Assembly (NCBI GenBank): GCA_963847185.1
Contig: CAWJYV010000007.1
Span: 832,001 to 896,000, forward strand
Reading direction: 5' to 3'
Length of the DNA stretch: 64,000 nucleotides
Source: an uncultured Methanosarcinaceae archaeon
Lineage (GTDB): Archaea > Halobacteriota > Methanosarcinia > Methanosarcinales > Methanosarcinaceae
Shown: one piece after another, positions 1-64,000 of the stretch
Position numbering within the stretch: the stretch's first letter is position 1
Layout: each line of letters starts with the position of its first letter
Position numbers and translations under genes: made by a program
The notes under the pieces: model-generated
Told to the model about the DNA's origin: nothing
Seen by the model: only the letters and a program-made list of their open reading frames with translations
The model's database searches: none

Positions 1-25
1 ACGTAAACTACGGGGCATAAACTAC

Positions 26-1759
26 ATGAAAATGAAATATAAAACACATCGTATACTTTTAACTTCAATATCCTTTCTTTTGTTTTTGAGTCTATTTTCA
101 TCTATGGTATCGACAGCTACTGCACAAGGTACCTCCTCTACAGCTACATATGCATATATTACGAATGGAGGCAGCAATAGCGTCTCTGTGATTGACACTG
201 CCACAAACACTGTTGCAGCCACTGTAAGCGTGGGCAGTAGTCCTCAAGGAGTTGCGTTTTCTCCTGATGGAACCCTGGTATATGTGGCTAATTTTGGTAG
301 TGGTACAGTCTCTGTAATCGATACAGCCACAAATGCTATTGCAGCCACGATAAATGCAGGGAAAAATCCTTATAGTGTTGCAATCACGCCGGATGGAACA
401 AAAATATATGTGACAAACTACGGCAGCAGCACTGTCTCTGTAATTGATACGACAACAAACAAATTAATATCTACTCTGAGTGTAGGGGGTCAGCCTTTTG
501 GAGTTGCAGTCACGGAAACAGAAGCATATGTGACAAATGACGAAGATCAAACTGTCTCTGTAATTGATACAACCACAGACACCGTTACATCCACTATCGA
601 TGTGGAAAACGAATTCCCAGGTGGAGTTGCAGTTGCAGGTTCAGAAGTGTATGTGACAAGTGGGAGTACAGGCAATGTCTCTGTAATTGACATTGCCACA
701 AATACTGTTACAGAAACCGTATCTGTAGGAGCTAAACCTCATGGGGTTGCAGTTTCTCCTGATGGAACAATGGTATATGTGGCTAACCTTGGTAGTAACA
801 GTGTCTCTGTAATTGATACAGGCACAAAAGCTGTTGTAGCGACGGTGAAGGTAGGGAAAAGTCCTTACGGAGTTGCAGTTTCTCCGGATGGGAATGACGT
901 ATATGCAGTAAACGACCACGATAACAGTGTTTCTGTAATTGATACGGACACTAATACAGTCAGAGCGACTGTAAAGGTGGGGGATCTCCCTAAAGCTCTG
1001 GGTCAATTTGTAGGTACTATCCCTGTACCCGAAAAAATCCCTGAAACAAAAGAAGATGAGGACAATTCAACAGAATCAGAAAAAAATACAGGATCAGAAA
1101 AAACTGAAATCACTCAAACGAACAATGTAAATTATTATAATAATACTCAAACAAATAATGTGAATTATTATAATAATCATAATGAAACAAATACTGTAAA
1201 TTATTATGACGATGAACCTGCAGAAAAGACTGGAAATTCAGGATCGGAACATGAAAACGACATTGAATCAGATCCTTCAAAAGCATCTTCTGCAAGTGTG
1301 AACCTTCACGGAGAAAAAACGAAAGTAGCTAAAGGAGAAGACATTTTGCTCAAGCTTTCAGCCGTGAATCTCATTACAAAACCTACAATGCACGTCCAGG
1401 CCATTATCATTCCTCCTTCGGGAATGAGTGTTTCTTCTACAGAGTTTGTTGAATCCGGTGCTGGTCAATATACGACTACATACGAGCTTGAACCCGGTAA
1501 GGGAAGGGATATTGAAGTCAGAATTGCAGCCAATCAGGTAGGAGATTTTAATGTTACAGGCAGGGTAGTTTACTACTTTGGAAATAACAAAAAAGATGGA
1601 GAAGATTATACACTTGATCTCCCAATTCAAGTAGAAGCTCCAGTTCCTCCAACCACGTATGAATCCGCTTCTGGACTCATTAATTCTATACCCGGACTTG
1701 GAGCGCCAGGCCTTGTATTCATACTAATGCTGGTGTTTATTTTAAGAAGAAATAGTTGA
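26..1759 (+). CDS. YVTN beta-propeller cell-surface protein with C-terminal PGF-CTERM-like anchor
   Basis: Signal peptide; about 7 repeats of YV(T/A)N..S..VSVID; internal TQTNNVNYYNN repeat; C-terminal SIPGLG + hydrophobic helix + RR. Confidence 0.9.
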   Translation: MKMKYKTHRILLTSISFLLFLSLFSSMVSTATAQGTSSTATYAYITNGGSNSVSVIDTATNTVAATVSVGSSPQGVAFSPDGTLVYVANFGSGTVSVIDTATNAIAATINAGKNPYSVAITPDGTKIYVTNYGSSTVSVIDTTTNKLISTLSVGGQPFGVAVTETEAYVTNDEDQTVSVIDTTTDTVTSTIDVENEFPGGVAVAGSEVYVTSGSTGNVSVIDIATNTVTETVSVGAKPHGVAVSPDGTMVYVANLGSNSVSVIDTGTKAVVATVKVGKSPYGVAVSPDGNDVYAVNDHDNSVSVIDTDTNTVRATVKVGDLPKALGQFVGTIPVPEKIPETKEDEDNSTESEKNTGSEKTEITQTNNVNYYNNTQTNNVNYYNNHNETNTVNYYDDEPAEKTGNSGSEHENDIESDPSKASSASVNLHGEKTKVAKGEDILLKLSAVNLITKPTMHVQAIIIPPSGMSVSSTEFVESGAGQYTTTYELEPGKGRDIEVRIAANQVGDFNVTGRVVYYFGNNKKDGEDYTLDLPIQVEAPVPPTTYESASGLINSIPGLGAPGLVFILMLVFILRRNS

Positions 1760-2430
1760 GATTAGATTGAATAGATTAGAATCAAAATATTCTTACATTT
1801 TTCTGCAGAAAATGAAAAGATTGATTACAAATATTTTTTTTCTCTCATTTTCTCAGGGATTAACTATTTTTCTTCTTTTGCAAATTTCCTGAAATTTTAT
1901 CTTTTTTTTGATGTTTTTAAAAGTAAAGCCATAATTGTGTTTTTGGAAGAATTAGTCCCCACACTTCAGAACAATCTCCTAATTTATACCTTGTTTTCTC
2001 GTATCTAATTACATTATAGACTTATTTACATTCTATTACTTTATTCAAGGTTGCCTCTAAAATTCAGACTCTCTAAAAGTTTATTTGCTCAAAATAAACT
2101 TTTTTAAAATTATAGGTATTAAAAGTAAGTTTATATTTTAGCCAGTTAATTTTGCGACTGTCGCCCCGCAGACAACCGGGAATACAATTGAAACAAAGTA
2201 AGACTCACTAAAGTAGGACTAACAATTTGTATATTTTCAGTAAAAATAAAACAAAACTTATGCAATTGAGTTGAATAAAATTAGCAGTTTGAACATCAAG
2301 TACTACAATTATCTCCAGGAATATCTTCAGTCATATTAAGAAATTAAGAAATATTTTAAATTTATAATCAGGATGGACTTGATCTGCTTTTTTCATATCA
2401 AATGCATAATTCCAACTAAAATTAAAGCAG

Positions 2431-2769
2431 GTGAATCTTGTGAAGATAAAACACATAATAGCTTTATGCCTTGTTCTCATTCTCGTATTACCGTCTACGG
2501 CACTTGCAGCCACAAAACCAAACGCGAGCTTCAAACCAAGTGTAACATCCGGTTATGCTCCGCTGAAGGTAACATTTACGTATACCGGAGGCAGTACAGC
2601 AGGTGTCATATCACATAAGTGGACCTACGGTGATGGAGCTACTTGCCAAACATGCTGGCATCCAACGCACAAATATACTAAACCCGGAAAATACAAGGCT
2701 ACTTTAACTGTGAGGACTGCTACAGGAAGCAATACAAAAACATGCTACATAATCGTAAAAAAGAGGTAA
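2431..2769 (+). CDS. small secreted PKD-domain protein
   Basis: Signal peptide; SGYAPLKVTF...WTYGDG...PTHKYTKPGKY PKD signature. Confidence 0.88.
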   Translation: MNLVKIKHIIALCLVLILVLPSTALAATKPNASFKPSVTSGYAPLKVTFTYTGGSTAGVISHKWTYGDGATCQTCWHPTHKYTKPGKYKATLTVRTATGSNTKTCYIIVKKR

Positions 2770-2775
2770 ATACTT

Positions 2776-2802
2776 AGGTGGTTCTCTACCACCAGGCTTT
2801 TT
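2776..2802 (+). terminator. hairpin plus T-tract after the PKD gene
   Basis: ggtgg-ttctcta-ccacc followed by ggctttttt. Confidence 0.45.
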
Positions 2803-3031
2803 TGTAAATTGCTCTTGGATTGACGAAATCTTTCGATATTTCATTTAGTCTTATGATGCCGATTTCATAAATGACATCAGAGTTTATCTAACAGGAATTA
2901 AAAATTAAGAATAGATAAGAGGACTAAACCTCTTATCATCATTTTTCGTCTAAAGTTTTGAGATTTATTTTTATTCCAGCTTTGATTCTGCTTTTAATTT
3001 TGTTCTTGATTTTTCTTTTAATTCTACTTTT

Positions 3032-5293
3032 TTATTTTTCTTGTATTCTTTTGAATAACGATAAGCAAAGGACACAGGCCACTATAGATTCAACTTCGAA
3101 GCCTGGCGCACTTTGGCTTTCTTTCTGTTTTTCCTGTCCACCTTCCAGTTCTGCACTGGTAGTATTATTTTTATTAATTGCTCCAGTTTCTGATTCAGGC
3201 TGCATTCCTGTTGTAATTTCGTCAGAATTTTTTTCTGTTCCTGTTATTGCAAAGGAGGAATATCCAGACACATTGGCTGTGAAATACAGGAACTTTTCGT
3301 CTTCCCCTGAGCAGTTAACCGGAAACTGTTCCCATTTTTCCCCATTATACCAGTTCAAGGTTATTGAAGCCGGATCTATACTTTTATTCTGCAGCCATGA
3401 CTTTTCAACTTTGAAGCATACTACCGGGTTTTCGATATTTTTCGAGCTTGCAACTCCCCCGTTTCCGACCCATACATTGAAAGATTTATAGACCTCTCCG
3501 GCAGGCAGTTCTGAAACCAGAGTTGATGTTCCTTTCAGCATTTCGGCAATAGCTGTTGTTTTTCCCAAAGTTTTCTTTGCATCGAAACTCACATACACGA
3601 CACAGGTTACGTTCTTTGTGAAATTAAACTCTGTCTTTTTACCGCTTGTAATGAAAACCTGTGAAAGCTCTTTCACTTCAACATTCTTTGCAGGTTCGGG
3701 AGAGCCGCCTGCACCTCCACTACTTCCTCCACTGCTGTGGCTGCTTCCTCCATTGGAATCACTTCCGTCGCTGGAACTGCTTTCCTTAACAGTTATTATT
3801 GCAGTGTTTGAGGTGGTGCCATTTGCATTACTTACTTTCAGATTGACAGTATAGGTCCCTGGAGCCGTATATACATAAACCGGATTCGTATCTACGGAAT
3901 CAGCTTGTCCGTCGTTGTTGAAGTCCCAGATTCTTGATATTCCTTTTTGGGAATAATCATAAAACTGTACTGTCAGAGGGGCATAGCCCTCAGTAGTATT
4001 GCTACCAAAATTTGCAATCGGAACATTTGGATCTGCAACGGCAGGATCTGTAACGATTATGTAATTTCCTTTCATCACTGTAGCGTTATTTGTAGCACTT
4101 TTCATAGTTAGACTGACATTGTAATTTCCTGGCTTTGTAAATGTGTGTGTTGCGTTCATGGCATGTTCTGAAGTTATGCCATCGCCGAAGTCCCAGAGCC
4201 AGGAAGCGGGTGCTAATCCAGTACTCGTGTCAGTAAATAACACAACTAAAGGTGCTGCGCCGGAAGTCACATTAGCAGAAAAATCTGCTGCTGGTATGGT
4301 GGATTCGGCTGCAAGGTCATACACATAGATGCCTTTATCGCTAGTACCAGACCCAAAGGTGGTGTCGAAGCCCCAAACAACTATGTTCCCATACACGTCT
4401 GGTGTCGTATAAACTTCTCTCGGATTATTATATATTGGTGTACTTTGTCCGGTGGGAATATCGTATACATACACACCTGCGTAGCCAAACTGGTCATCGC
4501 CAGACTTTGAATAAACGATTTTGTCTCCATTTATATCTATGTGCGTCCCGGTATCATCGCCAGCATCAACGGCGTCAGGTATTAGGGTATTACCTGTATT
4601 GTCACTGGTGACATCTATAGTTTCTTTTGTATCGATGTTATACATCGAAATGTATCCCATTCTGGTGTAGAAATCCGACCAAATAACTTTGTTACCATAA
4701 ATGTGTGGTCGGTAAAGATTACCGTCACGATGTCGGGCTAATATAGTCTCATTAGTGAGAATATCGTATACATAGATACCTTCCGCGTCAATACCGTCAT
4801 AAGAATATGCTATCTTGGTATCGTATATGTCTGGGTCCGTACCATCTGTCACTCTAGTCTGTGTGGATGTAGATATGTCCCGCATATATACTCCACCGTT
4901 TGCACTCCACACAATTCTGTTGCCGTAAATAGCAGGTTTGCTCCAGCTGTCCACATCCTTTGTTATATACGTTTTTGCGGCAGTTGATATGTCATATACA
5001 GCAAGCCTTGGTGTTCCACTGCTGTTGTCATGCCATACTAAAATGTTTCTGTAAATGTCTGGATTGGATGCTGCAGAAGAGTCAACTATAGTGTCTGTTC
5101 TGGCAGTCAGGTCATAAACGTGAATAACACCGCTATCTGCCCACACCACTTTGTTACCATAGACAGCAGGATCAGATCCATTACCAACTTTAGTCACCTG
5201 TGCAGCTGACGCTGCTGAGGCTAAAATCAAAAATACAAAAACTAGGAGTGATAAAGCTAAAGCTGTTGAATATAGCTTCCCCTTATTTTTCAT
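3032..5293 (-). CDS. cell-surface protein: beta-propeller repeats, two PKD domains, PGF-pre-PGF domain, PGF-CTERM
   Basis: Signal peptide; P.IYGN.(V/I)VW repeats; WDFGDG and WDFNNDG PKDs; Gly/Ser linker then SPEPAKNVEVKELSQ...FAITG; terminal APGF. Confidence 0.9.
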   Translation of the reverse strand: MKNKGKLYSTALALSLLVFVFLILASAASAAQVTKVGNGSDPAVYGNKVVWADSGVIHVYDLTARTDTIVDSSAASNPDIYRNILVWHDNSSGTPRLAVYDISTAAKTYITKDVDSWSKPAIYGNRIVWSANGGVYMRDISTSTQTRVTDGTDPDIYDTKIAYSYDGIDAEGIYVYDILTNETILARHRDGNLYRPHIYGNKVIWSDFYTRMGYISMYNIDTKETIDVTSDNTGNTLIPDAVDAGDDTGTHIDINGDKIVYSKSGDDQFGYAGVYVYDIPTGQSTPIYNNPREVYTTPDVYGNIVVWGFDTTFGSGTSDKGIYVYDLAAESTIPAADFSANVTSGAAPLVVLFTDTSTGLAPASWLWDFGDGITSEHAMNATHTFTKPGNYNVSLTMKSATNNATVMKGNYIIVTDPAVADPNVPIANFGSNTTEGYAPLTVQFYDYSQKGISRIWDFNNDGQADSVDTNPVYVYTAPGTYTVNLKVSNANGTTSNTAIITVKESSSSDGSDSNGGSSHSSGGSSGGAGGSPEPAKNVEVKELSQVFITSGKKTEFNFTKNVTCVVYVSFDAKKTLGKTTAIAEMLKGTSTLVSELPAGEVYKSFNVWVGNGGVASSKNIENPVVCFKVEKSWLQNKSIDPASITLNWYNGEKWEQFPVNCSGEDEKFLYFTANVSGYSSFAITGTEKNSDEITTGMQPESETGAINKNNTTSAELEGGQEKQKESQSAPGFEVESIVACVLCLSLFKRIQEK

Positions 5294-5832
5294 TTCTTTC
5301 TCCCCGAATAATTTCTATCTTTCAAAGATAGTTCAGTTTATATAATCTGCATATTTTTTCTTTCGATTTTCCACTATAAACTCAAACTAATAAAGTTAAG
5401 TGTGATTATATTTATATGTTTATGTTTTAAATATAAAATTATTGTCGTAGTTAATGGACAAAGGGCGCATATTACTGAGAACTTTCTTTTTTCAAATTCG
5501 CTCCTTTCTTTTTATATTGATTGTTTTTCTCCAAAGATTCATTTAAGCAGATATGTTATTTTCCGAAATTTTGGAGATGCTTTTTCTTTTTAATACAAAA
5601 TTAATATTTTTAGGACTCTTGATTGGGTTTCTCATTGATTCCTATTCCTAACTTGTGCAGAGTTGTGGAATCTTAATTTTTTGTGTTATGTATACATCTG
5701 GCGAGTAACTTAACCAAATATCCATAAAATATAGAAAAATATTAGTATTCATCATGAGTCTTTAACTTTAATTGTAATGATATATTCGATTTTATAAAAG
5801 AGAAAAAACTCAATCTCAAAGGGTAAAAACAT

Positions 5833-8586
5833 ATGAGTAATAATCAGACTCCGGAGCAGAAGGCCAGAAATGATATTGATAGAAAGCTAAAAGATGCTGG
5901 CTGGGTAGTTCAGGAAAAAAGCAAGATTAAGTGGAATGCTTCCAGGGGAATTGCTGTTAAGGAGTATTTGACTGACGTGGGGCCTGCTGATTATGTATTA
6001 TTTGTTGATAAAAAGCCCGCTGGGATTATTGAGGCGAAAAGAGATGAAGAGGGTCACCGGTTAACCGTTGTTGAGGAACAATCTTCCGAATATGCTGCAA
6101 GCAAACTAAAGTACCTTAATAATGACCAGCTTCCTTTTGTTTACGAGAGTACAGGGGAACTTACCCGATTCACAGACTTTCGTGACCCTAAACCAAGGTC
6201 AAGAACCGTTTTTTCTTTTCTCCGGCCTGAGACCTTTGACGACTATCTTAATAAGAGACCTTTGAGAGAAAGGCTACTGGAAATTCCTGAATTAAGGACA
6301 GAAGGGCTGCGGGACTGCCAGATAACAGCAATTTCAAATCTTGAAAAATCCTTTCAGGACAACCGCCCGAGGGCTCTGGTCCAGATGGCAACAGGTTCAG
6401 GGAAAACCTATACTGCCATAACCTTTATCTATAGATTGCTGAAATTTGCGGATGCTAAAAAGGTGCTGTTCCTTGTTGATACTAAAAATCTTGGTGAGCA
6501 GGCAGAACAGGAATTCATGGCTTACGTACCAAATGATGATAACCGCAAATTTACCGAGCTGTACAATGTGCAGCGCTTGCGCTCAAGTTATATCTCTTCA
6601 GACAGCCAGGTGTGCATTTCAACAATCCAGCGGCTTTACTCTATATTGAAAGGCGAAGAGCTGGACGAGAAAGTTGAAGAAGAAAACCCTGCTGAAAGAG
6701 GCTGGCAGCCAAAGGAGCCTCTTCCTGTCGTATATAATGAAAAGGTTCCCATCGAAGAGTTTGATTTTGTTGTCATAGACGAGTGCCATCGCTCCATATA
6801 CAACCTGTGGCAGCAGGTACTTGATTATTTTGACGCGTTTTTGATAGGCCTGACAGCCACGCCGGACAAACGTACTTTCGGGTTTTTCAATGAAAACGTG
6901 GTGAGTGAGTACAGTCATGAAGATGCTGTGGCAGATGGCGTGAATGTGGGTTATGATGTGTACATGATCGAAACAGATATCAGCAAAAATGGGGGAAAGA
7001 TACCTGCTTACGAATATGTAGACAGGCGGGAGAAACTCACCCGTAAAAAGCGCTGGGAACAGCTGGACGAGGATTTCACCTATACTGCTAAAAAGCTGGA
7101 CGGGGACGTGGTCAATCCCAGCCAGATAAGACATGTGATACGAACATTTAAGGATAATCTGCCTGAGATCTTCCCTGGCAGAGAGGAAGTCCCAAAAACC
7201 CTGATTTTTGCCAAGAGCGACAGCCATGCCGATGATATTATCAATATATTGCGGGAAGAGTTTGGAGAAGGCAATGCTTTTTGCAAGAAAGTGACCTACA
7301 AAGCGGAAGAAGACCCAAAATCAGTGTTGTCAGCTTTTCGCAATGATTACAATCCCAGGATAGCAGTTACAGTGGACATGATTGCTACGGGTACGGATGT
7401 CAAGCCTCTGGAATGCCTGCTCTTTATGAGGGACGTCAAAAGCCTGAATTATTTTGAGCAAATGAAGGGCCGGGGTACGCGAACCCTGGGATATGATGAC
7501 CTGAAAAAGGTGACAAAATCGGCTGTTTCTGCCAAAACGCATTTTGTAATCGTAGACGCCGTTGGCGTTACAAAAACCCTGAAAACAGACAGCCGGCCTC
7601 TGGAACGCAAGAAAAGTACGTCTCTTAAAGACCTGCTTGCAGCAGTAACTTTTGGCGCTCAGGATGAAGATCTTTACGTTTCCCTGGCAAACAGGCTTGC
7701 AAGGCTGGGCAGGCAGATAAGTGAGGACGAAAGAGTTACTTTTGCCGAAAAAGCGAATGGAAAAACCCTCAATCAGACCGTGAAGGACCTTCTCAATGCA
7801 TATAACCCTGATATCATCGATCTCAAAGCTTCCGAGATTAAACAGAGGCAGCCGGAAATTCAGGAAGCCGATGCAAAGAAAAAAGCGCAGGAGAATTTGA
7901 TTGATATTGCCAGATCCACTTTTTCCGGCGAGCTGAACGAATATATTGAAAACGTTCGCAGGGTCCATGAGCAGATAATCGATACCGTGAACACTGACAC
8001 CCTTCTAAGAGCCGAATGGGACAAAGACGCTGTAGTAAGGGCAGATGAGCTAATCAGCGACTTTAAGGCATATCTGGAAGCTAACAAAGACGAGATTACA
8101 GCCCTGAGAATTTTCTATAACCAGCCCTACCAGCGTAGGGAAGTTACTTTCACAATGATAAAAGAAGTGCTGGCTAAACTGAAGCTGGAAAAGCCCCATT
8201 TTGCCCCCTTCAGGATCTGGCAGGCTTACGAGCAGCTGGAAAACGTGAACGGAAATTCTCCGAAAAATGAACTTACAGCTCTGGTTTCCCTGATCCGCAG
8301 GATTACCGAAATTGACCCTGTGCTAACAGCCTACGACCAGACCGTAAACAGGAACTTCCAGGACTGGGTGTTCAAAAAACAGGCAGGAACCCTGAAATTC
8401 AGCGAAGACCAGATGAACTGGCTCCGTATGATTAAAGAATATGTAGCAACCAGCTTCCATCTGGAAATAGACGACCTTGATTATACTCCCTTTGATGCTT
8501 TCGGCGGGCGCGGCAGGATGTATCAGCTTTTCGGAGACGAGATGAATATGGTTATCAGTGAATTGAATGATGTTCTGGCGGCTTAA
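5833..8586 (+). CDS. hsdR: type I restriction enzyme R subunit
   Basis: Nuclease ADY...IIEAK; Walker A MATGSGKT; DECHR, LTATP and QMKGRGTR helicase motifs; hsdS and hsdM nearby. Confidence 0.95.
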   Translation: MSNNQTPEQKARNDIDRKLKDAGWVVQEKSKIKWNASRGIAVKEYLTDVGPADYVLFVDKKPAGIIEAKRDEEGHRLTVVEEQSSEYAASKLKYLNNDQLPFVYESTGELTRFTDFRDPKPRSRTVFSFLRPETFDDYLNKRPLRERLLEIPELRTEGLRDCQITAISNLEKSFQDNRPRALVQMATGSGKTYTAITFIYRLLKFADAKKVLFLVDTKNLGEQAEQEFMAYVPNDDNRKFTELYNVQRLRSSYISSDSQVCISTIQRLYSILKGEELDEKVEEENPAERGWQPKEPLPVVYNEKVPIEEFDFVVIDECHRSIYNLWQQVLDYFDAFLIGLTATPDKRTFGFFNENVVSEYSHEDAVADGVNVGYDVYMIETDISKNGGKIPAYEYVDRREKLTRKKRWEQLDEDFTYTAKKLDGDVVNPSQIRHVIRTFKDNLPEIFPGREEVPKTLIFAKSDSHADDIINILREEFGEGNAFCKKVTYKAEEDPKSVLSAFRNDYNPRIAVTVDMIATGTDVKPLECLLFMRDVKSLNYFEQMKGRGTRTLGYDDLKKVTKSAVSAKTHFVIVDAVGVTKTLKTDSRPLERKKSTSLKDLLAAVTFGAQDEDLYVSLANRLARLGRQISEDERVTFAEKANGKTLNQTVKDLLNAYNPDIIDLKASEIKQRQPEIQEADAKKKAQENLIDIARSTFSGELNEYIENVRRVHEQIIDTVNTDTLLRAEWDKDAVVRADELISDFKAYLEANKDEITALRIFYNQPYQRREVTFTMIKEVLAKLKLEKPHFAPFRIWQAYEQLENVNGNSPKNELTALVSLIRRITEIDPVLTAYDQTVNRNFQDWVFKKQAGTLKFSEDQMNWLRMIKEYVATSFHLEIDDLDYTPFDAFGGRGRMYQLFGDEMNMVISELNDVLAA

Positions 8587-8616
8587 ATTCAATTTTTTCA
8601 GTAGAACATCCTGATA

Positions 8617-10053
8617 TTAAACGAAATGATAACCTCCGTCACTATATCTTACCAGAGTTGCATTTAGGTTATCGTCCAGCATAAGATTCTGGTTATTAAT
8701 AGAAACGCAAACGTCCATGTGAGTTCCATAAGTACGTTCAAATGAAGTTCTAACGAATGTGCAGTTAGTTAAATTTATCTGTGGAAAATCTTGATAATTT
8801 CTTGAATAGTGCTTATAGGTTCCATTCCTGAGAAATGCTATTTTTTCAACCACAGGTGTGTTAATTAGTTCCTCTCCAGTATCATCAATTGCAAAGAGAC
8901 TGTATGTATATGAGTCGCTATTTTTTACTGGAAGTGTTGTTATGTTTATTTCAGGTTTGACTTCTAATGCATAGACAATTTTGGTCCATCTGATGCCATT
9001 GAGAGAGGAGGGAGAAGATCTCATCATGTTTTCCGAATCTGCTTTATTGAGGAATTCAAATACACTTCTGTTTACCCACTTGCAAAAAGATGGAGCACCA
9101 TCACGGTTTAAGTCATATGTTTCTTCTGAATAGCCAAAAGCCGTTGCGTAATTGAAGCGTTCTGCCAGTCTTAAAGCTTCAATACTTTTTTCGAAAGAGG
9201 CTGAAGAAACAGGAGTTCCTTTATACATCAGTGAAAATGATTCATTGTACAGCGAATTAACCTGAAAAACCGCAGATCTGTTTATGGTTTGTCCGGGAGA
9301 TAGAGTCGTACTTTCAATTTTGTTTTCTTCTTTGAGGCTTGAAAGCACCTCCAGATGTGATCTTTCATAAAAACCGTAAGGATCCAGATTTGTAGTATTA
9401 AATATATGGTCCCCATCACGCAAATGAAGTTCATTTAATTTAAAATCGAGGTCCTTTGAACCATTATTCTTTATTGAAAGACCATATACCACGTAATACC
9501 TTTCATTGAGATTATATCCGAGTTTGCTTTCTGCGGGGTCCCCAGCACCACTGTATTCTTTAACTCTGTATATGCAAAGCTTGCCATTTTCCTTTTTTAC
9601 TTTTAATTGGATATCATTGGGGGTTATTAAAGCAGTTTTTCTATTGTCTGCAAGTTTTAGTTCCAGAGAATTGTTGTGCGTAAAAACACGGATAGTATTA
9701 TTGTCATAGGTTTTAATTATCTGTGCATTACTTACCCAATCAATTCCCAGATCATTCATGAGGTATTCGCTGAGGTTGTTACTTTCGTTACCTGGAACAT
9801 TATCCCAGCTAAACAGGTATCTTAATACATTTTCCGAATTATCATGCATATAAATGCTTGAAAAGGATGTCACTTCGATTTCAGGGATATTTTCCTCTTC
9901 ATATGATAGGCTTTCAGATGACAGGTTTTCTGGTGTTATATTTACTGAATCTTGATACGTTGATTTATTTGATTGTACGGCATTCTTTTCTTCAATGCAT
10001 CCGCTAAAAATAAGAAATATTATCAGAACAAATAATAGCATTCGCAATCCCAA
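8617..10053 (-). CDS. hypothetical lipoprotein
   Basis: 478-aa ORF; hydrophobic N-terminus ending in lipobox-like IFSGC; gggatga RBS upstream. Confidence 0.8.
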   Translation of the reverse strand: MGLRMLLFVLIIFLIFSGCIEEKNAVQSNKSTYQDSVNITPENLSSESLSYEEENIPEIEVTSFSSIYMHDNSENVLRYLFSWDNVPGNESNNLSEYLMNDLGIDWVSNAQIIKTYDNNTIRVFTHNNSLELKLADNRKTALITPNDIQLKVKKENGKLCIYRVKEYSGAGDPAESKLGYNLNERYYVVYGLSIKNNGSKDLDFKLNELHLRDGDHIFNTTNLDPYGFYERSHLEVLSSLKEENKIESTTLSPGQTINRSAVFQVNSLYNESFSLMYKGTPVSSASFEKSIEALRLAERFNYATAFGYSEETYDLNRDGAPSFCKWVNRSVFEFLNKADSENMMRSSPSSLNGIRWTKIVYALEVKPEINITTLPVKNSDSYTYSLFAIDDTGEELINTPVVEKIAFLRNGTYKHYSRNYQDFPQINLTNCTFVRTSFERTYGTHMDVCVSINNQNLMLDDNLNATLVRYSDGGYHFV

Positions 10054-10178
10054 TCATCCCTGCTTAATTCCAATGTTACGATATTCCCGAGATGTTTTTC
10101 TTCGTTTGCGACTCTAATATAGCATAATATAGCATATATGCCTTTATACAGTTCAAACTTTTGATTTAATCCCTGAAA
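10023..10178 (-). repeat. dispersed leader repeat, copy A (lipoprotein 5' end plus upstream region)
   Basis: Aligns by eye with 11151-11298 and partly with 14901-14993 (core tttttcttcgtttg...atatatg...ttttgatt...gaaa). Confidence 0.85.
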
Positions 10179-10264
10179 CATTGATCAAGAGAGTATATAA
10201 CTGACAATTTACAGGCAGAATTGGCAAAAAAACGAACTGAATTTATTACTCTCGATAATAATAG

Positions 10265-10280
10265 CGCCAGTCTTATATAC
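10265..10280 (+). promoter_or_regulatory. putative TATA-type promoter of hairpin array 1
   Basis: cgccagtcttatatac about 24 nt before the terminal repeat; matched by cgccagtattttatatt before array 2. Confidence 0.55.
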
Positions 10281-10302
10281 AGGAACTTACATATTATATA
10301 TT

Positions 10303-10869
10303 GTTCACAAGGAACTAAGCTGTAAAATGAAGCAAATTCAGGATAGCGTAAAACCTGATCCCGCAATGAACTTCATTGACGTACAAGCTTAAAATGAAGC
10401 AAATGCAGGACGGCTTGAAAACCGATCTCGAAATATACTTCATTGACGTACGAGCTTAAAATGGAGCAAATGCAGGACAGCCTGAAAACTGATCCCGAAC
10501 TCTACTCATTGACGCGTAAGCTATAAGGTGGAGCAAATTCAGGACGGCTTGAAAACCGATCCTATACTATACTTCACTGATGCTTTACTGCGAGATGGAG
10601 CAAATTCAGGACAGTCTGAAAGCTGACCCCGCAATGAACTTCATTGACGTGCGAGCTTGAAATGAAGCAAATTCAGGACAGAGTAAAATCTGATCCCGTA
10701 ATATACTTCATTGAAGTGTAAGCTGTAAAATGAGGCAAATTCAGGACGGTTTGAAAACCGATCTCGCAATCTACTTCATTGACGTACTAACTTAAAATGA
10801 AGCAGATTCAAGACAGGTTAAATTCTTACCCGCAATAAACTTCATTGTTGCAGACCAAGCCTTGTGAAC
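10303..10869 (+). ncRNA. putative multi-hairpin ncRNA: 8 tandem ~67-bp structured units inside a 10-bp terminal inverted repeat
   Basis: Unit stems start at 10326, 10393, 10460, 10527, 10594, 10661, 10729, 10796; AATGAAG pairs with CTTCATT; GTTCACAAGG (10303-10312) pairs with CCTTGTGAAC (10860-10869). The repeat is directly seen; the RNA status is inferred. Confidence 0.6.
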
Positions 10870-11150
10870 CCTTATTCACTCTTTTAATCAAAGTTAAAGC
10901 GTATAAATCTAGTTTCTCTTCCTTTATTGTTTTCTTATCTTTTCTTTTTTAATGGACACATTGATCTCGATGGTTACATGGCCTGCGAGAGGGTTTTTAT
11001 CTGAAATCAACACATTCTTTTGATTTTAATCCTATTTAGGACGATATTCAAGCTTATATGCTAAAAGAGAAACTTAGCGGCATTATTATAGCATATAAAG
11101 GTATTTGGAGCCTCTTTAGAAGGATGAAATTTAGTGAAATACTTAGATTG

Positions 11151-11298
11151 TCAGAATAAATATTAACATTCACAATCCCAATCATCCCCGGTTAATTTTC
11201 AGTGCTACAATGTTTTCGAGACTCTTTTTCTTCGTTTGTGACTCTAATACATGCATATATGCCTTTATCAGTTTAAATTTTTGATTAAATCGCTGAAA
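11151..11298 (-). pseudogene. leader repeat copy B with decayed first codons of a lipoprotein paralog
   Basis: Minus strand reads ttg gga ttg TGA atg tta ata ttt att ctg aca atc TAA, versus ttg gga ttg cga atg cta tta ttt gtt ctg at 10053. Confidence 0.7.
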
Positions 11299-11358
11299 GA
11301 CACAAGTAGACAATTATTTAATCAACTGACATCTTAAAAGTACTCCAAAATTGATAGT

Positions 11359-11445
11359 AAAGGTTCGGAGAAAGGTTCGGAGAAAAGTGCGGGGGAAGGC
11401 TCGGAGAAAAAAAAGGAGAAAATTTGGGCGATGGTTGGGAGAAAA
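11359..11445 (+). repeat. degenerate 12-bp tandem repeat (aaaggttcggag)
   Basis: Two exact and several degenerate units abutting the stop codon at 11446. Confidence 0.75.
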
Positions 11446-13620
11446 TTAGTTACTTGATTTGGAAAGATATTTCAAATCGTTCTTCAGCACATTTTTCTTT
11501 GATTTAAAGTATTCCAATGACTTCTCCGGTTCTTCAGTAGTGACCTGTGCAAGTTTATCAGCTTCAATGCATTGTTGCTGTAAATTGACAATTTTAAGAT
11601 ATTTTTCTAATCTACTTTCACTGCCGGTGTTGAGATCATCTATTGAAATTAAAGCATCGGCTGGATAAATGCTTTCTAAATTATCTTTTACTGAATCAAA
11701 ACGATAGTATCCATAATCATCCACATTCAGTAATCTCTTTGTGTTTCTTGAAATATTCTTCATGGATTTGAGTTTTTCGTAAAACTCGGGGTTTCTTTTA
11801 GGACCGGAATGGATTCCTCCAAGACTATCCAGACCATAACCAAACCCTAAAATATCCCTTGCTGATAGCACTTTCTGGTCATTAATTGATTTGCCATAAC
11901 TAACATTTACAAAATGAAATAGATGATTTTCTTCATATCCTCTTTTGGTAAGTTCTCTTTTCATTGCATTTAACATATCTATATGGGTTGTAATCATGCT
12001 GCTGTCAAAATCAATATAGTAAGCATTGATTCCTTTGTCAAGGTAATAATTTATGAGTTCCCTGCCGAAAAGAGGGGCTGTTGCAGGTATGTATCCCATA
12101 ATGTTTTTCTTGTTTCTGATTTCGATGCTATCGTAGCATGAATCTAAATATTCTATGAAAGCATCAAAGTTTTCAACGTTCAAATTTCTGGCTACTTTAG
12201 GAACTGAAGGAATTGGGGTTATATCCGAATGTGAGTATGCAAAGTTAGTCAGGATGTCAATTTCTTTTTCTGTGGGATATCTTATTCCTTGCTTATTTTA
12301 AAAAGAAGAGAAGAATGTTGATTGATGAGAGATTATATCTCCCACAAAAATGGATTGATGATAAGGTACGTTGTTTAAAGGCTAAAGTTCCTCTTGAAGA
12401 GATTAAATTCCGAACCAAGCATGAGCTTGGTCTTGAAATGATTGATAATGCAATAGAAGAAGGTATTCCTTTTTCCTATGTTACAATGGATGGATTCTAC
12501 GGTGAAAATCCGGAGTTGTTGACAGAACTTGAAATTAGAGGTTTAACTTTTGTTGCAGACATAGCTGTCGATACTCTTGTTTATATTGAGGAACCAGTTG
12601 CTGAGATACCTGCGAAAAAGGGAATAAGAGGAAGAAAACCCACTATCCCCAAGGTTTTGAATACATTATCAACAAGAGTAGATTCTCTTTCCAATTCAGT
12701 TGAGGGATGGGAACTTATCAATGTTAGAAAAACGGAAAGAGGGTATAAAAAAGTCTATTTTAAGGCTATAAAAGTTTGGAGACGTCAGAATAAATTACCT
12801 TGTGAGAAGCCGGTATGGCTTCTTATAAGTAAAGATTCAGAATCAAATGAAATTAAATATTCACTATGTAACGCCTCTGAAGATACATCATTCGATAAAC
12901 TTGCAAAAATGCAGAGTTCAAGGTATTGGATTGAGAGAGCATTTCAAGATGCGAAAGGAGACTGTGGAATGGCAGAATACATGGTGAGAAATTGGAATGC
13001 GTGGCACCATCATATGGCATTAGTAATGCTTGCAATGCTTATTTTACTCTCCTATCAGAAAAAATTCAACAAAATGTATAAGATGTCAATTCCTGGAGTT
13101 TTATGGATACTGAAGTACCATAATCCATTGAAAAGAATCGATGCTCGGGAAATTGCAGGAATCTTAAATCAAGATAATGAGTTGAGAAGGAAAGCAAGGG
13201 TTAGCAGATTAAGAAGTTCATAATAATTTTCTGATTGGAATAAATGGATTCGTGTTCCGACGACTGGTAAGTATACAATTTTGACAGGAAACTCCAATTT
13301 TCTCCTTTATTCTTAAATTCCAATAGGCAGAAGTAAGGGCACCCATTAGCTTTTTCTTTTTCCCTTTTTAATTGCTTGTTTTTGTCGGATGAGAATTTTA
13401 AGTCCTGATCTTTTTTTATTAGAGATTCCTCATCGAATTTCAAAAAGAGCTCCTGTAAGTCACAAAGTTCCTTTGGAAAAGAAGTATCTTTGTAGAAACT
13501 GTTTGTTGCAATCGCTTTAGTTGGTGTTTTCAGTTCTTTGTTCCCGATTTGCACCTGTAAACTTCTTAAATCAGTATCATCAGCAATCGAACACAGATGA
13601 ATTTTCGTTTCTTTTGTCAT
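11446..13620 (-). pseudogene. 387-aa hypothetical protein (possible TGT-like TIM barrel) interrupted by an IS fragment
   Basis: ATG 13620 overlaps the PIN stop (ATGA); joining 13620-13294 to 12282-11446 restores one frame (...KGENW/RYPTEKEID...). Confidence 0.8.
12283..13293 (+). mobile_element. 5'-truncated IS701-family element (transposase fragment 12315-13223)
   Basis: Starts inside the motif FLAY...LIDERLYLP..W; MDGFYG; RYWIERAFQDAKG.CGMAEY.VR.W.AWHHHMALV; CT at both junctions. Confidence 0.85.
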
Positions 13621-14114
13621 CTTAACAATTCCTTGAGAATATCTTCTCTTATCCAGAAAGAAGAACATTTTATGCTGTCGTATATTTCTTTACACTCATC
13701 ACTTGTGAGCTCATTAAGTTTCTCTTTTTGCCATAAGAGTAAACCTATAGTCCCATTTACTTTTACACCATATTTTGACTTCAACTGCCTTGCTCTTTCA
13801 TCAATGATGCAGCGATAACTGTCTCCAGATTGTTCTTTTTCTATGCCGGCACAGAGGACACTGACCTCTCCATCATGCAACCAGGGATAACGCTTTGAAA
13901 TTTTTGATATGCATTGTTCATCAACGTTATCTATAACCAAAAAGCCTTCGTAAGCCTTGAGTAATTTGAATGTTTCAGGGTTTTTTCTAAGCTCTTCATA
14001 TACTTGCTTTGTAACAGACAAATTATACCCGTGTTTTTTGCAGATTTCAAAAGCTTTCGGAAAGTTAGCTTCCCGAAGCAAGCAGACAATTGAGGAGGCA
14101 TCAAATATTTTCAT
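13617..14114 (-). CDS. PIN-domain protein (DUF3368/COG2405-like), putative toxin
   Basis: IFDASS, VYEEL, LHDGEVSVL, IIDERAR, GTIGLL acidic PIN pattern. Confidence 0.8.
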   Translation of the reverse strand: MKIFDASSIVCLLREANFPKAFEICKKHGYNLSVTKQVYEELRKNPETFKLLKAYEGFLVIDNVDEQCISKISKRYPWLHDGEVSVLCAGIEKEQSGDSYRCIIDERARQLKSKYGVKVNGTIGLLLWQKEKLNELTSDECKEIYDSIKCSSFWIREDILKELLR

Positions 14115-14119
14115 GTTTT

Positions 14120-14692
14120 TTACCTCCTCTGCAAATCAAGAAAAGTTTCGATATTTACGCCTGCAAGAAAAGCAGCTTTTTCCAAACTAACGATTCCTTT
14201 TTTGTAGATGGAAATCGAGTTTTTAACCCTTGATTTCATTATTCTGCGATATTCGGTTGATTCAACGGTAAAATCAGGATATGAAGCATAGATAAAAAGA
14301 AGAATTTCGTCATTGGTGAGATTGCTCATAAATTCTTTGAAGTCTTCAATGGATTCTTTTTCTTCCGGTGAGAAGAGATCTTGCTTCAGACCCAATACCT
14401 TGATACCCAAAGGAGTGATTTTGTAAGTATTGCCCTCTTTTTTTTCAACAAGACCCATTGATACCAGGTTATCCATGCTAACTTCTGAAGCTTCACTATA
14501 TGGACCAAGAGAATGAGGAATGAATTCTGCCCTTTCATTCACTTTATCAATGTAATTCGATATCAGAAACATTTCTTTTTGAAAAGCAACGTTTCCTTTT
14601 ACCGGTTTTTCATCGTCCACTTTCAATAATTCAAGTATAGCAACGCTTAAAGGAGAAAGATCCTCTGCGATACTATCTAATGAAAATCTCAA
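14120..14692 (-). CDS. Panacea/YwgA-like winged helix fused to a UPF0175 HTH, putative antitoxin
   Basis: G...FQKEMFL...F.PHSLGPYS...L...GLV...Y.IT..G; C-terminal IYKKGIVSLEKAAFLAGV..ETF. Confidence 0.7.
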   Translation of the reverse strand: MRFSLDSIAEDLSPLSVAILELLKVDDEKPVKGNVAFQKEMFLISNYIDKVNERAEFIPHSLGPYSEASEVSMDNLVSMGLVEKKEGNTYKITPLGIKVLGLKQDLFSPEEKESIEDFKEFMSNLTNDEILLFIYASYPDFTVESTEYRRIMKSRVKNSISIYKKGIVSLEKAAFLAGVNIETFLDLQRR

Positions 14693-14900
14693 TCTGTATC
14701 CCCCTTAAGCTTTAATTCGATGCTCGTTGCTATTTGAAATAGTATTTTCTTTTTCAAAGGATATACGACTATATTTTATAATACTTCTCATTATTATATC
14801 TCTTACAAACTCTTGAGCGGAAACTCAATCCAACTTCAGCATTATAAATTATTTTCTCTCAAATTCTTCTTTTATTTCGTGTGGAATACTTTTTTACTCT

Positions 14901-14993
14901 ATTTTTGAGATTCTTTTTCTTCGTTTGTACTTGTAATACAGATATATATGTTGTATATTGTTTAAATTTTTGATTACATCTCAGAAAGTCACA
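14901..14993 (-). repeat. dispersed leader repeat, copy C, upstream of the antitoxin/PIN operon
   Basis: gagattctttttcttcgtttg...atatatg...gtttaaattttttgatt...gaaag matches copies A and B. Confidence 0.7.
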
Positions 14994-15167
14994 AAAAGTG
15001 TTTTTTGCTCGAAATGTGGTTCGACATTTGAAAAACCAACGTAGAAATTTTAAAGAAAGTTATAGAGAAAAGAAAGAACCTCAAAATCATCTGTTTAGTT
15101 CAATGAAAGTTCCAAAAGAGAACTGTTATATAAATTAAGTTCTTTTAAAAACTCACGGAGAACTCAG

Positions 15168-16685
15168 ATGACTGATACTGAAAATTCACAGAAGCCCCCT
15201 GTAGGATGGCGCTGGACAACTATTGGAGATGTTAGTGAGGTAAAAGGTGGTAAACGTCTACCAAAAGGACATGACTACTCTGAAACTCCTACAGTTTTTC
15301 CATATATAAGGGTTACTGATTTCGAAAATATGAGTATCAATCTGGGATCACTAAAATTTTTGAATTCTTCTACTCAAAAACACATCAGTAATTATACGAT
15401 TTCAAAAAATGATATCTACATTTCCATTGCAGGATCAATTGGGAAAGTTGGATTGATTCCCGTAAAATTAGATGGTGCAAATTTAACCGAAAATGCAGCT
15501 AAAATTACTGATCTAGGAAGCATAGATAGAAAGTTTTTATGTTATGTTCTTACTTCTATACAATCCCAAGAGCAAATTAAAAAATTCACTATTTCATCAA
15601 ATCAACCCAAATTAGCTTTGTTCAGAATTAAGCAGATAAATATTCCTCTTCCGCCTCTTCCAGAACAATCCGCTATAGTCTCAAAAATCGAACAACTTTT
15701 CAGCGAACTGGACAACGGCATTTCCAACCTCAAACTGGCACAGGAGCAGCTCAAGGTTTATCGGCAGGCGGTGCTGAAGAAAGCATTTGAGGGGGAACTT
15801 ACCAAAAAATGGCGGGAGCAGCAGGCAGATTTGCCTGATGCAGAGGATTTGCCGGAGCAAATCAAAAATGAAAGAGAGAAAGTTGCCAAGGTCTCTGATA
15901 AAAAACAGAAAGCAATTAAATCGCTTAATGAAACTGAATTAGCAGAGTTGCCAAAAATACCAGAAGAATGGAAATGGGTAAAAACTGCTGATATTATTGA
16001 TCCAATAAACAATGGTTATACACCAAAAGCCAATTTCCTTTCATCTGGATCAGGCGAAGTTCCTTTCATCAAAGTTTATAATTTGAATTTTGATGGATCA
16101 TTTAATTTTCAAAAAGATCCAACTTTTATTCCAAAAATAATTCATCAAAAGGAGCTTGCAAGATCGGTTACCTATCCAGGAGATGTCCTAATAAACATCG
16201 TAGGACCACCTTTGGGAAAAGTATCTATTGTAAGTGGTCAATTTCCTGAATGGAATATTAACCAAGCTATTGTGCTATTTAGACCTAACAAATGGGTGAC
16301 AACAAAATTAATTTCATATTATCTCCAAAATTCTAAAACAATTCAATGGCTAAAAAATACATCTAAAGCCACAGCTGGCCAGTTTAATGTAAAGGTTTCG
16401 ACCTGCCGTGAAATCCCCTTTCCTCTTTTTTCAATTGAAGAACAAAAAGCCATCGTTCAGGAAATCGAAACCCGCCTTTCAGTCTGCGATAAGATAGAGC
16501 AGGATATCAAAGAGAATCTGGAAAAAGCCGAAGCACTGCGGCAGAGTATTTTGAAAAAAGCGTTTGAGGGGAAGTTGCTTAATGAAAGGGAACTGGCAGA
16601 AGTTCGAAAGGCAGAGGATTGGGAACCGGCTGAGGTTTTGCTGGAAAGAATAAAGGCTGAAAGAGCTAGAAATGGGAAAAACTGA
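15168..16685 (+). CDS. hsdS: type I RM specificity subunit
   Basis: Two variable TRDs, each followed by the conserved P.P...EQ.AIV..IE...L.Q..LKKAFEG.L; P.GW and PEEW starts. Confidence 0.95.
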   Translation: MTDTENSQKPPVGWRWTTIGDVSEVKGGKRLPKGHDYSETPTVFPYIRVTDFENMSINLGSLKFLNSSTQKHISNYTISKNDIYISIAGSIGKVGLIPVKLDGANLTENAAKITDLGSIDRKFLCYVLTSIQSQEQIKKFTISSNQPKLALFRIKQINIPLPPLPEQSAIVSKIEQLFSELDNGISNLKLAQEQLKVYRQAVLKKAFEGELTKKWREQQADLPDAEDLPEQIKNEREKVAKVSDKKQKAIKSLNETELAELPKIPEEWKWVKTADIIDPINNGYTPKANFLSSGSGEVPFIKVYNLNFDGSFNFQKDPTFIPKIIHQKELARSVTYPGDVLINIVGPPLGKVSIVSGQFPEWNINQAIVLFRPNKWVTTKLISYYLQNSKTIQWLKNTSKATAGQFNVKVSTCREIPFPLFSIEEQKAIVQEIETRLSVCDKIEQDIKENLEKAEALRQSILKKAFEGKLLNERELAEVRKAEDWEPAEVLLERIKAERARNGKN

Positions 16686-16742
16686 GGGTGCAATTGAGGG
16701 TGCAATTGAGGGTGCAATTGAGGGTGCAATTGAGGGAGCAAA
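16683..16742 (+). repeat. 12-bp tandem repeat tgagggtgcaat, 4 exact copies plus 1 degenerate
   Basis: Exact units at 16683, 16695, 16707, 16719; the first unit supplies the hsdS TGA. Confidence 0.95.
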
Positions 16743-16796
16743 AATATAGACTACAGAATAAAAGATACCTCCGGCTGGTCAAATGATACAGAAATT

Positions 16797-16903
16797 ACCT
16801 CTCAAGCTGCCCCCAAGCTACCCTGAAAGCTACCCCGCAAGTTACCCCGCAAGCTGCTCCCCAAGTTACCCTGCAAGCTACCCCGCAAGTTACCGAGCAA
16901 GTT
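16797..16903 (+). repeat. degenerate 12-bp tandem repeat accccgcaag(c/t)t, about 9 units
   Basis: Reads TPQV/TPQA/TLQA/TEQV tetrapeptides with one 1-nt slip. Confidence 0.9.
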
Positions 16904-16979
16904 GTCAATAGATCTTGAAAATTAAGTTCCGTAAGGAAGTAAAAACAAAAATATCACTCTCATTTCAAGGATCCAAATC

Positions 16980-18476
16980 ATGTCTGAAAATACCTCATCC
17001 ATCGTTTCCAAAGTCTGGAGCTTCTGCAACGTCCTCAGGGACGGGGGCGTGAGCTATGGAGATTATCTGGAGCAGTTGACTTATCTCATATTCCTGAAAA
17101 TGGCTGAAGAGTACAGGAAGCCGCCTTACAACAGGAATATCGGGATTCCGGAAGAATACACATGGGATAAATTGAAACAGCAGAGGGGAGCAGAACTCGA
17201 TACTCACTACAAGGAGCTTCTGGAAGAACTGGGGAAAAAGCCCGGGATGCTCGGGCAGATTTTCCTCAAAGCCCAGAACAAGGTCAGTGACCCTGCTATG
17301 CTCTACAAGATCATTGATATGATCGACAAGGAAAGCTGGGTCATGATGGGTGTGGATACAAAAGGAGAGATCTACGAAGGGCTCCTGCAGAAGAATGCAG
17401 AGGATACAAAAAGCGGAGCCGGGCAGTACTTCACCCCCAGGCCGCTCATCAAAGCAATGGTCCAGTGCCTGAAGCCCGAACCCATGAAAACAATAGGAGA
17501 CCCCTGCTGTGGTACAGGCGGGTTCTTTTTGGCAGCTTACGACTTCCTTACATCACACCACCGGCTGGATCGGGAACAGAGCCGTTTTCTGAAAAACAAA
17601 ACTTTTGGCGGTAATGAAATAGTTGCAGGTACCCGACGGCTTGCTCTCATGAATATGTTCCTGCACAACATCGGGGAGATTGACGGAGAGCCCATGATCT
17701 CAAATTCCGATGCTCTCATAGCAGATCCTGGTTATCGTTACGATTACATCCTTACAAATCCCCCTTTTGGAAAAAAAAGTAGCATGACCTTCACAAACGA
17801 AGAAGGCGAGCAGGAAAAAGAAGATTTAACTTACAACCGTCAGGACTTCTGGACAACTACAAGCAACAAGCAGCTTAACTTTTTGCAGCATATCCACACT
17901 ATCCTCAAAACCGGCGGGCAGGCAGCAGTTGTATTGCCTGACAATGTCCTGTTTGAAGGTGGAGCAGGAGAAACCATTCGCAAAAAGCTTCTTGAAACTA
18001 CGGACCTGCACACAATCCTGCGCCTGCCAACAGGCATTTTCTATGCAAATGGCGTAAAGGCAAATGTGCTCTTTTTTGAAGCGAAATCCGCATCAAAAGA
18101 GCCCTGGACAAAAGAAGTGTGGATATACGACTACCGTACAAATGTACATCATACCTTGAAAAAGAATCCGATGAAATATTCGGATCTTGAAGACTTCATC
18201 AAATGCTACAATCCCGAAAACCGGCACAGCCGTACAGAGACCTGGAGTGAAGAAGCTCCAGAGGGCAGGTTCCGGAAATTCAGCTATGAAGAAGTTGCAT
18301 CAAGGGATAAAACGAATCTGGATATCTTCTGGCTCAAAGACAAAAGCCTGGCTGATCTGGACAACCTCCCGGACCCTGATATTCTCGCAAATGAAATTAT
18401 AGAGAATATGGAGGCTTCACTGGCAAGTTTCAAGGAGATTATGGCCACAATTAACGGGGAAAGTGAAGAGAATTGA
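16980..18476 (+). CDS. hsdM: type I RM N6-adenine methyltransferase subunit
   Basis: GQYFTPR; DPCCGTGGF (motif I); NPPF (motif IV). Confidence 0.96.
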   Translation: MSENTSSIVSKVWSFCNVLRDGGVSYGDYLEQLTYLIFLKMAEEYRKPPYNRNIGIPEEYTWDKLKQQRGAELDTHYKELLEELGKKPGMLGQIFLKAQNKVSDPAMLYKIIDMIDKESWVMMGVDTKGEIYEGLLQKNAEDTKSGAGQYFTPRPLIKAMVQCLKPEPMKTIGDPCCGTGGFFLAAYDFLTSHHRLDREQSRFLKNKTFGGNEIVAGTRRLALMNMFLHNIGEIDGEPMISNSDALIADPGYRYDYILTNPPFGKKSSMTFTNEEGEQEKEDLTYNRQDFWTTTSNKQLNFLQHIHTILKTGGQAAVVLPDNVLFEGGAGETIRKKLLETTDLHTILRLPTGIFYANGVKANVLFFEAKSASKEPWTKEVWIYDYRTNVHHTLKKNPMKYSDLEDFIKCYNPENRHSRTETWSEEAPEGRFRKFSYEEVASRDKTNLDIFWLKDKSLADLDNLPDPDILANEIIENMEASLASFKEIMATINGESEEN

Positions 18477-18630
18477 AAATCAGAGTTTTGCCGGTGCACA
18501 CCATTGCAGGCAACGGGGTATGTTCGCTCCACCGCTCAGGTCATAATGAACTATAAAAAATCGATTATTTTCATTTGTTTGCATGCTTCTGCAAAAAATG
18601 AATTGATTGAATAATCAGTAGTAATATAAT

Positions 18631-18647
18631 CGCCAGTATTTTATATT
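18631..18647 (+). promoter_or_regulatory. putative TATA-type promoter of hairpin array 2
   Basis: cgccagtattttatatt at about the same spacing as for array 1. Confidence 0.55.
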
Positions 18648-18668
18648 AATAATTCCATAATATATATT

Positions 18669-18932
18669 GGTCACAAGGAAGTAAGCTGTAAAATGGAGCA
18701 AATTCAGGGCAGATTAAAACCTGATCCCGAAATAACTTCATTAACGCGTAACTTCATTAACGCGTAAGCTGTAAATGGAGCAAATTCAGGGCAGATTGAA
18801 ACCTGATCCCGAAATACACTTCATTAACGCGTAACTTCATTAACGCGTAAGCTGTAAATGGAGCAAATTCAGGACAGATTGAAACCTGATCCCGAAATGA
18901 ACTTCATTGTTGCAGTTCAAACCTTGTGAACC
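18669..18932 (+). ncRNA. second copy of the putative multi-hairpin ncRNA (3 units)
   Basis: Unit stems at 18692, 18774, 18857; TCACAAGG pairs with CCTTGTGA; same 5' and 3' flanks as array 1. Confidence 0.6.
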
Positions 18933-19063
18933 ACCTTATCAACTCTTTTAATCAACGCTAAAGCGCATAGATATATCTTTTTTCATCTTTTTCCGTTTTT
19001 TCCATCTTTCACTTGCTTTTCTCACTTTTCGTTCCGGGCAGCTTTTCCTAAAGCTCAGAACTA

Positions 19064-19387
19064 GTGAAGGCGGATCCGGAGAAATAATCCGCAAAGAATT
19101 TCTTGAAAACACAGGCTTTCACACAATCCTGCGCCTGTCGACAGGTATTTTCTGTGCAAATGGCTAACGGCAAATATGCTCTTTTTTGAAACTTCAGTTA
19201 TGATGAAATTGTAGAAGGGATAAAACGAATCTGGATATATTCTGGCTCAAAGACAGAAGCCTGGCTGATCTGACAACATTCCAGACCGTGATATTCTCGC
19301 AAATGAGATTATAGAGAATATGGGGGCATTTCTGGCAAGTTTCAAGGAAATATGCCCACAATTAACGGGGAAAGCGAAGATAATTGA
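19064..19387 (+). pseudogene. decayed, internally deleted copy of the hsdM 3' end
   Basis: 19064-19190 matches about 17954-18080 and 19192-19387 matches about 18278-18476, with frameshifts and stops. Confidence 0.85.
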
Positions 19388-19598
19388 AATCTGCTTAAGT
19401 AAATCTAAAACGGTAGTTAGTTAGATACGGTAGTTAGTTAGATCTGAGCCTCACTACCTTTTAACCTTAACAGTTAACCCCACTATCTTTTAACCTTAAC
19501 CATTTAAGTATTGATATAATTTTTCTTAAAATGCCAGAATTCTTCTTAAAATGCTAAATTTCGAGTTCTGAAAATTACCGTAAAAGGAAGGCAATCAT

Positions 19599-20510
19599 AT
19601 GAAAGAGAATCAAGCTAGCATTTCTGCAATGATGACCGCTTACATTCGTGCTCATCATTCAATGAATGATACTCCTAAAATTTTTGATGACTTTCTGGCC
19701 TATCGTTTGATACCGCCAGAGGTACGGACATTGATTGAACAGGGTTTTAAGAGGAATGAACATTTCAAAGATTCTGAACGTACTGAATCACTCTCTGGCC
19801 AGACGACTAATTATGCTTCCTTAATGAAAACAACAAACGTTCTCAGCCGTGCACGATACACGGAAGACGCTTTAGAGAAGGCTGTCACGCAGGGAGTAAA
19901 ACAATATGTGATCCTTGGGGCGGGAATGGATACCTTTGCATTTCGGCGGCCGGAAATGATGGATTGTTTGGAAGTGTTTGAGGTTGACCACCCAGCCACA
20001 CAGAATTTCAAGCTTCTTCGCCTTGCAGAGTTGGGATGGGAACATCCAGCAAAATTACATTTCATTCCTATAGATTTCACAAAAGAAAATCTAGTGACTG
20101 CACTCACTCGCTCATCAGATTATGACCCTAATGCTAAAAGCTTCTTTAGCTGGCTTGGTGTCACCATGTACCTGACTCGAGAAGAAGTATTTGATACACT
20201 TCGCTCTATCACTGATATTGCCCCCGAGGGCAGTATAGTTGTTTTCGATTACTTTGATGCAGATGCATTTATTCCCGAAAAATCATCCCCAATAATGCAA
20301 AAGAAGCAGGCCATTTTCCAAAAGATGGGTGAAAAAATGATTACAGGTTTTGATCCTTCTACTCTGGCCAAAGATATTGCAAGTTTAGGATTGCATATCC
20401 ATGAGAACTTGAGCCCGGAAGATATCGAAAAACGTTATTTCCAGGGACGCATGGACGGATATCATGCTTCTGAGCATGGACACATTGCATATGCAATAAC
20501 TGAAAAATGA
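19599..20510 (+). CDS. SAM-dependent methyltransferase (LCM/TIGR00027-like)
   Basis: RARYTED; QYVILGAGMDT; FEVDHP; WLGVTMYL. Confidence 0.9.
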   Translation: MKENQASISAMMTAYIRAHHSMNDTPKIFDDFLAYRLIPPEVRTLIEQGFKRNEHFKDSERTESLSGQTTNYASLMKTTNVLSRARYTEDALEKAVTQGVKQYVILGAGMDTFAFRRPEMMDCLEVFEVDHPATQNFKLLRLAELGWEHPAKLHFIPIDFTKENLVTALTRSSDYDPNAKSFFSWLGVTMYLTREEVFDTLRSITDIAPEGSIVVFDYFDADAFIPEKSSPIMQKKQAIFQKMGEKMITGFDPSTLAKDIASLGLHIHENLSPEDIEKRYFQGRMDGYHASEHGHIAYAITEK

Positions 20511-20698
20511 CTTAAGAATTATGAATATTTAAAAATTATGAAAAGATAACAATTCCCAGGAAAAGTTTTGGTAATAGGGTTAAGATCTGTTTCTGTAACA
20601 CTGCAAGGAAAATAACGTGCGACAGATCCTGATCCCGTATGCCCATTACCTGCTGGCTCGAATCACTTTATTCATATAATGTGTTCACTTACCTGTGT

Positions 20699-21562
20699 TC
20701 ACTTACTTTTTACAATAATATAATTAGACATTGTTTTAGTATTATTTCCGGCAGCGTTGCCTACTGTTAAGCTGACAGTGTAATTTCCGGCTTTAGTGTA
20801 TTTGTGTACTGGGTTCATCTGTACTGAAGAAGTGTTATCCCCAAAATTCCATTTCCATGAAGTGTGAACGCCTGTGCTCTTGTCAGTAAACTGAACCTTC
20901 AGAGGTGCCTTCCCAGCTTTCGGATATGCATTAAAATTAGCAACCGGAGCTTTCAAAGCATTGACAACAATATAGTTAGACTTTGTTATAGTATTATTTC
21001 CGGCAGCATTACCTACGGTTAAGCTCACAGTGTAGTTTCCGGCTTTAGTATACTTGTGTACAGGGTTCTTTTCTTTTGAATAGGTCCCGTCTCCAAAGCT
21101 CCATTTCCAGGAAGTGTGAATGCCTGTGCTTTTGTCAGTAAACGCTACTTTCAGGGGTGCATATCCTGATGTCGGGCGTGCGGAAAAAGCAGCAACCGGA
21201 GCTTTCAGAGCATTAACAACAATATAGTTGGATTTTGTTTTAGTATTGTTTCCGGCAGCGTTCTTTACAGTTAAACTGACAGTGTAATTTCCGGCTTTAG
21301 TGTATTTGTGTACAGGATTTTTAGATGTTGAATAGGTTCCATCTCCAAAACTCCATTTATATGAATTATGAAGTCCTGTACTTTTGTCAGAAAACGCTAC
21401 CTTCAAGGGTGCGTACCCTGAGGTTGAATGTGCAGAAAAAGCAGCAACAGGTGCCTTTAAAAGAACTTTTGCATTTGAATTGTTCTGTGGGGCTGCAAGT
21501 GCAGTCGCAGACAATAAAATCATGCTAATTAATATAATGAAGATTTTCTGTTTTATATTCAT
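20699..21562 (-). CDS. secreted protein with three PKD domains
   Basis: Signal peptide plus 3 near-identical G.APLKV.F.DKSTG...W.FGD...NPVHKYTKAGNY repeats. Confidence 0.92.
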   Translation of the reverse strand: MNIKQKIFIILISMILLSATALAAPQNNSNAKVLLKAPVAAFSAHSTSGYAPLKVAFSDKSTGLHNSYKWSFGDGTYSTSKNPVHKYTKAGNYTVSLTVKNAAGNNTKTKSNYIVVNALKAPVAAFSARPTSGYAPLKVAFTDKSTGIHTSWKWSFGDGTYSKEKNPVHKYTKAGNYTVSLTVGNAAGNNTITKSNYIVVNALKAPVANFNAYPKAGKAPLKVQFTDKSTGVHTSWKWNFGDNTSSVQMNPVHKYTKAGNYTVSLTVGNAAGNNTKTMSNYIIVKSK

Positions 21563-22093
21563 TTAATATCCTCCAAATTCTCGTTTTTAAATAAGGTTTT
21601 TCCATAGCGTCCACTCAACCAAAATTCCCCAAAGCAATTAGATATTAAATCCAATTAGCACTGGCACTGAAAATATAATCTTTCAGATTAAACCCCCCGA
21701 TTTAATAGAGAGATATATTTTCATATTATTGAGCGGATTTTACATATTTTTTAACAAACAGTTAAAACTTATAAATTCTGTTCTGTGCTTTTATGTACAT
21801 TCAACTTTTCCAAATATAGGTAGCAATCAATGTGTTTTCATCTCAAAACGCCTGAAAATTGCCCCCTGTACTTATATGAAAAAACAAAAATGTACATAAA
21901 GAGATAAGGTCTACTTTTATAAAAATATTTCTCCGTGATAGCTAAGAAACAGCTGATTTATGGGACTTCTTAAAAATAGTTGTTTTTCACCCTAACGTCT
22001 GCATGCTATCTGTTTTCTATATTGATTTATATATATTAGAAATATGGGAAATTTATGAAAAATTTGAAAGTAATAGAGAATAAAAATAGCATT

Positions 22094-22750
22094 TCATTCA
22101 ATTTCTGCTACTTTCTTTTTTGACGCTTTAAATGCTTCTTTTGCCCTTGATTCTGTAAGGCCGGCTCCCATTGCAATTTTAAGAGCTGTTTCGTCGGTAA
22201 TCAGGTTTTCAGGGGCATGGGTATCGGTATCCAGCACAAGAGTTGCTCCTATTTCGAGGGCAAGCCTTGCAACATGGCCATTTGTCCTGTTGTGGCCGTT
22301 TCTGGCGGTGATTTCAAGAAAAACGTTGTTATTCGCTGCTGTCTGGACGTCTTCCGGAGATATAAGGCCAGGATGGGCAAGAATATCCACATATTCACAG
22401 GCAACAGATGCTGCATTTGTTCCTGGGGCGACGGGCTCTGAAATGGTTTCCCCATGCACGACAACAATTTCTGCGCCCAGTTCTTTTGCTTTCTTTGCCA
22501 GGGGAGCGATCTTTCTTGGGGGCACATGTGTCAGTTCGACGCCAGCCAGAACACGGATGTCCCATTCTTTTTCAAGGTATTTTGCTTTCTTTGCAGCATC
22601 AAGGAGCTGTTCGAGATTTGTGTAATCAGCATGGTCTGTAAGTGCAATAGCTTCATAGCCGTGGATAACTGCCCGTCTGACAAGTTCGCTTGGAAGCAGC
22701 TCCCCGTCACTGAAAATTGTGTGAGTGTGAAGGTCAATCAACCGGATCAC
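22094..22750 (-). CDS. PHP-domain phosphoesterase
   Basis: DLHTHT..SDG; LTDH; AHPG; DTDTH. Confidence 0.9.
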   Translation of the reverse strand: MIRLIDLHTHTIFSDGELLPSELVRRAVIHGYEAIALTDHADYTNLEQLLDAAKKAKYLEKEWDIRVLAGVELTHVPPRKIAPLAKKAKELGAEIVVVHGETISEPVAPGTNAASVACEYVDILAHPGLISPEDVQTAANNNVFLEITARNGHNRTNGHVARLALEIGATLVLDTDTHAPENLITDETALKIAMGAGLTESRAKEAFKASKKKVAEIE

Positions 22751-22952
22751 CGTGTTTGAAAATCGTTTTAAACTCTTTCTTTTTACTGGTCTTTTTCACT
22801 GGTCGTTTTTGACTGCATGGCTTTTTCTTTATTAATCAATATTTCTATTGATGAATTATATATTGAATTGCTTAAATATATAGATTTCTTTACTGAAACT
22901 ATAGTTGTTAATTGGCTTAATTATCTGGATTTTTTGATTAAAGTTACAGACT

Positions 22953-23744
22953 TTACTCGGGCTGCTCGGATTTTCCAAGCCTTTCCGCAACTTCCGCAAA
23001 AGCGAAATTCGGCTTGACATCATCTATTCTGATCCTGACCTTTTCTCCGACCTCAACTTCCCTTACGAAAACAACGAAACCTTCAATAAGTATGGCTCCA
23101 TCCCCGCTTGAACCCAGTTTCTCTATATCTACAACGAATTCGTCTCCTTTGCGGAGGGGAGCTGTAAGGAACTTCTTTCCTATAACATAGATTTCTGCGC
23201 TCTGGGCTCTTGATGCCTTAGGAGAATAGGCTGCTGTTCGAACGAAATTTTCCCTGACTTTTTCCATGTAGTCGTTAAACATGTCTCCCTGGAAGACTTT
23301 TACAACAAAGTTTCCATTTGGTTTGAGAATCTTTCTGGAACATTCAAGTGCAGAGGTCGCAAGCTCAATTGAGCGTGCATGGTCATAAGACCAGTTACCT
23401 GACAGGTTGGGGGCTGCATCACAGAGCACCACATCAGCTCCTTTTGACCCCACGATCTGGATAATCTTCTTTATCGTAGAATCTGCGTTTATATCACCCT
23501 GGATAGTTTCGACTCCCTGAATTGGATCGATTCTCTGTAAATCCACGCCAAGGATTTTTCCCCCGGACAGTTCCTTTGCGACCTGCAGCCAGCCGCCAGG
23601 AGCTGCGCCTAAATCCACAACCGAGTCTCCACGTTTGATAATTTTGTGTTTTTCGTTGATCTGTTTGAGTTTGAAGGAAGCCCTGGAACGGTACCCTTCC
23701 TCTTTTGCCTGATGATAATAATAGTCTCTTCTGTCTCTTGCCAT
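22953..23744 (-). CDS. rlmE: 23S rRNA 2'-O-methyltransferase RlmE/RrmJ with C-terminal TRAM domain
   Basis: GYRSRASFKL; DLGAAPGGW; DAAP; SAEIY; TRAM motif GDG..IEGFVVFV. Confidence 0.95.
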   Translation of the reverse strand: MARDRRDYYYHQAKEEGYRSRASFKLKQINEKHKIIKRGDSVVDLGAAPGGWLQVAKELSGGKILGVDLQRIDPIQGVETIQGDINADSTIKKIIQIVGSKGADVVLCDAAPNLSGNWSYDHARSIELATSALECSRKILKPNGNFVVKVFQGDMFNDYMEKVRENFVRTAAYSPKASRAQSAEIYVIGKKFLTAPLRKGDEFVVDIEKLGSSGDGAILIEGFVVFVREVEVGEKVRIRIDDVKPNFAFAEVAERLGKSEQPE

Positions 23745-23835
23745 TGCTACCTTCCCTGACCTGAAAGATGATATAGATTGCGCAAAAATAGTCTCATTTC
23801 GAGTCTTAATTTTTTGTCAATAAGCCACTGAATCT

Positions 23836-24561
23836 CTATACTTCAATATGAACATTCTTACTCTTATGTTCGTCTATACTGAACAAAATCACAGGGCAAA
23901 TTAACACAACTACAGTAACCCATAATGCTTTAACTCCAATAAACGACGTAAGCAACCCTCCCAGAATAGCTCCTGCTAGAAATGAGAGGTTAACCATAGA
24001 GAATCGGACTGCTTGCAAAGCCGATTCGCTGTCTTTTTTTGTGACAGCATTATAAACTTCGTGTATAGCTGACCGTAAATTTCCGGTGATCATAGTTGTA
24101 TTATATGGGGACCCGACAAGTTTGCGAAATGAAGAGACCTGGACTGCAGAGACAAATGAAATTGCAACAGTTACAATGATATTCGGGCTCGTATAGGGTA
24201 TAAAGCCTACAATAAAAAGGACTGCAATTTCAAGGATTAAAACTGCCCTTTCGGAATCCGGAATGAACAGGTGCATTGAGGGTTTTTTAATCATCTCGGC
24301 AACTAATACTCCGGCGACAAATGCCAGAATCGGAACTGCGTGAAGCACTGCTTGCCCCCATTCTCCTGTTGCAGCTTCTATGCCCATGAGTACGACATTT
24401 CCTGTCTGGGCATTGGCGAAAACCCCGCCTCTCCCTACGAACGTATAGGCATCCAGGAATCCTCCTACAATTGCAAGGAGTATTCCAAGCTCTACAGATT
24501 CGGAGGTTAATTTTTTAAAATGGATTTTATTTTCATTTTTCAACATTGATATCTTTGTCAT
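23836..24561 (-). CDS. YoaK/DUF1275 membrane protein
   Basis: GGFLDAYTF...FANAQTGN; TTMITGNL; multiple hydrophobic helices. Confidence 0.9.
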   Translation of the reverse strand: MTKISMLKNENKIHFKKLTSESVELGILLAIVGGFLDAYTFVGRGGVFANAQTGNVVLMGIEAATGEWGQAVLHAVPILAFVAGVLVAEMIKKPSMHLFIPDSERAVLILEIAVLFIVGFIPYTSPNIIVTVAISFVSAVQVSSFRKLVGSPYNTTMITGNLRSAIHEVYNAVTKKDSESALQAVRFSMVNLSFLAGAILGGLLTSFIGVKALWVTVVVLICPVILFSIDEHKSKNVHIEV

Positions 24562-24848
24562 TCAAAATTCCAGAAATATATTTGAATCATAATTAAATCT
24601 ATTTAAATAGTAACAAGCCTGCCTCCTTATTATATTTAAGAGTATTTATATAATATATGAGAATTTCTTAAGTTATCTCAAAGTTAAAAGGCAGTGTGTG
24701 GATTTTTCTGTAAAACTACAAGTCTTAAAAAGTTGCTGAGTAGAAAATTCCATCTCGGAAGGTCAATTACTCTCATCATATACAAAAAATTGACTTCAAA
24801 TTTACAGCAAATTCAAATTAATTTTTTTCAGTAATCTAGCTAAATTCT

Positions 24849-25037
24849 TCATGACCAATTATCAACTTTAAAAGTGATCCAACAGACAATAAGCCCAAGA
24901 AGAAAAGATATCATAATTGAAAGCTTGATTGACATATAGTCATTTACTACATTTCTAGCCACAACTTCGCTAAGCACGAGCATAGCAATAACCAGAAAAA
25001 TTGAAATTAAAGCACTTAATATCCGTCGTCTTTCCAT
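24849..25037 (-). CDS. small two-helix membrane protein
   Basis: ATG 25037 after ggtga RBS; two hydrophobic segments. Confidence 0.5.
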   Translation of the reverse strand: MERRRILSALISIFLVIAMLVLSEVVARNVVNDYMSIKLSIMISFLLGLIVCWITFKVDNWS

Positions 25038-25245
25038 GTTATCACCAAATAAAAGCTGCTGATTTTTAATCAGCCAATACTCAAAAGAGCCTATCTGAAA
25101 AGTCAATAGTGATATGTTGTAGAAGTTACCAAGGATTTAGGGTATCAGTGTCATTCCAGTTACGCATCTCTAATTGGAAATACACCAGCTCACAACAATT
25201 TTCAGATAGGCTCTATGTCACCAATAATCCGGTTATCTAAGCCCG

Positions 25246-26160
25246 TTATCCTTTTTTCTTGAGCTTCCATCCGCCATACAGACATATCAAGCCACTTAAT
25301 ATTCCGAAACCTGGAATAGAGTTATTTTTGCTTGATTTATCCTCATTCTCAGATTTAGAATCATTAATGCTTGAATTATTGAGTATCCCATTATTCTCTT
25401 CTTCAGTTGTCGAGGAGTTTGCGGGTTCTTCAACTCTTATATTTTCAGTTGAATTAGAGCTTGCCCTTATATTTAGACCACTCATATTGGAATCTATAAA
25501 AGTTCCAATGGCAACTCCAGTAGGGTGATATATAGTATATTTTCCTGCATTCACAGTCGCTGTAACAGTGTTTGTAGCTGCGTCAATTACAGATACATTG
25601 TCACTTCCGGCGTTTGTCACATATACCTTTTTTCCATCCGGAGTGACTGCGATTCCCAAAGGAGTAGTTCCTACAGGCACGGTGGCTGTAACAGTGTTTG
25701 TAACTGTGTCAATTACAGAAACATTATTGCTGCGAGAGTTTGCAACATATACCTTTTTCCCATTTGCAGAAACTGCAACATCATAAGGATTCTCTCCTAC
25801 AGGCACTGTGGCTACAACATTGTTAGCTGCCGTGTCAATTACAGAAACATTGTTACTGCCTGAATTAGTCACGTACACTTTATTTCCATCAGGAGTGAAT
25901 ACAATCTCGCCAGGACTGTCACCTACAGACACAGTAGCTAAAACTTTGTTTGTAGTCAGGTCAATTACAGAAGTAGTGTTATTGAAACTGTTTGTGGCAT
26001 AGATCTTTTTTCCATCTGGTGTGACTGCAACGTCATGAGAAATCATTCCCACGTTAATCGGAGCCATTACAGTGTTTATGGATGCGCCTATTACCGTGTT
26101 AATTACAGAAATATTGGTGCTGTCACGATCTGTCACATAAACCCTTGATCCTTTTGGATT
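25246..26160 (-). pseudogene. 5'-truncated YVTN beta-propeller surface protein with PGF-CTERM
   Basis: YVTN repeats and IPGFG anchor, but it begins mid-repeat (PKGSRVYVTD) with no signal peptide. Confidence 0.65.
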
Positions 26161-26580
26161 AAAAAGTTTTGAAATAAAAAAGCGGTATACAAGAGGAAAT
26201 AGTTTCAGGATTAAAGCTTTTTACTATCAGGTCATTACTATCTTGATTTTGAATATATATAAAAAATAATGAGGATTTCGACATACCTCATTTTTTGGCT
26301 GGCCATTCTAAATACATACGACCGTTGGAAGGGTTTGGGAATGAGAAAAGAACTCGAATTAATTAAAAGAATATGTCTTACTTTATTCTCCCCGTCTCTT
26401 GTAATGAGTTTTTAAGAGTGATGTGCTTGAGTGAATAAAGTCCAGAGTATCTTAATCCATTTCTAAAGGAAGAGTTTGATGGTAGCGGTACTGAAGCCAT
26501 CAAAACTGGAATAAACAAATTCATCTGTACATTACATGTTTATCAGCCATTTTGGAATTTTAAAGAAAAATCCCCTGTAC

Positions 26581-27621
26581 TCAAAATAAATATCTTCTGG
26601 AGCTTAATACAGTTCTGAGGATCTCTTCTCCACCTGTTTTTTCGACCTTGATATCTGACGGCTTTTCAATTACTTCAAGGTTGAGGGGCAGACGCTTCTG
26701 GATTTCCTTTAAAAGCTGAGGGTCTCCGCTCATAATAATGCAGTCAATAGGGGAATTTTCTTCGAGAACTTTATCCAGGGTTTCAAAAACCTTGTTCATA
26801 TGATGTGCAATATCTTCTTCCCTGAGGCGTTCGAACCTGCGCTGACTGAAACCGCCTTTGCTATGCTTTTCTTTAACACTGCTGCGGACAAGTTCCTCAG
26901 TGTCAAAAACCCGCGCATCGGGAGCAAAACCTATGAAGGATTCGCCTGCATGCAGGACAAGAACAAGCATGCGGTAGTCTTTGTTCAAAATCTCTTCCAG
27001 GGAAGAAGTCCCAAATCTATCGCCAAGTTGCCAGGATGAAGACGGGATTGGAAAAGGAGGAACTAAGGCTTCACAGATCATATAATGAAGGTCATAGAAA
27101 AGTACAAAGCCGGTTTCAGGGTCAAGCCTTTCCAAAAGAGTTAAAGTCTCCTGTTCTATCCTTACAAGAGTTTTTTCGTTAAGTACATCAGAAAGGAGGG
27201 AACCGGGTGGAAGGTAAGCAGTAAGAAGATCCTCTACAGGAGAGCAAAAGGAATTGAGTTTAGAAAGGTAAGCCTGGACAGCAGAAGGACTAAGGTTTTC
27301 GATCTTTCGAAATTCCAATCTGTCCTGGGACTCAACCCTTATTGCTTCAAGCTCATGGGAAAGGGTCCGGGTTCGAACAATTTCCTGATTTAAACGGGAT
27401 TCGGCTTCCTGTCTGCCTGCAACTGCCTGCCTTGCAAGAGTCTCTTTCTTTTCCAACTGGGTTTTTGCATTTTGCAGGTCGTTTTCAAGTTTTGCTACCT
27501 GAGAGTTGAGCCTGTCAATTTCAAGCTCAAGCTGCCCTTTTCCTGAAATTTTTCCGATCAGTGTGCCCAAACCAGTTTTTGTCTCTTTAGCAGTTTCTTC
27601 TTTTACTTTTTTATTGGTCAT
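26581..27621 (-). CDS. Vms1/acVLRF1-family release-factor-like protein with N-terminal coiled coil
   Basis: VRSSVKEKHSKGGFSQRRFERLR motif. Confidence 0.85.
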   Translation of the reverse strand: MTNKKVKEETAKETKTGLGTLIGKISGKGQLELEIDRLNSQVAKLENDLQNAKTQLEKKETLARQAVAGRQEAESRLNQEIVRTRTLSHELEAIRVESQDRLEFRKIENLSPSAVQAYLSKLNSFCSPVEDLLTAYLPPGSLLSDVLNEKTLVRIEQETLTLLERLDPETGFVLFYDLHYMICEALVPPFPIPSSSWQLGDRFGTSSLEEILNKDYRMLVLVLHAGESFIGFAPDARVFDTEELVRSSVKEKHSKGGFSQRRFERLREEDIAHHMNKVFETLDKVLEENSPIDCIIMSGDPQLLKEIQKRLPLNLEVIEKPSDIKVEKTGGEEILRTVLSSRRYLF

Positions 27622-27977
27622 TTCCCTTACTTTCCTGTTCTTCCTGTTTCTAATCTTTCCTTGAGTTTCTAATCTTTCCCTTGAGTTTCTAATCTTTCTC
27701 TTGCTTTTATTTAGACTTATTGTACTCTTTAAAACTTATTATACTCTCTAAGCCTTATTATACTCTCAATTGAAATTTGGATCATACCTATGCACTTCCT
27801 AATAAAAAATACTTCTTTTGTCAGTACTGATCCTCGTATTTCGAAAGTTTTAATAATATCATATTTAATGTCACTTTGCTTCAGGAGTTATTTCTAAAAA
27901 GCAAACTATTTTCCATACATACTAAGTTTTTATAGAGCAGACAGATAAGATATCAGATAGATCATTCCGGTGCTTAA

Positions 27978-29333
27978 ATGAAAATCCCATTGAAAGATTC
28001 TAAAAGCCAGACAGACCAAAAGGATTCGAATAAGAAAAATTCCGATGAGAAAAAGCCGGATAAAGCAAATAAAGTAGATGAAGCAGACAGACAAAATCCC
28101 GCCAGATCCAGAGCAGAAAAGTTCCACCCCACGCTCTGGATTGAAGGACAGAGGAGCTCTTCTCTTGCCGAGAAAACTATAGTTCTTGGCGTTACAGGAA
28201 GTATTGGGGCAGTCAGGGTAGTCGAACTTGCCAGGGAATTGATCCGGAATGGGGCTGAAGTTCATGCGGTTATGACGGATGCTGCAAAGCATATCCTGCA
28301 TCCTGATGCCCTTCATTACGCCACAGGAAACCCTGTAATTACCGAACTTGGAGGCAGGGTTGAACATGTGGAGTTCTGCGGGCTCAAAGGCAGGGCCGAC
28401 CTTCTTTTAATAGCCCCTGCAACAGCAAACACCATAGGAAAAATAGCTTACGGGATCGACGATACAACAGTTACTTCCTTTGCGACAACAGCCCTTGGCT
28501 CAGGTTTACCTTTGATGGTTGTTCCTGCAATGCACGAGTCAATGTTCAGGCATCCGGCTGTCGTTGAAAATCTGGCAAAACTGAAATGCTGGGGAGTCTC
28601 TGTCGTAGGGCCCAAACTTGAAGAAGGTGTCGCAAAAATAGCATCAAATGAAGAAATAGTGCTTGAGGTAGAAAGGGTTCTTGGAAAAAAGAGCCTTGAA
28701 AAAAGAAAGGTAATTATTACAAGCGGCTCTACAGCTGAAAGTCTTGACCCTATCCGCATCCTTACAAACCGCGCTTCAGGAAAGACAGGCAGAGAGCTTG
28801 CCCTTGAAGCTTACCGCAGTGGAGCTGATGTAACCCTTGTACACAGGGACAGACTTGGGTTTTCGGGAATTAAGGAAATTTTTGCAGAAAGCGCCGCTGA
28901 AATGACTGATGCCGTGCTTTCCGAACTTGATAAAGGATACGATGTTCTTATAAGTTCTGCAGCAATTGCAGACTATACAGCTGAGCCTTCTCCTGAAAAG
29001 ATCAAATCTGGAGGAGAACTTGTATTAAAACTGAAACAGACCCGCAAACTGATAAAAGAATGCCGTGAGAAATATCCTGGCCTTGTGATCGTTGGTTTTA
29101 AGGCCGAAACCGGGGTTGAAATAAACGAACTCCTCAGGAGAGCAGCCGCAACCCTTGAAGGTTCGAAGCTGGACCTTATTGCAGCAAATGACGTCGGAAA
29201 AGGAGGAATGGGCACAGAAAAAAATGAGCTCTACCTGCTAGGAAGGAAAAGAAGTGAACCCAGGCTTGTAAGCGGGAACAAACGCAAACTGGCAGCCTGT
29301 ATTCTTGAAGAGGTTTCCGGCCTTTTAAAATGA
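27978..29333 (+). CDS. coaBC: phosphopantothenoylcysteine decarboxylase/ligase
   Basis: GVTGSIGA; APATANTIGK; PAMH; LDPIRILTNRASGKTG; GFKAE; AANDV. Confidence 0.96.
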   Translation: MKIPLKDSKSQTDQKDSNKKNSDEKKPDKANKVDEADRQNPARSRAEKFHPTLWIEGQRSSSLAEKTIVLGVTGSIGAVRVVELARELIRNGAEVHAVMTDAAKHILHPDALHYATGNPVITELGGRVEHVEFCGLKGRADLLLIAPATANTIGKIAYGIDDTTVTSFATTALGSGLPLMVVPAMHESMFRHPAVVENLAKLKCWGVSVVGPKLEEGVAKIASNEEIVLEVERVLGKKSLEKRKVIITSGSTAESLDPIRILTNRASGKTGRELALEAYRSGADVTLVHRDRLGFSGIKEIFAESAAEMTDAVLSELDKGYDVLISSAAIADYTAEPSPEKIKSGGELVLKLKQTRKLIKECREKYPGLVIVGFKAETGVEINELLRRAAATLEGSKLDLIAANDVGKGGMGTEKNELYLLGRKRSEPRLVSGNKRKLAACILEEVSGLLK

Positions 29334-29395
29334 CAAAAATTCTACTTACAATCGTTCTCTTGAACTCGTCATATTATATGTATTGAGCTGTATTT

Positions 29396-29525
29396 AAGCT
29401 GAATATTCATCAGGGCTAAATATTTATCAAGGCCAGATCTGCATTCGAGACTGAATATTTATCAAGACTAATTTGATTCAAGGCTGATATTTATCAAGAT
29501 TAAATTTGATTCAAGGCTGAATATA
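29396..29525 (+). repeat. degenerate ~17-bp intergenic tandem repeat (aaggctgaatatttatc)
   Basis: About 8 imperfect units. Confidence 0.7.
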
Positions 29526-29616
29526 CGTGTAAAGTATTCTGTGGAACATTTTACAAATCATTCTGCACAGGAACGAACTTTGAAAAAATGATTAATATTG
29601 TAAAAAGGCGTTTTCT

Positions 29617-30519
29617 ATGTATATATATGAGAATGGAGGAGCAGACTTTTTGGCAAAAGCTTATGCTCCGGGACATATCACAGGTTTTTTCCAGATTCAC
29701 GAGCATGAAGACCCTCATCGTAAGGGTTCTACAGGCTGCGGGATTGTTCTCAACGGAGGAGTTACCACCGAAGTAAAGGTTGGGGAAGCCGTAGAGGAGA
29801 CCGAGATCTTTCTTAATGGAAAGAAGGTTGAAGGTAGAACCAGTCGGACAGTTGTAGATATGATGACTGACCTGCCTGTGCGAGTCAGGAGCTGGTCAGA
29901 AATTCCGGTAGGATGCGGACTTGGAGCTTCAGGCGCTGGAGCACTTGGGACAGCTTATGCCCTGAATGGAGCTCTTTCTCTGAACAAGACCGTAAAAAGT
30001 CTTACTGAATATGCCCATGTGGCAGAAGTTGTCAACTGCAGCGGACTTGGAGATGTTGCTGGCCAGTCCAACGGAGGAGTAGTAATCCGGCTCCAGCCCG
30101 GAGGTCCGGAGTTCGGGCTTGTAGATAGGATTCCGGTTCCCGAAGCCAGGGTTTTTTGCATTGTACTTGGCGAGATCTCCACTGAGTCTGTCCTTAAAGA
30201 CAGGGCCGCAGCCGAGCGAATCAATGCCGCAGGAAAAGCTGCAATGGCCGAGCTGCTTAAAAAACCTACTCTTGAAAATTTCATGTACCAGGCAAAAGAG
30301 TTTGCCAGCAAAACCGACCTCATGAGCAGCAGGGCAAAAGATGTTATTGAAGCTGCAAATGCAAGTGGAGGAATGGCTTCTCAGGCAATGCTTGGAGATA
30401 CGGTTTTTGCAATTGCCCCCTCTTATCACGAATTTTCCCTTTTTGAAGTCCTTCAGGAATTCGGACAGGTGCTGGAATATAACATCGGTACCTGTGTACC
30501 TAAACTGATGTACGAGTAA
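29617..30519 (+). CDS. pantoate kinase (GHMP family)
   Basis: APGHITGFF; GSTGCG; PVGCGLGASGA; SGLGDV; SQAMLG; lies between coaBC and PPS. Confidence 0.93.
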   Translation: MYIYENGGADFLAKAYAPGHITGFFQIHEHEDPHRKGSTGCGIVLNGGVTTEVKVGEAVEETEIFLNGKKVEGRTSRTVVDMMTDLPVRVRSWSEIPVGCGLGASGAGALGTAYALNGALSLNKTVKSLTEYAHVAEVVNCSGLGDVAGQSNGGVVIRLQPGGPEFGLVDRIPVPEARVFCIVLGEISTESVLKDRAAAERINAAGKAAMAELLKKPTLENFMYQAKEFASKTDLMSSRAKDVIEAANASGGMASQAMLGDTVFAIAPSYHEFSLFEVLQEFGQVLEYNIGTCVPKLMYE

Positions 30520-30697
30520 GCCTCAATATGAGATCTGTTTATTAGAAATCATGTGAGGAAACGTGGGTCTTAAGAAAATTTTCTTCTAAGGAAGATGTAT
30601 AACTAAAATATAATAAAATGAAAATATAATAGCAAAACAACTCTATTCATAAATGGATTAATTTATCATTTAACAATTAAGGTGGTAAGCGATACAC

Positions 30698-31459
30698 ATG
30701 ACCGAGATTCCAAAAGACCACCCAAGGTACCAGTCCCTGCTCGCCCGTGAAAAGGTTACAGCAGGGGTAAAAATGGGAATTACAAGCATTCAGGGATTGA
30801 TTGCACAGGGAAGAGGAGAAAGCTTTGATTACCTTATAGGTGAGAGAAGCACCGAATCCGCCCTTAATGCAGAAAGAGCTGCAGTTGCTGCGATTCTTCT
30901 GGCAGAGAACCCTGTGATTTCCGTAAACGGCAACGTCGCAGCCCTGGCTCCTGATAAAGTTGTATCTCTTTCGGACATTACAGGGGCTAAGATTGAGGTA
31001 AATCTCTTTCACAGGACTGAAGCACGGGTACACCTTATAATAGAACAGCTGAAAGCTAATGGAGCTTCTGAAGTTCTCGGGAAAAATCCTGATGCGACCC
31101 TTGAACTTTCTCACGCCAGGCGGCTTGTGGAAAGCAAAGGAATCTATTCCGCAGATGTAGTGCTCGTTCCCTTAGAAGATGGAGACCGCTGCGAAAAACT
31201 TGTAGAAATGGGCAAAACTGTTATCTCAATTGACCTTAATCCCCTGTCCAGAACTTCAAGAACTGCCACTATCTCTATTGTTGATGACCTTACGAGAGCT
31301 CTTGGAAACATGGTAAAGTTTGCGGGGGAAATGAAGAAAGAGAGAAAAGAGGAGCTCGTGAAGATTATTACTACTTATGATAATAAAAAAGCCCTCTCAG
31401 AAGCTATTTCCGAGATTATGGAGCACTTGAAGGTAATTTCTGCTGAAATGGAGTACTAA
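30698..31459 (+). CDS. 4-phosphopantoate--beta-alanine ligase (phosphopantothenate synthetase)
   Basis: HPRY.SL; GRGESFDYLIGE; VISVNGN; VPLEDGDR; IDLNPLSRT. Confidence 0.95.
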   Translation: MTEIPKDHPRYQSLLAREKVTAGVKMGITSIQGLIAQGRGESFDYLIGERSTESALNAERAAVAAILLAENPVISVNGNVAALAPDKVVSLSDITGAKIEVNLFHRTEARVHLIIEQLKANGASEVLGKNPDATLELSHARRLVESKGIYSADVVLVPLEDGDRCEKLVEMGKTVISIDLNPLSRTSRTATISIVDDLTRALGNMVKFAGEMKKERKEELVKIITTYDNKKALSEAISEIMEHLKVISAEMEY

Positions 31460-31530
31460 ACAGGAGATTAATGGAGTACTAAACAGAATTAATGGAGTAC
31501 TAAAATTAAAAAGTGCTAAATAGGATATAA

Positions 31531-32232
31531 ATGGGATTTAAAATGGAGCTAATTGAAAAAACGAGGGAATTTGTCGCCTCTTTTCTAGAAGAAGAACCCA
31601 GTTCCCATGATATGGGACATATCAATAGAGTAGAAGCCCTCTGTCTGGAAATCCAGAAAGAAGAAGGAGGAGATCTATTCGTGCTTCAGCTCGCAGCCCT
31701 CCTTCACGATGTCGGAGTTGTCAGGGAACACGAAGAAGGAGGGGACCATGCTGTGTACAGTGCGGAAATAGCCTCGGAATTCCTCGGGAAAGCAGGTGTT
31801 CGAAAAGAGCTTATTGAAGCGGTTACAGGCTGTATTCTGACCCACCGTTTTAGTGGAGGAATAGTCCCTGAAACTCTCGAAGCCCGGATTTTGCAGGATG
31901 CCGACAGGCTTGATGCCCTTGGTGCAGTAGGAATTTTCAGAGCTGTTTTTTCTATGGGCGCTCTCAGGATGTTAAAACATGCAACAGGCTTGGATAAGGG
32001 AAATTCAAAAAAGACCGTGTATATCGGAAACCCTATTGAAAGTTTTAATGAATATATGAAGTACAAGCCTTTCATAATTCCTGAAAAATTGAATACGGAT
32101 GCCGCGAAAAAGATTGCTGAAGAAAGACTGAAGATAATGCGCCTTTACCTTGAAGCTCTTAACGTTGAGACTGGAATTGATGAGAAGGATCTCCAATTAT
32201 CAGAGCCTATTAGCGCCAGAACTAATTTTTGA
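31531..32232 (+). CDS. HD-domain phosphohydrolase
   Basis: SHD..H..RV; LLHDVG; QDADRLDALGA. Confidence 0.9.
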   Translation: MGFKMELIEKTREFVASFLEEEPSSHDMGHINRVEALCLEIQKEEGGDLFVLQLAALLHDVGVVREHEEGGDHAVYSAEIASEFLGKAGVRKELIEAVTGCILTHRFSGGIVPETLEARILQDADRLDALGAVGIFRAVFSMGALRMLKHATGLDKGNSKKTVYIGNPIESFNEYMKYKPFIIPEKLNTDAAKKIAEERLKIMRLYLEALNVETGIDEKDLQLSEPISARTNF

Positions 32233-32437
32233 GTGTTCCCATACTTCATAATCTTTCTTTTATAGGCTTGTTTTTTCAGCTTTTATCCTTACTGAGATTT
32301 TGCGCAATTCTCAGGTTTTAGCGCATTTCTCAGGACAACTTTTTTTAGGATAACCTCTTAGTTCCAGTTGAATCCAGTAAGTTTCTAATACGTTTCATTG
32401 AATTAGTTTCGGTTGATTGTCTGACGGATATGATCAC

Positions 32438-33739
32438 ATGGCTGATATAATCATAAAAAATGCTCACGTTTTAACAATGGACCCGGAAGTCGGAGACCTT
32501 AAAAAAGGGACCGTTGTAATTGAAGAAGGAAAGATCAGGGAAATTGTGGGAAAGACAAGCGAAAGCGCCGACATTGTTATTGATGCAAAGGGCTCTGTAG
32601 TAATGCCAGGGCTTGTAAACACGCACACCCATGCAGCAATGACCCTTTTCCGCGGTTATGCCGACGATCTGCAGCTTGCAGAGTGGCTTCAGCAACATAT
32701 CTGGCCTGCCGAAGCTCAGCTGACTGCAGGGGATGTCTATAAGGGGAGCCTGCTTGCCTGCCTGGAGATGATCAAGTCAGGAACCACTTCTTTTGCAGAT
32801 ATGTACTTCTTTATGGACGAAACCGCAAAGGCGGTTGAAGCTTCCGGACTTCGGGCTTCTCTCTCCCATGGCCTTATAGAGCTCTGGAACAAAGAAAAGG
32901 GAGAAACTGATCTTAAGGAAGGCAGGCGTTTTGTCAGGGCCTGGCAGGGGGCAGCAGATGGGAGAATTAAAACCATGTATGGGCCACATGCTCCTAACAC
33001 CTGTTCTGACGAGTTTTTTGCAAAGGTAAGAGAAGAAGCCAGCAATGACGGCGCAGGTATCCATCTTCACCTCCTGGAAACGGAAGCCGAACTGCTGGAA
33101 ATGAAAGAGAAGTACGGGAAATGTTCGGTACATATGCTGGAAGATATAGGATTTTTCGGCCCTGATGTCCTTGCCGCCCACTGTGTCTGGCTTTCGGACG
33201 GGGACATAGAGATACTGAGAAAAAGAGGCGTTAACGTTTCCCATAACGTCGTAAGCAATATGAAATTGGCTTCCGGAATTGCACCTGTGCATAAAATGCT
33301 TGAAAAAGGAATAAATGTCAGCCTTGGAACCGACGGCTGCGCTTCAAACAATAACCTTGATCTCTTTGAGGAGATGAAAACAGCTGCCCTCCTGCATAAA
33401 GTAAATACTTTCAATCCTACTGCCCTTCCTGCCAGGCAGGTTCTTGAGATGGGCACGGTAAATGGGGCAAAAGCTCTTGACCCTGAAACAGGTATGTTAA
33501 AAGCAGGAAAGAAGGCAGACCTGATTATAGTAGACATGAAAAAACCGCATCTTACTCCCTGCTTTGATGTCCCGTCTCATCTTGTGTACTCAGCCAGAGG
33601 AAGCGATGTCAGGACAACAATCGTAAACGGAAAGGTCCTCATGGATGATTACAGGATTATGGTGCTGGATGAGCAAAAAGTAGTGGAAGACGCTCAAAAA
33701 GCTGCAGAAGAACTTGTAGCAAGGGTAAAAACAGCCTGA
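32438..33739 (+). CDS. dadD: 5'-deoxyadenosine/MTA/SAH deaminase (amidohydrolase)
   Basis: PGLVNTHTH; HLHLLET; AAHCVW; SNMKLASG; GTDG; adjacent to ahcY. Confidence 0.88.
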   Translation: MADIIIKNAHVLTMDPEVGDLKKGTVVIEEGKIREIVGKTSESADIVIDAKGSVVMPGLVNTHTHAAMTLFRGYADDLQLAEWLQQHIWPAEAQLTAGDVYKGSLLACLEMIKSGTTSFADMYFFMDETAKAVEASGLRASLSHGLIELWNKEKGETDLKEGRRFVRAWQGAADGRIKTMYGPHAPNTCSDEFFAKVREEASNDGAGIHLHLLETEAELLEMKEKYGKCSVHMLEDIGFFGPDVLAAHCVWLSDGDIEILRKRGVNVSHNVVSNMKLASGIAPVHKMLEKGINVSLGTDGCASNNNLDLFEEMKTAALLHKVNTFNPTALPARQVLEMGTVNGAKALDPETGMLKAGKKADLIIVDMKKPHLTPCFDVPSHLVYSARGSDVRTTIVNGKVLMDDYRIMVLDEQKVVEDAQKAAEELVARVKTA

Positions 33740-33954
33740 AAAGCCCATATATAGAGAGAGTAGATTATTTATAAGTAAATTAATAAGTAAATTATATACA
33801 AGCTATAGTGTTTTAAAGCATATTAAATAGCACACGGGAGAAATAACTAGCTGGAATCCTTATAATATGGGCAATCTTATTTGCCCTGTATTTCTTTCTG
33901 TGCTTAGTCATCAAAATCGAATTCAATCGTCTATGTGATAATTACGTGATCATC

Positions 33955-35190
33955 ATGACAGAAAAAGAACTCATAGAATCCGGAAACATGAAAATGGAAT
34001 GGGCAAGAAACCATATGCCTGTGATTGCAATTGTCAGGGAAATGTTTGAGAAGGAAAAACCCCTGAAAGGGCTGAAAATAGGAATGGCCCTCCATGTAGA
34101 AGCAAAAACTGCAGTCCTTGTGGAAACTCTGGCTGCAGGCGGCGCACAGGTAACCATCTCTGGCTGCAATCCCCTGAGTACTCAGGATGATGTGGCAACT
34201 GCTCTTGATACCAGGGATAATATAAGCTGTTTTGCAAAATACGGATGCTGCACCAGTGAATATTATGAAGCGATCGACAAAGTCCTTGATATCGAACCTG
34301 ATATCACAATCGATGATGGGGCAGACCTGATTTTTAAGCTTCACAAAGAAAGAACCGAGCTTCTTCCGAAGATTCTGGGCGGCTGCGAGGAAACAACTAC
34401 AGGAGTCCACAGGCTTCATGCCATGGAAAAGGACGGAGCTCTAAAGATGCCTGTAATTGCAGTAAACGATGCCATGACCAAATATCTCTTCGACAACCGC
34501 TATGGGACAGGACAGTCAGCCTGGGACGGAATTAACAGGACTACAAATCTTCTTGTAGCAGGCAAAAACGTTGTTGTTGCAGGCTACGGCTGGTGCGGTC
34601 GCGGGGTTGCAATGCGGGCTTCTGGTCTTGGTGCAAACGTAATCGTTACTGAGATAGATCCTATCCGAGCTCTTGAAGCCAGAATGGACGGATACAGAGT
34701 CATGAAAATGGCTGAAGCTGCAAAATTAGGAGATATCTTTGTAACTGCTACTGGAAACCGTGATATTCTTACAGCCGAACATTTCCAGTTAATGCCTGAC
34801 GGAGCGATTCTTGCAAATTCAGGACACTTCAACGTTGAAATCGATATGGAAGCCCTTTCTTCCCTTGCAAAATCAGTCCGAACTGTCAGAAACAATATCA
34901 TGGAATATGATCTGGGAAACAGGCGCATTAATGTCATAGCTGAAGGCAGGCTTGTTAACCTGGCTGCAGGCGATGGCCACCCTGCCGAGGTCATGGATAT
35001 GAGTTTTGCAAACCAGGCTCTTTGTGTACGCCACATTGCAGAAAACAAGCTTCCTAATGGAGTCCACAAGGTTCCCCAGGAACTGGATACTTTTGTGGCA
35101 AAAATGAAACTTGAATCAATGGGTATAGACATTGATGAACTCACTCCCACACAGGAATGCTACATGACCGGCTGGGAATGCGGGACGTAA
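33955..35190 (+). CDS. ahcY: adenosylhomocysteinase
   Basis: CNPLSTQD; DDGAD; EETTTG; FDNRYGTGQS; GYGWCGRG; GRLVNL. Confidence 0.97.
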   Translation: MTEKELIESGNMKMEWARNHMPVIAIVREMFEKEKPLKGLKIGMALHVEAKTAVLVETLAAGGAQVTISGCNPLSTQDDVATALDTRDNISCFAKYGCCTSEYYEAIDKVLDIEPDITIDDGADLIFKLHKERTELLPKILGGCEETTTGVHRLHAMEKDGALKMPVIAVNDAMTKYLFDNRYGTGQSAWDGINRTTNLLVAGKNVVVAGYGWCGRGVAMRASGLGANVIVTEIDPIRALEARMDGYRVMKMAEAAKLGDIFVTATGNRDILTAEHFQLMPDGAILANSGHFNVEIDMEALSSLAKSVRTVRNNIMEYDLGNRRINVIAEGRLVNLAAGDGHPAEVMDMSFANQALCVRHIAENKLPNGVHKVPQELDTFVAKMKLESMGIDIDELTPTQECYMTGWECGT

Positions 35191-35239
35191 AAAACCGGTC
35201 AAAATCGCTATCAAAGGAGAAGGTTATCTCTCAGCAATT

Positions 35240-35381
35240 TTAAACATTCGAGCGTTTAAACATTTGAGCGTTTAAACATTTGAGCGTTTAAACATTTAAG
35301 CACTTAAACATTTGAGCATTTAAACTTGTGAGCGTAAACATTTGAGCATTTAAACTTGTGAGCGCTTAAACATTTAGGCGC
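35240..35381 (+). repeat. 16-bp tandem repeat ttaaacatttgagcgt, about 9 units
   Basis: Contiguous imperfect units downstream of ahcY. Confidence 0.9.
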
Positions 35382-35758
35382 TTTTAGTGCGGTAAATATG
35401 ACTAAGTCTCCATCTCTGGAAAAATGACATATTTACTGCACTTTAATTATAATCTTAGATTCAGAATAACTACTTATTAATACTTCAATAAATATTCCTA
35501 AGTAGTAATCTTCATAAATATCGTTTCCATAATTTAGTAATACTTTTAAGAAAAACAAAAATCTGGTATCCTGGAAGAAGAATTTAAATTATAGATAAAT
35601 TTTCTGTGCTTTTTTAAATGTATCTGAAACCATTTTTACCTAGGGAAATTTAAGTAAAACTATAGACATAAGAACCTAGTATACTCTTTAATTCTAATCA
35701 TAATTCATTACAGAATCTGTTTTAGGATAATCTTAGAATAATCTCCAGAAGGCGTGGA

Positions 35759-38700
35759 ATGAGAGAAAAGTTAAGAAATTCTGGTATTGATATTATTGGA
35801 GACGTACCCTGGGGAACACACATCTGCCAGTTCTACCAAACAAAAGAAGATTTATTTGATATACTTATTCCTTATTTTAAGGCAGGGCTGGAAAACAATG
35901 AGTTTTGCCTCTGGGTCACATCACAACCTCTGGAAATAAAAGAGTCAAAAGAAGCTCTAAGGAAGGCTGTTCCTGATCTTGATTTTTATCTGGAGAAAGG
36001 GCAAATAGAAATTATCTCCTATGCTGATTATTACCTAAAAGACGGTATTTTTGACTTAATCGGAGCCTTAAATGGCTGGACTAAAAAAATAAACCATGTC
36101 CTGGCAAATGGATACAATGGCTTGAGGTCGAGCGGGAATAGTTCCTGGCTGGAGAAAAAGGACCGGAGCAGTTTCACTGATTATGAAGGAAAAGTAGACA
36201 GTACTGTCAGTAACTACCCGACGATAGCTCTCTGTACTTATTCTCTTGATGAACTGGATGCAACCGAGATTATTGATGTTGTTGTCAACCATCAATTCTC
36301 TCTAGTTAAACGAGAAGGAAAATGGGAGCGGATAGAAAGTCCCAGACGCAAGAAAGTAGAAGAAGCGGCTGTTCAAGCCACAAAAAATTGGGAATACACA
36401 TTTGACGCTGTACCTGACCTGATAGCCATACTTGATACTGAATTCAGGGTTGTCCGTGCAAACAGGGCAATGGCAGCAAGATTGGGAGTTACACCTGAAG
36501 AGTGTACAGGGCTAACCTGTTACCATGCTATCCATGGAGCAGATAAGCCTCCTTCTTTTTGCCCGCATCTGCAATTGCTTGAGGATGGGCTTGAACATAC
36601 CACCGAAGTTCTCGAAGATAATCTTGGTGGCGATTTCTTAGTAAGCGCCTCGCCACTTCATGATTCTAAGGGACAACTGATAGGATGTATTCATGTTGCG
36701 CGTGATATCACGGAACGCAAGCAGGCTGAGAAGGCACTGCGCATGGGAGAGGAATTGTTGCGTTTCGCGCTTGAAATCAGCCACACCGGTGCATGGGACC
36801 TCGACCTTGCGGATCATACTGCATATCGATCACTGGAGCACGACCATATCTTCGGTTACGAGCAACTGCTCCCGCAGTGGACCTACGAGATGTTTCTCGA
36901 TCATGTACTGCCTGAGGACCGCTCGATGGTGGAAGCGAAATTCCATGAAGCTACGGCCACGTGCAGTGATTGGAATTTCGAATGCCGCATCCGACGCGTG
37001 GATGGTGCTGTTAGGTGGATTTGGGCTGCAGGGCGGCACCATATGGCCGCCAGCGGAAACTTGAGCAGGATGAGGGGTATCGTCCAGGACATTACTGAAC
37101 GTAAACTGGTAGAAGAGGCATTGCGAGAGAATGAAACGCGGTTGAAGGTCATCATTGCAAACTCTCCTGATATAATCTTTGAGCAAGACCGTAATCTACG
37201 GTATACCTGGGTATTCAATCCGGCACCCCCATTATCTGTATCTGATGTACTGGGCAAAACCGATGAAGAATTGATGCCTCCAGACCAGGCAAAGTTACTT
37301 ACATCTATAAAGCGCCGGGTACTCGAGATAGGCGTTCGCGAGCACGCTGTCCTGATGTTGACCCCTGGAGGCGAATCACAATGGTTTGAAGCAATCTACG
37401 AACCCCGGTATGACGAGACCGGAAACGTCATGGGCATACTTTCTTACATCCGTAATATTTCAGAGCGCAAGCAGCTGGAAGAACAAACCCGACAGCGAGC
37501 CGAAGAAATTGAAACAATAATGGAGGTGGCGCCTGTTGCCATTTGGATAGGCCACGACCCGCAGTGTCACAATATTACCGGCAACCGGACAGCTAACGAA
37601 TTTTATGAAGCAAAAATCGGAGAAAATGTCTCGCCGAATGTTACACCTGTACGGCGCCTCTTCCGGAAAGGCATCGAGTTAGTTGCAGAAGAATTGCCCA
37701 TGCAGCAGTCTGCCTTGAAAGATGTCGATGTGCGGAATGTGGAAATAGATGTATTGTTGCCGAGTGGAGAATTTCGGGGACTTCTGGGATCAGCCAGCCC
37801 ACTGCATGATGCAGATGGTCGTGTGCGCGGGAGTGTCGGCGCATTTATCGATATCACTGAGCGCAAGAAGGCAGAGGAAGCTCTGCGCGAGAGCGAGGAG
37901 AAGTACCGAAATTTCATAGAGACAGCTATCGAAGGTATATTGATAGTTGACCCTGAAGCCAGGATTACTTACTCTAATGAAAAAATGGCGGAGATGCTGG
38001 GGTATACTCAGGACGAGATACTTGGCAGGTTTGCATGGGATTTTGCTGACCATGAGGATAAATCCATCATCAAACTGAATCTGGAAAAGAGGCGTCAGGG
38101 TATTAATGAGATTTATGAACTAAAACTAATACGCAAGGATGGATCCCTGTTCTGGGGACTTGTTAGTGCTAAACCCCTTTTTGATAAGGCCGGAAATTTT
38201 ACAGGTTCTATGGCTATGCTCACTGACATAACCAAGTGGAAAGAAGCAGAAACCAGACTTAAAGAGACTCTCGACAATCTGGAGAACTTGGTTAAAGAGC
38301 GTACAGCAGAGCTTGAGATGGCTTATAAATCTTTGAAAGAAAGCGAAAAGGGCCTTGCTGAAGCTCAAAAAATGGCTCATATCGGAAACTGGGAATGGGA
38401 TATTGCATCTGATAAAGCATACTGGTCGGAAGAAATGTATCGTATTTTCAAACGTGATCCTCAAAAATTGGCACCATCTTTAGATGAATATTTAAGTTAT
38501 ATTCACCCCGACGACGTGGAATACTACAGTAAAGTCAATGATTATACCAGAAAAGTACGTACTTCTGGACTTGATTTTAGAATTGTTTTAGCTAATGGGG
38601 AAGAGCGTACACTCCACATAAAATCAGATTTTATTTATAATGATGAAAATACCCCTATTCGAGTAAAAGGAATAGTTCAAGATATTACCGAGCGTGAGAG

Positions 38701-39793
38701 CGCTAAACAAGAGCTCGAATTGAGCGAAGAGAGATACCGCATAATAACAGAGCAGACAGGGCAGCTTGTATATGATTACGATCCTGAGAAAAACACTGCT
38801 GACTGGGCTGGCAATGTCGAAGAGCTTACTGGATTTACTCCAGAAGAATTTAAAAGCATGAGCCTGAAGTTCTGGCTTTCTCGTATTCATCCGGAAGATC
38901 TGAGTACATACCTGGAAATATATGATAGGTACATGAAATCCGGAGATGCTTACAGGACAGAATACCGATTTAGAAAAAAGGATGGAGAATACATCTATAT
39001 TGAAGATAACGGGATCTGCCTGAGGGACAAAAAAAGTAATGTACACAGAATTCTTGGGGTAATTAAAAATATTACGGAAAGAAAAAAGGCAGAGATTTTC
39101 CTTGCGAATATCGAAACTGCCCGTAAAAAGGAAATTCACCACAGAATTAAGAACAATCTGCAGGTAATCTCTTCTCTTCTTGACCTCCAGGCTGAAAAAT
39201 TTAGAGGCAAAGAGTGCGTTGAGGATTTGGAGGTTCTGAAAGCTTTCAGAGAAAGTCAGGACAGAGTAATGTCTATTGCCCTGATTCATGAAGAACTGCA
39301 CGAAGGCAGAGGAACCAATAAACTGAATATCTCCCCATACCTGGAGAGGCTTGTTAAGAACCTTTTCCAGACTTACCGGCTTGGAAATGCCGGTACGAGT
39401 TTAAATATAGAACTTGAGGAAAACATCTTTTTCGATATGGACGCTGCAGTTCCATTGGGGATAATTATTAACGAACTTGTTTCAAATGCCCTCAAGTACG
39501 CATTTGCAGGTAAGGATAAAGGGTTAATCGAAATCAAACTCTTCAGGGAAGAGTCCGCAGAATATACGGATAATGGACCTGTAAGCGAAAGAGAAGAGAA
39601 TGTTACTAGTTTTGTATTAACAGTTTCGGATAACGGCGTGGGGATGCCTCAAGATTTTAGTTTGAATAAATCTGGAACTCTTGGTCTACAGTTAGTGGCG
39701 ATCCTGGCAGACCAGTTAGGGGGCGAACTTAAATTAGAAAAGAATCACGGAACTAAATTTATAATAAAGTTCGCAATACCGGAGAATAAATGA
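35759..39793 (+). CDS. MEDS-multi-PAS sensor histidine kinase (HisKA_2)
   Basis: N-terminal WGTHICQFY MEDS; repeated DITERK PAC ends; EIHHRIKNNLQ; NELVSNA; SDNGVG. Confidence 0.93.
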   Translation: MREKLRNSGIDIIGDVPWGTHICQFYQTKEDLFDILIPYFKAGLENNEFCLWVTSQPLEIKESKEALRKAVPDLDFYLEKGQIEIISYADYYLKDGIFDLIGALNGWTKKINHVLANGYNGLRSSGNSSWLEKKDRSSFTDYEGKVDSTVSNYPTIALCTYSLDELDATEIIDVVVNHQFSLVKREGKWERIESPRRKKVEEAAVQATKNWEYTFDAVPDLIAILDTEFRVVRANRAMAARLGVTPEECTGLTCYHAIHGADKPPSFCPHLQLLEDGLEHTTEVLEDNLGGDFLVSASPLHDSKGQLIGCIHVARDITERKQAEKALRMGEELLRFALEISHTGAWDLDLADHTAYRSLEHDHIFGYEQLLPQWTYEMFLDHVLPEDRSMVEAKFHEATATCSDWNFECRIRRVDGAVRWIWAAGRHHMAASGNLSRMRGIVQDITERKLVEEALRENETRLKVIIANSPDIIFEQDRNLRYTWVFNPAPPLSVSDVLGKTDEELMPPDQAKLLTSIKRRVLEIGVREHAVLMLTPGGESQWFEAIYEPRYDETGNVMGILSYIRNISERKQLEEQTRQRAEEIETIMEVAPVAIWIGHDPQCHNITGNRTANEFYEAKIGENVSPNVTPVRRLFRKGIELVAEELPMQQSALKDVDVRNVEIDVLLPSGEFRGLLGSASPLHDADGRVRGSVGAFIDITERKKAEEALRESEEKYRNFIETAIEGILIVDPEARITYSNEKMAEMLGYTQDEILGRFAWDFADHEDKSIIKLNLEKRRQGINEIYELKLIRKDGSLFWGLVSAKPLFDKAGNFTGSMAMLTDITKWKEAETRLKETLDNLENLVKERTAELEMAYKSLKESEKGLAEAQKMAHIGNWEWDIASDKAYWSEEMYRIFKRDPQKLAPSLDEYLSYIHPDDVEYYSKVNDYTRKVRTSGLDFRIVLANGEERTLHIKSDFIYNDENTPIRVKGIVQDITERESAKQELELSEERYRIITEQTGQLVYDYDPEKNTADWAGNVEELTGFTPEEFKSMSLKFWLSRIHPEDLSTYLEIYDRYMKSGDAYRTEYRFRKKDGEYIYIEDNGICLRDKKSNVHRILGVIKNITERKKAEIFLANIETARKKEIHHRIKNNLQVISSLLDLQAEKFRGKECVEDLEVLKAFRESQDRVMSIALIHEELHEGRGTNKLNISPYLERLVKNLFQTYRLGNAGTSLNIELEENIFFDMDAAVPLGIIINELVSNALKYAFAGKDKGLIEIKLFREESAEYTDNGPVSEREENVTSFVLTVSDNGVGMPQDFSLNKSGTLGLQLVAILADQLGGELKLEKNHGTKFIIKFAIPENK

Positions 39794-39937
39794 GAATCCT
39801 CTCTGGACTTTCGGTGCTTTTATATTTCTATACATCCAGTTCTAAGAAAAACTACAGAGCTATATTTAATTCTGGCTACTATTTGCTTCAAGACCCGCTT
39901 TAAGAATAATATTGGAATATGTTCAAGATGGTGCGGA

Positions 39938-42900
39938 ATGAGAGAACAACTAAGAAAATCCGGCATTGATATTATCGAAGATATGCCCTTGGGAACTTAT
40001 ATCTGTCAATTATACCACACAAAAGAGGATTTAATTGACATACTTATTCCTTATTTTAAGGCAGGGCTGGAAAATAATGAGTTTTGTATGTGGGTCACAT
40101 CACAACCTTTAGAAGTTATAGGTGCAAAAGGCGTTTTGAGGGAGTATATTCCTGACCTTGATATTTATTTGGAGAAAGGGCAAATAGAAATCATTCCTTA
40201 TACTGACTGGTATTTTAAAAACGGCGCTTTCGATTCAGAGACTGCTTTAAATAAATGGATAAAAATACTAGATCAAGCCCTTCAAGGTGGATACGATGGC
40301 TTGAGATCGAGTGAAAATATTTCCTGGGCGGGAATAACAGACTGGAGTAGTTTCGTTGATTATGAAAGAGAAGTAAATACCATTCTTGGCAACTACCAGA
40401 CAATAGCCCTATATACTTATTCTCTCGAGGGATTCAATGCAGCCGAGATAATTGATGTTGTTGTCAATCAGCAGTTTTCTTTGATCAAAAGAGAAAGAAA
40501 ATGGGAGCGGATTGAAAAATCTGGGCGGAAAGATATCGTCGAGCGTAAGCAGGTAGTTAAGATACAGCAACAGAGTGAGCAATGTCCCAGGCTAAAATTG
40601 GAAAATGGTCTCTTATCTCCTCGAAAGATAACTGATTTGGAGCTTTCAGAGATTATTGATGTCCAGGCCATACAGCCTTTAATGGATGATTTCTATAAAC
40701 TTACTCACATCCCTATGGGCTTAAACGATCTCAAAGGAAATGTTCTGGTAGGTGTAGGATGGCAGGATATCTGTACCAAATTCCATAGAGTTCATCCCGA
40801 AACCTACAAGCATTGCGTAGAGAGCAACATAAAGTCTATCCTTGGGCGTTACCCCTGGGGAGTATAAGCTGTACAAATGCAAAAACAACATGTGGGAAGT
40901 GGTGACTCCTATCGTGGTTGAAGGCCAGCCTGTCGGCTATGTCTTCGCAGGACAGTTCTTTTTTGAAAACGAGCCTCTGGGCTATGAGCTTTTCAGATCC
41001 CAGGCCAGAAAATATGGCTTTGATGAGGAAGAATATATAGCAGCGCTTGAAAAAGTTCCACGGTTGAGCAGGGAGGCTGTGGACACAGGCATGGCCTTTC
41101 TCATGACGTTTGCCAGCATGATCTCACAGCTAAGCTACAGCAATATTAAGCTAGTCCAATCACTGGAGGAACGCGGTTCTCTGGTGGACGCGCTCCGTGA
41201 GAGCGAAGAGAGATTTCGGGCGGTCCTTGAGAACTCACTCGATGTGGCTTACCGGCGAAACCTTCAGACCGATTGCTATGATTATATGAGCCCGGTGGTA
41301 GAGCAGGTTACTGGTTTCTCTGCCCAGGAAATGAATTCGATGAAAATTGATGAAATTCTTGATCGCATTCATGCCGATGATCGCTCGCTTGTTGCTACGG
41401 AACTGACCCAGGCATTAGATGCAGACAGCGGAAACCTCGAATACCGGTTCAAGTGCAAGGACGGTCAGTATCGCTGGTTCGCCGATCGCTTCAGGGTTAT
41501 TAAGGATCAAAATGGCAAGCTTCTCTTCAGCGGAGGTGTCGTCCGTGACATTACTGATACTAAGGTAGCAGAAGCTAAAATAAAGGAAACACTCGATAAT
41601 TTAGAAAGCTCAGTTAGAGAGCGTACTGCAGAACTCCAGAAAGCCTACAATTCATTGAAGGATAGTGAAAAAAGTCTTGCCGAAGCTCAAAGAATGTCCC
41701 ACATTGGAAATTGGGATTGGAACATTGCAGCTGGCAAAATATATTGGTCTGATGAACTTTATCGCATTTTCGGACTTAATCCTCAGAAATCAGGAGTGCG
41801 TTATAATGAATTCTTAAACTATGTACATCCCGATGATCTAGATCACGTCAATAATGCTGTTAATAAAGGCATGGACGAAAAATTTTGCAGTATTGATTTT
41901 AGAATAATTTCAGCTGGCGGGGCAGAGCGTATAGTCCATGCGTTAAATGAAGTTATTTTTAATGGGGAAAATATCCCTGTTCGAGTGAGAGGAATAGTTC
42001 AGGATATTACAGAAAGGAAGATTGCTGAGCAGAAGCTACAGCAGAGCGAAGCAAAATACCGCTCATTCATAGAAAACTTTAAAGGAATTGCTTTTGAGGC
42101 AGACGAGAATTTCTTTCCCTTATTCTTGCATGGGACTGTCGAAGAAATTATGGGGTACAGTGAAGAAGAGTTCATATCAAAGCGGCCCTGGAAGGAAATT
42201 ATTCATCCCGATGATTTCCCTACTGTGTATGAAGAATCGAAAAAAGTCAAGTACTCTCAGAATCCCTGCTCTGGAGAGATTGACTTCCGGATAATTCACA
42301 GAAACGGAAAAATAAAATGGGTGCATGAAATCTACCAGAAGATCCCTGGAAAAAACGGAATTCCAGATCGGTATCAGGGAGCGATATACGACATTACCGA
42401 AAGAAAAGAAGCAGAAGAAGCTCTTGCAAATCTCGAAACTGCCCGACAGAAAGAAATTCATCACAGGATCAAAAATAATCTGCAGGTTATCTCCTCTCTT
42501 CTGGATCTTGAGGCTGAAAAATTCAAAAACAGGAGATATATAGAGAGTTCAGAAGTTCTTGAAGCTTTCATGGAAAGTCAGGATAGAGTGGTGTCAATTT
42601 CTCTGATCCATGAGGAACTTCATAAAGGAGATGAAACTTACACTCTGAATTTCTCTCAGTACCTTGGGAGACTCGTTGAGAATCTTTTTCATACTTACAG
42701 ATTTGGAAACACCAATATCAGCTTAAATATGGATCTGGAAGAAGACATTTTCTTTGATATGGATATTGCAGTTCCACTAGGAATTATCGTTAATGAACTT
42801 GTATCTAATTCCTTCAAACATGCATTTCCAGGTACAGAGGAAGGGATAATCAATATCAAGCTTCTCAAAGACGAAAAAAGAGAACACATGAATGAGGAAT

Positions 42901-43115
42901 TAAAAAGAGAAACTAACATCCTTGAAAGCAACAATTTTATATTAACAGTGTCGGATAATGGAGTGGGTATACCTGAGAGTTTTGATCCGGAAAATTCTGA
43001 TACCCTGGGCATACAACTGATAACAACTCTTGTGGGCCAGTTAGATGGTGATTTTGAGTTAAAAAGAGATCCTGGGGCCGAATTTGTTATACGGTTCAGG
43101 GTAAGAGAAAAGTAA
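39938..43115 (+). pseudogene. MEDS-PocR-PAS histidine kinase split by a +1 frameshift near 40835
   Basis: ORFs 39938-40867 and 40842-43115 join in frame if T40835 is removed (CVESNIK-LSLGVTPGEYKLYKCKN). Confidence 0.8.
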
Positions 43116-43657
43116 TATAAAGGTGAAGATTTGGTATCCGTGAATTATTGAGTTTCCGAACTATTCAAATTTCAATGAATCCTATACTTAATTTCATTTT
43201 CTAAGCTTAATCAGATTGATAATTAGATAATTAGTCAAATAGTAATTAGTCAAATTGTGATCGATGTATTGATGCTTTATTTTTAGAGGGGATTACTGTC
43301 GGGAAATCGGGGCGTTATTCAGAATCGGGGCAAAATTTTCCGTTTACCCGGGTTTTTGGAGAAATTACTTGAATTTTCAGCTTTACTCTTTAAAAAGTGA
43401 AAATAATCGTACATATAGCTTTCCAGCAGAATGGGAAATCTTTTTCTAGAAATCAGGTACATATTCAATAAATTTAACCTATCTCTTCTGAAATTTTTGG
43501 GAAAAATGGAATCTCACCATAAACTATTTATAGAATAGCTATAATTAGAGGGTTGCACCGGCGTAAGAGGTGCCCTCTGATGCAGCGGGGCAGCAGAGTG
43601 GCAGACAGTAATATAGCCTATCTGGTGCAGAATAAAGAGGTGGAGATAAACAATACT

Positions 43658-43734
43658 GGGCCCGTAGCTCAGTCAGGCAGAGCGACTGGCTTTTAACCAG
43701 TCGGCCTAGGGTTCAAATCCCTACGGGCCCGCCA
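43658..43734 (+). tRNA. tRNA-Lys(TTT) with encoded CCA
   Basis: GGGCCCG/CGGGCCC acceptor stem; actgg-cttttaa-ccagt anticodon arm; GTTCAAATC T-loop. Confidence 0.97.
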
Positions 43735-43823
43735 TATTCTATTTATGAAACCCGGCGGAAAGGCCATTCGCTGGAACAATCTAACCAAGTTTTTTGAGAT
43801 GCTTTATTTTTGGAGGAAAGGAT

Positions 43824-44060
43824 TTGACTAAATTCAGCCTGCTCGACCATGAGTCGGTCCCTAAGCATGAAATCATGCCCGAGGGCGAGTTAAAAACTGT
43901 TTTAAGCAAGTATCTAATTGATAAGGAACAACTTCCGAAAATCAAAGTGCAGGACCCTGTTTGTAAAGAAATAGGAGCTGTAATCGGAGATGTAGTGAAA
44001 ATCACGAGAAAAAGTCAAACTGCAGGGGAGGCAGACTATTATCGACTTGTAATCGAGTAA
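43824..44060 (+). CDS. rpoH: RNA polymerase subunit H (Rpo5)
   Basis: HESVPKHEI; QLPKI...DPV; GDVVKITRKS.TAG...YYRLV; TTG start after ggagg. Confidence 0.96.
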   Translation: MTKFSLLDHESVPKHEIMPEGELKTVLSKYLIDKEQLPKIKVQDPVCKEIGAVIGDVVKITRKSQTAGEADYYRLVIE

Positions 44061-44276
44061 GCGGGGGGGAATAAAACCGCTTGCAAGATCCGATTTTTTT
44101 TAACGGAATGTCTTTTTGAATCCCATGCATCATCGCATTATACGGAAGATTCAACGACTTAATGCCGATCTGATGATTATAAATATTGATTTTCATTCTA
44201 ATGAAGCAAAGAGGGTGCTATCATCGCGTTAGAAAGTAGTATACTGTCGCAGGCTTATTTTACACGGGACAAGATA

Positions 44277-45875
44277 GTGCAGCATCATATCGATTCTTTT
44301 AACAAGTTTATTGATTACGGGCTGCAAAAAATCATAGATGAACAGAGAATAATAGAAACTGATATTGAGGGTACCTACCTTAAACTCGGCAAGATTAGGG
44401 TAGAACATCCTGTGGTAAAGGAGGCGGACGGAGCTATAGAAAAGCTTTACCCAAACGAGGCAAGGCTTAGAAACCTCTCGTACTCAGGCCCTCTCTATCT
44501 GGAAATGAGCGTTGTAAAAGATGGACTCGAATCTGAAGTAATGGAAGCAAAGATAGGACAGCTTCCTGTCATGGTCAAGTCCAAGATCTGCAACCTTCTG
44601 GGACTTAGCGAGACTGAGAAAGTCCGCTATGGAGAAGACCCTCTTGACCCCGGGGGATATTTCATTATAGGCGGTACTGAGAGAGTAGTGATGACTCTTG
44701 AAGACCTTGCCCCTAACAAAATTCTCGTAGAATACGGGGAAAGATACGGGGACTCCATAGAGGTTGCAAAGGTTTTCTCCCAGAAGCGCGGGTACAGGGC
44801 TCTTGTAATTGTAGAAAGGGGGCGAAAGTCTCTGCTCGAGGTATCCTTCCCTTCGATTTCAGGAAGAGTGTTTTTCATTACTCTTATGAGGGCTCTTGGG
44901 ATTGTAACTGATGAGGACATCGTAAACGCAGTTTCAAGTGATCCCGAAATCATCAAATTCATGCTGGAAAATCTGGAAGAAGCCGAAGTAGAGACCCAGG
45001 AAGAAGCAATCGAGAAGATAGGGGCAAGGGTTGCTGCAGGGCAGGCCAAGGAATACCAGATGAAGAGAGCAAACTACGTCATTGACAGATACCTCTTCCC
45101 GCATCTCGGAAACGATATGAGGGACAGAGTCTCAAAAGCTCACTTCCTTGCGAGAATGGCTGAATCCTGTTTCGAGCTGGCTCTTGGTAAGCGTTCGGAA
45201 GATGACAAAGACCACTATGCAAACAAGAGGCTTAAACTCGCAGGAGATCTGATGGAAGACCTCTTCAGGGTATCTTTCAACAGGCTGGCAAGGGACATAA
45301 AATACCAGCTCGAGCGCGCAAATATGAGGAATAGAGAACTTAATGTCGCCACAATCGTCAGAGCAGATGTACTGACTGACCGCCTGCAGCATCCTCTAGC
45401 AACCGGAAACTGGGTTGGAGGAAGAACGGGCGTGTCTCAGCTTCTGGACAGAAACGACTACATATCCACTCTTTCTCACCTGCGCCGTGTAATTTCTCCT
45501 CTTTCCCGTGCTCAACCTCACTTCGAAGCCAGAGACCTGCATGCAACTCAGTGGGGAAGGCTGTGTCCTTCGGAAACCCCTGAAGGTCCGAATTGTGGCC
45601 TCGTGAAGAACTTTGCCGAAATGGTTGAACTCTCCACAGGTGTAGAGGAAACAGACGGCATGAAGAAAATTCTCTACGACCTTAACGTCGAACGTGTAGT
45701 TGTCAAGGTACCGGAAATTCCGGCTAAAATTAAAGAAATCTTATTCGACGAGTTTGGAGAAGAGATTGTTGAAGAGTTTGAAGAAGAAACTCCGGAAGTC
45801 GAAACCAAATACAGAGATGATGATTTCTACGATTATTCAGATATGGACGATGCCGGATCAATGTTCGGTGATTAA
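44277..45875 (+). CDS. rpoB2: RNA polymerase subunit B'' (true start probably further upstream)
   Basis: HHIDSFN; DPGGYFI; DDKDHYANKRL; ETPEGPNCGLVKN. Confidence 0.96.
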   Translation: MQHHIDSFNKFIDYGLQKIIDEQRIIETDIEGTYLKLGKIRVEHPVVKEADGAIEKLYPNEARLRNLSYSGPLYLEMSVVKDGLESEVMEAKIGQLPVMVKSKICNLLGLSETEKVRYGEDPLDPGGYFIIGGTERVVMTLEDLAPNKILVEYGERYGDSIEVAKVFSQKRGYRALVIVERGRKSLLEVSFPSISGRVFFITLMRALGIVTDEDIVNAVSSDPEIIKFMLENLEEAEVETQEEAIEKIGARVAAGQAKEYQMKRANYVIDRYLFPHLGNDMRDRVSKAHFLARMAESCFELALGKRSEDDKDHYANKRLKLAGDLMEDLFRVSFNRLARDIKYQLERANMRNRELNVATIVRADVLTDRLQHPLATGNWVGGRTGVSQLLDRNDYISTLSHLRRVISPLSRAQPHFEARDLHATQWGRLCPSETPEGPNCGLVKNFAEMVELSTGVEETDGMKKILYDLNVERVVVKVPEIPAKIKEILFDEFGEEIVEEFEEETPEVETKYRDDDFYDYSDMDDAGSMFGD

Positions 45876-45890
45876 GGGGGCCTATATAAG

Positions 45891-47705
45891 ATGACTAAAG
45901 CAAAAGTATTCATAAACGGAGAGCTTGTCGGGACCCATGATAATCCTACTGAGCTCGTCTACGAGCTCCGAAAGATGAGAAGGCAGGGGTTCATATCCAG
46001 GCAGGTCAATGTCGCTCTTAACGACAACACCAGAGAAGTAATTATAAACTCCGATATGGGCAGAGCAAGAAGGCCCCTTTTAGTTGTGGAAAACGGAGCT
46101 CTAAAGGTAACTGAAGAGCACGTAAAGAAACTGAAAAACAAGGAAATTAATTTTGATGACCTGGTAAAAGAAGGCTGTGTAGAGTACCTGGATTCCGAAG
46201 AAGAAGAGAATGCCTATATTTCTCTCAGCGAGTCTGAAATTAATGTAAGGCATACTCATATGGAGCTTGATCCCGAACTTATTCTTGGAATTTCCACAGG
46301 AATGGTTCCCTATCCTGAACATAATGCATCCCCGCGTAATACTATGGGTGCAGCTATGATCAAGCAGTGTATAGGAGTTGCTACGGCAAACCAGAAGCTC
46401 AGGCCGGATACCCGTGCTCATGTCCTGCACTACCCGCAGAAAGCACTTACTGCGACCAGAACTTCTTCAGCAATAGGTTTTGATGACAGGCCTGCAGGGC
46501 AAAACTTCGTGGTTGCAATCCTATCTTATGAAGGATATAATATTGAAGACGCTCTGATTTTCAATACAGGCTCAATCGACAGAGGACTTGGGAGAAGCCA
46601 CTTCCTCAGGACTTTTGAAGGGGAAGAAAGAAGATATCCTGGAGGGCAGGAAGACAAATTCGAGATTCCCGATTCTGAGTATCGCGGAGCCCGCAGTGCA
46701 GAAGCATATGCGAACCTGGATATCGATGGGCTTGTAAATCCTGAGACTGTAGTTGGTCCAAATGACGTGCTGATCGGAAAGACCAGCCCTCCGAGATTCC
46801 TTGAAGAGCCTACTGACTTCGGGATTGCAGTGGAACAGAGAAGAGAAAGCTCGATTACCATGCGATCCAACGAAAAAGGAATCGTGGATACTGTTATTCT
46901 AACAGAATCTATTAACGGTACCCGTCTGGCCAAGGTGAAGGTAAGAGACGAAAGGATTCCTGACATCGGGGACAAATTCGCTTCCAGGCATGGGCAAAAA
47001 GGAGTTATAGGGCTGAAGGTTCCAATTGCGGATATGCCGTTTACAGAAGCTGGCCTGAGTCCGGATCTCATGATTAACCCTCACGCAATTCCTTCCCGTA
47101 TGACTGTAGGGCACGTTCTGGAAATGATTGGGGGAAAGGTCGGCTCAATGGAAGGCAGAAGAGTTAACGCAACTGCTTTCTCAGGAGAAAATGAAGATGA
47201 CCTGAGAGATGCCCTGAAGAAGCATGGTTTTGCCCATACCGGAAAAGAAATTTTCTATGACGGGACAACAGGCAGGATGATTCCTGCAGATGTTTTTATT
47301 GGCGTAATTCTTTACCAGAAGCTGCATCACATGGTCACCTCCAAAATGCATGCTCGGTCCCGTGGTCCTGTACAGGTGCTCACTCGCCAGCCAACTGAAG
47401 GTCGAGCCAGAGAGGGTGGTCTCAGGTTCGGTGAAATGGAGCGTGATGTGCTTGTAGGGCACGGAGCTGCCATGTCCTTAAAAGAAAGGCTGCTGGACGA
47501 ATCTGACAAAGTTGTGGAACTTGTTTGCTCTCACTGCGGAATGATTGCAACATTTGACAAGCAGCGAAATGTTTCTTTCTGTTCTGCTTGCGGGGCTGAC
47601 ACAGATATATATCCTGTGGAAATGAGCTACGCATTCAAGCTCCTGCTGGACGAAATAAAATCCCTGGGAGTAGCTCCCAGGCTCAATCTTGAAGATGCGG
47701 TATGA
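45891..47705 (+). CDS. rpoB1: RNA polymerase subunit B'
   Basis: GYNIEDA; [12 protein letters not shown]; [11 protein letters not shown]; C-terminal Zn ribbon. Confidence 0.97.
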
Positions 47706-47714
47706 GGTGGACAA

Positions 47715-50357
47715 ATGGCAAACGTACCTCCGATTCCGAAAAGAATTGCTTCTATTAAATTCGGTTTACTGTCCCCAAAAGAAGTCCGTAAGATGAGTTC
47801 AACGCCCATTATCACGGCCGACACTTATGATGATGACGGATTTCCGATTGACATGGGGCTTATGGACACAAAACTCGGGGTTATTGACCCTGGGCTTCGC
47901 TGCAAGACCTGTTCAGGGAGAGCTGGTGAATGTCCCGGACACTTCGGGCATATTGAGCTTGTTGCCCCTGTAGTTCACGTTGGCTTCAACAAAGTGATCC
48001 GAAAGCTCCTTCGAGCAACCTGCAGGAAATGCAGCAAGATTTTGCTTGATCCTGTACAGAAACAGCATTTTCTGGATCAGCTCACGGGAATAGAAGAAAT
48101 CGGGCACATGCCCGATGACGTTATCAACGAAGCTTATAAGGAAGCCAGTAAAGTAAAGGTCTGTCCCTACTGTAATGAAGAACAGCTGGAAATTAAATTC
48201 GAAAAGCCCACCGAATATCTTGAGAGCGGGGAAAAACTGACCCCTACCGAGATAAGGGACCGCTTCGAGAATATCCCTGATGAGGACATCAAGGTTATAG
48301 GGATGGATCCAAAGAATGCAAGGCCTGAATGGATGATCCTTACAGCCCTTCCTGTGCCTCCTGTAACAGTTCGTCCCTCAATTACCCTTGAATCAGGGCA
48401 GCGCAGTGAAGACGACCTGACCCACAAGCTGGTAGATATTATAAGGATCAACCAGCGTTTCCAGGAAAACAGGGAGGCTGGCGCCCCTCAGCTCATTATT
48501 GAGGACCTCTGGGAACTTCTCCAGTATCACGTTACTACATTCTTTGATAACTCTGTTTCAGGTATACCTCCTGCAAGACACAGGTCCGGCAGACCCTTAA
48601 AGACCCTTTCTCAGCGTTTAAAGGGTAAAGAAGGAAGGTTCAGAGGAAGTCTGTCAGGTAAGCGTGTAAACTTCTCTGCCCGTACCGTTATTTCTCCTGA
48701 TCCTAACCTGAGCATAAACGAAGTAGGGGTACCCCTGGCCATTGCACAGACGCTGACAATTCCTGCGATAGTAACTCCAAGGAATATCGAACAGCTCAAA
48801 GTGTACGTGAGGAACGGAGAAGATGTGCATCCCGGAGCAAACTATGTGTTCAGGTCCGACGGCAGGCGCATAAAAGTTACCAATGTAAACAAAGACGACC
48901 TTGCTGAAAAGCTGGAATTTGGTTGGACCGTAGAACGCCAGTTAAAGGATGGAGATACAGTACTCTTTAACAGGCAGCCGTCTCTGCACAAAATGAGTAT
49001 TATGGCTCACTCTGTTAAGGTGCTTCCGAACAAAACTTTCAGGCTGAACCCTGCCGTATGTCCTCCATACAACGCTGACTTTGACGGGGACGAAATGAAC
49101 ATGCATGCTCTGCAGACCGAAGAGTCCAGAGCTGAGGCAAAGATCCTCATGCAGGTTCAGGAAAATATTCTTTCCCCACGTTTCGGAGGACCTATTATCG
49201 GCGGGATCCACGACCACATTTCAGGGCTTTTCCTGCTGACTCGTTTAGAGAAAGATATCAGTAGCCATGATGCTTACGACATTCTCCGGAAGAGCAGTGC
49301 CCGTGTTCTGCCCACACCTGCAGGTTATGATTCTAATGGAAAACCTTACTGGACAGGAAAACAGATTTTCAGCCAGATCCTGCCCAAAAACCTGAACACA
49401 CAGTTTGCAGCGCAGGTCTGCTCGCACTGTGACACCTGCAAAAAAGAAGGGTGTCCTAACGATGCCTATGTGGTAATCCGGGACGGAGAACTCATTATGG
49501 GCACTATAGACGAAGCGGCAATCGGGGCGTTCAAAGGAAAAATCCAGGACCGCATTATCAAGGAAATTGGTCCCCAGGCCGGATCTCAGTTTATAGATGA
49601 TATGACCAAGCTTGCAATTCGGGCTATCATGAGGACAGGCTTGAGTTTCGGAATATCTGATGAAGATATCCCGAAAGAAGCCAGGATTCAGATTAATGAG
49701 GTCCTGGGAACTGCTGAAGATGCCGTGCAGAACCTTATCAAATCTTACCTGAATAAAGAGCTTGATCCTCTTCCCGGAAGAACTCTTGATGAAACAATCG
49801 AAATGAGCATCATGCAGAAGCTCGGAAAGGCCAGAGACGACACAGGTAGAATTGCAGACAACCACATGGGGCTTGAAAACCCGGCAGTTATTATGGCCCG
49901 TTCCGGAGCCAGAGGTTCTATTCTTAACCTTACCCAGATGGCAGCTTGTGTTGGCCAGCAGGCAGTGCGTGGTGAACGTATCCGCAGAGGATATGCAGGC
50001 AGGACTTTGCCACATTTCGAAAAAGGAGACCTCGGATCAGACGCTCACGGTTTCGTGAAGGCAAGTTACAAGAGCGGATTGAATCCAACTGAATATTTCT
50101 TCCACGCAATCGGTGGTAGGGAAGGTCTTGTGGACACTGCGGTCAGGACATCTCAGTCCGGGTACCTGCAGAGAAGACTTGTCAATGCCCTCCAGGACCT
50201 TGAAGTCCAGTATGACCTTACGGTCAGGGACACCAGAGGTGTTATTGTACAGTTTAAATATGGAGAAGACGGGATTAATCCCACAAAGAGTGACTTCAGT
50301 AAACCTGATGCAATCCACAGGATTGTTAATTCCGTAGTGAACAGGGAGGTGGCCTGA
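47715..50357 (+). CDS. rpoA1: RNA polymerase subunit A'
   Basis: Catalytic YNADFDGDEMN; CPGHFGHIEL. Confidence 0.98.
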   Translation: MANVPPIPKRIASIKFGLLSPKEVRKMSSTPIITADTYDDDGFPIDMGLMDTKLGVIDPGLRCKTCSGRAGECPGHFGHIELVAPVVHVGFNKVIRKLLRATCRKCSKILLDPVQKQHFLDQLTGIEEIGHMPDDVINEAYKEASKVKVCPYCNEEQLEIKFEKPTEYLESGEKLTPTEIRDRFENIPDEDIKVIGMDPKNARPEWMILTALPVPPVTVRPSITLESGQRSEDDLTHKLVDIIRINQRFQENREAGAPQLIIEDLWELLQYHVTTFFDNSVSGIPPARHRSGRPLKTLSQRLKGKEGRFRGSLSGKRVNFSARTVISPDPNLSINEVGVPLAIAQTLTIPAIVTPRNIEQLKVYVRNGEDVHPGANYVFRSDGRRIKVTNVNKDDLAEKLEFGWTVERQLKDGDTVLFNRQPSLHKMSIMAHSVKVLPNKTFRLNPAVCPPYNADFDGDEMNMHALQTEESRAEAKILMQVQENILSPRFGGPIIGGIHDHISGLFLLTRLEKDISSHDAYDILRKSSARVLPTPAGYDSNGKPYWTGKQIFSQILPKNLNTQFAAQVCSHCDTCKKEGCPNDAYVVIRDGELIMGTIDEAAIGAFKGKIQDRIIKEIGPQAGSQFIDDMTKLAIRAIMRTGLSFGISDEDIPKEARIQINEVLGTAEDAVQNLIKSYLNKELDPLPGRTLDETIEMSIMQKLGKARDDTGRIADNHMGLENPAVIMARSGARGSILNLTQMAACVGQQAVRGERIRRGYAGRTLPHFEKGDLGSDAHGFVKASYKSGLNPTEYFFHAIGGREGLVDTAVRTSQSGYLQRRLVNALQDLEVQYDLTVRDTRGVIVQFKYGEDGINPTKSDFSKPDAIHRIVNSVVNREVA

Positions 50358-51550
50358 TGAGTATTAGTGAGGCTACAATCGATAGTATGATAAAAGATCT
50401 GCCTCTTCCTTCGAATCTTCTTAAGGCTCTCAAGGAAGACGTAATCAAAGCCGGCGTAAGCAAGAAAGAAATGGAAGAAATTCTGGAAATGGTAAAGGAA
50501 GGCTATGATCTTTCATGTATCGAACCCTGTGATGCTGCTGGAGTGGTTGCAGCCCAGTCCATAGGGGAACCAGGTACTCAGATGACGATGCGTACCTTCC
50601 ACTATGCCGGTGTTGCTGAAATTAACGTTACTCTCGGTCTGCCCCGTCTTATAGAGATTGTGGATGCTCGGAAAATCCCGAGTACTCCTATGATGACAAT
50701 AGCTCTTTCCAAAGAAAACAAGGAAGACTACGCTTACGACAGGGAAAAGACAAGAGCCCTTGCCTGGGAAATTGAAGCGACTAAAATAGACCATATTGCT
50801 GACGTAACTACTGATCTTTCCCAGATGAAACTGATTATCGACCTGCACGAAAAAGCTATGGAAGGCAGGAATATTACTATTGACCAGGTAAAAGAAAAGG
50901 TCAATGAAGAACTTAATGCGACGGTAACTATATCCCCTGATATAGATAACCAGATTGTCATCTCTCCAGGAGAGCCTTCTTACAGAGAGCTGCTCCAGCT
51001 TGCAAAAAGTATCCACAATGTCACCTTAAAAGGGATAGAAGGTATCAAGCGAGTTGTGGTCAGGAAGGAAGGCGAGGAGTACACCCTTTATACCGAAGGT
51101 TCAGCTCTGCGCGAAGTGCTTCAATTTGGAGGAGTGGACAAGAGCAGAACCAGCACAAACAATATCAACGAAATATACGAAGTGCTGGGAGTCGAGGCTG
51201 CAAGAAATGCAATCATCAAGGAAGCTACAGATACCCTGCGCGAACAGGGTCTTACCGTGGATATTCGGCATATAATGCTTGTGGCAGATCTCATGACCTG
51301 TGACGGAGAGGTAAAGCAGATCGGCAGGCATGGAATATCAGGTGAAAAGGCCAGTGTATTTGCTCGTGCAGCTTTCGAAGTTACTGTCAATCACCTTCTT
51401 GATGCAGGAATGCGCGGAGATGTGGATAAGTTAGAGGGTGTTACAGAAAATATCATTGTAGGTCAGCCTATCCGCATGGGTACGGGTGATGTGCACCTTA
51501 TAAGCAGAAAGGGAAAGAAAGAGGGAGCACTGGAAGTTGAAGAGGAATAA
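50357..51550 (+). CDS. rpoA2: RNA polymerase subunit A''
   Basis: AAQSIGEPGTQMTMRTFH; GVTENIIVGQ. Confidence 0.97.
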   Translation: MSISEATIDSMIKDLPLPSNLLKALKEDVIKAGVSKKEMEEILEMVKEGYDLSCIEPCDAAGVVAAQSIGEPGTQMTMRTFHYAGVAEINVTLGLPRLIEIVDARKIPSTPMMTIALSKENKEDYAYDREKTRALAWEIEATKIDHIADVTTDLSQMKLIIDLHEKAMEGRNITIDQVKEKVNEELNATVTISPDIDNQIVISPGEPSYRELLQLAKSIHNVTLKGIEGIKRVVVRKEGEEYTLYTEGSALREVLQFGGVDKSRTSTNNINEIYEVLGVEAARNAIIKEATDTLREQGLTVDIRHIMLVADLMTCDGEVKQIGRHGISGEKASVFARAAFEVTVNHLLDAGMRGDVDKLEGVTENIIVGQPIRMGTGDVHLISRKGKKEGALEVEEE

Positions 51551-51849
51551 AGTTAAGGCGAAAACCTTAACCTAACCTATAATTATTTAAATAAACAATT
51601 CGATAGAAGACCGTCTTAAGTATCCTTATAAAAGGCAATTTTTTCAGGAAGGCTTTCCGACTAAGGTATCAGATTACCTTTTTGAAGCTCATAGAATCCT
51701 GTTGCAGAAACTTGAGTCCGCGAGTCTCATAACCAGAAAATAGATATAAGGCATCAGGTATTTAGAGTACCATAATACTCACCAGCTTGGAAATCTTTAT
51801 TTGAAACTAGATAGAGTAAACGAGCTAATTTGAGACAGAGTTGATGAAA

Positions 51850-52140
51850 ATGAAGATCAATGTTGATAAATCTCTTATCAAGGCTGTGAAAACAGGAAAA
51901 GTAATTCTTGGATCTAACCGGACCGTGGATGCAGCAGCAGACGGGTCTGCAAAAATGATAGTTCTGGCGTCAAACTGCCCCCAAGATGTTAAACAGAAGG
52001 TTCAGGCAACAAACGTTCCAGTTCTGGAATACGAAGGCACCAGTGTAGAACTTGGGCCTGTATGCGGGAAACCCTTCACGATTGCAGCTATGGCGATCCT
52101 CGATGCAGGAGAATCAGATATCCTGGCAGCTACATATTAA
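51850..52140 (+). CDS. rpl30e: 50S ribosomal protein L30e (alternative start 51844)
   Basis: [10 protein letters not shown]; ELG..CGKPF; position in the operon. Confidence 0.95.
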
Positions 52141-52160
52141 TAAAAGGAGTTGGCAACGTC

Positions 52161-52586
52161 TTGGGTGAAATAAGACTTACTGCAGAAAGCATCCAGTACA
52201 TTGCTTTATTTGAAAATGTGACACGAGCCAAGATTCTCGACTGTATCCCCGAAGAGGAAAGGATCGTGTACGTCGTAAAACATGGTGATATGGGGCTTGC
52301 GATAGGCAAAAATGGGGAGAATGTGAACCGCGTTAAAAAAGCTCTGGATAAACCCATAGAGCTTGTGGAGTATTCAGAGGATCCTGCCATATTTATTAAG
52401 AATGCCTTTGGACCTGTATCTGTTAGTTCGATTAACATTACAAATAAAAATGGTAAGCGGTTAGCTTATGTAGAGGTACCCAATAAAGAGAAGGGGCTTG
52501 CCATCGGACGCAACGGCAAGAACATCGAAAAGGTGAAGATGCTCGTCCGTCGCCATCATAATATCGAAGACGTAATCCTGCAGTAA
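52161..52586 (+). CDS. nusA: archaeal NusA (two KH domains)
   Basis: GLAIGKNG and GLAIGRNGKN; TTG start after ggag. Confidence 0.93.
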   Translation: MGEIRLTAESIQYIALFENVTRAKILDCIPEEERIVYVVKHGDMGLAIGKNGENVNRVKKALDKPIELVEYSEDPAIFIKNAFGPVSVSSINITNKNGKRLAYVEVPNKEKGLAIGRNGKNIEKVKMLVRRHHNIEDVILQ

Positions 52587-52692
52587 TCTATCATTAACTT
52601 ACTTTGATCCATTATCCATTAATTCGGCGTTGAAAAATTATTCGGCATATATTATGCCTAGGAAACTGTGATCAATTTTCAATTTGGAGTAA

Positions 52693-53693
<1,001 letters not shown>

Positions 53694-53763
53694 TCGATAT
53701 GCGGGTTGCCCCGATTTATTAATTCATATATAACTAAATTACATCTGTTTAAAAGGTATCAGT

Positions 53764-55956
53764 ATGGGAAGAAGGAAGAAGATGGTCGAGCGCGTAACAA
53801 CGCTCATGAACGAACCTGCAAAGATCAGGAACATCGGGATTGTTGCGCATATTGACCACGGAAAAACTACATTATCGGACAACCTGTTAGCAGGCGCCGG
53901 CATGATTTCCAAGGAACTTGCCGGAAGACAGTTATTCATGGACTCCGACGAAGAGGAACAAGCAAGAGGTATTACTATTGATGCCTCTAACGTTTCCATG
54001 GTTCACACTTATAATAATGAAGACTATCTGATTAACCTGATAGACACTCCTGGACACGTTGACTTCGGTGGGGACGTCACCCGTGCCATGAGAGCCGTAG
54101 ACGGTGCTGTTGTTGTCGTAGACGCTGTAGAAGGTACCATGCCCCAGACCGAGACTGTTCTGAGGCAGGCTCTTAGAGAACATGTCAGACCTGTGCTTTT
54201 CGTTAACAAAGTAGACAGGCTGATCAATGAGCTTCAGGTTGATTCCCAGGAAATGCAGGTCCGTCTTGGAAAGGTCATCGACCACGTGAACAAGCTCATC
54301 AAAAACATGAACCCTGAGAAGTTCAAAGCTGGCTGGAAAGTAGATGCATCAGCCGGAACTGTAGCTTTTGGGTCAGCCCTTTACAACTGGGCAATCAGCG
54401 TACCTATGATGCAGAAGACAGGGATTTCATTTAAGGAAGTCTATGACTACTGCAAAGCCGAAGACATGAAGGCTCTGGCAGATAAATGTCCCCTGCATGC
54501 AACTGTTCTTGATATGGTAATCAGGTATCTGCCTAATCCTCTTGATGCCCAGAAGGGAAGGGTACCTGCTATCTGGCACGGAGATGCTAACACTGAAATC
54601 GGCAGATCCATGGCCAGTGCAAATGCAGCCGGTGACCTTGCTTTCATGGTAACGGACATTTCCGTAGATCCTCATGCAGGAGAAGTCGCAACCGGAAGGT
54701 TATTCAGCGGATCTCTTACCCGTGGAATGGAAGTTTACACATCCGGGACTGCAAAAAAGAGCAGAGTCCAGCAGGTAGGTATCTTCATGGGTCCTGAAAG
54801 GCTCGAAGTGGAGAAAATCCCTGCAGGAAACATTGCTGCAGTTACGGGTTTAAAAGATGCAATCGTAGGGTCCACAGTTACAACCCTTGATGGCATGATA
54901 CCTTTCGAAAGCATCAGGCACGTAAGCGAACCTGTGGTGACTGTGGCTGTAGAAGCCAAGCACACCAAAGATCTGCCCAAACTAATTGAGGTTCTCAGAC
55001 AGGTTGCAAAGGAAGACCCAACTCTTCAGATTACTCTGGACGAGGAAACCGGGGAACACCTGATGGCAGGTATGGGAGAACTTCACCTGGAAGTTATCGC
55101 TCACAGGATCCAGAGAGATAAAAATGTGGAAATCACCACAAGCAAGCCGATTGTAGTTTACAGGGAAACCATTAAGAAGAAGATCGAAGCTGTTGAAGGA
55201 AAGTCTCCAAACAGACACAACAGGTTCTATATCTATGTGGAGCCCCTTGACACTGAGATCGTCAGTGCTATTAAGGCAGGCGATATCAGCATGAATATAC
55301 CTGAGCTTGAGCGCAGACAGAAACTCATGGAACTCGGAATGGAAAAGGAAGAAGCAAAAGGCATTGCCGGCATCCATACTTCCAATATCTTTATAGATCT
55401 GACCAAGGGTATCCAGTATCTGAACGAGACAATGGAACTGGTGCTTGACGGGTTTGAAGAAGTTATGAGAGCAGGTCCTCTTACAAGAGAACCGGTGGCA
55501 AACATGAAATGCGTACTCGTAGATGCAAAGCTTCACGAAGACGCAATTCATAGAGGCCCGGCTCAGGTTATTCCTGCTGCAAGGCAGGCCATTCAGGCAG
55601 GCATGCTTATGGCAGAAGACAGTCTGCTCGAACCTTATCAGAAGGTCTTTGTCCAGGTGCCCCAGCTTACAATGGGTGGTGCAACAAAGGAACTTCAGGG
55701 TCGTCGTGGAATCATCCTTAACATGACTACTGAAGGAGACCTGGCAATTATCGAGGCCAGAGTGCCTGTGGCCGAAATGTTCGGATTTGCAGGGGAAATC
55801 AGGTCCGCAACCGAAGGACGTGCTATGTGGAGTACTGAATTCGGAGGATTTGATATTGTGCCATCTAGCATCCAGACTGAAATAGTAGGTCAGATCAGAG
55901 AGAGGAAAGGTCTCAAGAAAGATCTTCCCAAGGCTGCTGACTACCTTTCAATGTAA
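53764..55956 (+). CDS. fusA: elongation factor 2
   Basis: AHIDHGKTT; RGITI; DTPGHVDF; NKVD; diphthamide loop HRGPAQ. Confidence 0.98.
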
Positions 55957-56302
55957 GTGGAGTTTCTCCACTTTCCTCAATATTTTTGAGGCATCCCGTT
56001 CCCTTTGGAATAAACAAAAAGATCTCGACTGACCTGGAAGGGAGAAGAATCCCTATCGGTTCGAGGACACGGCCAATCGGAAAGCTTTAAGTTAAGGTAT
56101 GCCTATATTGGGGGAAACAGTCCAGGCATCTGGATATTTATTAGAATTCCGGTTAAGAAAAAAGGCCGGAAAGGGATCTGCAATATTGATGTATAAAATG
56201 GATCTAGAAATAATTAATCAGTATTGATAATTGCCCTAATCTTAATATAGTAAATATTTGATATACGAGTTAAACTCATCCAGAATTACAGGAGAATTAT
56301 AT

Positions 56303-57918
<1,616 letters not shown>

Positions 57919-58088
57919 ATGCAAAAAAAAGACAGGTTACAGAAACTTTCTGTAACAGGTCTTGCAAACCTTCTTTTCACTTCTTTATTCATTTCTGCGT
58001 TTCAGAATAGTTGTTCTTCTAATTTTCAATAATTCCATAGCTGTTCTTCTAATTTTCAATGTTTCCAAATAATTGTTCTTCTAACTCT

Positions 58089-59610
58089 TTAATAACGGCG
58101 CTCTACAGTATAAGAGATAATTTTCGTGCCATTTGCTGGAATTGCCACTTTGAATTCCATCTTAAAAGCAGCAGTTTTCTCGTAGGGATCTGAACTTTCC
58201 AGAACTTCCCATTCTCCAAAGAGATGTTCTACGACAGTCACTTTTTGAGCTTCAGATTTACTATTATTGATTTGGATCTCATAGCTGACCCTTTCCACTT
58301 TATCATTTATGCGCTGGTAATCTGTCTGGTTGCGTGTGACTGCAAGATCGAAAGCTGACCCTGTAGCAATTTTTAACTTTTCATCCTGTGGTGTATGCTC
58401 TATCCGATCTTCACCCAGGAACTGCAATTCTCCAGCATAATCGGTTTTGTAAACTCTTACAATGCCCGCTGGAAGAGGCTCTTCCAGGCCCTGTTTCATT
58501 TGAGTTTACAAAGTCAGGAAAATCCAGATTTTCTCCCCTCTGTCACTGTCATAGACAAGCTCCTTTTCCACAGGCACGGATTCCACAGAGAAAAGTGAAA
58601 TCTGCTTTTCCTGGTTATTTTTCAGGGTTGCCGGTCTCTCCAGGATATAGAGGTGATACTCAGAGAGAGCTTCTTCGGTAAAAGGCGATGATGATTTTGT
58701 TTCCTGAACTGCAGCTTCTTCGGCACGTTCAAAAAGAGGCTGAGGCTGGGGAGATATGCGGTTTATTTCACCGGAAACAAGTTTCAGAGATGCATTCTCA
58801 TAAGTAATCCCTGCCCTGTTCTCGATATTTACCCGGCCCCGGATATCGGCTTCAGTATCATTTTCATTGCTTATCAGGACATAGTCCGCTTTCCAGCTTA
58901 TGCCACCCGTGAGGTAGGACACCAGAAGCTCTCGTGTCCCGGCAAGAGGAGAAGAAATCTTCCAGATGAGAGCAGGTTTTACCGAGAGTCCGGAGGAATC
59001 TGCCAGTTCGATTTTTGAAATATCCCGGATTACAATGACTCTTTCTGCTCCGGTCTTAAGGACAGCACTGTTGCCGTCATAGCTCAGCAGTGTCCCGTTA
59101 TAAGTTTCGCCATCTCTTCCTGTTACGGCAATTTCCCTGCCAAAGTATTTTTCAAGCAAACTGGAATTGGTTGCAAGGTCATATTCGTAGTTCTGTTCAA
59201 GTATGGCAGTATCTCTGCTTTCCGGATCCTCCACTATAACAGAAGCAGGATTGATTCCGGAAGCAATATCAGAATACTCTACCTGATTAACCCCACTTTC
59301 CAGGTTGATTTCTCTCCTTTCCTTTACAAGTGCGAGCCCCTGTTCGTAGATAGTAACTTCAAGCCTCTTCCCGGCTGTAATCTCTCCCAGGGCCAAATTT
59401 CCCAGGATGTCTGCAGATTTTATTCTCGCACCGTTATCCTGATCTCCTGAAGTTAATCTTATCCTGACTTGAGTTAATCCTGTCCTCTTCACTTTCTGGC
59501 TCGTATTCTTGAGCCATAACTCCCATATTCTGAGGGATACTGGCTAAAAAGAGCAGTAAGATCCCGATAAATGCCAATGCAAACCAGAAGAAACGTCTCT
59601 TTACTCCCAT
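58089..59610 (-). pseudogene. DUF4139/DUF4140-type secreted protein broken by frameshifts
   Basis: Signal-peptide frame from ATG 59610 shifts near 59450 into ORF 58506-59492 (VTIY..GLALVKE; YLTGGISWKADY); after TAA 58506 it continues in ORF 58089-58499 (PLPAG.VRVY; GEDRIEHTP). Confidence 0.75.
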
Positions 59611-59870
59611 ACTGTTAATGTGATTCAGATTTATATATACGTAATTTTATTGAAATTCAGGAGAAGTTACTCAGAAAAATAATCCATTTCTCATTGCCTT
59701 CTTTAAAAAGCACTGTTTTTGTATCACTCAAAAGTTACACATAATCTGAATCAGAAAGGGAATTTATAAATGAAATTAAAAATGCAAAAATATTTATGTT
59801 GGAAAATCGACTCATAGTCGTCGATCTTCTCACAAAATAATTTCGATTAAAATCATATGTGGAGACTAAA

Positions 59871-60443
59871 ATGAAATCAAAAAACATTACTAAAGTGTTT
59901 CTCACCCTCGTATCTCTTTTTCTTGTATGCACCTCTTCAGCTTTTGCAGAAGACCAGGGGCAGCATCAGACAGGGATAGTTGATACGCTAAAAAATGATT
60001 TGAATAAGATCCAGTTCTACGGAGAAGTCCTGCTCTCGGGAATATCATATAAAATAAACCATTTTAGTGACGCTAACGCAGACGGCAATGTAACTGCTCA
60101 AGATGATCTGGATTTCTGGAATGACACACAAGCTCGATATCCAATATCTGAGAAGCCAGTTTTCATAAGCATGGATGGTGTTTGTGGACAGGTTTATAAA
60201 TACGTCCCTGAAGGAGTAACTGAAGCCACAGTCACGGACAATTCAGGAAATGCTCTGGATTCCTACACAATCACCAAAAACGAAACAGGATTTACAATTC
60301 AAAAGGGAGCTTACAGTAACCCGGATAATAGCTACGCAATAACTCTGGATAAATTAGAAGAACTCGATGAGATTTATGGTGATACCGGACAGGTTAAAGC
60401 CTGTGAAATGTACATAAAAGACCAGATCCAGACTCAGGCGTGA
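59871..60443 (+). CDS. hypothetical secreted protein
   Basis: ggag RBS; signal peptide ending SSAFA. Confidence 0.75.
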   Translation: MKSKNITKVFLTLVSLFLVCTSSAFAEDQGQHQTGIVDTLKNDLNKIQFYGEVLLSGISYKINHFSDANADGNVTAQDDLDFWNDTQARYPISEKPVFISMDGVCGQVYKYVPEGVTEATVTDNSGNALDSYTITKNETGFTIQKGAYSNPDNSYAITLDKLEELDEIYGDTGQVKACEMYIKDQIQTQA

Positions 60444-60535
60444 GATTTAATTCTAATTTCTTTTTTTCATTCCCTTTTCGTAAATTCTTTTAGTCTTAGA
60501 TCCTCAAGTTGACTTCGAACTTACAGATAGTTTAT

Positions 60536-60665
60536 GAGCTCATCCCAAAACTTAATTCGCGTCTCTGAATCTTGAATTTGGTACGACCAATCGAGTTGCT
60601 AATCATGAAAAATGTTTCTGAAGCTTTTATTGATGTGAGAATAAAATTAGTTTTGGGATGAGCTC
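60536..60665. mobile_element. 130-bp MITE
   Basis: Perfect 17-bp TIR gagctcatcccaaaact / agttttgggatgagctc; TAT on both flanks; no ORF. Confidence 0.85.
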
Positions 60666-60741
60666 TATATCTTTTTTTAATAGCTCTTGTCTATATAGGA
60701 CTTATGTGATTTTCCTAAAAAATCAAAATATCAAACGAGAC

Positions 60742-61377
60742 TTATACATTTGAGATAGCAATGGCTATAAAATATTTTTTCAACCCATTCCCGTTGGTTT
60801 CCCACTTAATTAACGTAAACCCGCACTTTTCAAGCAATTCTTGCATTTCTTTTTGGGAATAAATCCTAACATCCCCGCTCTTGCTGAACTTTATTACTAA
60901 ATTTAGAATAAACCTCAATAGGTTGTTAGGAGTAAATGGGTCTGCTATCATCAGAATTCCGTCTGGCTTCAGAACACGTTTTATTTCCTTCAAGACAAGC
61001 TCAGGACTGGGATAATGATGAAAGGAGGCGTTGCAGGTAACAATATCAAAAGACTCGTTATTCCAGGGCAAATGCTCAGAGTCTCCAACTTTTAGATCAG
61101 CTTTATCATCTAAAAGTTCCTTGCTTTTTTCTATCATTTTGAGTGATATATCAATTCCAGATACTGCTACATCGAATTTGTTCAAAACCATTGACAAAAA
61201 TGTGCCGTTTCCGCATCCAACATCCAATAATGTATTAACATTTTTGCCACCTAATTCTTTTATCAATGCACAATGCATTGGCTCAGTATATTTACCTAAT
61301 ATGTTAGAATAATCCGAAGACATTTCATTAAAATAATTTTTAGATCTCTCTTTATACTCTTGAGGATTATGCTTCAA
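60742..61377 (-). CDS. class I SAM-dependent methyltransferase
   Basis: LLDVGCGNG; GIDIS; GDSEHLP; SFHHY; RVLKPDG. Confidence 0.92.
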   Translation of the reverse strand: MKHNPQEYKERSKNYFNEMSSDYSNILGKYTEPMHCALIKELGGKNVNTLLDVGCGNGTFLSMVLNKFDVAVSGIDISLKMIEKSKELLDDKADLKVGDSEHLPWNNESFDIVTCNASFHHYPSPELVLKEIKRVLKPDGILMIADPFTPNNLLRFILNLVIKFSKSGDVRIYSQKEMQELLEKCGFTLIKWETNGNGLKKYFIAIAISNV

Positions 61378-61794
61378 GATTATACCCTCTTTAGCTGATT
61401 CTTTTTATCGAGCTTATCATAAGATCATTAAAGTCTTGGTTTCAGTATTAATTAACTTTTATTATATTCTATTTTTAGAAGTAAGAAATCTTCCGCGTGG
61501 AGTTTTGATACAATAAACGGGAGGCTCTATAATTATAAGTTGAGAAATTTCAATTCCGTCGTGGTTCCAAAAGTGGATATTAGTAGTTAGACAAATTGAA
61601 GTTACAGTATATAGATCAACCGTACCTGCGGTAGCTTTGGTTTAAAAGACTTAAAAGTAAAATATTTCGGGATAAGACACACTACAAAACTAAAAAATAG
61701 CTCACAGGCGCTATAATGTGTCTTTGACACTTATACTGCACTGTCCGAAAAAAATGTAATAAAGGATGAAGAATTAAAGGACGAAGAATTGATT

Positions 61795-62205
61795 TTACTT
61801 TAGCAGCTTCAATGCATCTCTGCAGGCTGCGACTGCAGGTGCTCCTGAGGTTATGAAAATAACATCCATTACTTCCATTATTTCCTCTTTTGTAGCACCG
61901 TTTTTGAGTGCACTCTGCATCTGCACAACAGTGCATCTTTCGCACTGTTTGGATGCAACAACTGCGAGAGCTATAAGGATTTTTGTTTTTGCGGGTAGAG
62001 CGCCGTCTGACAGTAGCTTTTTGTTACACCTGTTATACTTCTTAAGAGATTCACTGTCAAGTTCCCCAAGAATTTCAAGGATATGAGGGGTAAAACCTAG
62101 CTTGCTACTCATGCTTTCCAGTAACTCTTCATGTTCAAGGTCTTTATGTTCTTCTTTACGTCCTTCCCTACTTCCTCCACAGCATCCTTCGCTATGTTCT
62201 TCCAT
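61795..62205 (-). CDS. carboxymuconolactone decarboxylase/AhpD-family protein
   Basis: LGFTP; [14 protein letters not shown]...QCERC...A...GATKEEI.E; CxxC. Confidence 0.88.
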
Positions 62206-62338
62206 GTTTGTTAACCCCCACTGTAATTCAACTGGTTGTATTAGTAACCTGCATCTCCCGAATTGTGCCTCGGAAGTACAGGTCTTTTTGTTGCGATTCA
62301 ACTAATTATATTAGATATTGTATCTATTTGCATGTTAT

Positions 62339-63184
62339 TTATCTATTCCTGAAGCTCTTGAACTCGTTCCCCAGTACTTTTTCCAGATCAAGCTTTTCTC
62401 CGCCTCTCCAGAGAAATTCAAACTCTTTACTGAGGTTTTTTGCAAATTCTGAATCCCAGATTTTTACGACCGAAAGGATGCGGTCTTTATCCTGAGGATG
62501 GGGCTGAAACAGGACTACAGCGCTGCTGTCAATAACTCCGAAGCAGGATTGAGAGTTCTGGACAAGTCTGATTTCCATGCTTTTTTTCAATTTTTCTAAG
62601 GCTTCCTCTTTCTGCATTGAAAGCACGGAAGCAAGAGATATGAAACGGGGAGAAATCATTAGCTTGATTTTAACTCCACGGTCAATAGCTTTTAAAACGT
62701 CTGGTATCAGGAGGGAAAAGACAGGCATACCGACGACTGGCGGAATTACAAATACCGAATTTTTTACTTCCCCATAGATAGAAGCAGCAAATTTTTTGAT
62801 TTCGGATTCGCTTATGGCAGTCGTCCAGAAAACCTCATCTTTTCTCTTCTGAGACTGCACAGCTTTTAGAGTCTGTTTTGCCTCTTCAACAAAGCCCTTT
62901 AAGACCTCGATCTCCCTTTCAAACTCGGCTTTCCTTTTCTCAAAAAAGAAATCCAGAGCCATTTCAGGATCAACAGCTCTGAATTTTTTGGGCCTTGAGG
63001 CTTGAATTTCTACAAAACCTTTTCCTGCCAGGGATTCAAGGACAGTATATATCTTGCCATAAGGTACATCGGCATCTTTACAAACAATATTTGCCTCGGA
63101 AACGCCGAATTTCAAGAGGGAGATGTAGGTTGCTGCCTCATAAGCATTTAGCCCTATATCCTGAAGAAGCCTTTTCTTTTGCAT
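62339..63184 (-). CDS. TrmB-family transcriptional regulator
   Basis: GLNAYEA..Y.SLL..G; VPYGKIY.VL.SL..KGFV...RP..F.A.DP. Confidence 0.9.
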   Translation of the reverse strand: MQKKRLLQDIGLNAYEAATYISLLKFGVSEANIVCKDADVPYGKIYTVLESLAGKGFVEIQASRPKKFRAVDPEMALDFFFEKRKAEFEREIEVLKGFVEEAKQTLKAVQSQKRKDEVFWTTAISESEIKKFAASIYGEVKNSVFVIPPVVGMPVFSLLIPDVLKAIDRGVKIKLMISPRFISLASVLSMQKEEALEKLKKSMEIRLVQNSQSCFGVIDSSAVVLFQPHPQDKDRILSVVKIWDSEFAKNLSKEFEFLWRGGEKLDLEKVLGNEFKSFRNR

Positions 63185-63415
63185 ACAGGGTTCAATTACC
63201 GGTATCTTAAAAACTATTTCGAAAAACTAACTTCCAAATCCAAAAAACAGACAAGAGTGTAATTTATTCACCTTTTTTATACCTCTAGATTCTATTTTTA
63301 TTTGGGATTGAAGTTACTTCTATATAGGTTACTCATTGCTTGTTATTGGAGTAAGGATTTTTCTGTTATGAAATGAATAATAATAGCATCATTTTCAGTA
63401 TTAAAGGGGGATAAG

Positions 63416-63970
63416 ATGAAACCTACGGATGATTTAAAAGAGGAACACAGGGCTGTTAAACTGATGCTCAGAATCCTTAATGGAGTATGCGTAAATATAG
63501 AATCTGGAAGAAGTGTTAAACAGGAGAACCTTGAGAAGCTTGTAGAATTTATGAGAGTTTTTGTTGATAAATGCCATCATACAAAAGAAGAAGTGTATCT
63601 TTTCCCTGAAATGGAAAAAGCAGAAATATCAGGTTCTAGAGAATTAATCGCTTCCCTTAAAAATGAGCATGAAGAGGGAAGGCGGTATGTCAACAGAATT
63701 GAAAAGGTAGTTTCGGAAAAAGAAGAATACAGAAAACTATCAGCTATGGTTGATGATTCAAGAGCTTATATTCATCTTTTGAGCCTACATATTGATAAGG
63801 AGGATAACATCCTTTTCCCGATGGCAGATGCAAATCTTTCACAAGCTGCCCAGAAAGATTTACTTGAATCTTTTGAAACTGTAGAAACTGAAATAATAGG
63901 GTCTGGAAAGCATGAAGAGTTCCATGAGTGGTTACACACCATGAAGGAGATCTACATCGAACATGAGTAA
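63416..63970 (+). CDS. hemerythrin/HHE-domain protein
   Basis: L.EEH; HHTKEE..LFP; EHEEGR; HIDKEDNILFP. Confidence 0.9.
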   Translation: MKPTDDLKEEHRAVKLMLRILNGVCVNIESGRSVKQENLEKLVEFMRVFVDKCHHTKEEVYLFPEMEKAEISGSRELIASLKNEHEEGRRYVNRIEKVVSEKEEYRKLSAMVDDSRAYIHLLSLHIDKEDNILFPMADANLSQAAQKDLLESFETVETEIIGSGKHEEFHEWLHTMKEIYIEHE

Positions 63971-64000
63971 ACACATGAGAAAAAGGCAGTAAATCCCGAG

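Follow-up and report, generated by a model that had tools for sequence, protein, structure and literature searches.

A tandem-hairpin array related to spRNA14 as a probable structured non-coding RNA gene of a Methanosarcinaceae archaeon

Bacterial protein-sponge RNAs such as CsrB, RsmZ and RsmY carry many copies of a short structured motif and have their own promoter and terminator. ToxI and other type III RNA repeats likewise have their own promoter, consist of spacer-less tandem direct repeats and sometimes reside in defence islands. Archaeal small RNAs are mostly uncharacterised, and none of them is known to serve as a multivalent protein sponge or scaffold. The archaeal RNA spRNA14 of Methanosarcina mazei was reportedly first listed in a 2009 dRNA-seq paper. 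In M. mazei Go1 it is catalogued with a putative small ORF (NC_003901.1:1237971-1238211, minus strand, 241 nt), and it is abundant (1205-9299 RPKM) and about 4.8-fold upregulated under nitrogen limitation (log2FC(-N/+N) +2.27, padj 3.7e-4).

Here we describe an array of tandem hairpins at 10301-10885 (plus strand) of a 64,000-nt stretch of DNA, referred to as the window. With a probability of roughly 0.9, the array is a stand-alone structured non-coding RNA gene of ~585 nt, made up of a closing stem and eight modules, in a family that is restricted to four Methanosarcina-type genera and includes spRNA14.

Array architecture and relation to spRNA14

The initial annotation described eight units at 67-bp spacing, one at 68, and the repeat searches agree. 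In the window, Tandem Repeats Finder returned a period of 67 at 10317-10816 (7.4 copies, 76% matches, score 473), and a repeat search gave distances of 67, 67, 67, 67, 68 and 67 between successive unit starts. The eight ~67-nt units occupy 10327-10846 and abut, the whole 67-nt period being repeated without unique spacers. The array has the following parts:

10243..10270, plus strand: conserved upstream block, an imperfect palindrome TTATTAC-N5-ATAATAA followed by GCGCCAG, which aligns across non-syntenic loci
10272..10279, plus strand: TATA-like box CTTATATA, ~22-29 nt 5' of the inferred transcription start
10301..10302, plus strand: transcription start, inferred from homology with the annotated spRNA14 5' end
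10303..10312, plus strand: closing stem 5' arm GTTCACAAGG, exact 10-nt inverted repeat with 10860-10869
10320..10325, plus strand: CTGTAA, can pair with TTGCAG to lengthen the closing helix (6 pairs including one U·G, by eye)
10327..10393, plus strand: unit 1, hairpin AATGAAG...CTTCATT with inner stem; canonical when folded alone, z -2.28
10394..10460, plus strand: unit 2, canonical hairpin, z -2.31
10461..10527, plus strand: unit 3, 1-nt deletion in the 3' strand (CTACTCATT); not canonical alone, z -0.55
10528..10594, plus strand: unit 4, outer-stem variant GTGGAG/CTTCAC, canonical hairpin, z -2.93
10595..10661, plus strand: unit 5, a different fold as isolated-unit MFE, z -0.65
10662..10729, plus strand: unit 6, 68 nt, canonical hairpin, z -3.69
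10730..10796, plus strand: unit 7, canonical hairpin, z -2.20
10797..10846, plus strand: unit 8, terminal, continuing directly into the closing helix; outer stem forms, inner weak, z -0.02
10848..10853, plus strand: TTGCAG, partner of CTGTAA (by eye)
10860..10869, plus strand: closing stem 3' arm CCTTGTGAAC, marked by the inverted repeat, own-flank duplexes and covariation
10870..10908, plus strand: conserved tail, kept across non-syntenic loci, with T-run TCTTTT at 10880-10885

Most elements named in the initial annotation are confirmed at these positions: the enclosing inverted repeat is exact, the TATA-like motif and the T-run are present, and the stem variants CGG/CCG (units 2, 4 and 7), CAG/CTG (units 3, 5 and 6) and GTGGAG/CTTCAC (unit 4) occur as described. 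CTGTAA and TTGCAG are both in place, but their proposed pairing was traced by eye and was not called by RNAalifold in the full-length 3-unit alignment. No ORF spans the array, as had been stated, but 21-codon ORFs in 5 of the 8 units had been missed; every array unit begins with ATG or GTG. The upstream block, directly 5' of the TATA box, is a possible regulator site, and the T-run of the tail is likely an archaeal oligo-T terminator marking the RNA 3' end. A scan for sigma-70 promoters and intrinsic terminators, which models bacterial signals and was applied to an archaeal host, gave nothing useful.

The '11 units' of the initial annotation are the 8 units of this array plus 3 of a second copy:

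18639..18955, plus strand: second copy, 3 units of 82-83 nt with an internal 17-nt duplication; same leader and tail as the first copy
18639-18647, plus strand: TATA-like box
18669-18678, plus strand: 5' arm GGTCACAAGG
18693-18908, plus strand: units, starting at 18693, 18775 and 18858
18922-18932, plus strand: 3' arm CCTTGTGAACC
18943-18955, plus strand: segment containing the T-run

spRNA14 reads as a 3-unit member of the same family, in the same sense as the window array. Its annotated 5' end lies at TTGG right before the 5' arm and its 3' end 7 nt beyond the 3' arm. The printed RNA starts TTGGTTCATAAGGGAAGTACTGTAAAATGGAGCAAATTCAGGAC and ends ...CATGGATGCAGAATCCCTTTGAACCACCAAAC, and by eye these ends are the same as those of locus L043, which aligns with the second copy in the full-length alignment and matches the window array by BLAST and covariance model. 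Around the start, spRNA14 begins TTGGTTCATAAGGG with GTTACATAGTATTAA upstream, and the window reads ...CATATTATATA|TTGTTCACAAGG. The M. mazei RNA resembles the window copies in leader, closing stem, unit sequence and order of parts, and has three units like the second copy; it differs from the first copy, which has eight units and lies beside hsdR, in its closing-stem variant (GGTTCATAAGGG instead of GTTCACAAGG). On the homology of leader, unit and closing stem, the window array can be assigned to one family with spRNA14, which its source lists as a small-ORF RNA and which we read as non-coding. For the family, transcription and strand are settled by this homologue, which is transcribed in the same sense; the window array is probably transcribed likewise, given its conserved TATA box and arm spacing, the expression data being those of spRNA14.

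The statement that the array belongs to no described family thus needs qualification: the M. mazei member is catalogued, but no description of its repeat architecture was found in general literature searches or in passages of two reviews. Searches of literature text for the unit motifs and of main texts for the name spRNA14 found neither. The suggested Rfam check gave no match: at E <= 10, Rfam 15 returned three hits for 9500-11800, all on the minus strand and far below gathering (E 0.19-9.5). A C/D-box or K-turn identity was considered by eye and rejected: columns 24 and 30 show no conservation of the CUGA-like motifs, and Rfam SNORD69 matches on the minus strand only, with E 9.5.

Fold, strand and distribution of the family

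On the plus strand, the 581-nt array region folds at -160.6 kcal/mol (z = -5.41), a value that none of 100 shuffles reached. The minus strand has the lower free energy (-200.4 kcal/mol, z -8.79), and folding energy alone therefore cannot assign the strand. Taken singly, 9 of the 11 window units form the same long hairpin, with z between -2.2 and -3.7 for eight; units 3, 5 and 8 are weak, and all three units of the second copy, which is included in the full-length alignment, form the canonical hairpin (z -2.6 to -3.2).

Across 147 distinct units, 86.9% of cells are paired, a share that drops to 26-48% when the register is slid. Columns 23/35 carry A-U in 83 units, G-C in 47 and G-U in 8. A>G changes on the 5' side of the outer stem yield G·U in 53, 27, 49 and 12 units, whereas T>C changes on its 3' side (A·C) occur 0-2 times per pair. 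Strand-specific wobbles number 213 (plus) versus 22 (minus) without columns 18/43 and 25/33, and 231 versus 221 when these are included; the two candidate pairs are A·C on the plus strand in 126 and 73 of the 147 units, respectively, and would be G·U on the minus strand. In genus g4, where inner-stem sequences are divergent, outer and inner stems form in 28 of 29 units folded alone, and RNAalifold on 25 g4 units gives the same stems again.

An alignment of 16 full-length 3-unit RNAs has 48 pairs with 95.4% of cells paired (34-49% when slid) and double changes at 15 pairs, compared with 7.2 +/- 1.6 in shuffles (0 of 500 as high). In 36 of 38 loci, the closing stem forms between the two flanks of the same locus (mean -16.7 kcal/mol, against -5.7 after shuffling), with exchanges U-A>G-C and C-G>U-A and U·G intermediates, and it covaries as helix 1 of this alignment; a covarying closing stem points to constraint on the whole molecule. 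CUUCAUU pairs better with the AAUGAAG of its own unit in 13 cases and with that of the next unit in 7, with 63 ties. The covariation supports a plus-strand RNA fold in which a closing stem would enclose one long imperfect hairpin per unit. The earlier proposal of a promoter-led, plus-strand structured RNA of covarying hairpins is thus borne out by covariation and by the homologue spRNA14, which has the same orientation and the predicted start.

Conservation extends beyond pairing. On the 5' strand of the internal loops, a 13-nt segment, GCAAAUUCAGGAC, is near-invariant in every unit, more so than pairing would need. GGA forms part of the inner/middle stem, on its 5' strand, and the hairpin loops follow an A-rich (G)U(A/G)AAA pattern.

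BLAST matches were found in 62 of 151 genomes of the taxonomic family (g1, 28/34; g4, 20/34; g13, 6/6; g16, 7/11), and in none of 65 genomes from 12 other genera. With the covariance model, family f1 was positive in 28 of 48 genomes and five other families of the same order in 0 of 102. Plasmid and phage collections gave no BLAST match; viral contigs gave three single 18-mer matches, none with a unit (0/3), and no bacterial record with a single 18-mer match had a unit. Of 83 loci, 34 are real, all with Methanosarcina-type titles except one on a 3.3-kb Cloacimonadota-binned contig, which is probably mis-binned.

The arrays occur at 1-6 places per genome with 1-12 units per locus, and leader and tail are kept in non-syntenic loci. 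In 29 of 39 loci, a regular expression located a TATA-like box at a distance of 28-30 nt from the 5' arm, on its upstream side, the rest having TTATATAC-type variants there. A cleaner palindrome, T[AT]AC-N4-7-GT[AT]A, is present in 19 of the 39, of which 18 have it exactly 56 nt upstream of the 5' arm, and is degenerate in the window copies. Exact TATTAC-N5-GTAATA does not occur in the genome, and with only 19 of 39 leaders carrying the palindrome its use as a regulon marker was abandoned. Unit 8 is the best match to the terminal units of all four other arrays compared, and unit types are conserved between species and have escaped homogenisation, the best cross-species unit identity being 80-93% against 76.8% on average within an array.

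Mechanism and competing explanations

As we read the gene, with the high probability given at the outset, transcription begins from a TATA-box promoter where the closing stem of 10 bp has its 5' arm. Eight ~67-nt long imperfect hairpins make up the body; in each, a 7-bp outer stem (AAUGAAG/CUUCAUU) is followed by internal loops and then by an inner stem with an A-rich loop. The 3' arm and an oligo-U run end the RNA at ~10885. As to how it works, we propose that the RNA may be a multivalent platform, a sponge or scaffold to which one RNA-binding protein binds in many copies. Its ends would be protected by the closing stem, its capacity would depend on how many modules it has, and nitrogen limitation would raise its expression, as seen for spRNA14. 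Such a platform is suggested by the iteration of identical modules 1-12 times, by the retention of unit types across species, by a 5' strand near-invariant beyond pairing needs and by the lack of an obligatory protein-coding partner. It seems to us the most likely mechanism, although we hold it tentatively, at slightly under even odds. The minus-strand energy, the A·C columns 18/43 and 25/33, a Ribo-seq flag on spRNA14, the many ties between own-unit and next-unit pairing, the weak units 3, 5 and 8 and the degenerate palindrome of the window copies were counted against it.

The regular length of the units (64-70 nt in 162 of 164 internal units) and the variable, mostly unpaired linkers between them would also suit a precursor RNA, from which cleavage in the linkers would release active ~67-nt hairpins, similar to CRISPR, ToxI or polycistronic snoRNA/miRNA clusters, with the closing stem as a processing or stability element. 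A one-unit locus with full promoter and closing stem exists, so that a single module seems sufficient. However, spRNA14 is annotated as a single 241-nt RNA over all three units, the closing stem covaries and no nuclease gene is consistently nearby, and we consider a precursor unlikely. Somewhat less likely is a regulator or sponge acting by base pairing, in which the conserved single-stranded 5' strand or the A-rich loops would pair repeatedly with an mRNA or sRNA. The near-invariant 13-nt segment would fit, and known M. mazei sRNAs work by base pairing, according to PMC4152357. Yet much of this segment is paired in the consensus fold, and its reverse complement has nine genomic matches at <=1 mismatch, none exact and none at an obvious target position, where roughly five are expected by chance.

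The ORFs within the units raise a further possibility, a small mRNA or dual-function RNA with one or more units translated into ~20-aa peptides, M[K/E]QIQD[G/S]LKTDP..YFIDA. An ORF runs from the unit start in the 5 window units mentioned and in 103 of 164 internal units (main genera, 17-23 codons), and sORF_117, the unit-1 ORF of spRNA14, is flagged 'manual curation Ribo-seq yes'; because curators marked it as translated, some translation is possible. The same entry nevertheless reads 'BlastP no' and has no proteomics or Western record, and the low translation efficiency of spRNA14 (0.20-1.03) compares with means of 4.49 for CDS, 1.13 for sRNAs and 0.19 for tRNAs in PMC11456600. The ORF is broken in 61 of the 164 units, through an early stop (29), read-through (29) or a missing start (3). 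Unit variation has no 3-periodicity, the third positions of codons 1-6 are near-invariant, and the change seen most often at codon 3, C>T in 10 of 149 aligned units, introduces a stop. An insertion of 1 nt shifts the frame in g4, where only 2 of 29 units still encode MKQIQD, the nucleotides and the fold being retained. By eye, no Shine-Dalgarno-like motif lies at a suitable distance, and the first AUG follows the closing stem. A protein-coding small-ORF family was rejected, as the frame is not conserved and synonymous sites show no excess variation, and the peptide reading is as improbable as base pairing.

The surroundings of the arrays bear on the two remaining explanations. The top neighbour cluster is common to 11 of 39 loci examined and none is common to more; hsdR adjoins arrays in 7 of the 39. 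In the window, the two copies are in direct orientation and bound an 8-kb segment comprising a transposase fragment, a PDC-S70-like pair, hsdS and hsdM, with an hsdM 3' remnant just beyond copy 2, and another genome likewise has two arrays ~12 kb apart. Together with the inverted-repeat ends and the genes found beside arrays (besides hsdR, 5 of 7 homologues of a 165-aa gene, within 3 kb, and 5 of 5 mapped clusters of a 478-aa gene), this would fit a DNA-level element, either a recombination boundary or integration site for variable RM/defence cassettes or a MITE-like relic, which could hold together with an RNA function. The 478-aa neighbour, which belongs to no Pfam, PADLOC or NCBIfam family, was dismissed as the RNA partner because it carries a lipobox-like signal and gives faint hints of extracellular domains. 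Against a DNA-level role, the arrays occupy only 1-6 places per genome, several loci are syntenic across species and therefore argue for vertical descent, and the plasmid, phage and viral-contig searches were negative. The U·G pairs of the closing stem and the one-sided A>G changes fit RNA pairing and not protein-bound DNA repeats, and the array has its own promoter and a transcribed homologue. We rate a DNA-level element as a poor candidate.

The least probable reading by our estimate is one suggested by the initial annotation, a repeat-type RNA antitoxin or defence regulator, here for the 190-aa/165-aa gene pair or the type I restriction system: its appeal lies in spacer-less tandem repeats within a defence island, in matches of the 165-aa ORF to PADLOC PDC-S70 (4.9e-10) and of the 190-aa ORF to PDC-M19A (4.2e-13), both candidate models, and in the 165-aa homologues near arrays, but it is not supported, because the neighbouring genes differ from locus to locus and a toxin gene does not regularly follow the array. 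The pair is downstream of 7 of 39 array loci, convergent to the array at 33-2766 nt and not in the same orientation, and the 165-aa gene is present in 7 of 41 genomes of the genus, compared with arrays in 28 of 34. Across the 39 loci, downstream genes are often convergent and most arrays lie among housekeeping genes, outside defence contexts; spRNA14, moreover, responds to nitrogen supply. The supposed 'PIN' neighbour has no Pfam PIN match at E <= 0.001 and is instead the PDC-S70-like ORF.

A fuller version of the platform model can be envisaged, in which an archaeal counterpart of the sponge RNAs, a nitrogen-starvation-induced 'rosette' of 1-12 hairpins kept together by a terminal stem, would sequester or scaffold a putative RNA-binding regulator in Methanosarcina-type methanogens, with its capacity tuned by module number; long versions would have been recruited into RM islands, where paired copies would also bound exchangeable cassettes. 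This combination is possible, with the odds against it.

Significance and comparison with known systems

As a candidate for a sponge or scaffold RNA, the family is defined and abundant, has a clear modular build with natural variants of 1-12 modules, and comes with a known inducing condition. It is also genetically tractable, because spRNA14 belongs to M. mazei, for which genetic tools are described in PMC11456600 and PMC4152357. The data correct a likely mis-classification, since an RNA catalogued as a 'small-protein RNA' has an ORF that is not conserved and a fold that is. They also define an RNA family absent from Rfam 15 and explain the conspicuous 67-bp tandem repeats in Methanosarcina-type genomes.

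The inverted ends recall a MITE, but the arrays are found at few places per genome, have syntenic loci across species and carry U·G in the 'TIR'. Similar to CRISPR, a promoter leader precedes regularly spaced, partly palindromic repeats, but the array lacks unique spacers, its units are 67 nt long and no cas genes are present among the scanned neighbours. The spacer-less tandem direct repeats are shared with ToxI, from which the array differs in having units about twice as long that form long hairpins, a closing stem around the whole array, most loci outside defence contexts and no same-orientation toxin gene consistently downstream. sRNA154 of M. mazei, proposed to be dual-function in PMC11456600, stands in the same catalogue, likewise has a Ribo-seq-flagged short ORF and is nitrogen-responsive; in the present family, however, the ORF is not conserved family-wide, the RNA fold is, and the body is an iterated module.

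The comparison with CsrB, RsmZ and RsmY shows differences in detail, as the modules here are imperfect hairpins of ~55 nt with A-rich loops, GGA lies in the 5' strand of the stem and not in the loop, and the RNA belongs to an archaeal host and has a terminal closing stem. The CsrA family (PF02599) had 0 matches in the genome (99.83% complete), with positive controls in E. coli, B. subtilis and T. maritima. Nevertheless, the array and these bacterial sponge RNAs share an iterated motif, a copy number that varies between relatives and the organization as a stand-alone gene.

Architecture of the arrays

Array copy 1 consists of eight hairpin units inside an exact 10-nt inverted repeat, the halves of which are the arms of a closing stem. 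Tandem Repeats Finder placed the repeat at 10317-10816 with a period of 67 nt (7.4 copies, 76% matches, score 473), and a repeat search of the window gave spacings of 67, 67, 67, 67, 68 and 67. Together with the three units of copy 2, these eight account for the 11 units of the initial annotation, and the unit variants listed there are all found in the window sequence. A complete one-unit version is located outside the window on the same contig (C7) of the same genome (G000).

Array features (window coordinates unless stated)
10272-10279: CTTATATA, 5' of the copy 1 units
10303-10312: closing-stem 5' arm, GTTCACAAGG
10327, 10394, 10461, 10528, 10595, 10662, 10730, 10797: starts of the eight units of copy 1
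10860-10869: closing-stem 3' arm, CCTTGTGAAC
10870-10908: conserved tail containing a T-run, 3' of copy 1
18639-18955: array copy 2, three units of 82-83 nt each, with the same leader and tail as copy 1
G000:C7 about 457,000-457,200: one-unit version, with TATA box, GGTTCATAAGGGG, one hairpin, CCTTGTGAACC and T-run

A sense, exact copy of a conserved 13-mer, GCAAATTCAGGAC, occurs outside any array at window 34813 (G000:C7:866813) and may be due to chance (~0.1 expected, by a rough estimate).

Fold and covariation

The arrays belong to a family of stand-alone, + strand structured RNA genes built of iterated modules and a terminal stem. Folded alone, 9 of the 11 window units form the same long hairpin, and RNAalifold on 147 distinct units from related loci yields two stems, an outer one of 7 bp (AAUGAAG/CUUCAUU) and an inner one; in the extended structure 86.9% of cells are paired, against 26-48% in slid registers. 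One inner-stem pair is A-U in 83 units, G-C in 47 and G-U in 8. The 5' strand of the outer stem changes only from A to G, producing G.U in 53, 27, 49 and 12 units, while its 3' strand is near-unchanging, and this one-sided variation fits the pattern expected from pairing in a + strand RNA. Against a + strand fold, on that strand 126 and 73 of the 147 units have A.C at two weaker candidate pairs, and folding energy is lower on the minus strand; the copy 1 region folds better than shuffles on both (z -5.41 on the + strand, -8.79 on the minus). Independent support for the hairpin comes from the most divergent of the four carrying genera (g4), where 28 of 29 units folded alone form the outer and inner stems with quite different inner-stem sequences, and where RNAalifold recovers the same stems from 25 units, three long-insertion units and one degenerate unit having been omitted.

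The full-length consensus of 16 three-unit RNAs from all four genera comprises, besides the closing stem, one hairpin within each of the three units and a helix joining successive linkers. Double changes affect 15 of its 48 pairs, compared with 7.2 +/- 1.6 in shuffles (0 of 500 shuffles attained 15), and 95.4% of cells are paired versus 34-49% when slid. In 36 of 38 loci the flanks of that same locus form the closing stem, the two misses being cases where the search pattern took the wrong 3' site. The stem carries U-A to G-C and C-G to U-A exchanges with U.G intermediates. The pairing register of the 3' strand favoured the unit's own 5' strand in 13 cases and the next unit's in 7, with 63 ties. 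Linker 1 pairs with linker 2 in the three-unit RNAs (RNAalifold), with double changes in three of the four pairs. Many linkers carry a self-complementary hexamer, ACGCGT or CGTACG (for example at window 10379-10392, and in compared loci L005-L033), which could serve higher-order folding or dimerisation.

A catalogued relative and the range of the family

spRNA14, a catalogued small RNA of Methanosarcina mazei Go1, was reportedly first listed in a 2009 study; no description of a repeat architecture or family was found in the searchable literature. A peptide search of the M. mazei Ribo-seq supplements led to sORF_117, a putative small ORF 'on spRNA14', and to its 241-nt host RNA at NC_003901.1:1237971-1238211, minus strand (PMC11456600). 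At these published coordinates the sequence is a three-unit family member, beginning at the closing-stem 5' arm and ending 7 nt past the 3' arm; both ends read identically in one compared locus (L043), and array loci have a TATA-like box 28-30 nt upstream of the 5' arm. By sequence, the window element is a new member of the spRNA14 family.

According to the same supplements, spRNA14 is abundant (RPKM of 9299 and 3414 under one of two conditions and of 1205 and 1502 under the second), with log2 fold changes of +2.27 for RNA (padj 3.7e-4), +1.25 for RIBO (padj 0.03) and -0.86 for TE (padj 0.70) (PMC11456600). Since fold changes are quoted as -N/+N and values for ribosomal proteins in this table lie below zero (PMC11456600), spRNA14 is up under nitrogen limitation. 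Its tabulated TE values (0.318 and 0.285; 1.031 and 0.203) are at the non-coding end of the published range, in which CDS average 4.49, annotated small ORFs 4.96, sRNAs 1.13 and tRNAs 0.19 (PMC11456600).

Of 151 genomes from the methanogen family, 62 carry the element by BLAST, at 1-6 places per carrying genome and in four genera (28/34, 20/34, 6/6 and 7/11), and it was not found in 65 genomes of twelve other genera. With a covariance model of the unit, 28 of 48 genomes from this methanogen family were positive, against none of 102 from five other families of the order. Plasmid and phage collections gave no match. When named genomes were scanned with 18-mers and the hits checked with the covariance model, 34 of 83 loci proved real, in records titled Methanosarcina, Methanosarcinaceae, Methanosarcinales, Methanomethylovorans or 'Methanobacteriota archaeon', or untitled; the sole exception is a 3.3-kb contig binned as Cloacimonadota. 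The unit is absent from all three viral contigs with 18-mer matches.

Genomic neighbours were surveyed at 39 loci, namely ~14 kb around 37 arrays (hand-picked from roughly 110 BLAST places, favouring long contigs) and the two window copies. They range from housekeeping enzymes to transposases, and no neighbour cluster is common to more than 11 of the 39. Synteny recurs downstream of hsdR (7 loci, window included), after an ABC-2 transporter operon (5) and after a PRC-barrel gene (4). The one-unit copy at G000:C7 ~457 kb adjoins an orthologue (82.5% identity) of a gene that, in other genomes, borders the spRNA14-type locus; that locus's ABC-2 transporter genes were not found beside the one-unit copy. 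Non-syntenic copies remain homologous over ~100 nt of leader and over 60-100 nt of tail. Across species the order of unit types is partly conserved, with first and last units matching in 4/4 comparisons, and the best cross-species identity (80-93%) exceeds the mean inside the window's array (76.8%). The units are therefore old, and each has been maintained individually.

Possible functions and comparison with known systems

We infer, tentatively (probability about 0.45), that the RNA is a multivalent protein-binding platform, either sponge or scaffold, because the same module is iterated 1-12 times, its 5' strand is conserved more than pairing demands, unit types persist between species and an obligatory coding partner is absent. 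A precursor cut to unit-length RNAs seems unlikely, and a base-pairing regulator or sponge somewhat less likely again.

A small or dual-function mRNA is as doubtful as base pairing. Each window unit starts with ATG or GTG and five of eight are 21-codon ORFs (M[K/E]QIQD[G/S]LKTDP..YFIDV[R/Q]A), a coding potential overlooked in the initial annotation; in the published supplements sORF_117 is marked 'manual curation Ribo-seq yes' and 'BlastP no', with no proteomics or Western entry (PMC11456600). Coding and structure were compared on 194 units from 30 related loci. With 30 terminal units set aside and units <55 or >85 nt dropped, 103 of 164 internal units hold an ORF of 17-23 codons; of the others, 29 terminate early, 29 read through and 3 have no start. 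Variability along the alignment columns lacks a three-nucleotide period, codons 1-6 hardly vary at their third positions, and codon 3 most often changes to a stop. In g4 a 1-nt insertion shifts the frame, leaving MKQIQD in only 2 of 29 units with nucleotides and fold retained. Broken ORFs, missing periodicity and this frame shift indicate that the conserved property of the units is not coding.

A DNA-level recombination boundary or mobile relic, which could coexist with an RNA role, is improbable. The two window copies stand in direct orientation around hsdS, hsdM and a PDC-S70-like pair.

Features around the arrays (window coordinates)
8617-10053, - strand: 478-aa protein, lipobox-like N-terminus (..LIFSGC), many N-x-S/T sites
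11359-11409: AAAGGTTCGGAG, a 12-nt motif repeated in tandem 4.2 times (score 67), in the interval from array 1 to a 245-aa ORF
12315-13223, + strand: DDE_5 transposase fragment (matching only profile positions 127-248), within the island, flanked by the two arrays
13617-14692, - strand: 190-aa and 165-aa ORF pair; PADLOC candidate defence models PDC-M19A (4.2e-13) and PDC-S70 (4.9e-10)
19060-19400: remnant of a second hsdM (3' part, degraded), directly downstream of copy 2
19405-19510: short direct repeats ACGGTAGTTAGTTAGAT x2 and CTTTTAACCTTAAC x2, downstream of the hsdM remnant

The end of the hsdM remnant (about 19295-19375) closely resembles the intact hsdM 3' end (18400-18476), which suggests an earlier replacement of the cassette or a recombination event at the array. 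Both flanks of copy 1 (10005-10178 and 11126-11299) match one ~170-nt segment, which other genomes carry 150-390 nt downstream of their arrays; array 1 is thus bracketed by a direct duplication of normally downstream sequence. From the placement of the two copies and of the hsdM remnant, the arrays may mark boundaries of exchangeable cassettes. Related 12-nt-type repeats lie near arrays in another genome (L050). The 478-aa neighbour, which looks like a surface lipoprotein from its sequence features, has no family match in Pfam, PADLOC or NCBIfam; homologues occur in 12 of 41 genomes of the genus, often as tandem paralogues (2-5 in some cases), and adjoin an array in each of the five loci for which both could be placed.

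A defence antitoxin or regulator, the antitoxin being proposed initially for a neighbouring 'PIN' operon, is highly improbable: of the seven homologues of the 165-aa gene, five lie within 3 kb of an array, but the gene is rare (those seven among the 41 genomes), runs convergently with the array and is missing at 32 of 39 array loci. Pfam at E <= 0.001 detects no PIN domain, and the 190-aa protein has only weak matches, to Abi_alpha and UPF0175.

Apart from its spacer-less tandem repeats, the element lacks the tested defining features of type III antitoxins, and it lacks those of CRISPR. It differs from CsrB-type sponges in that GGA sits outside the loops, and genome G000 has no CsrA. The element fits no Rfam family. 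We rate it as an iterated-hairpin RNA, here archaeal, whose long modules are enclosed by a closing stem. The element is genuine, conserved and tractable, and already catalogued in part.
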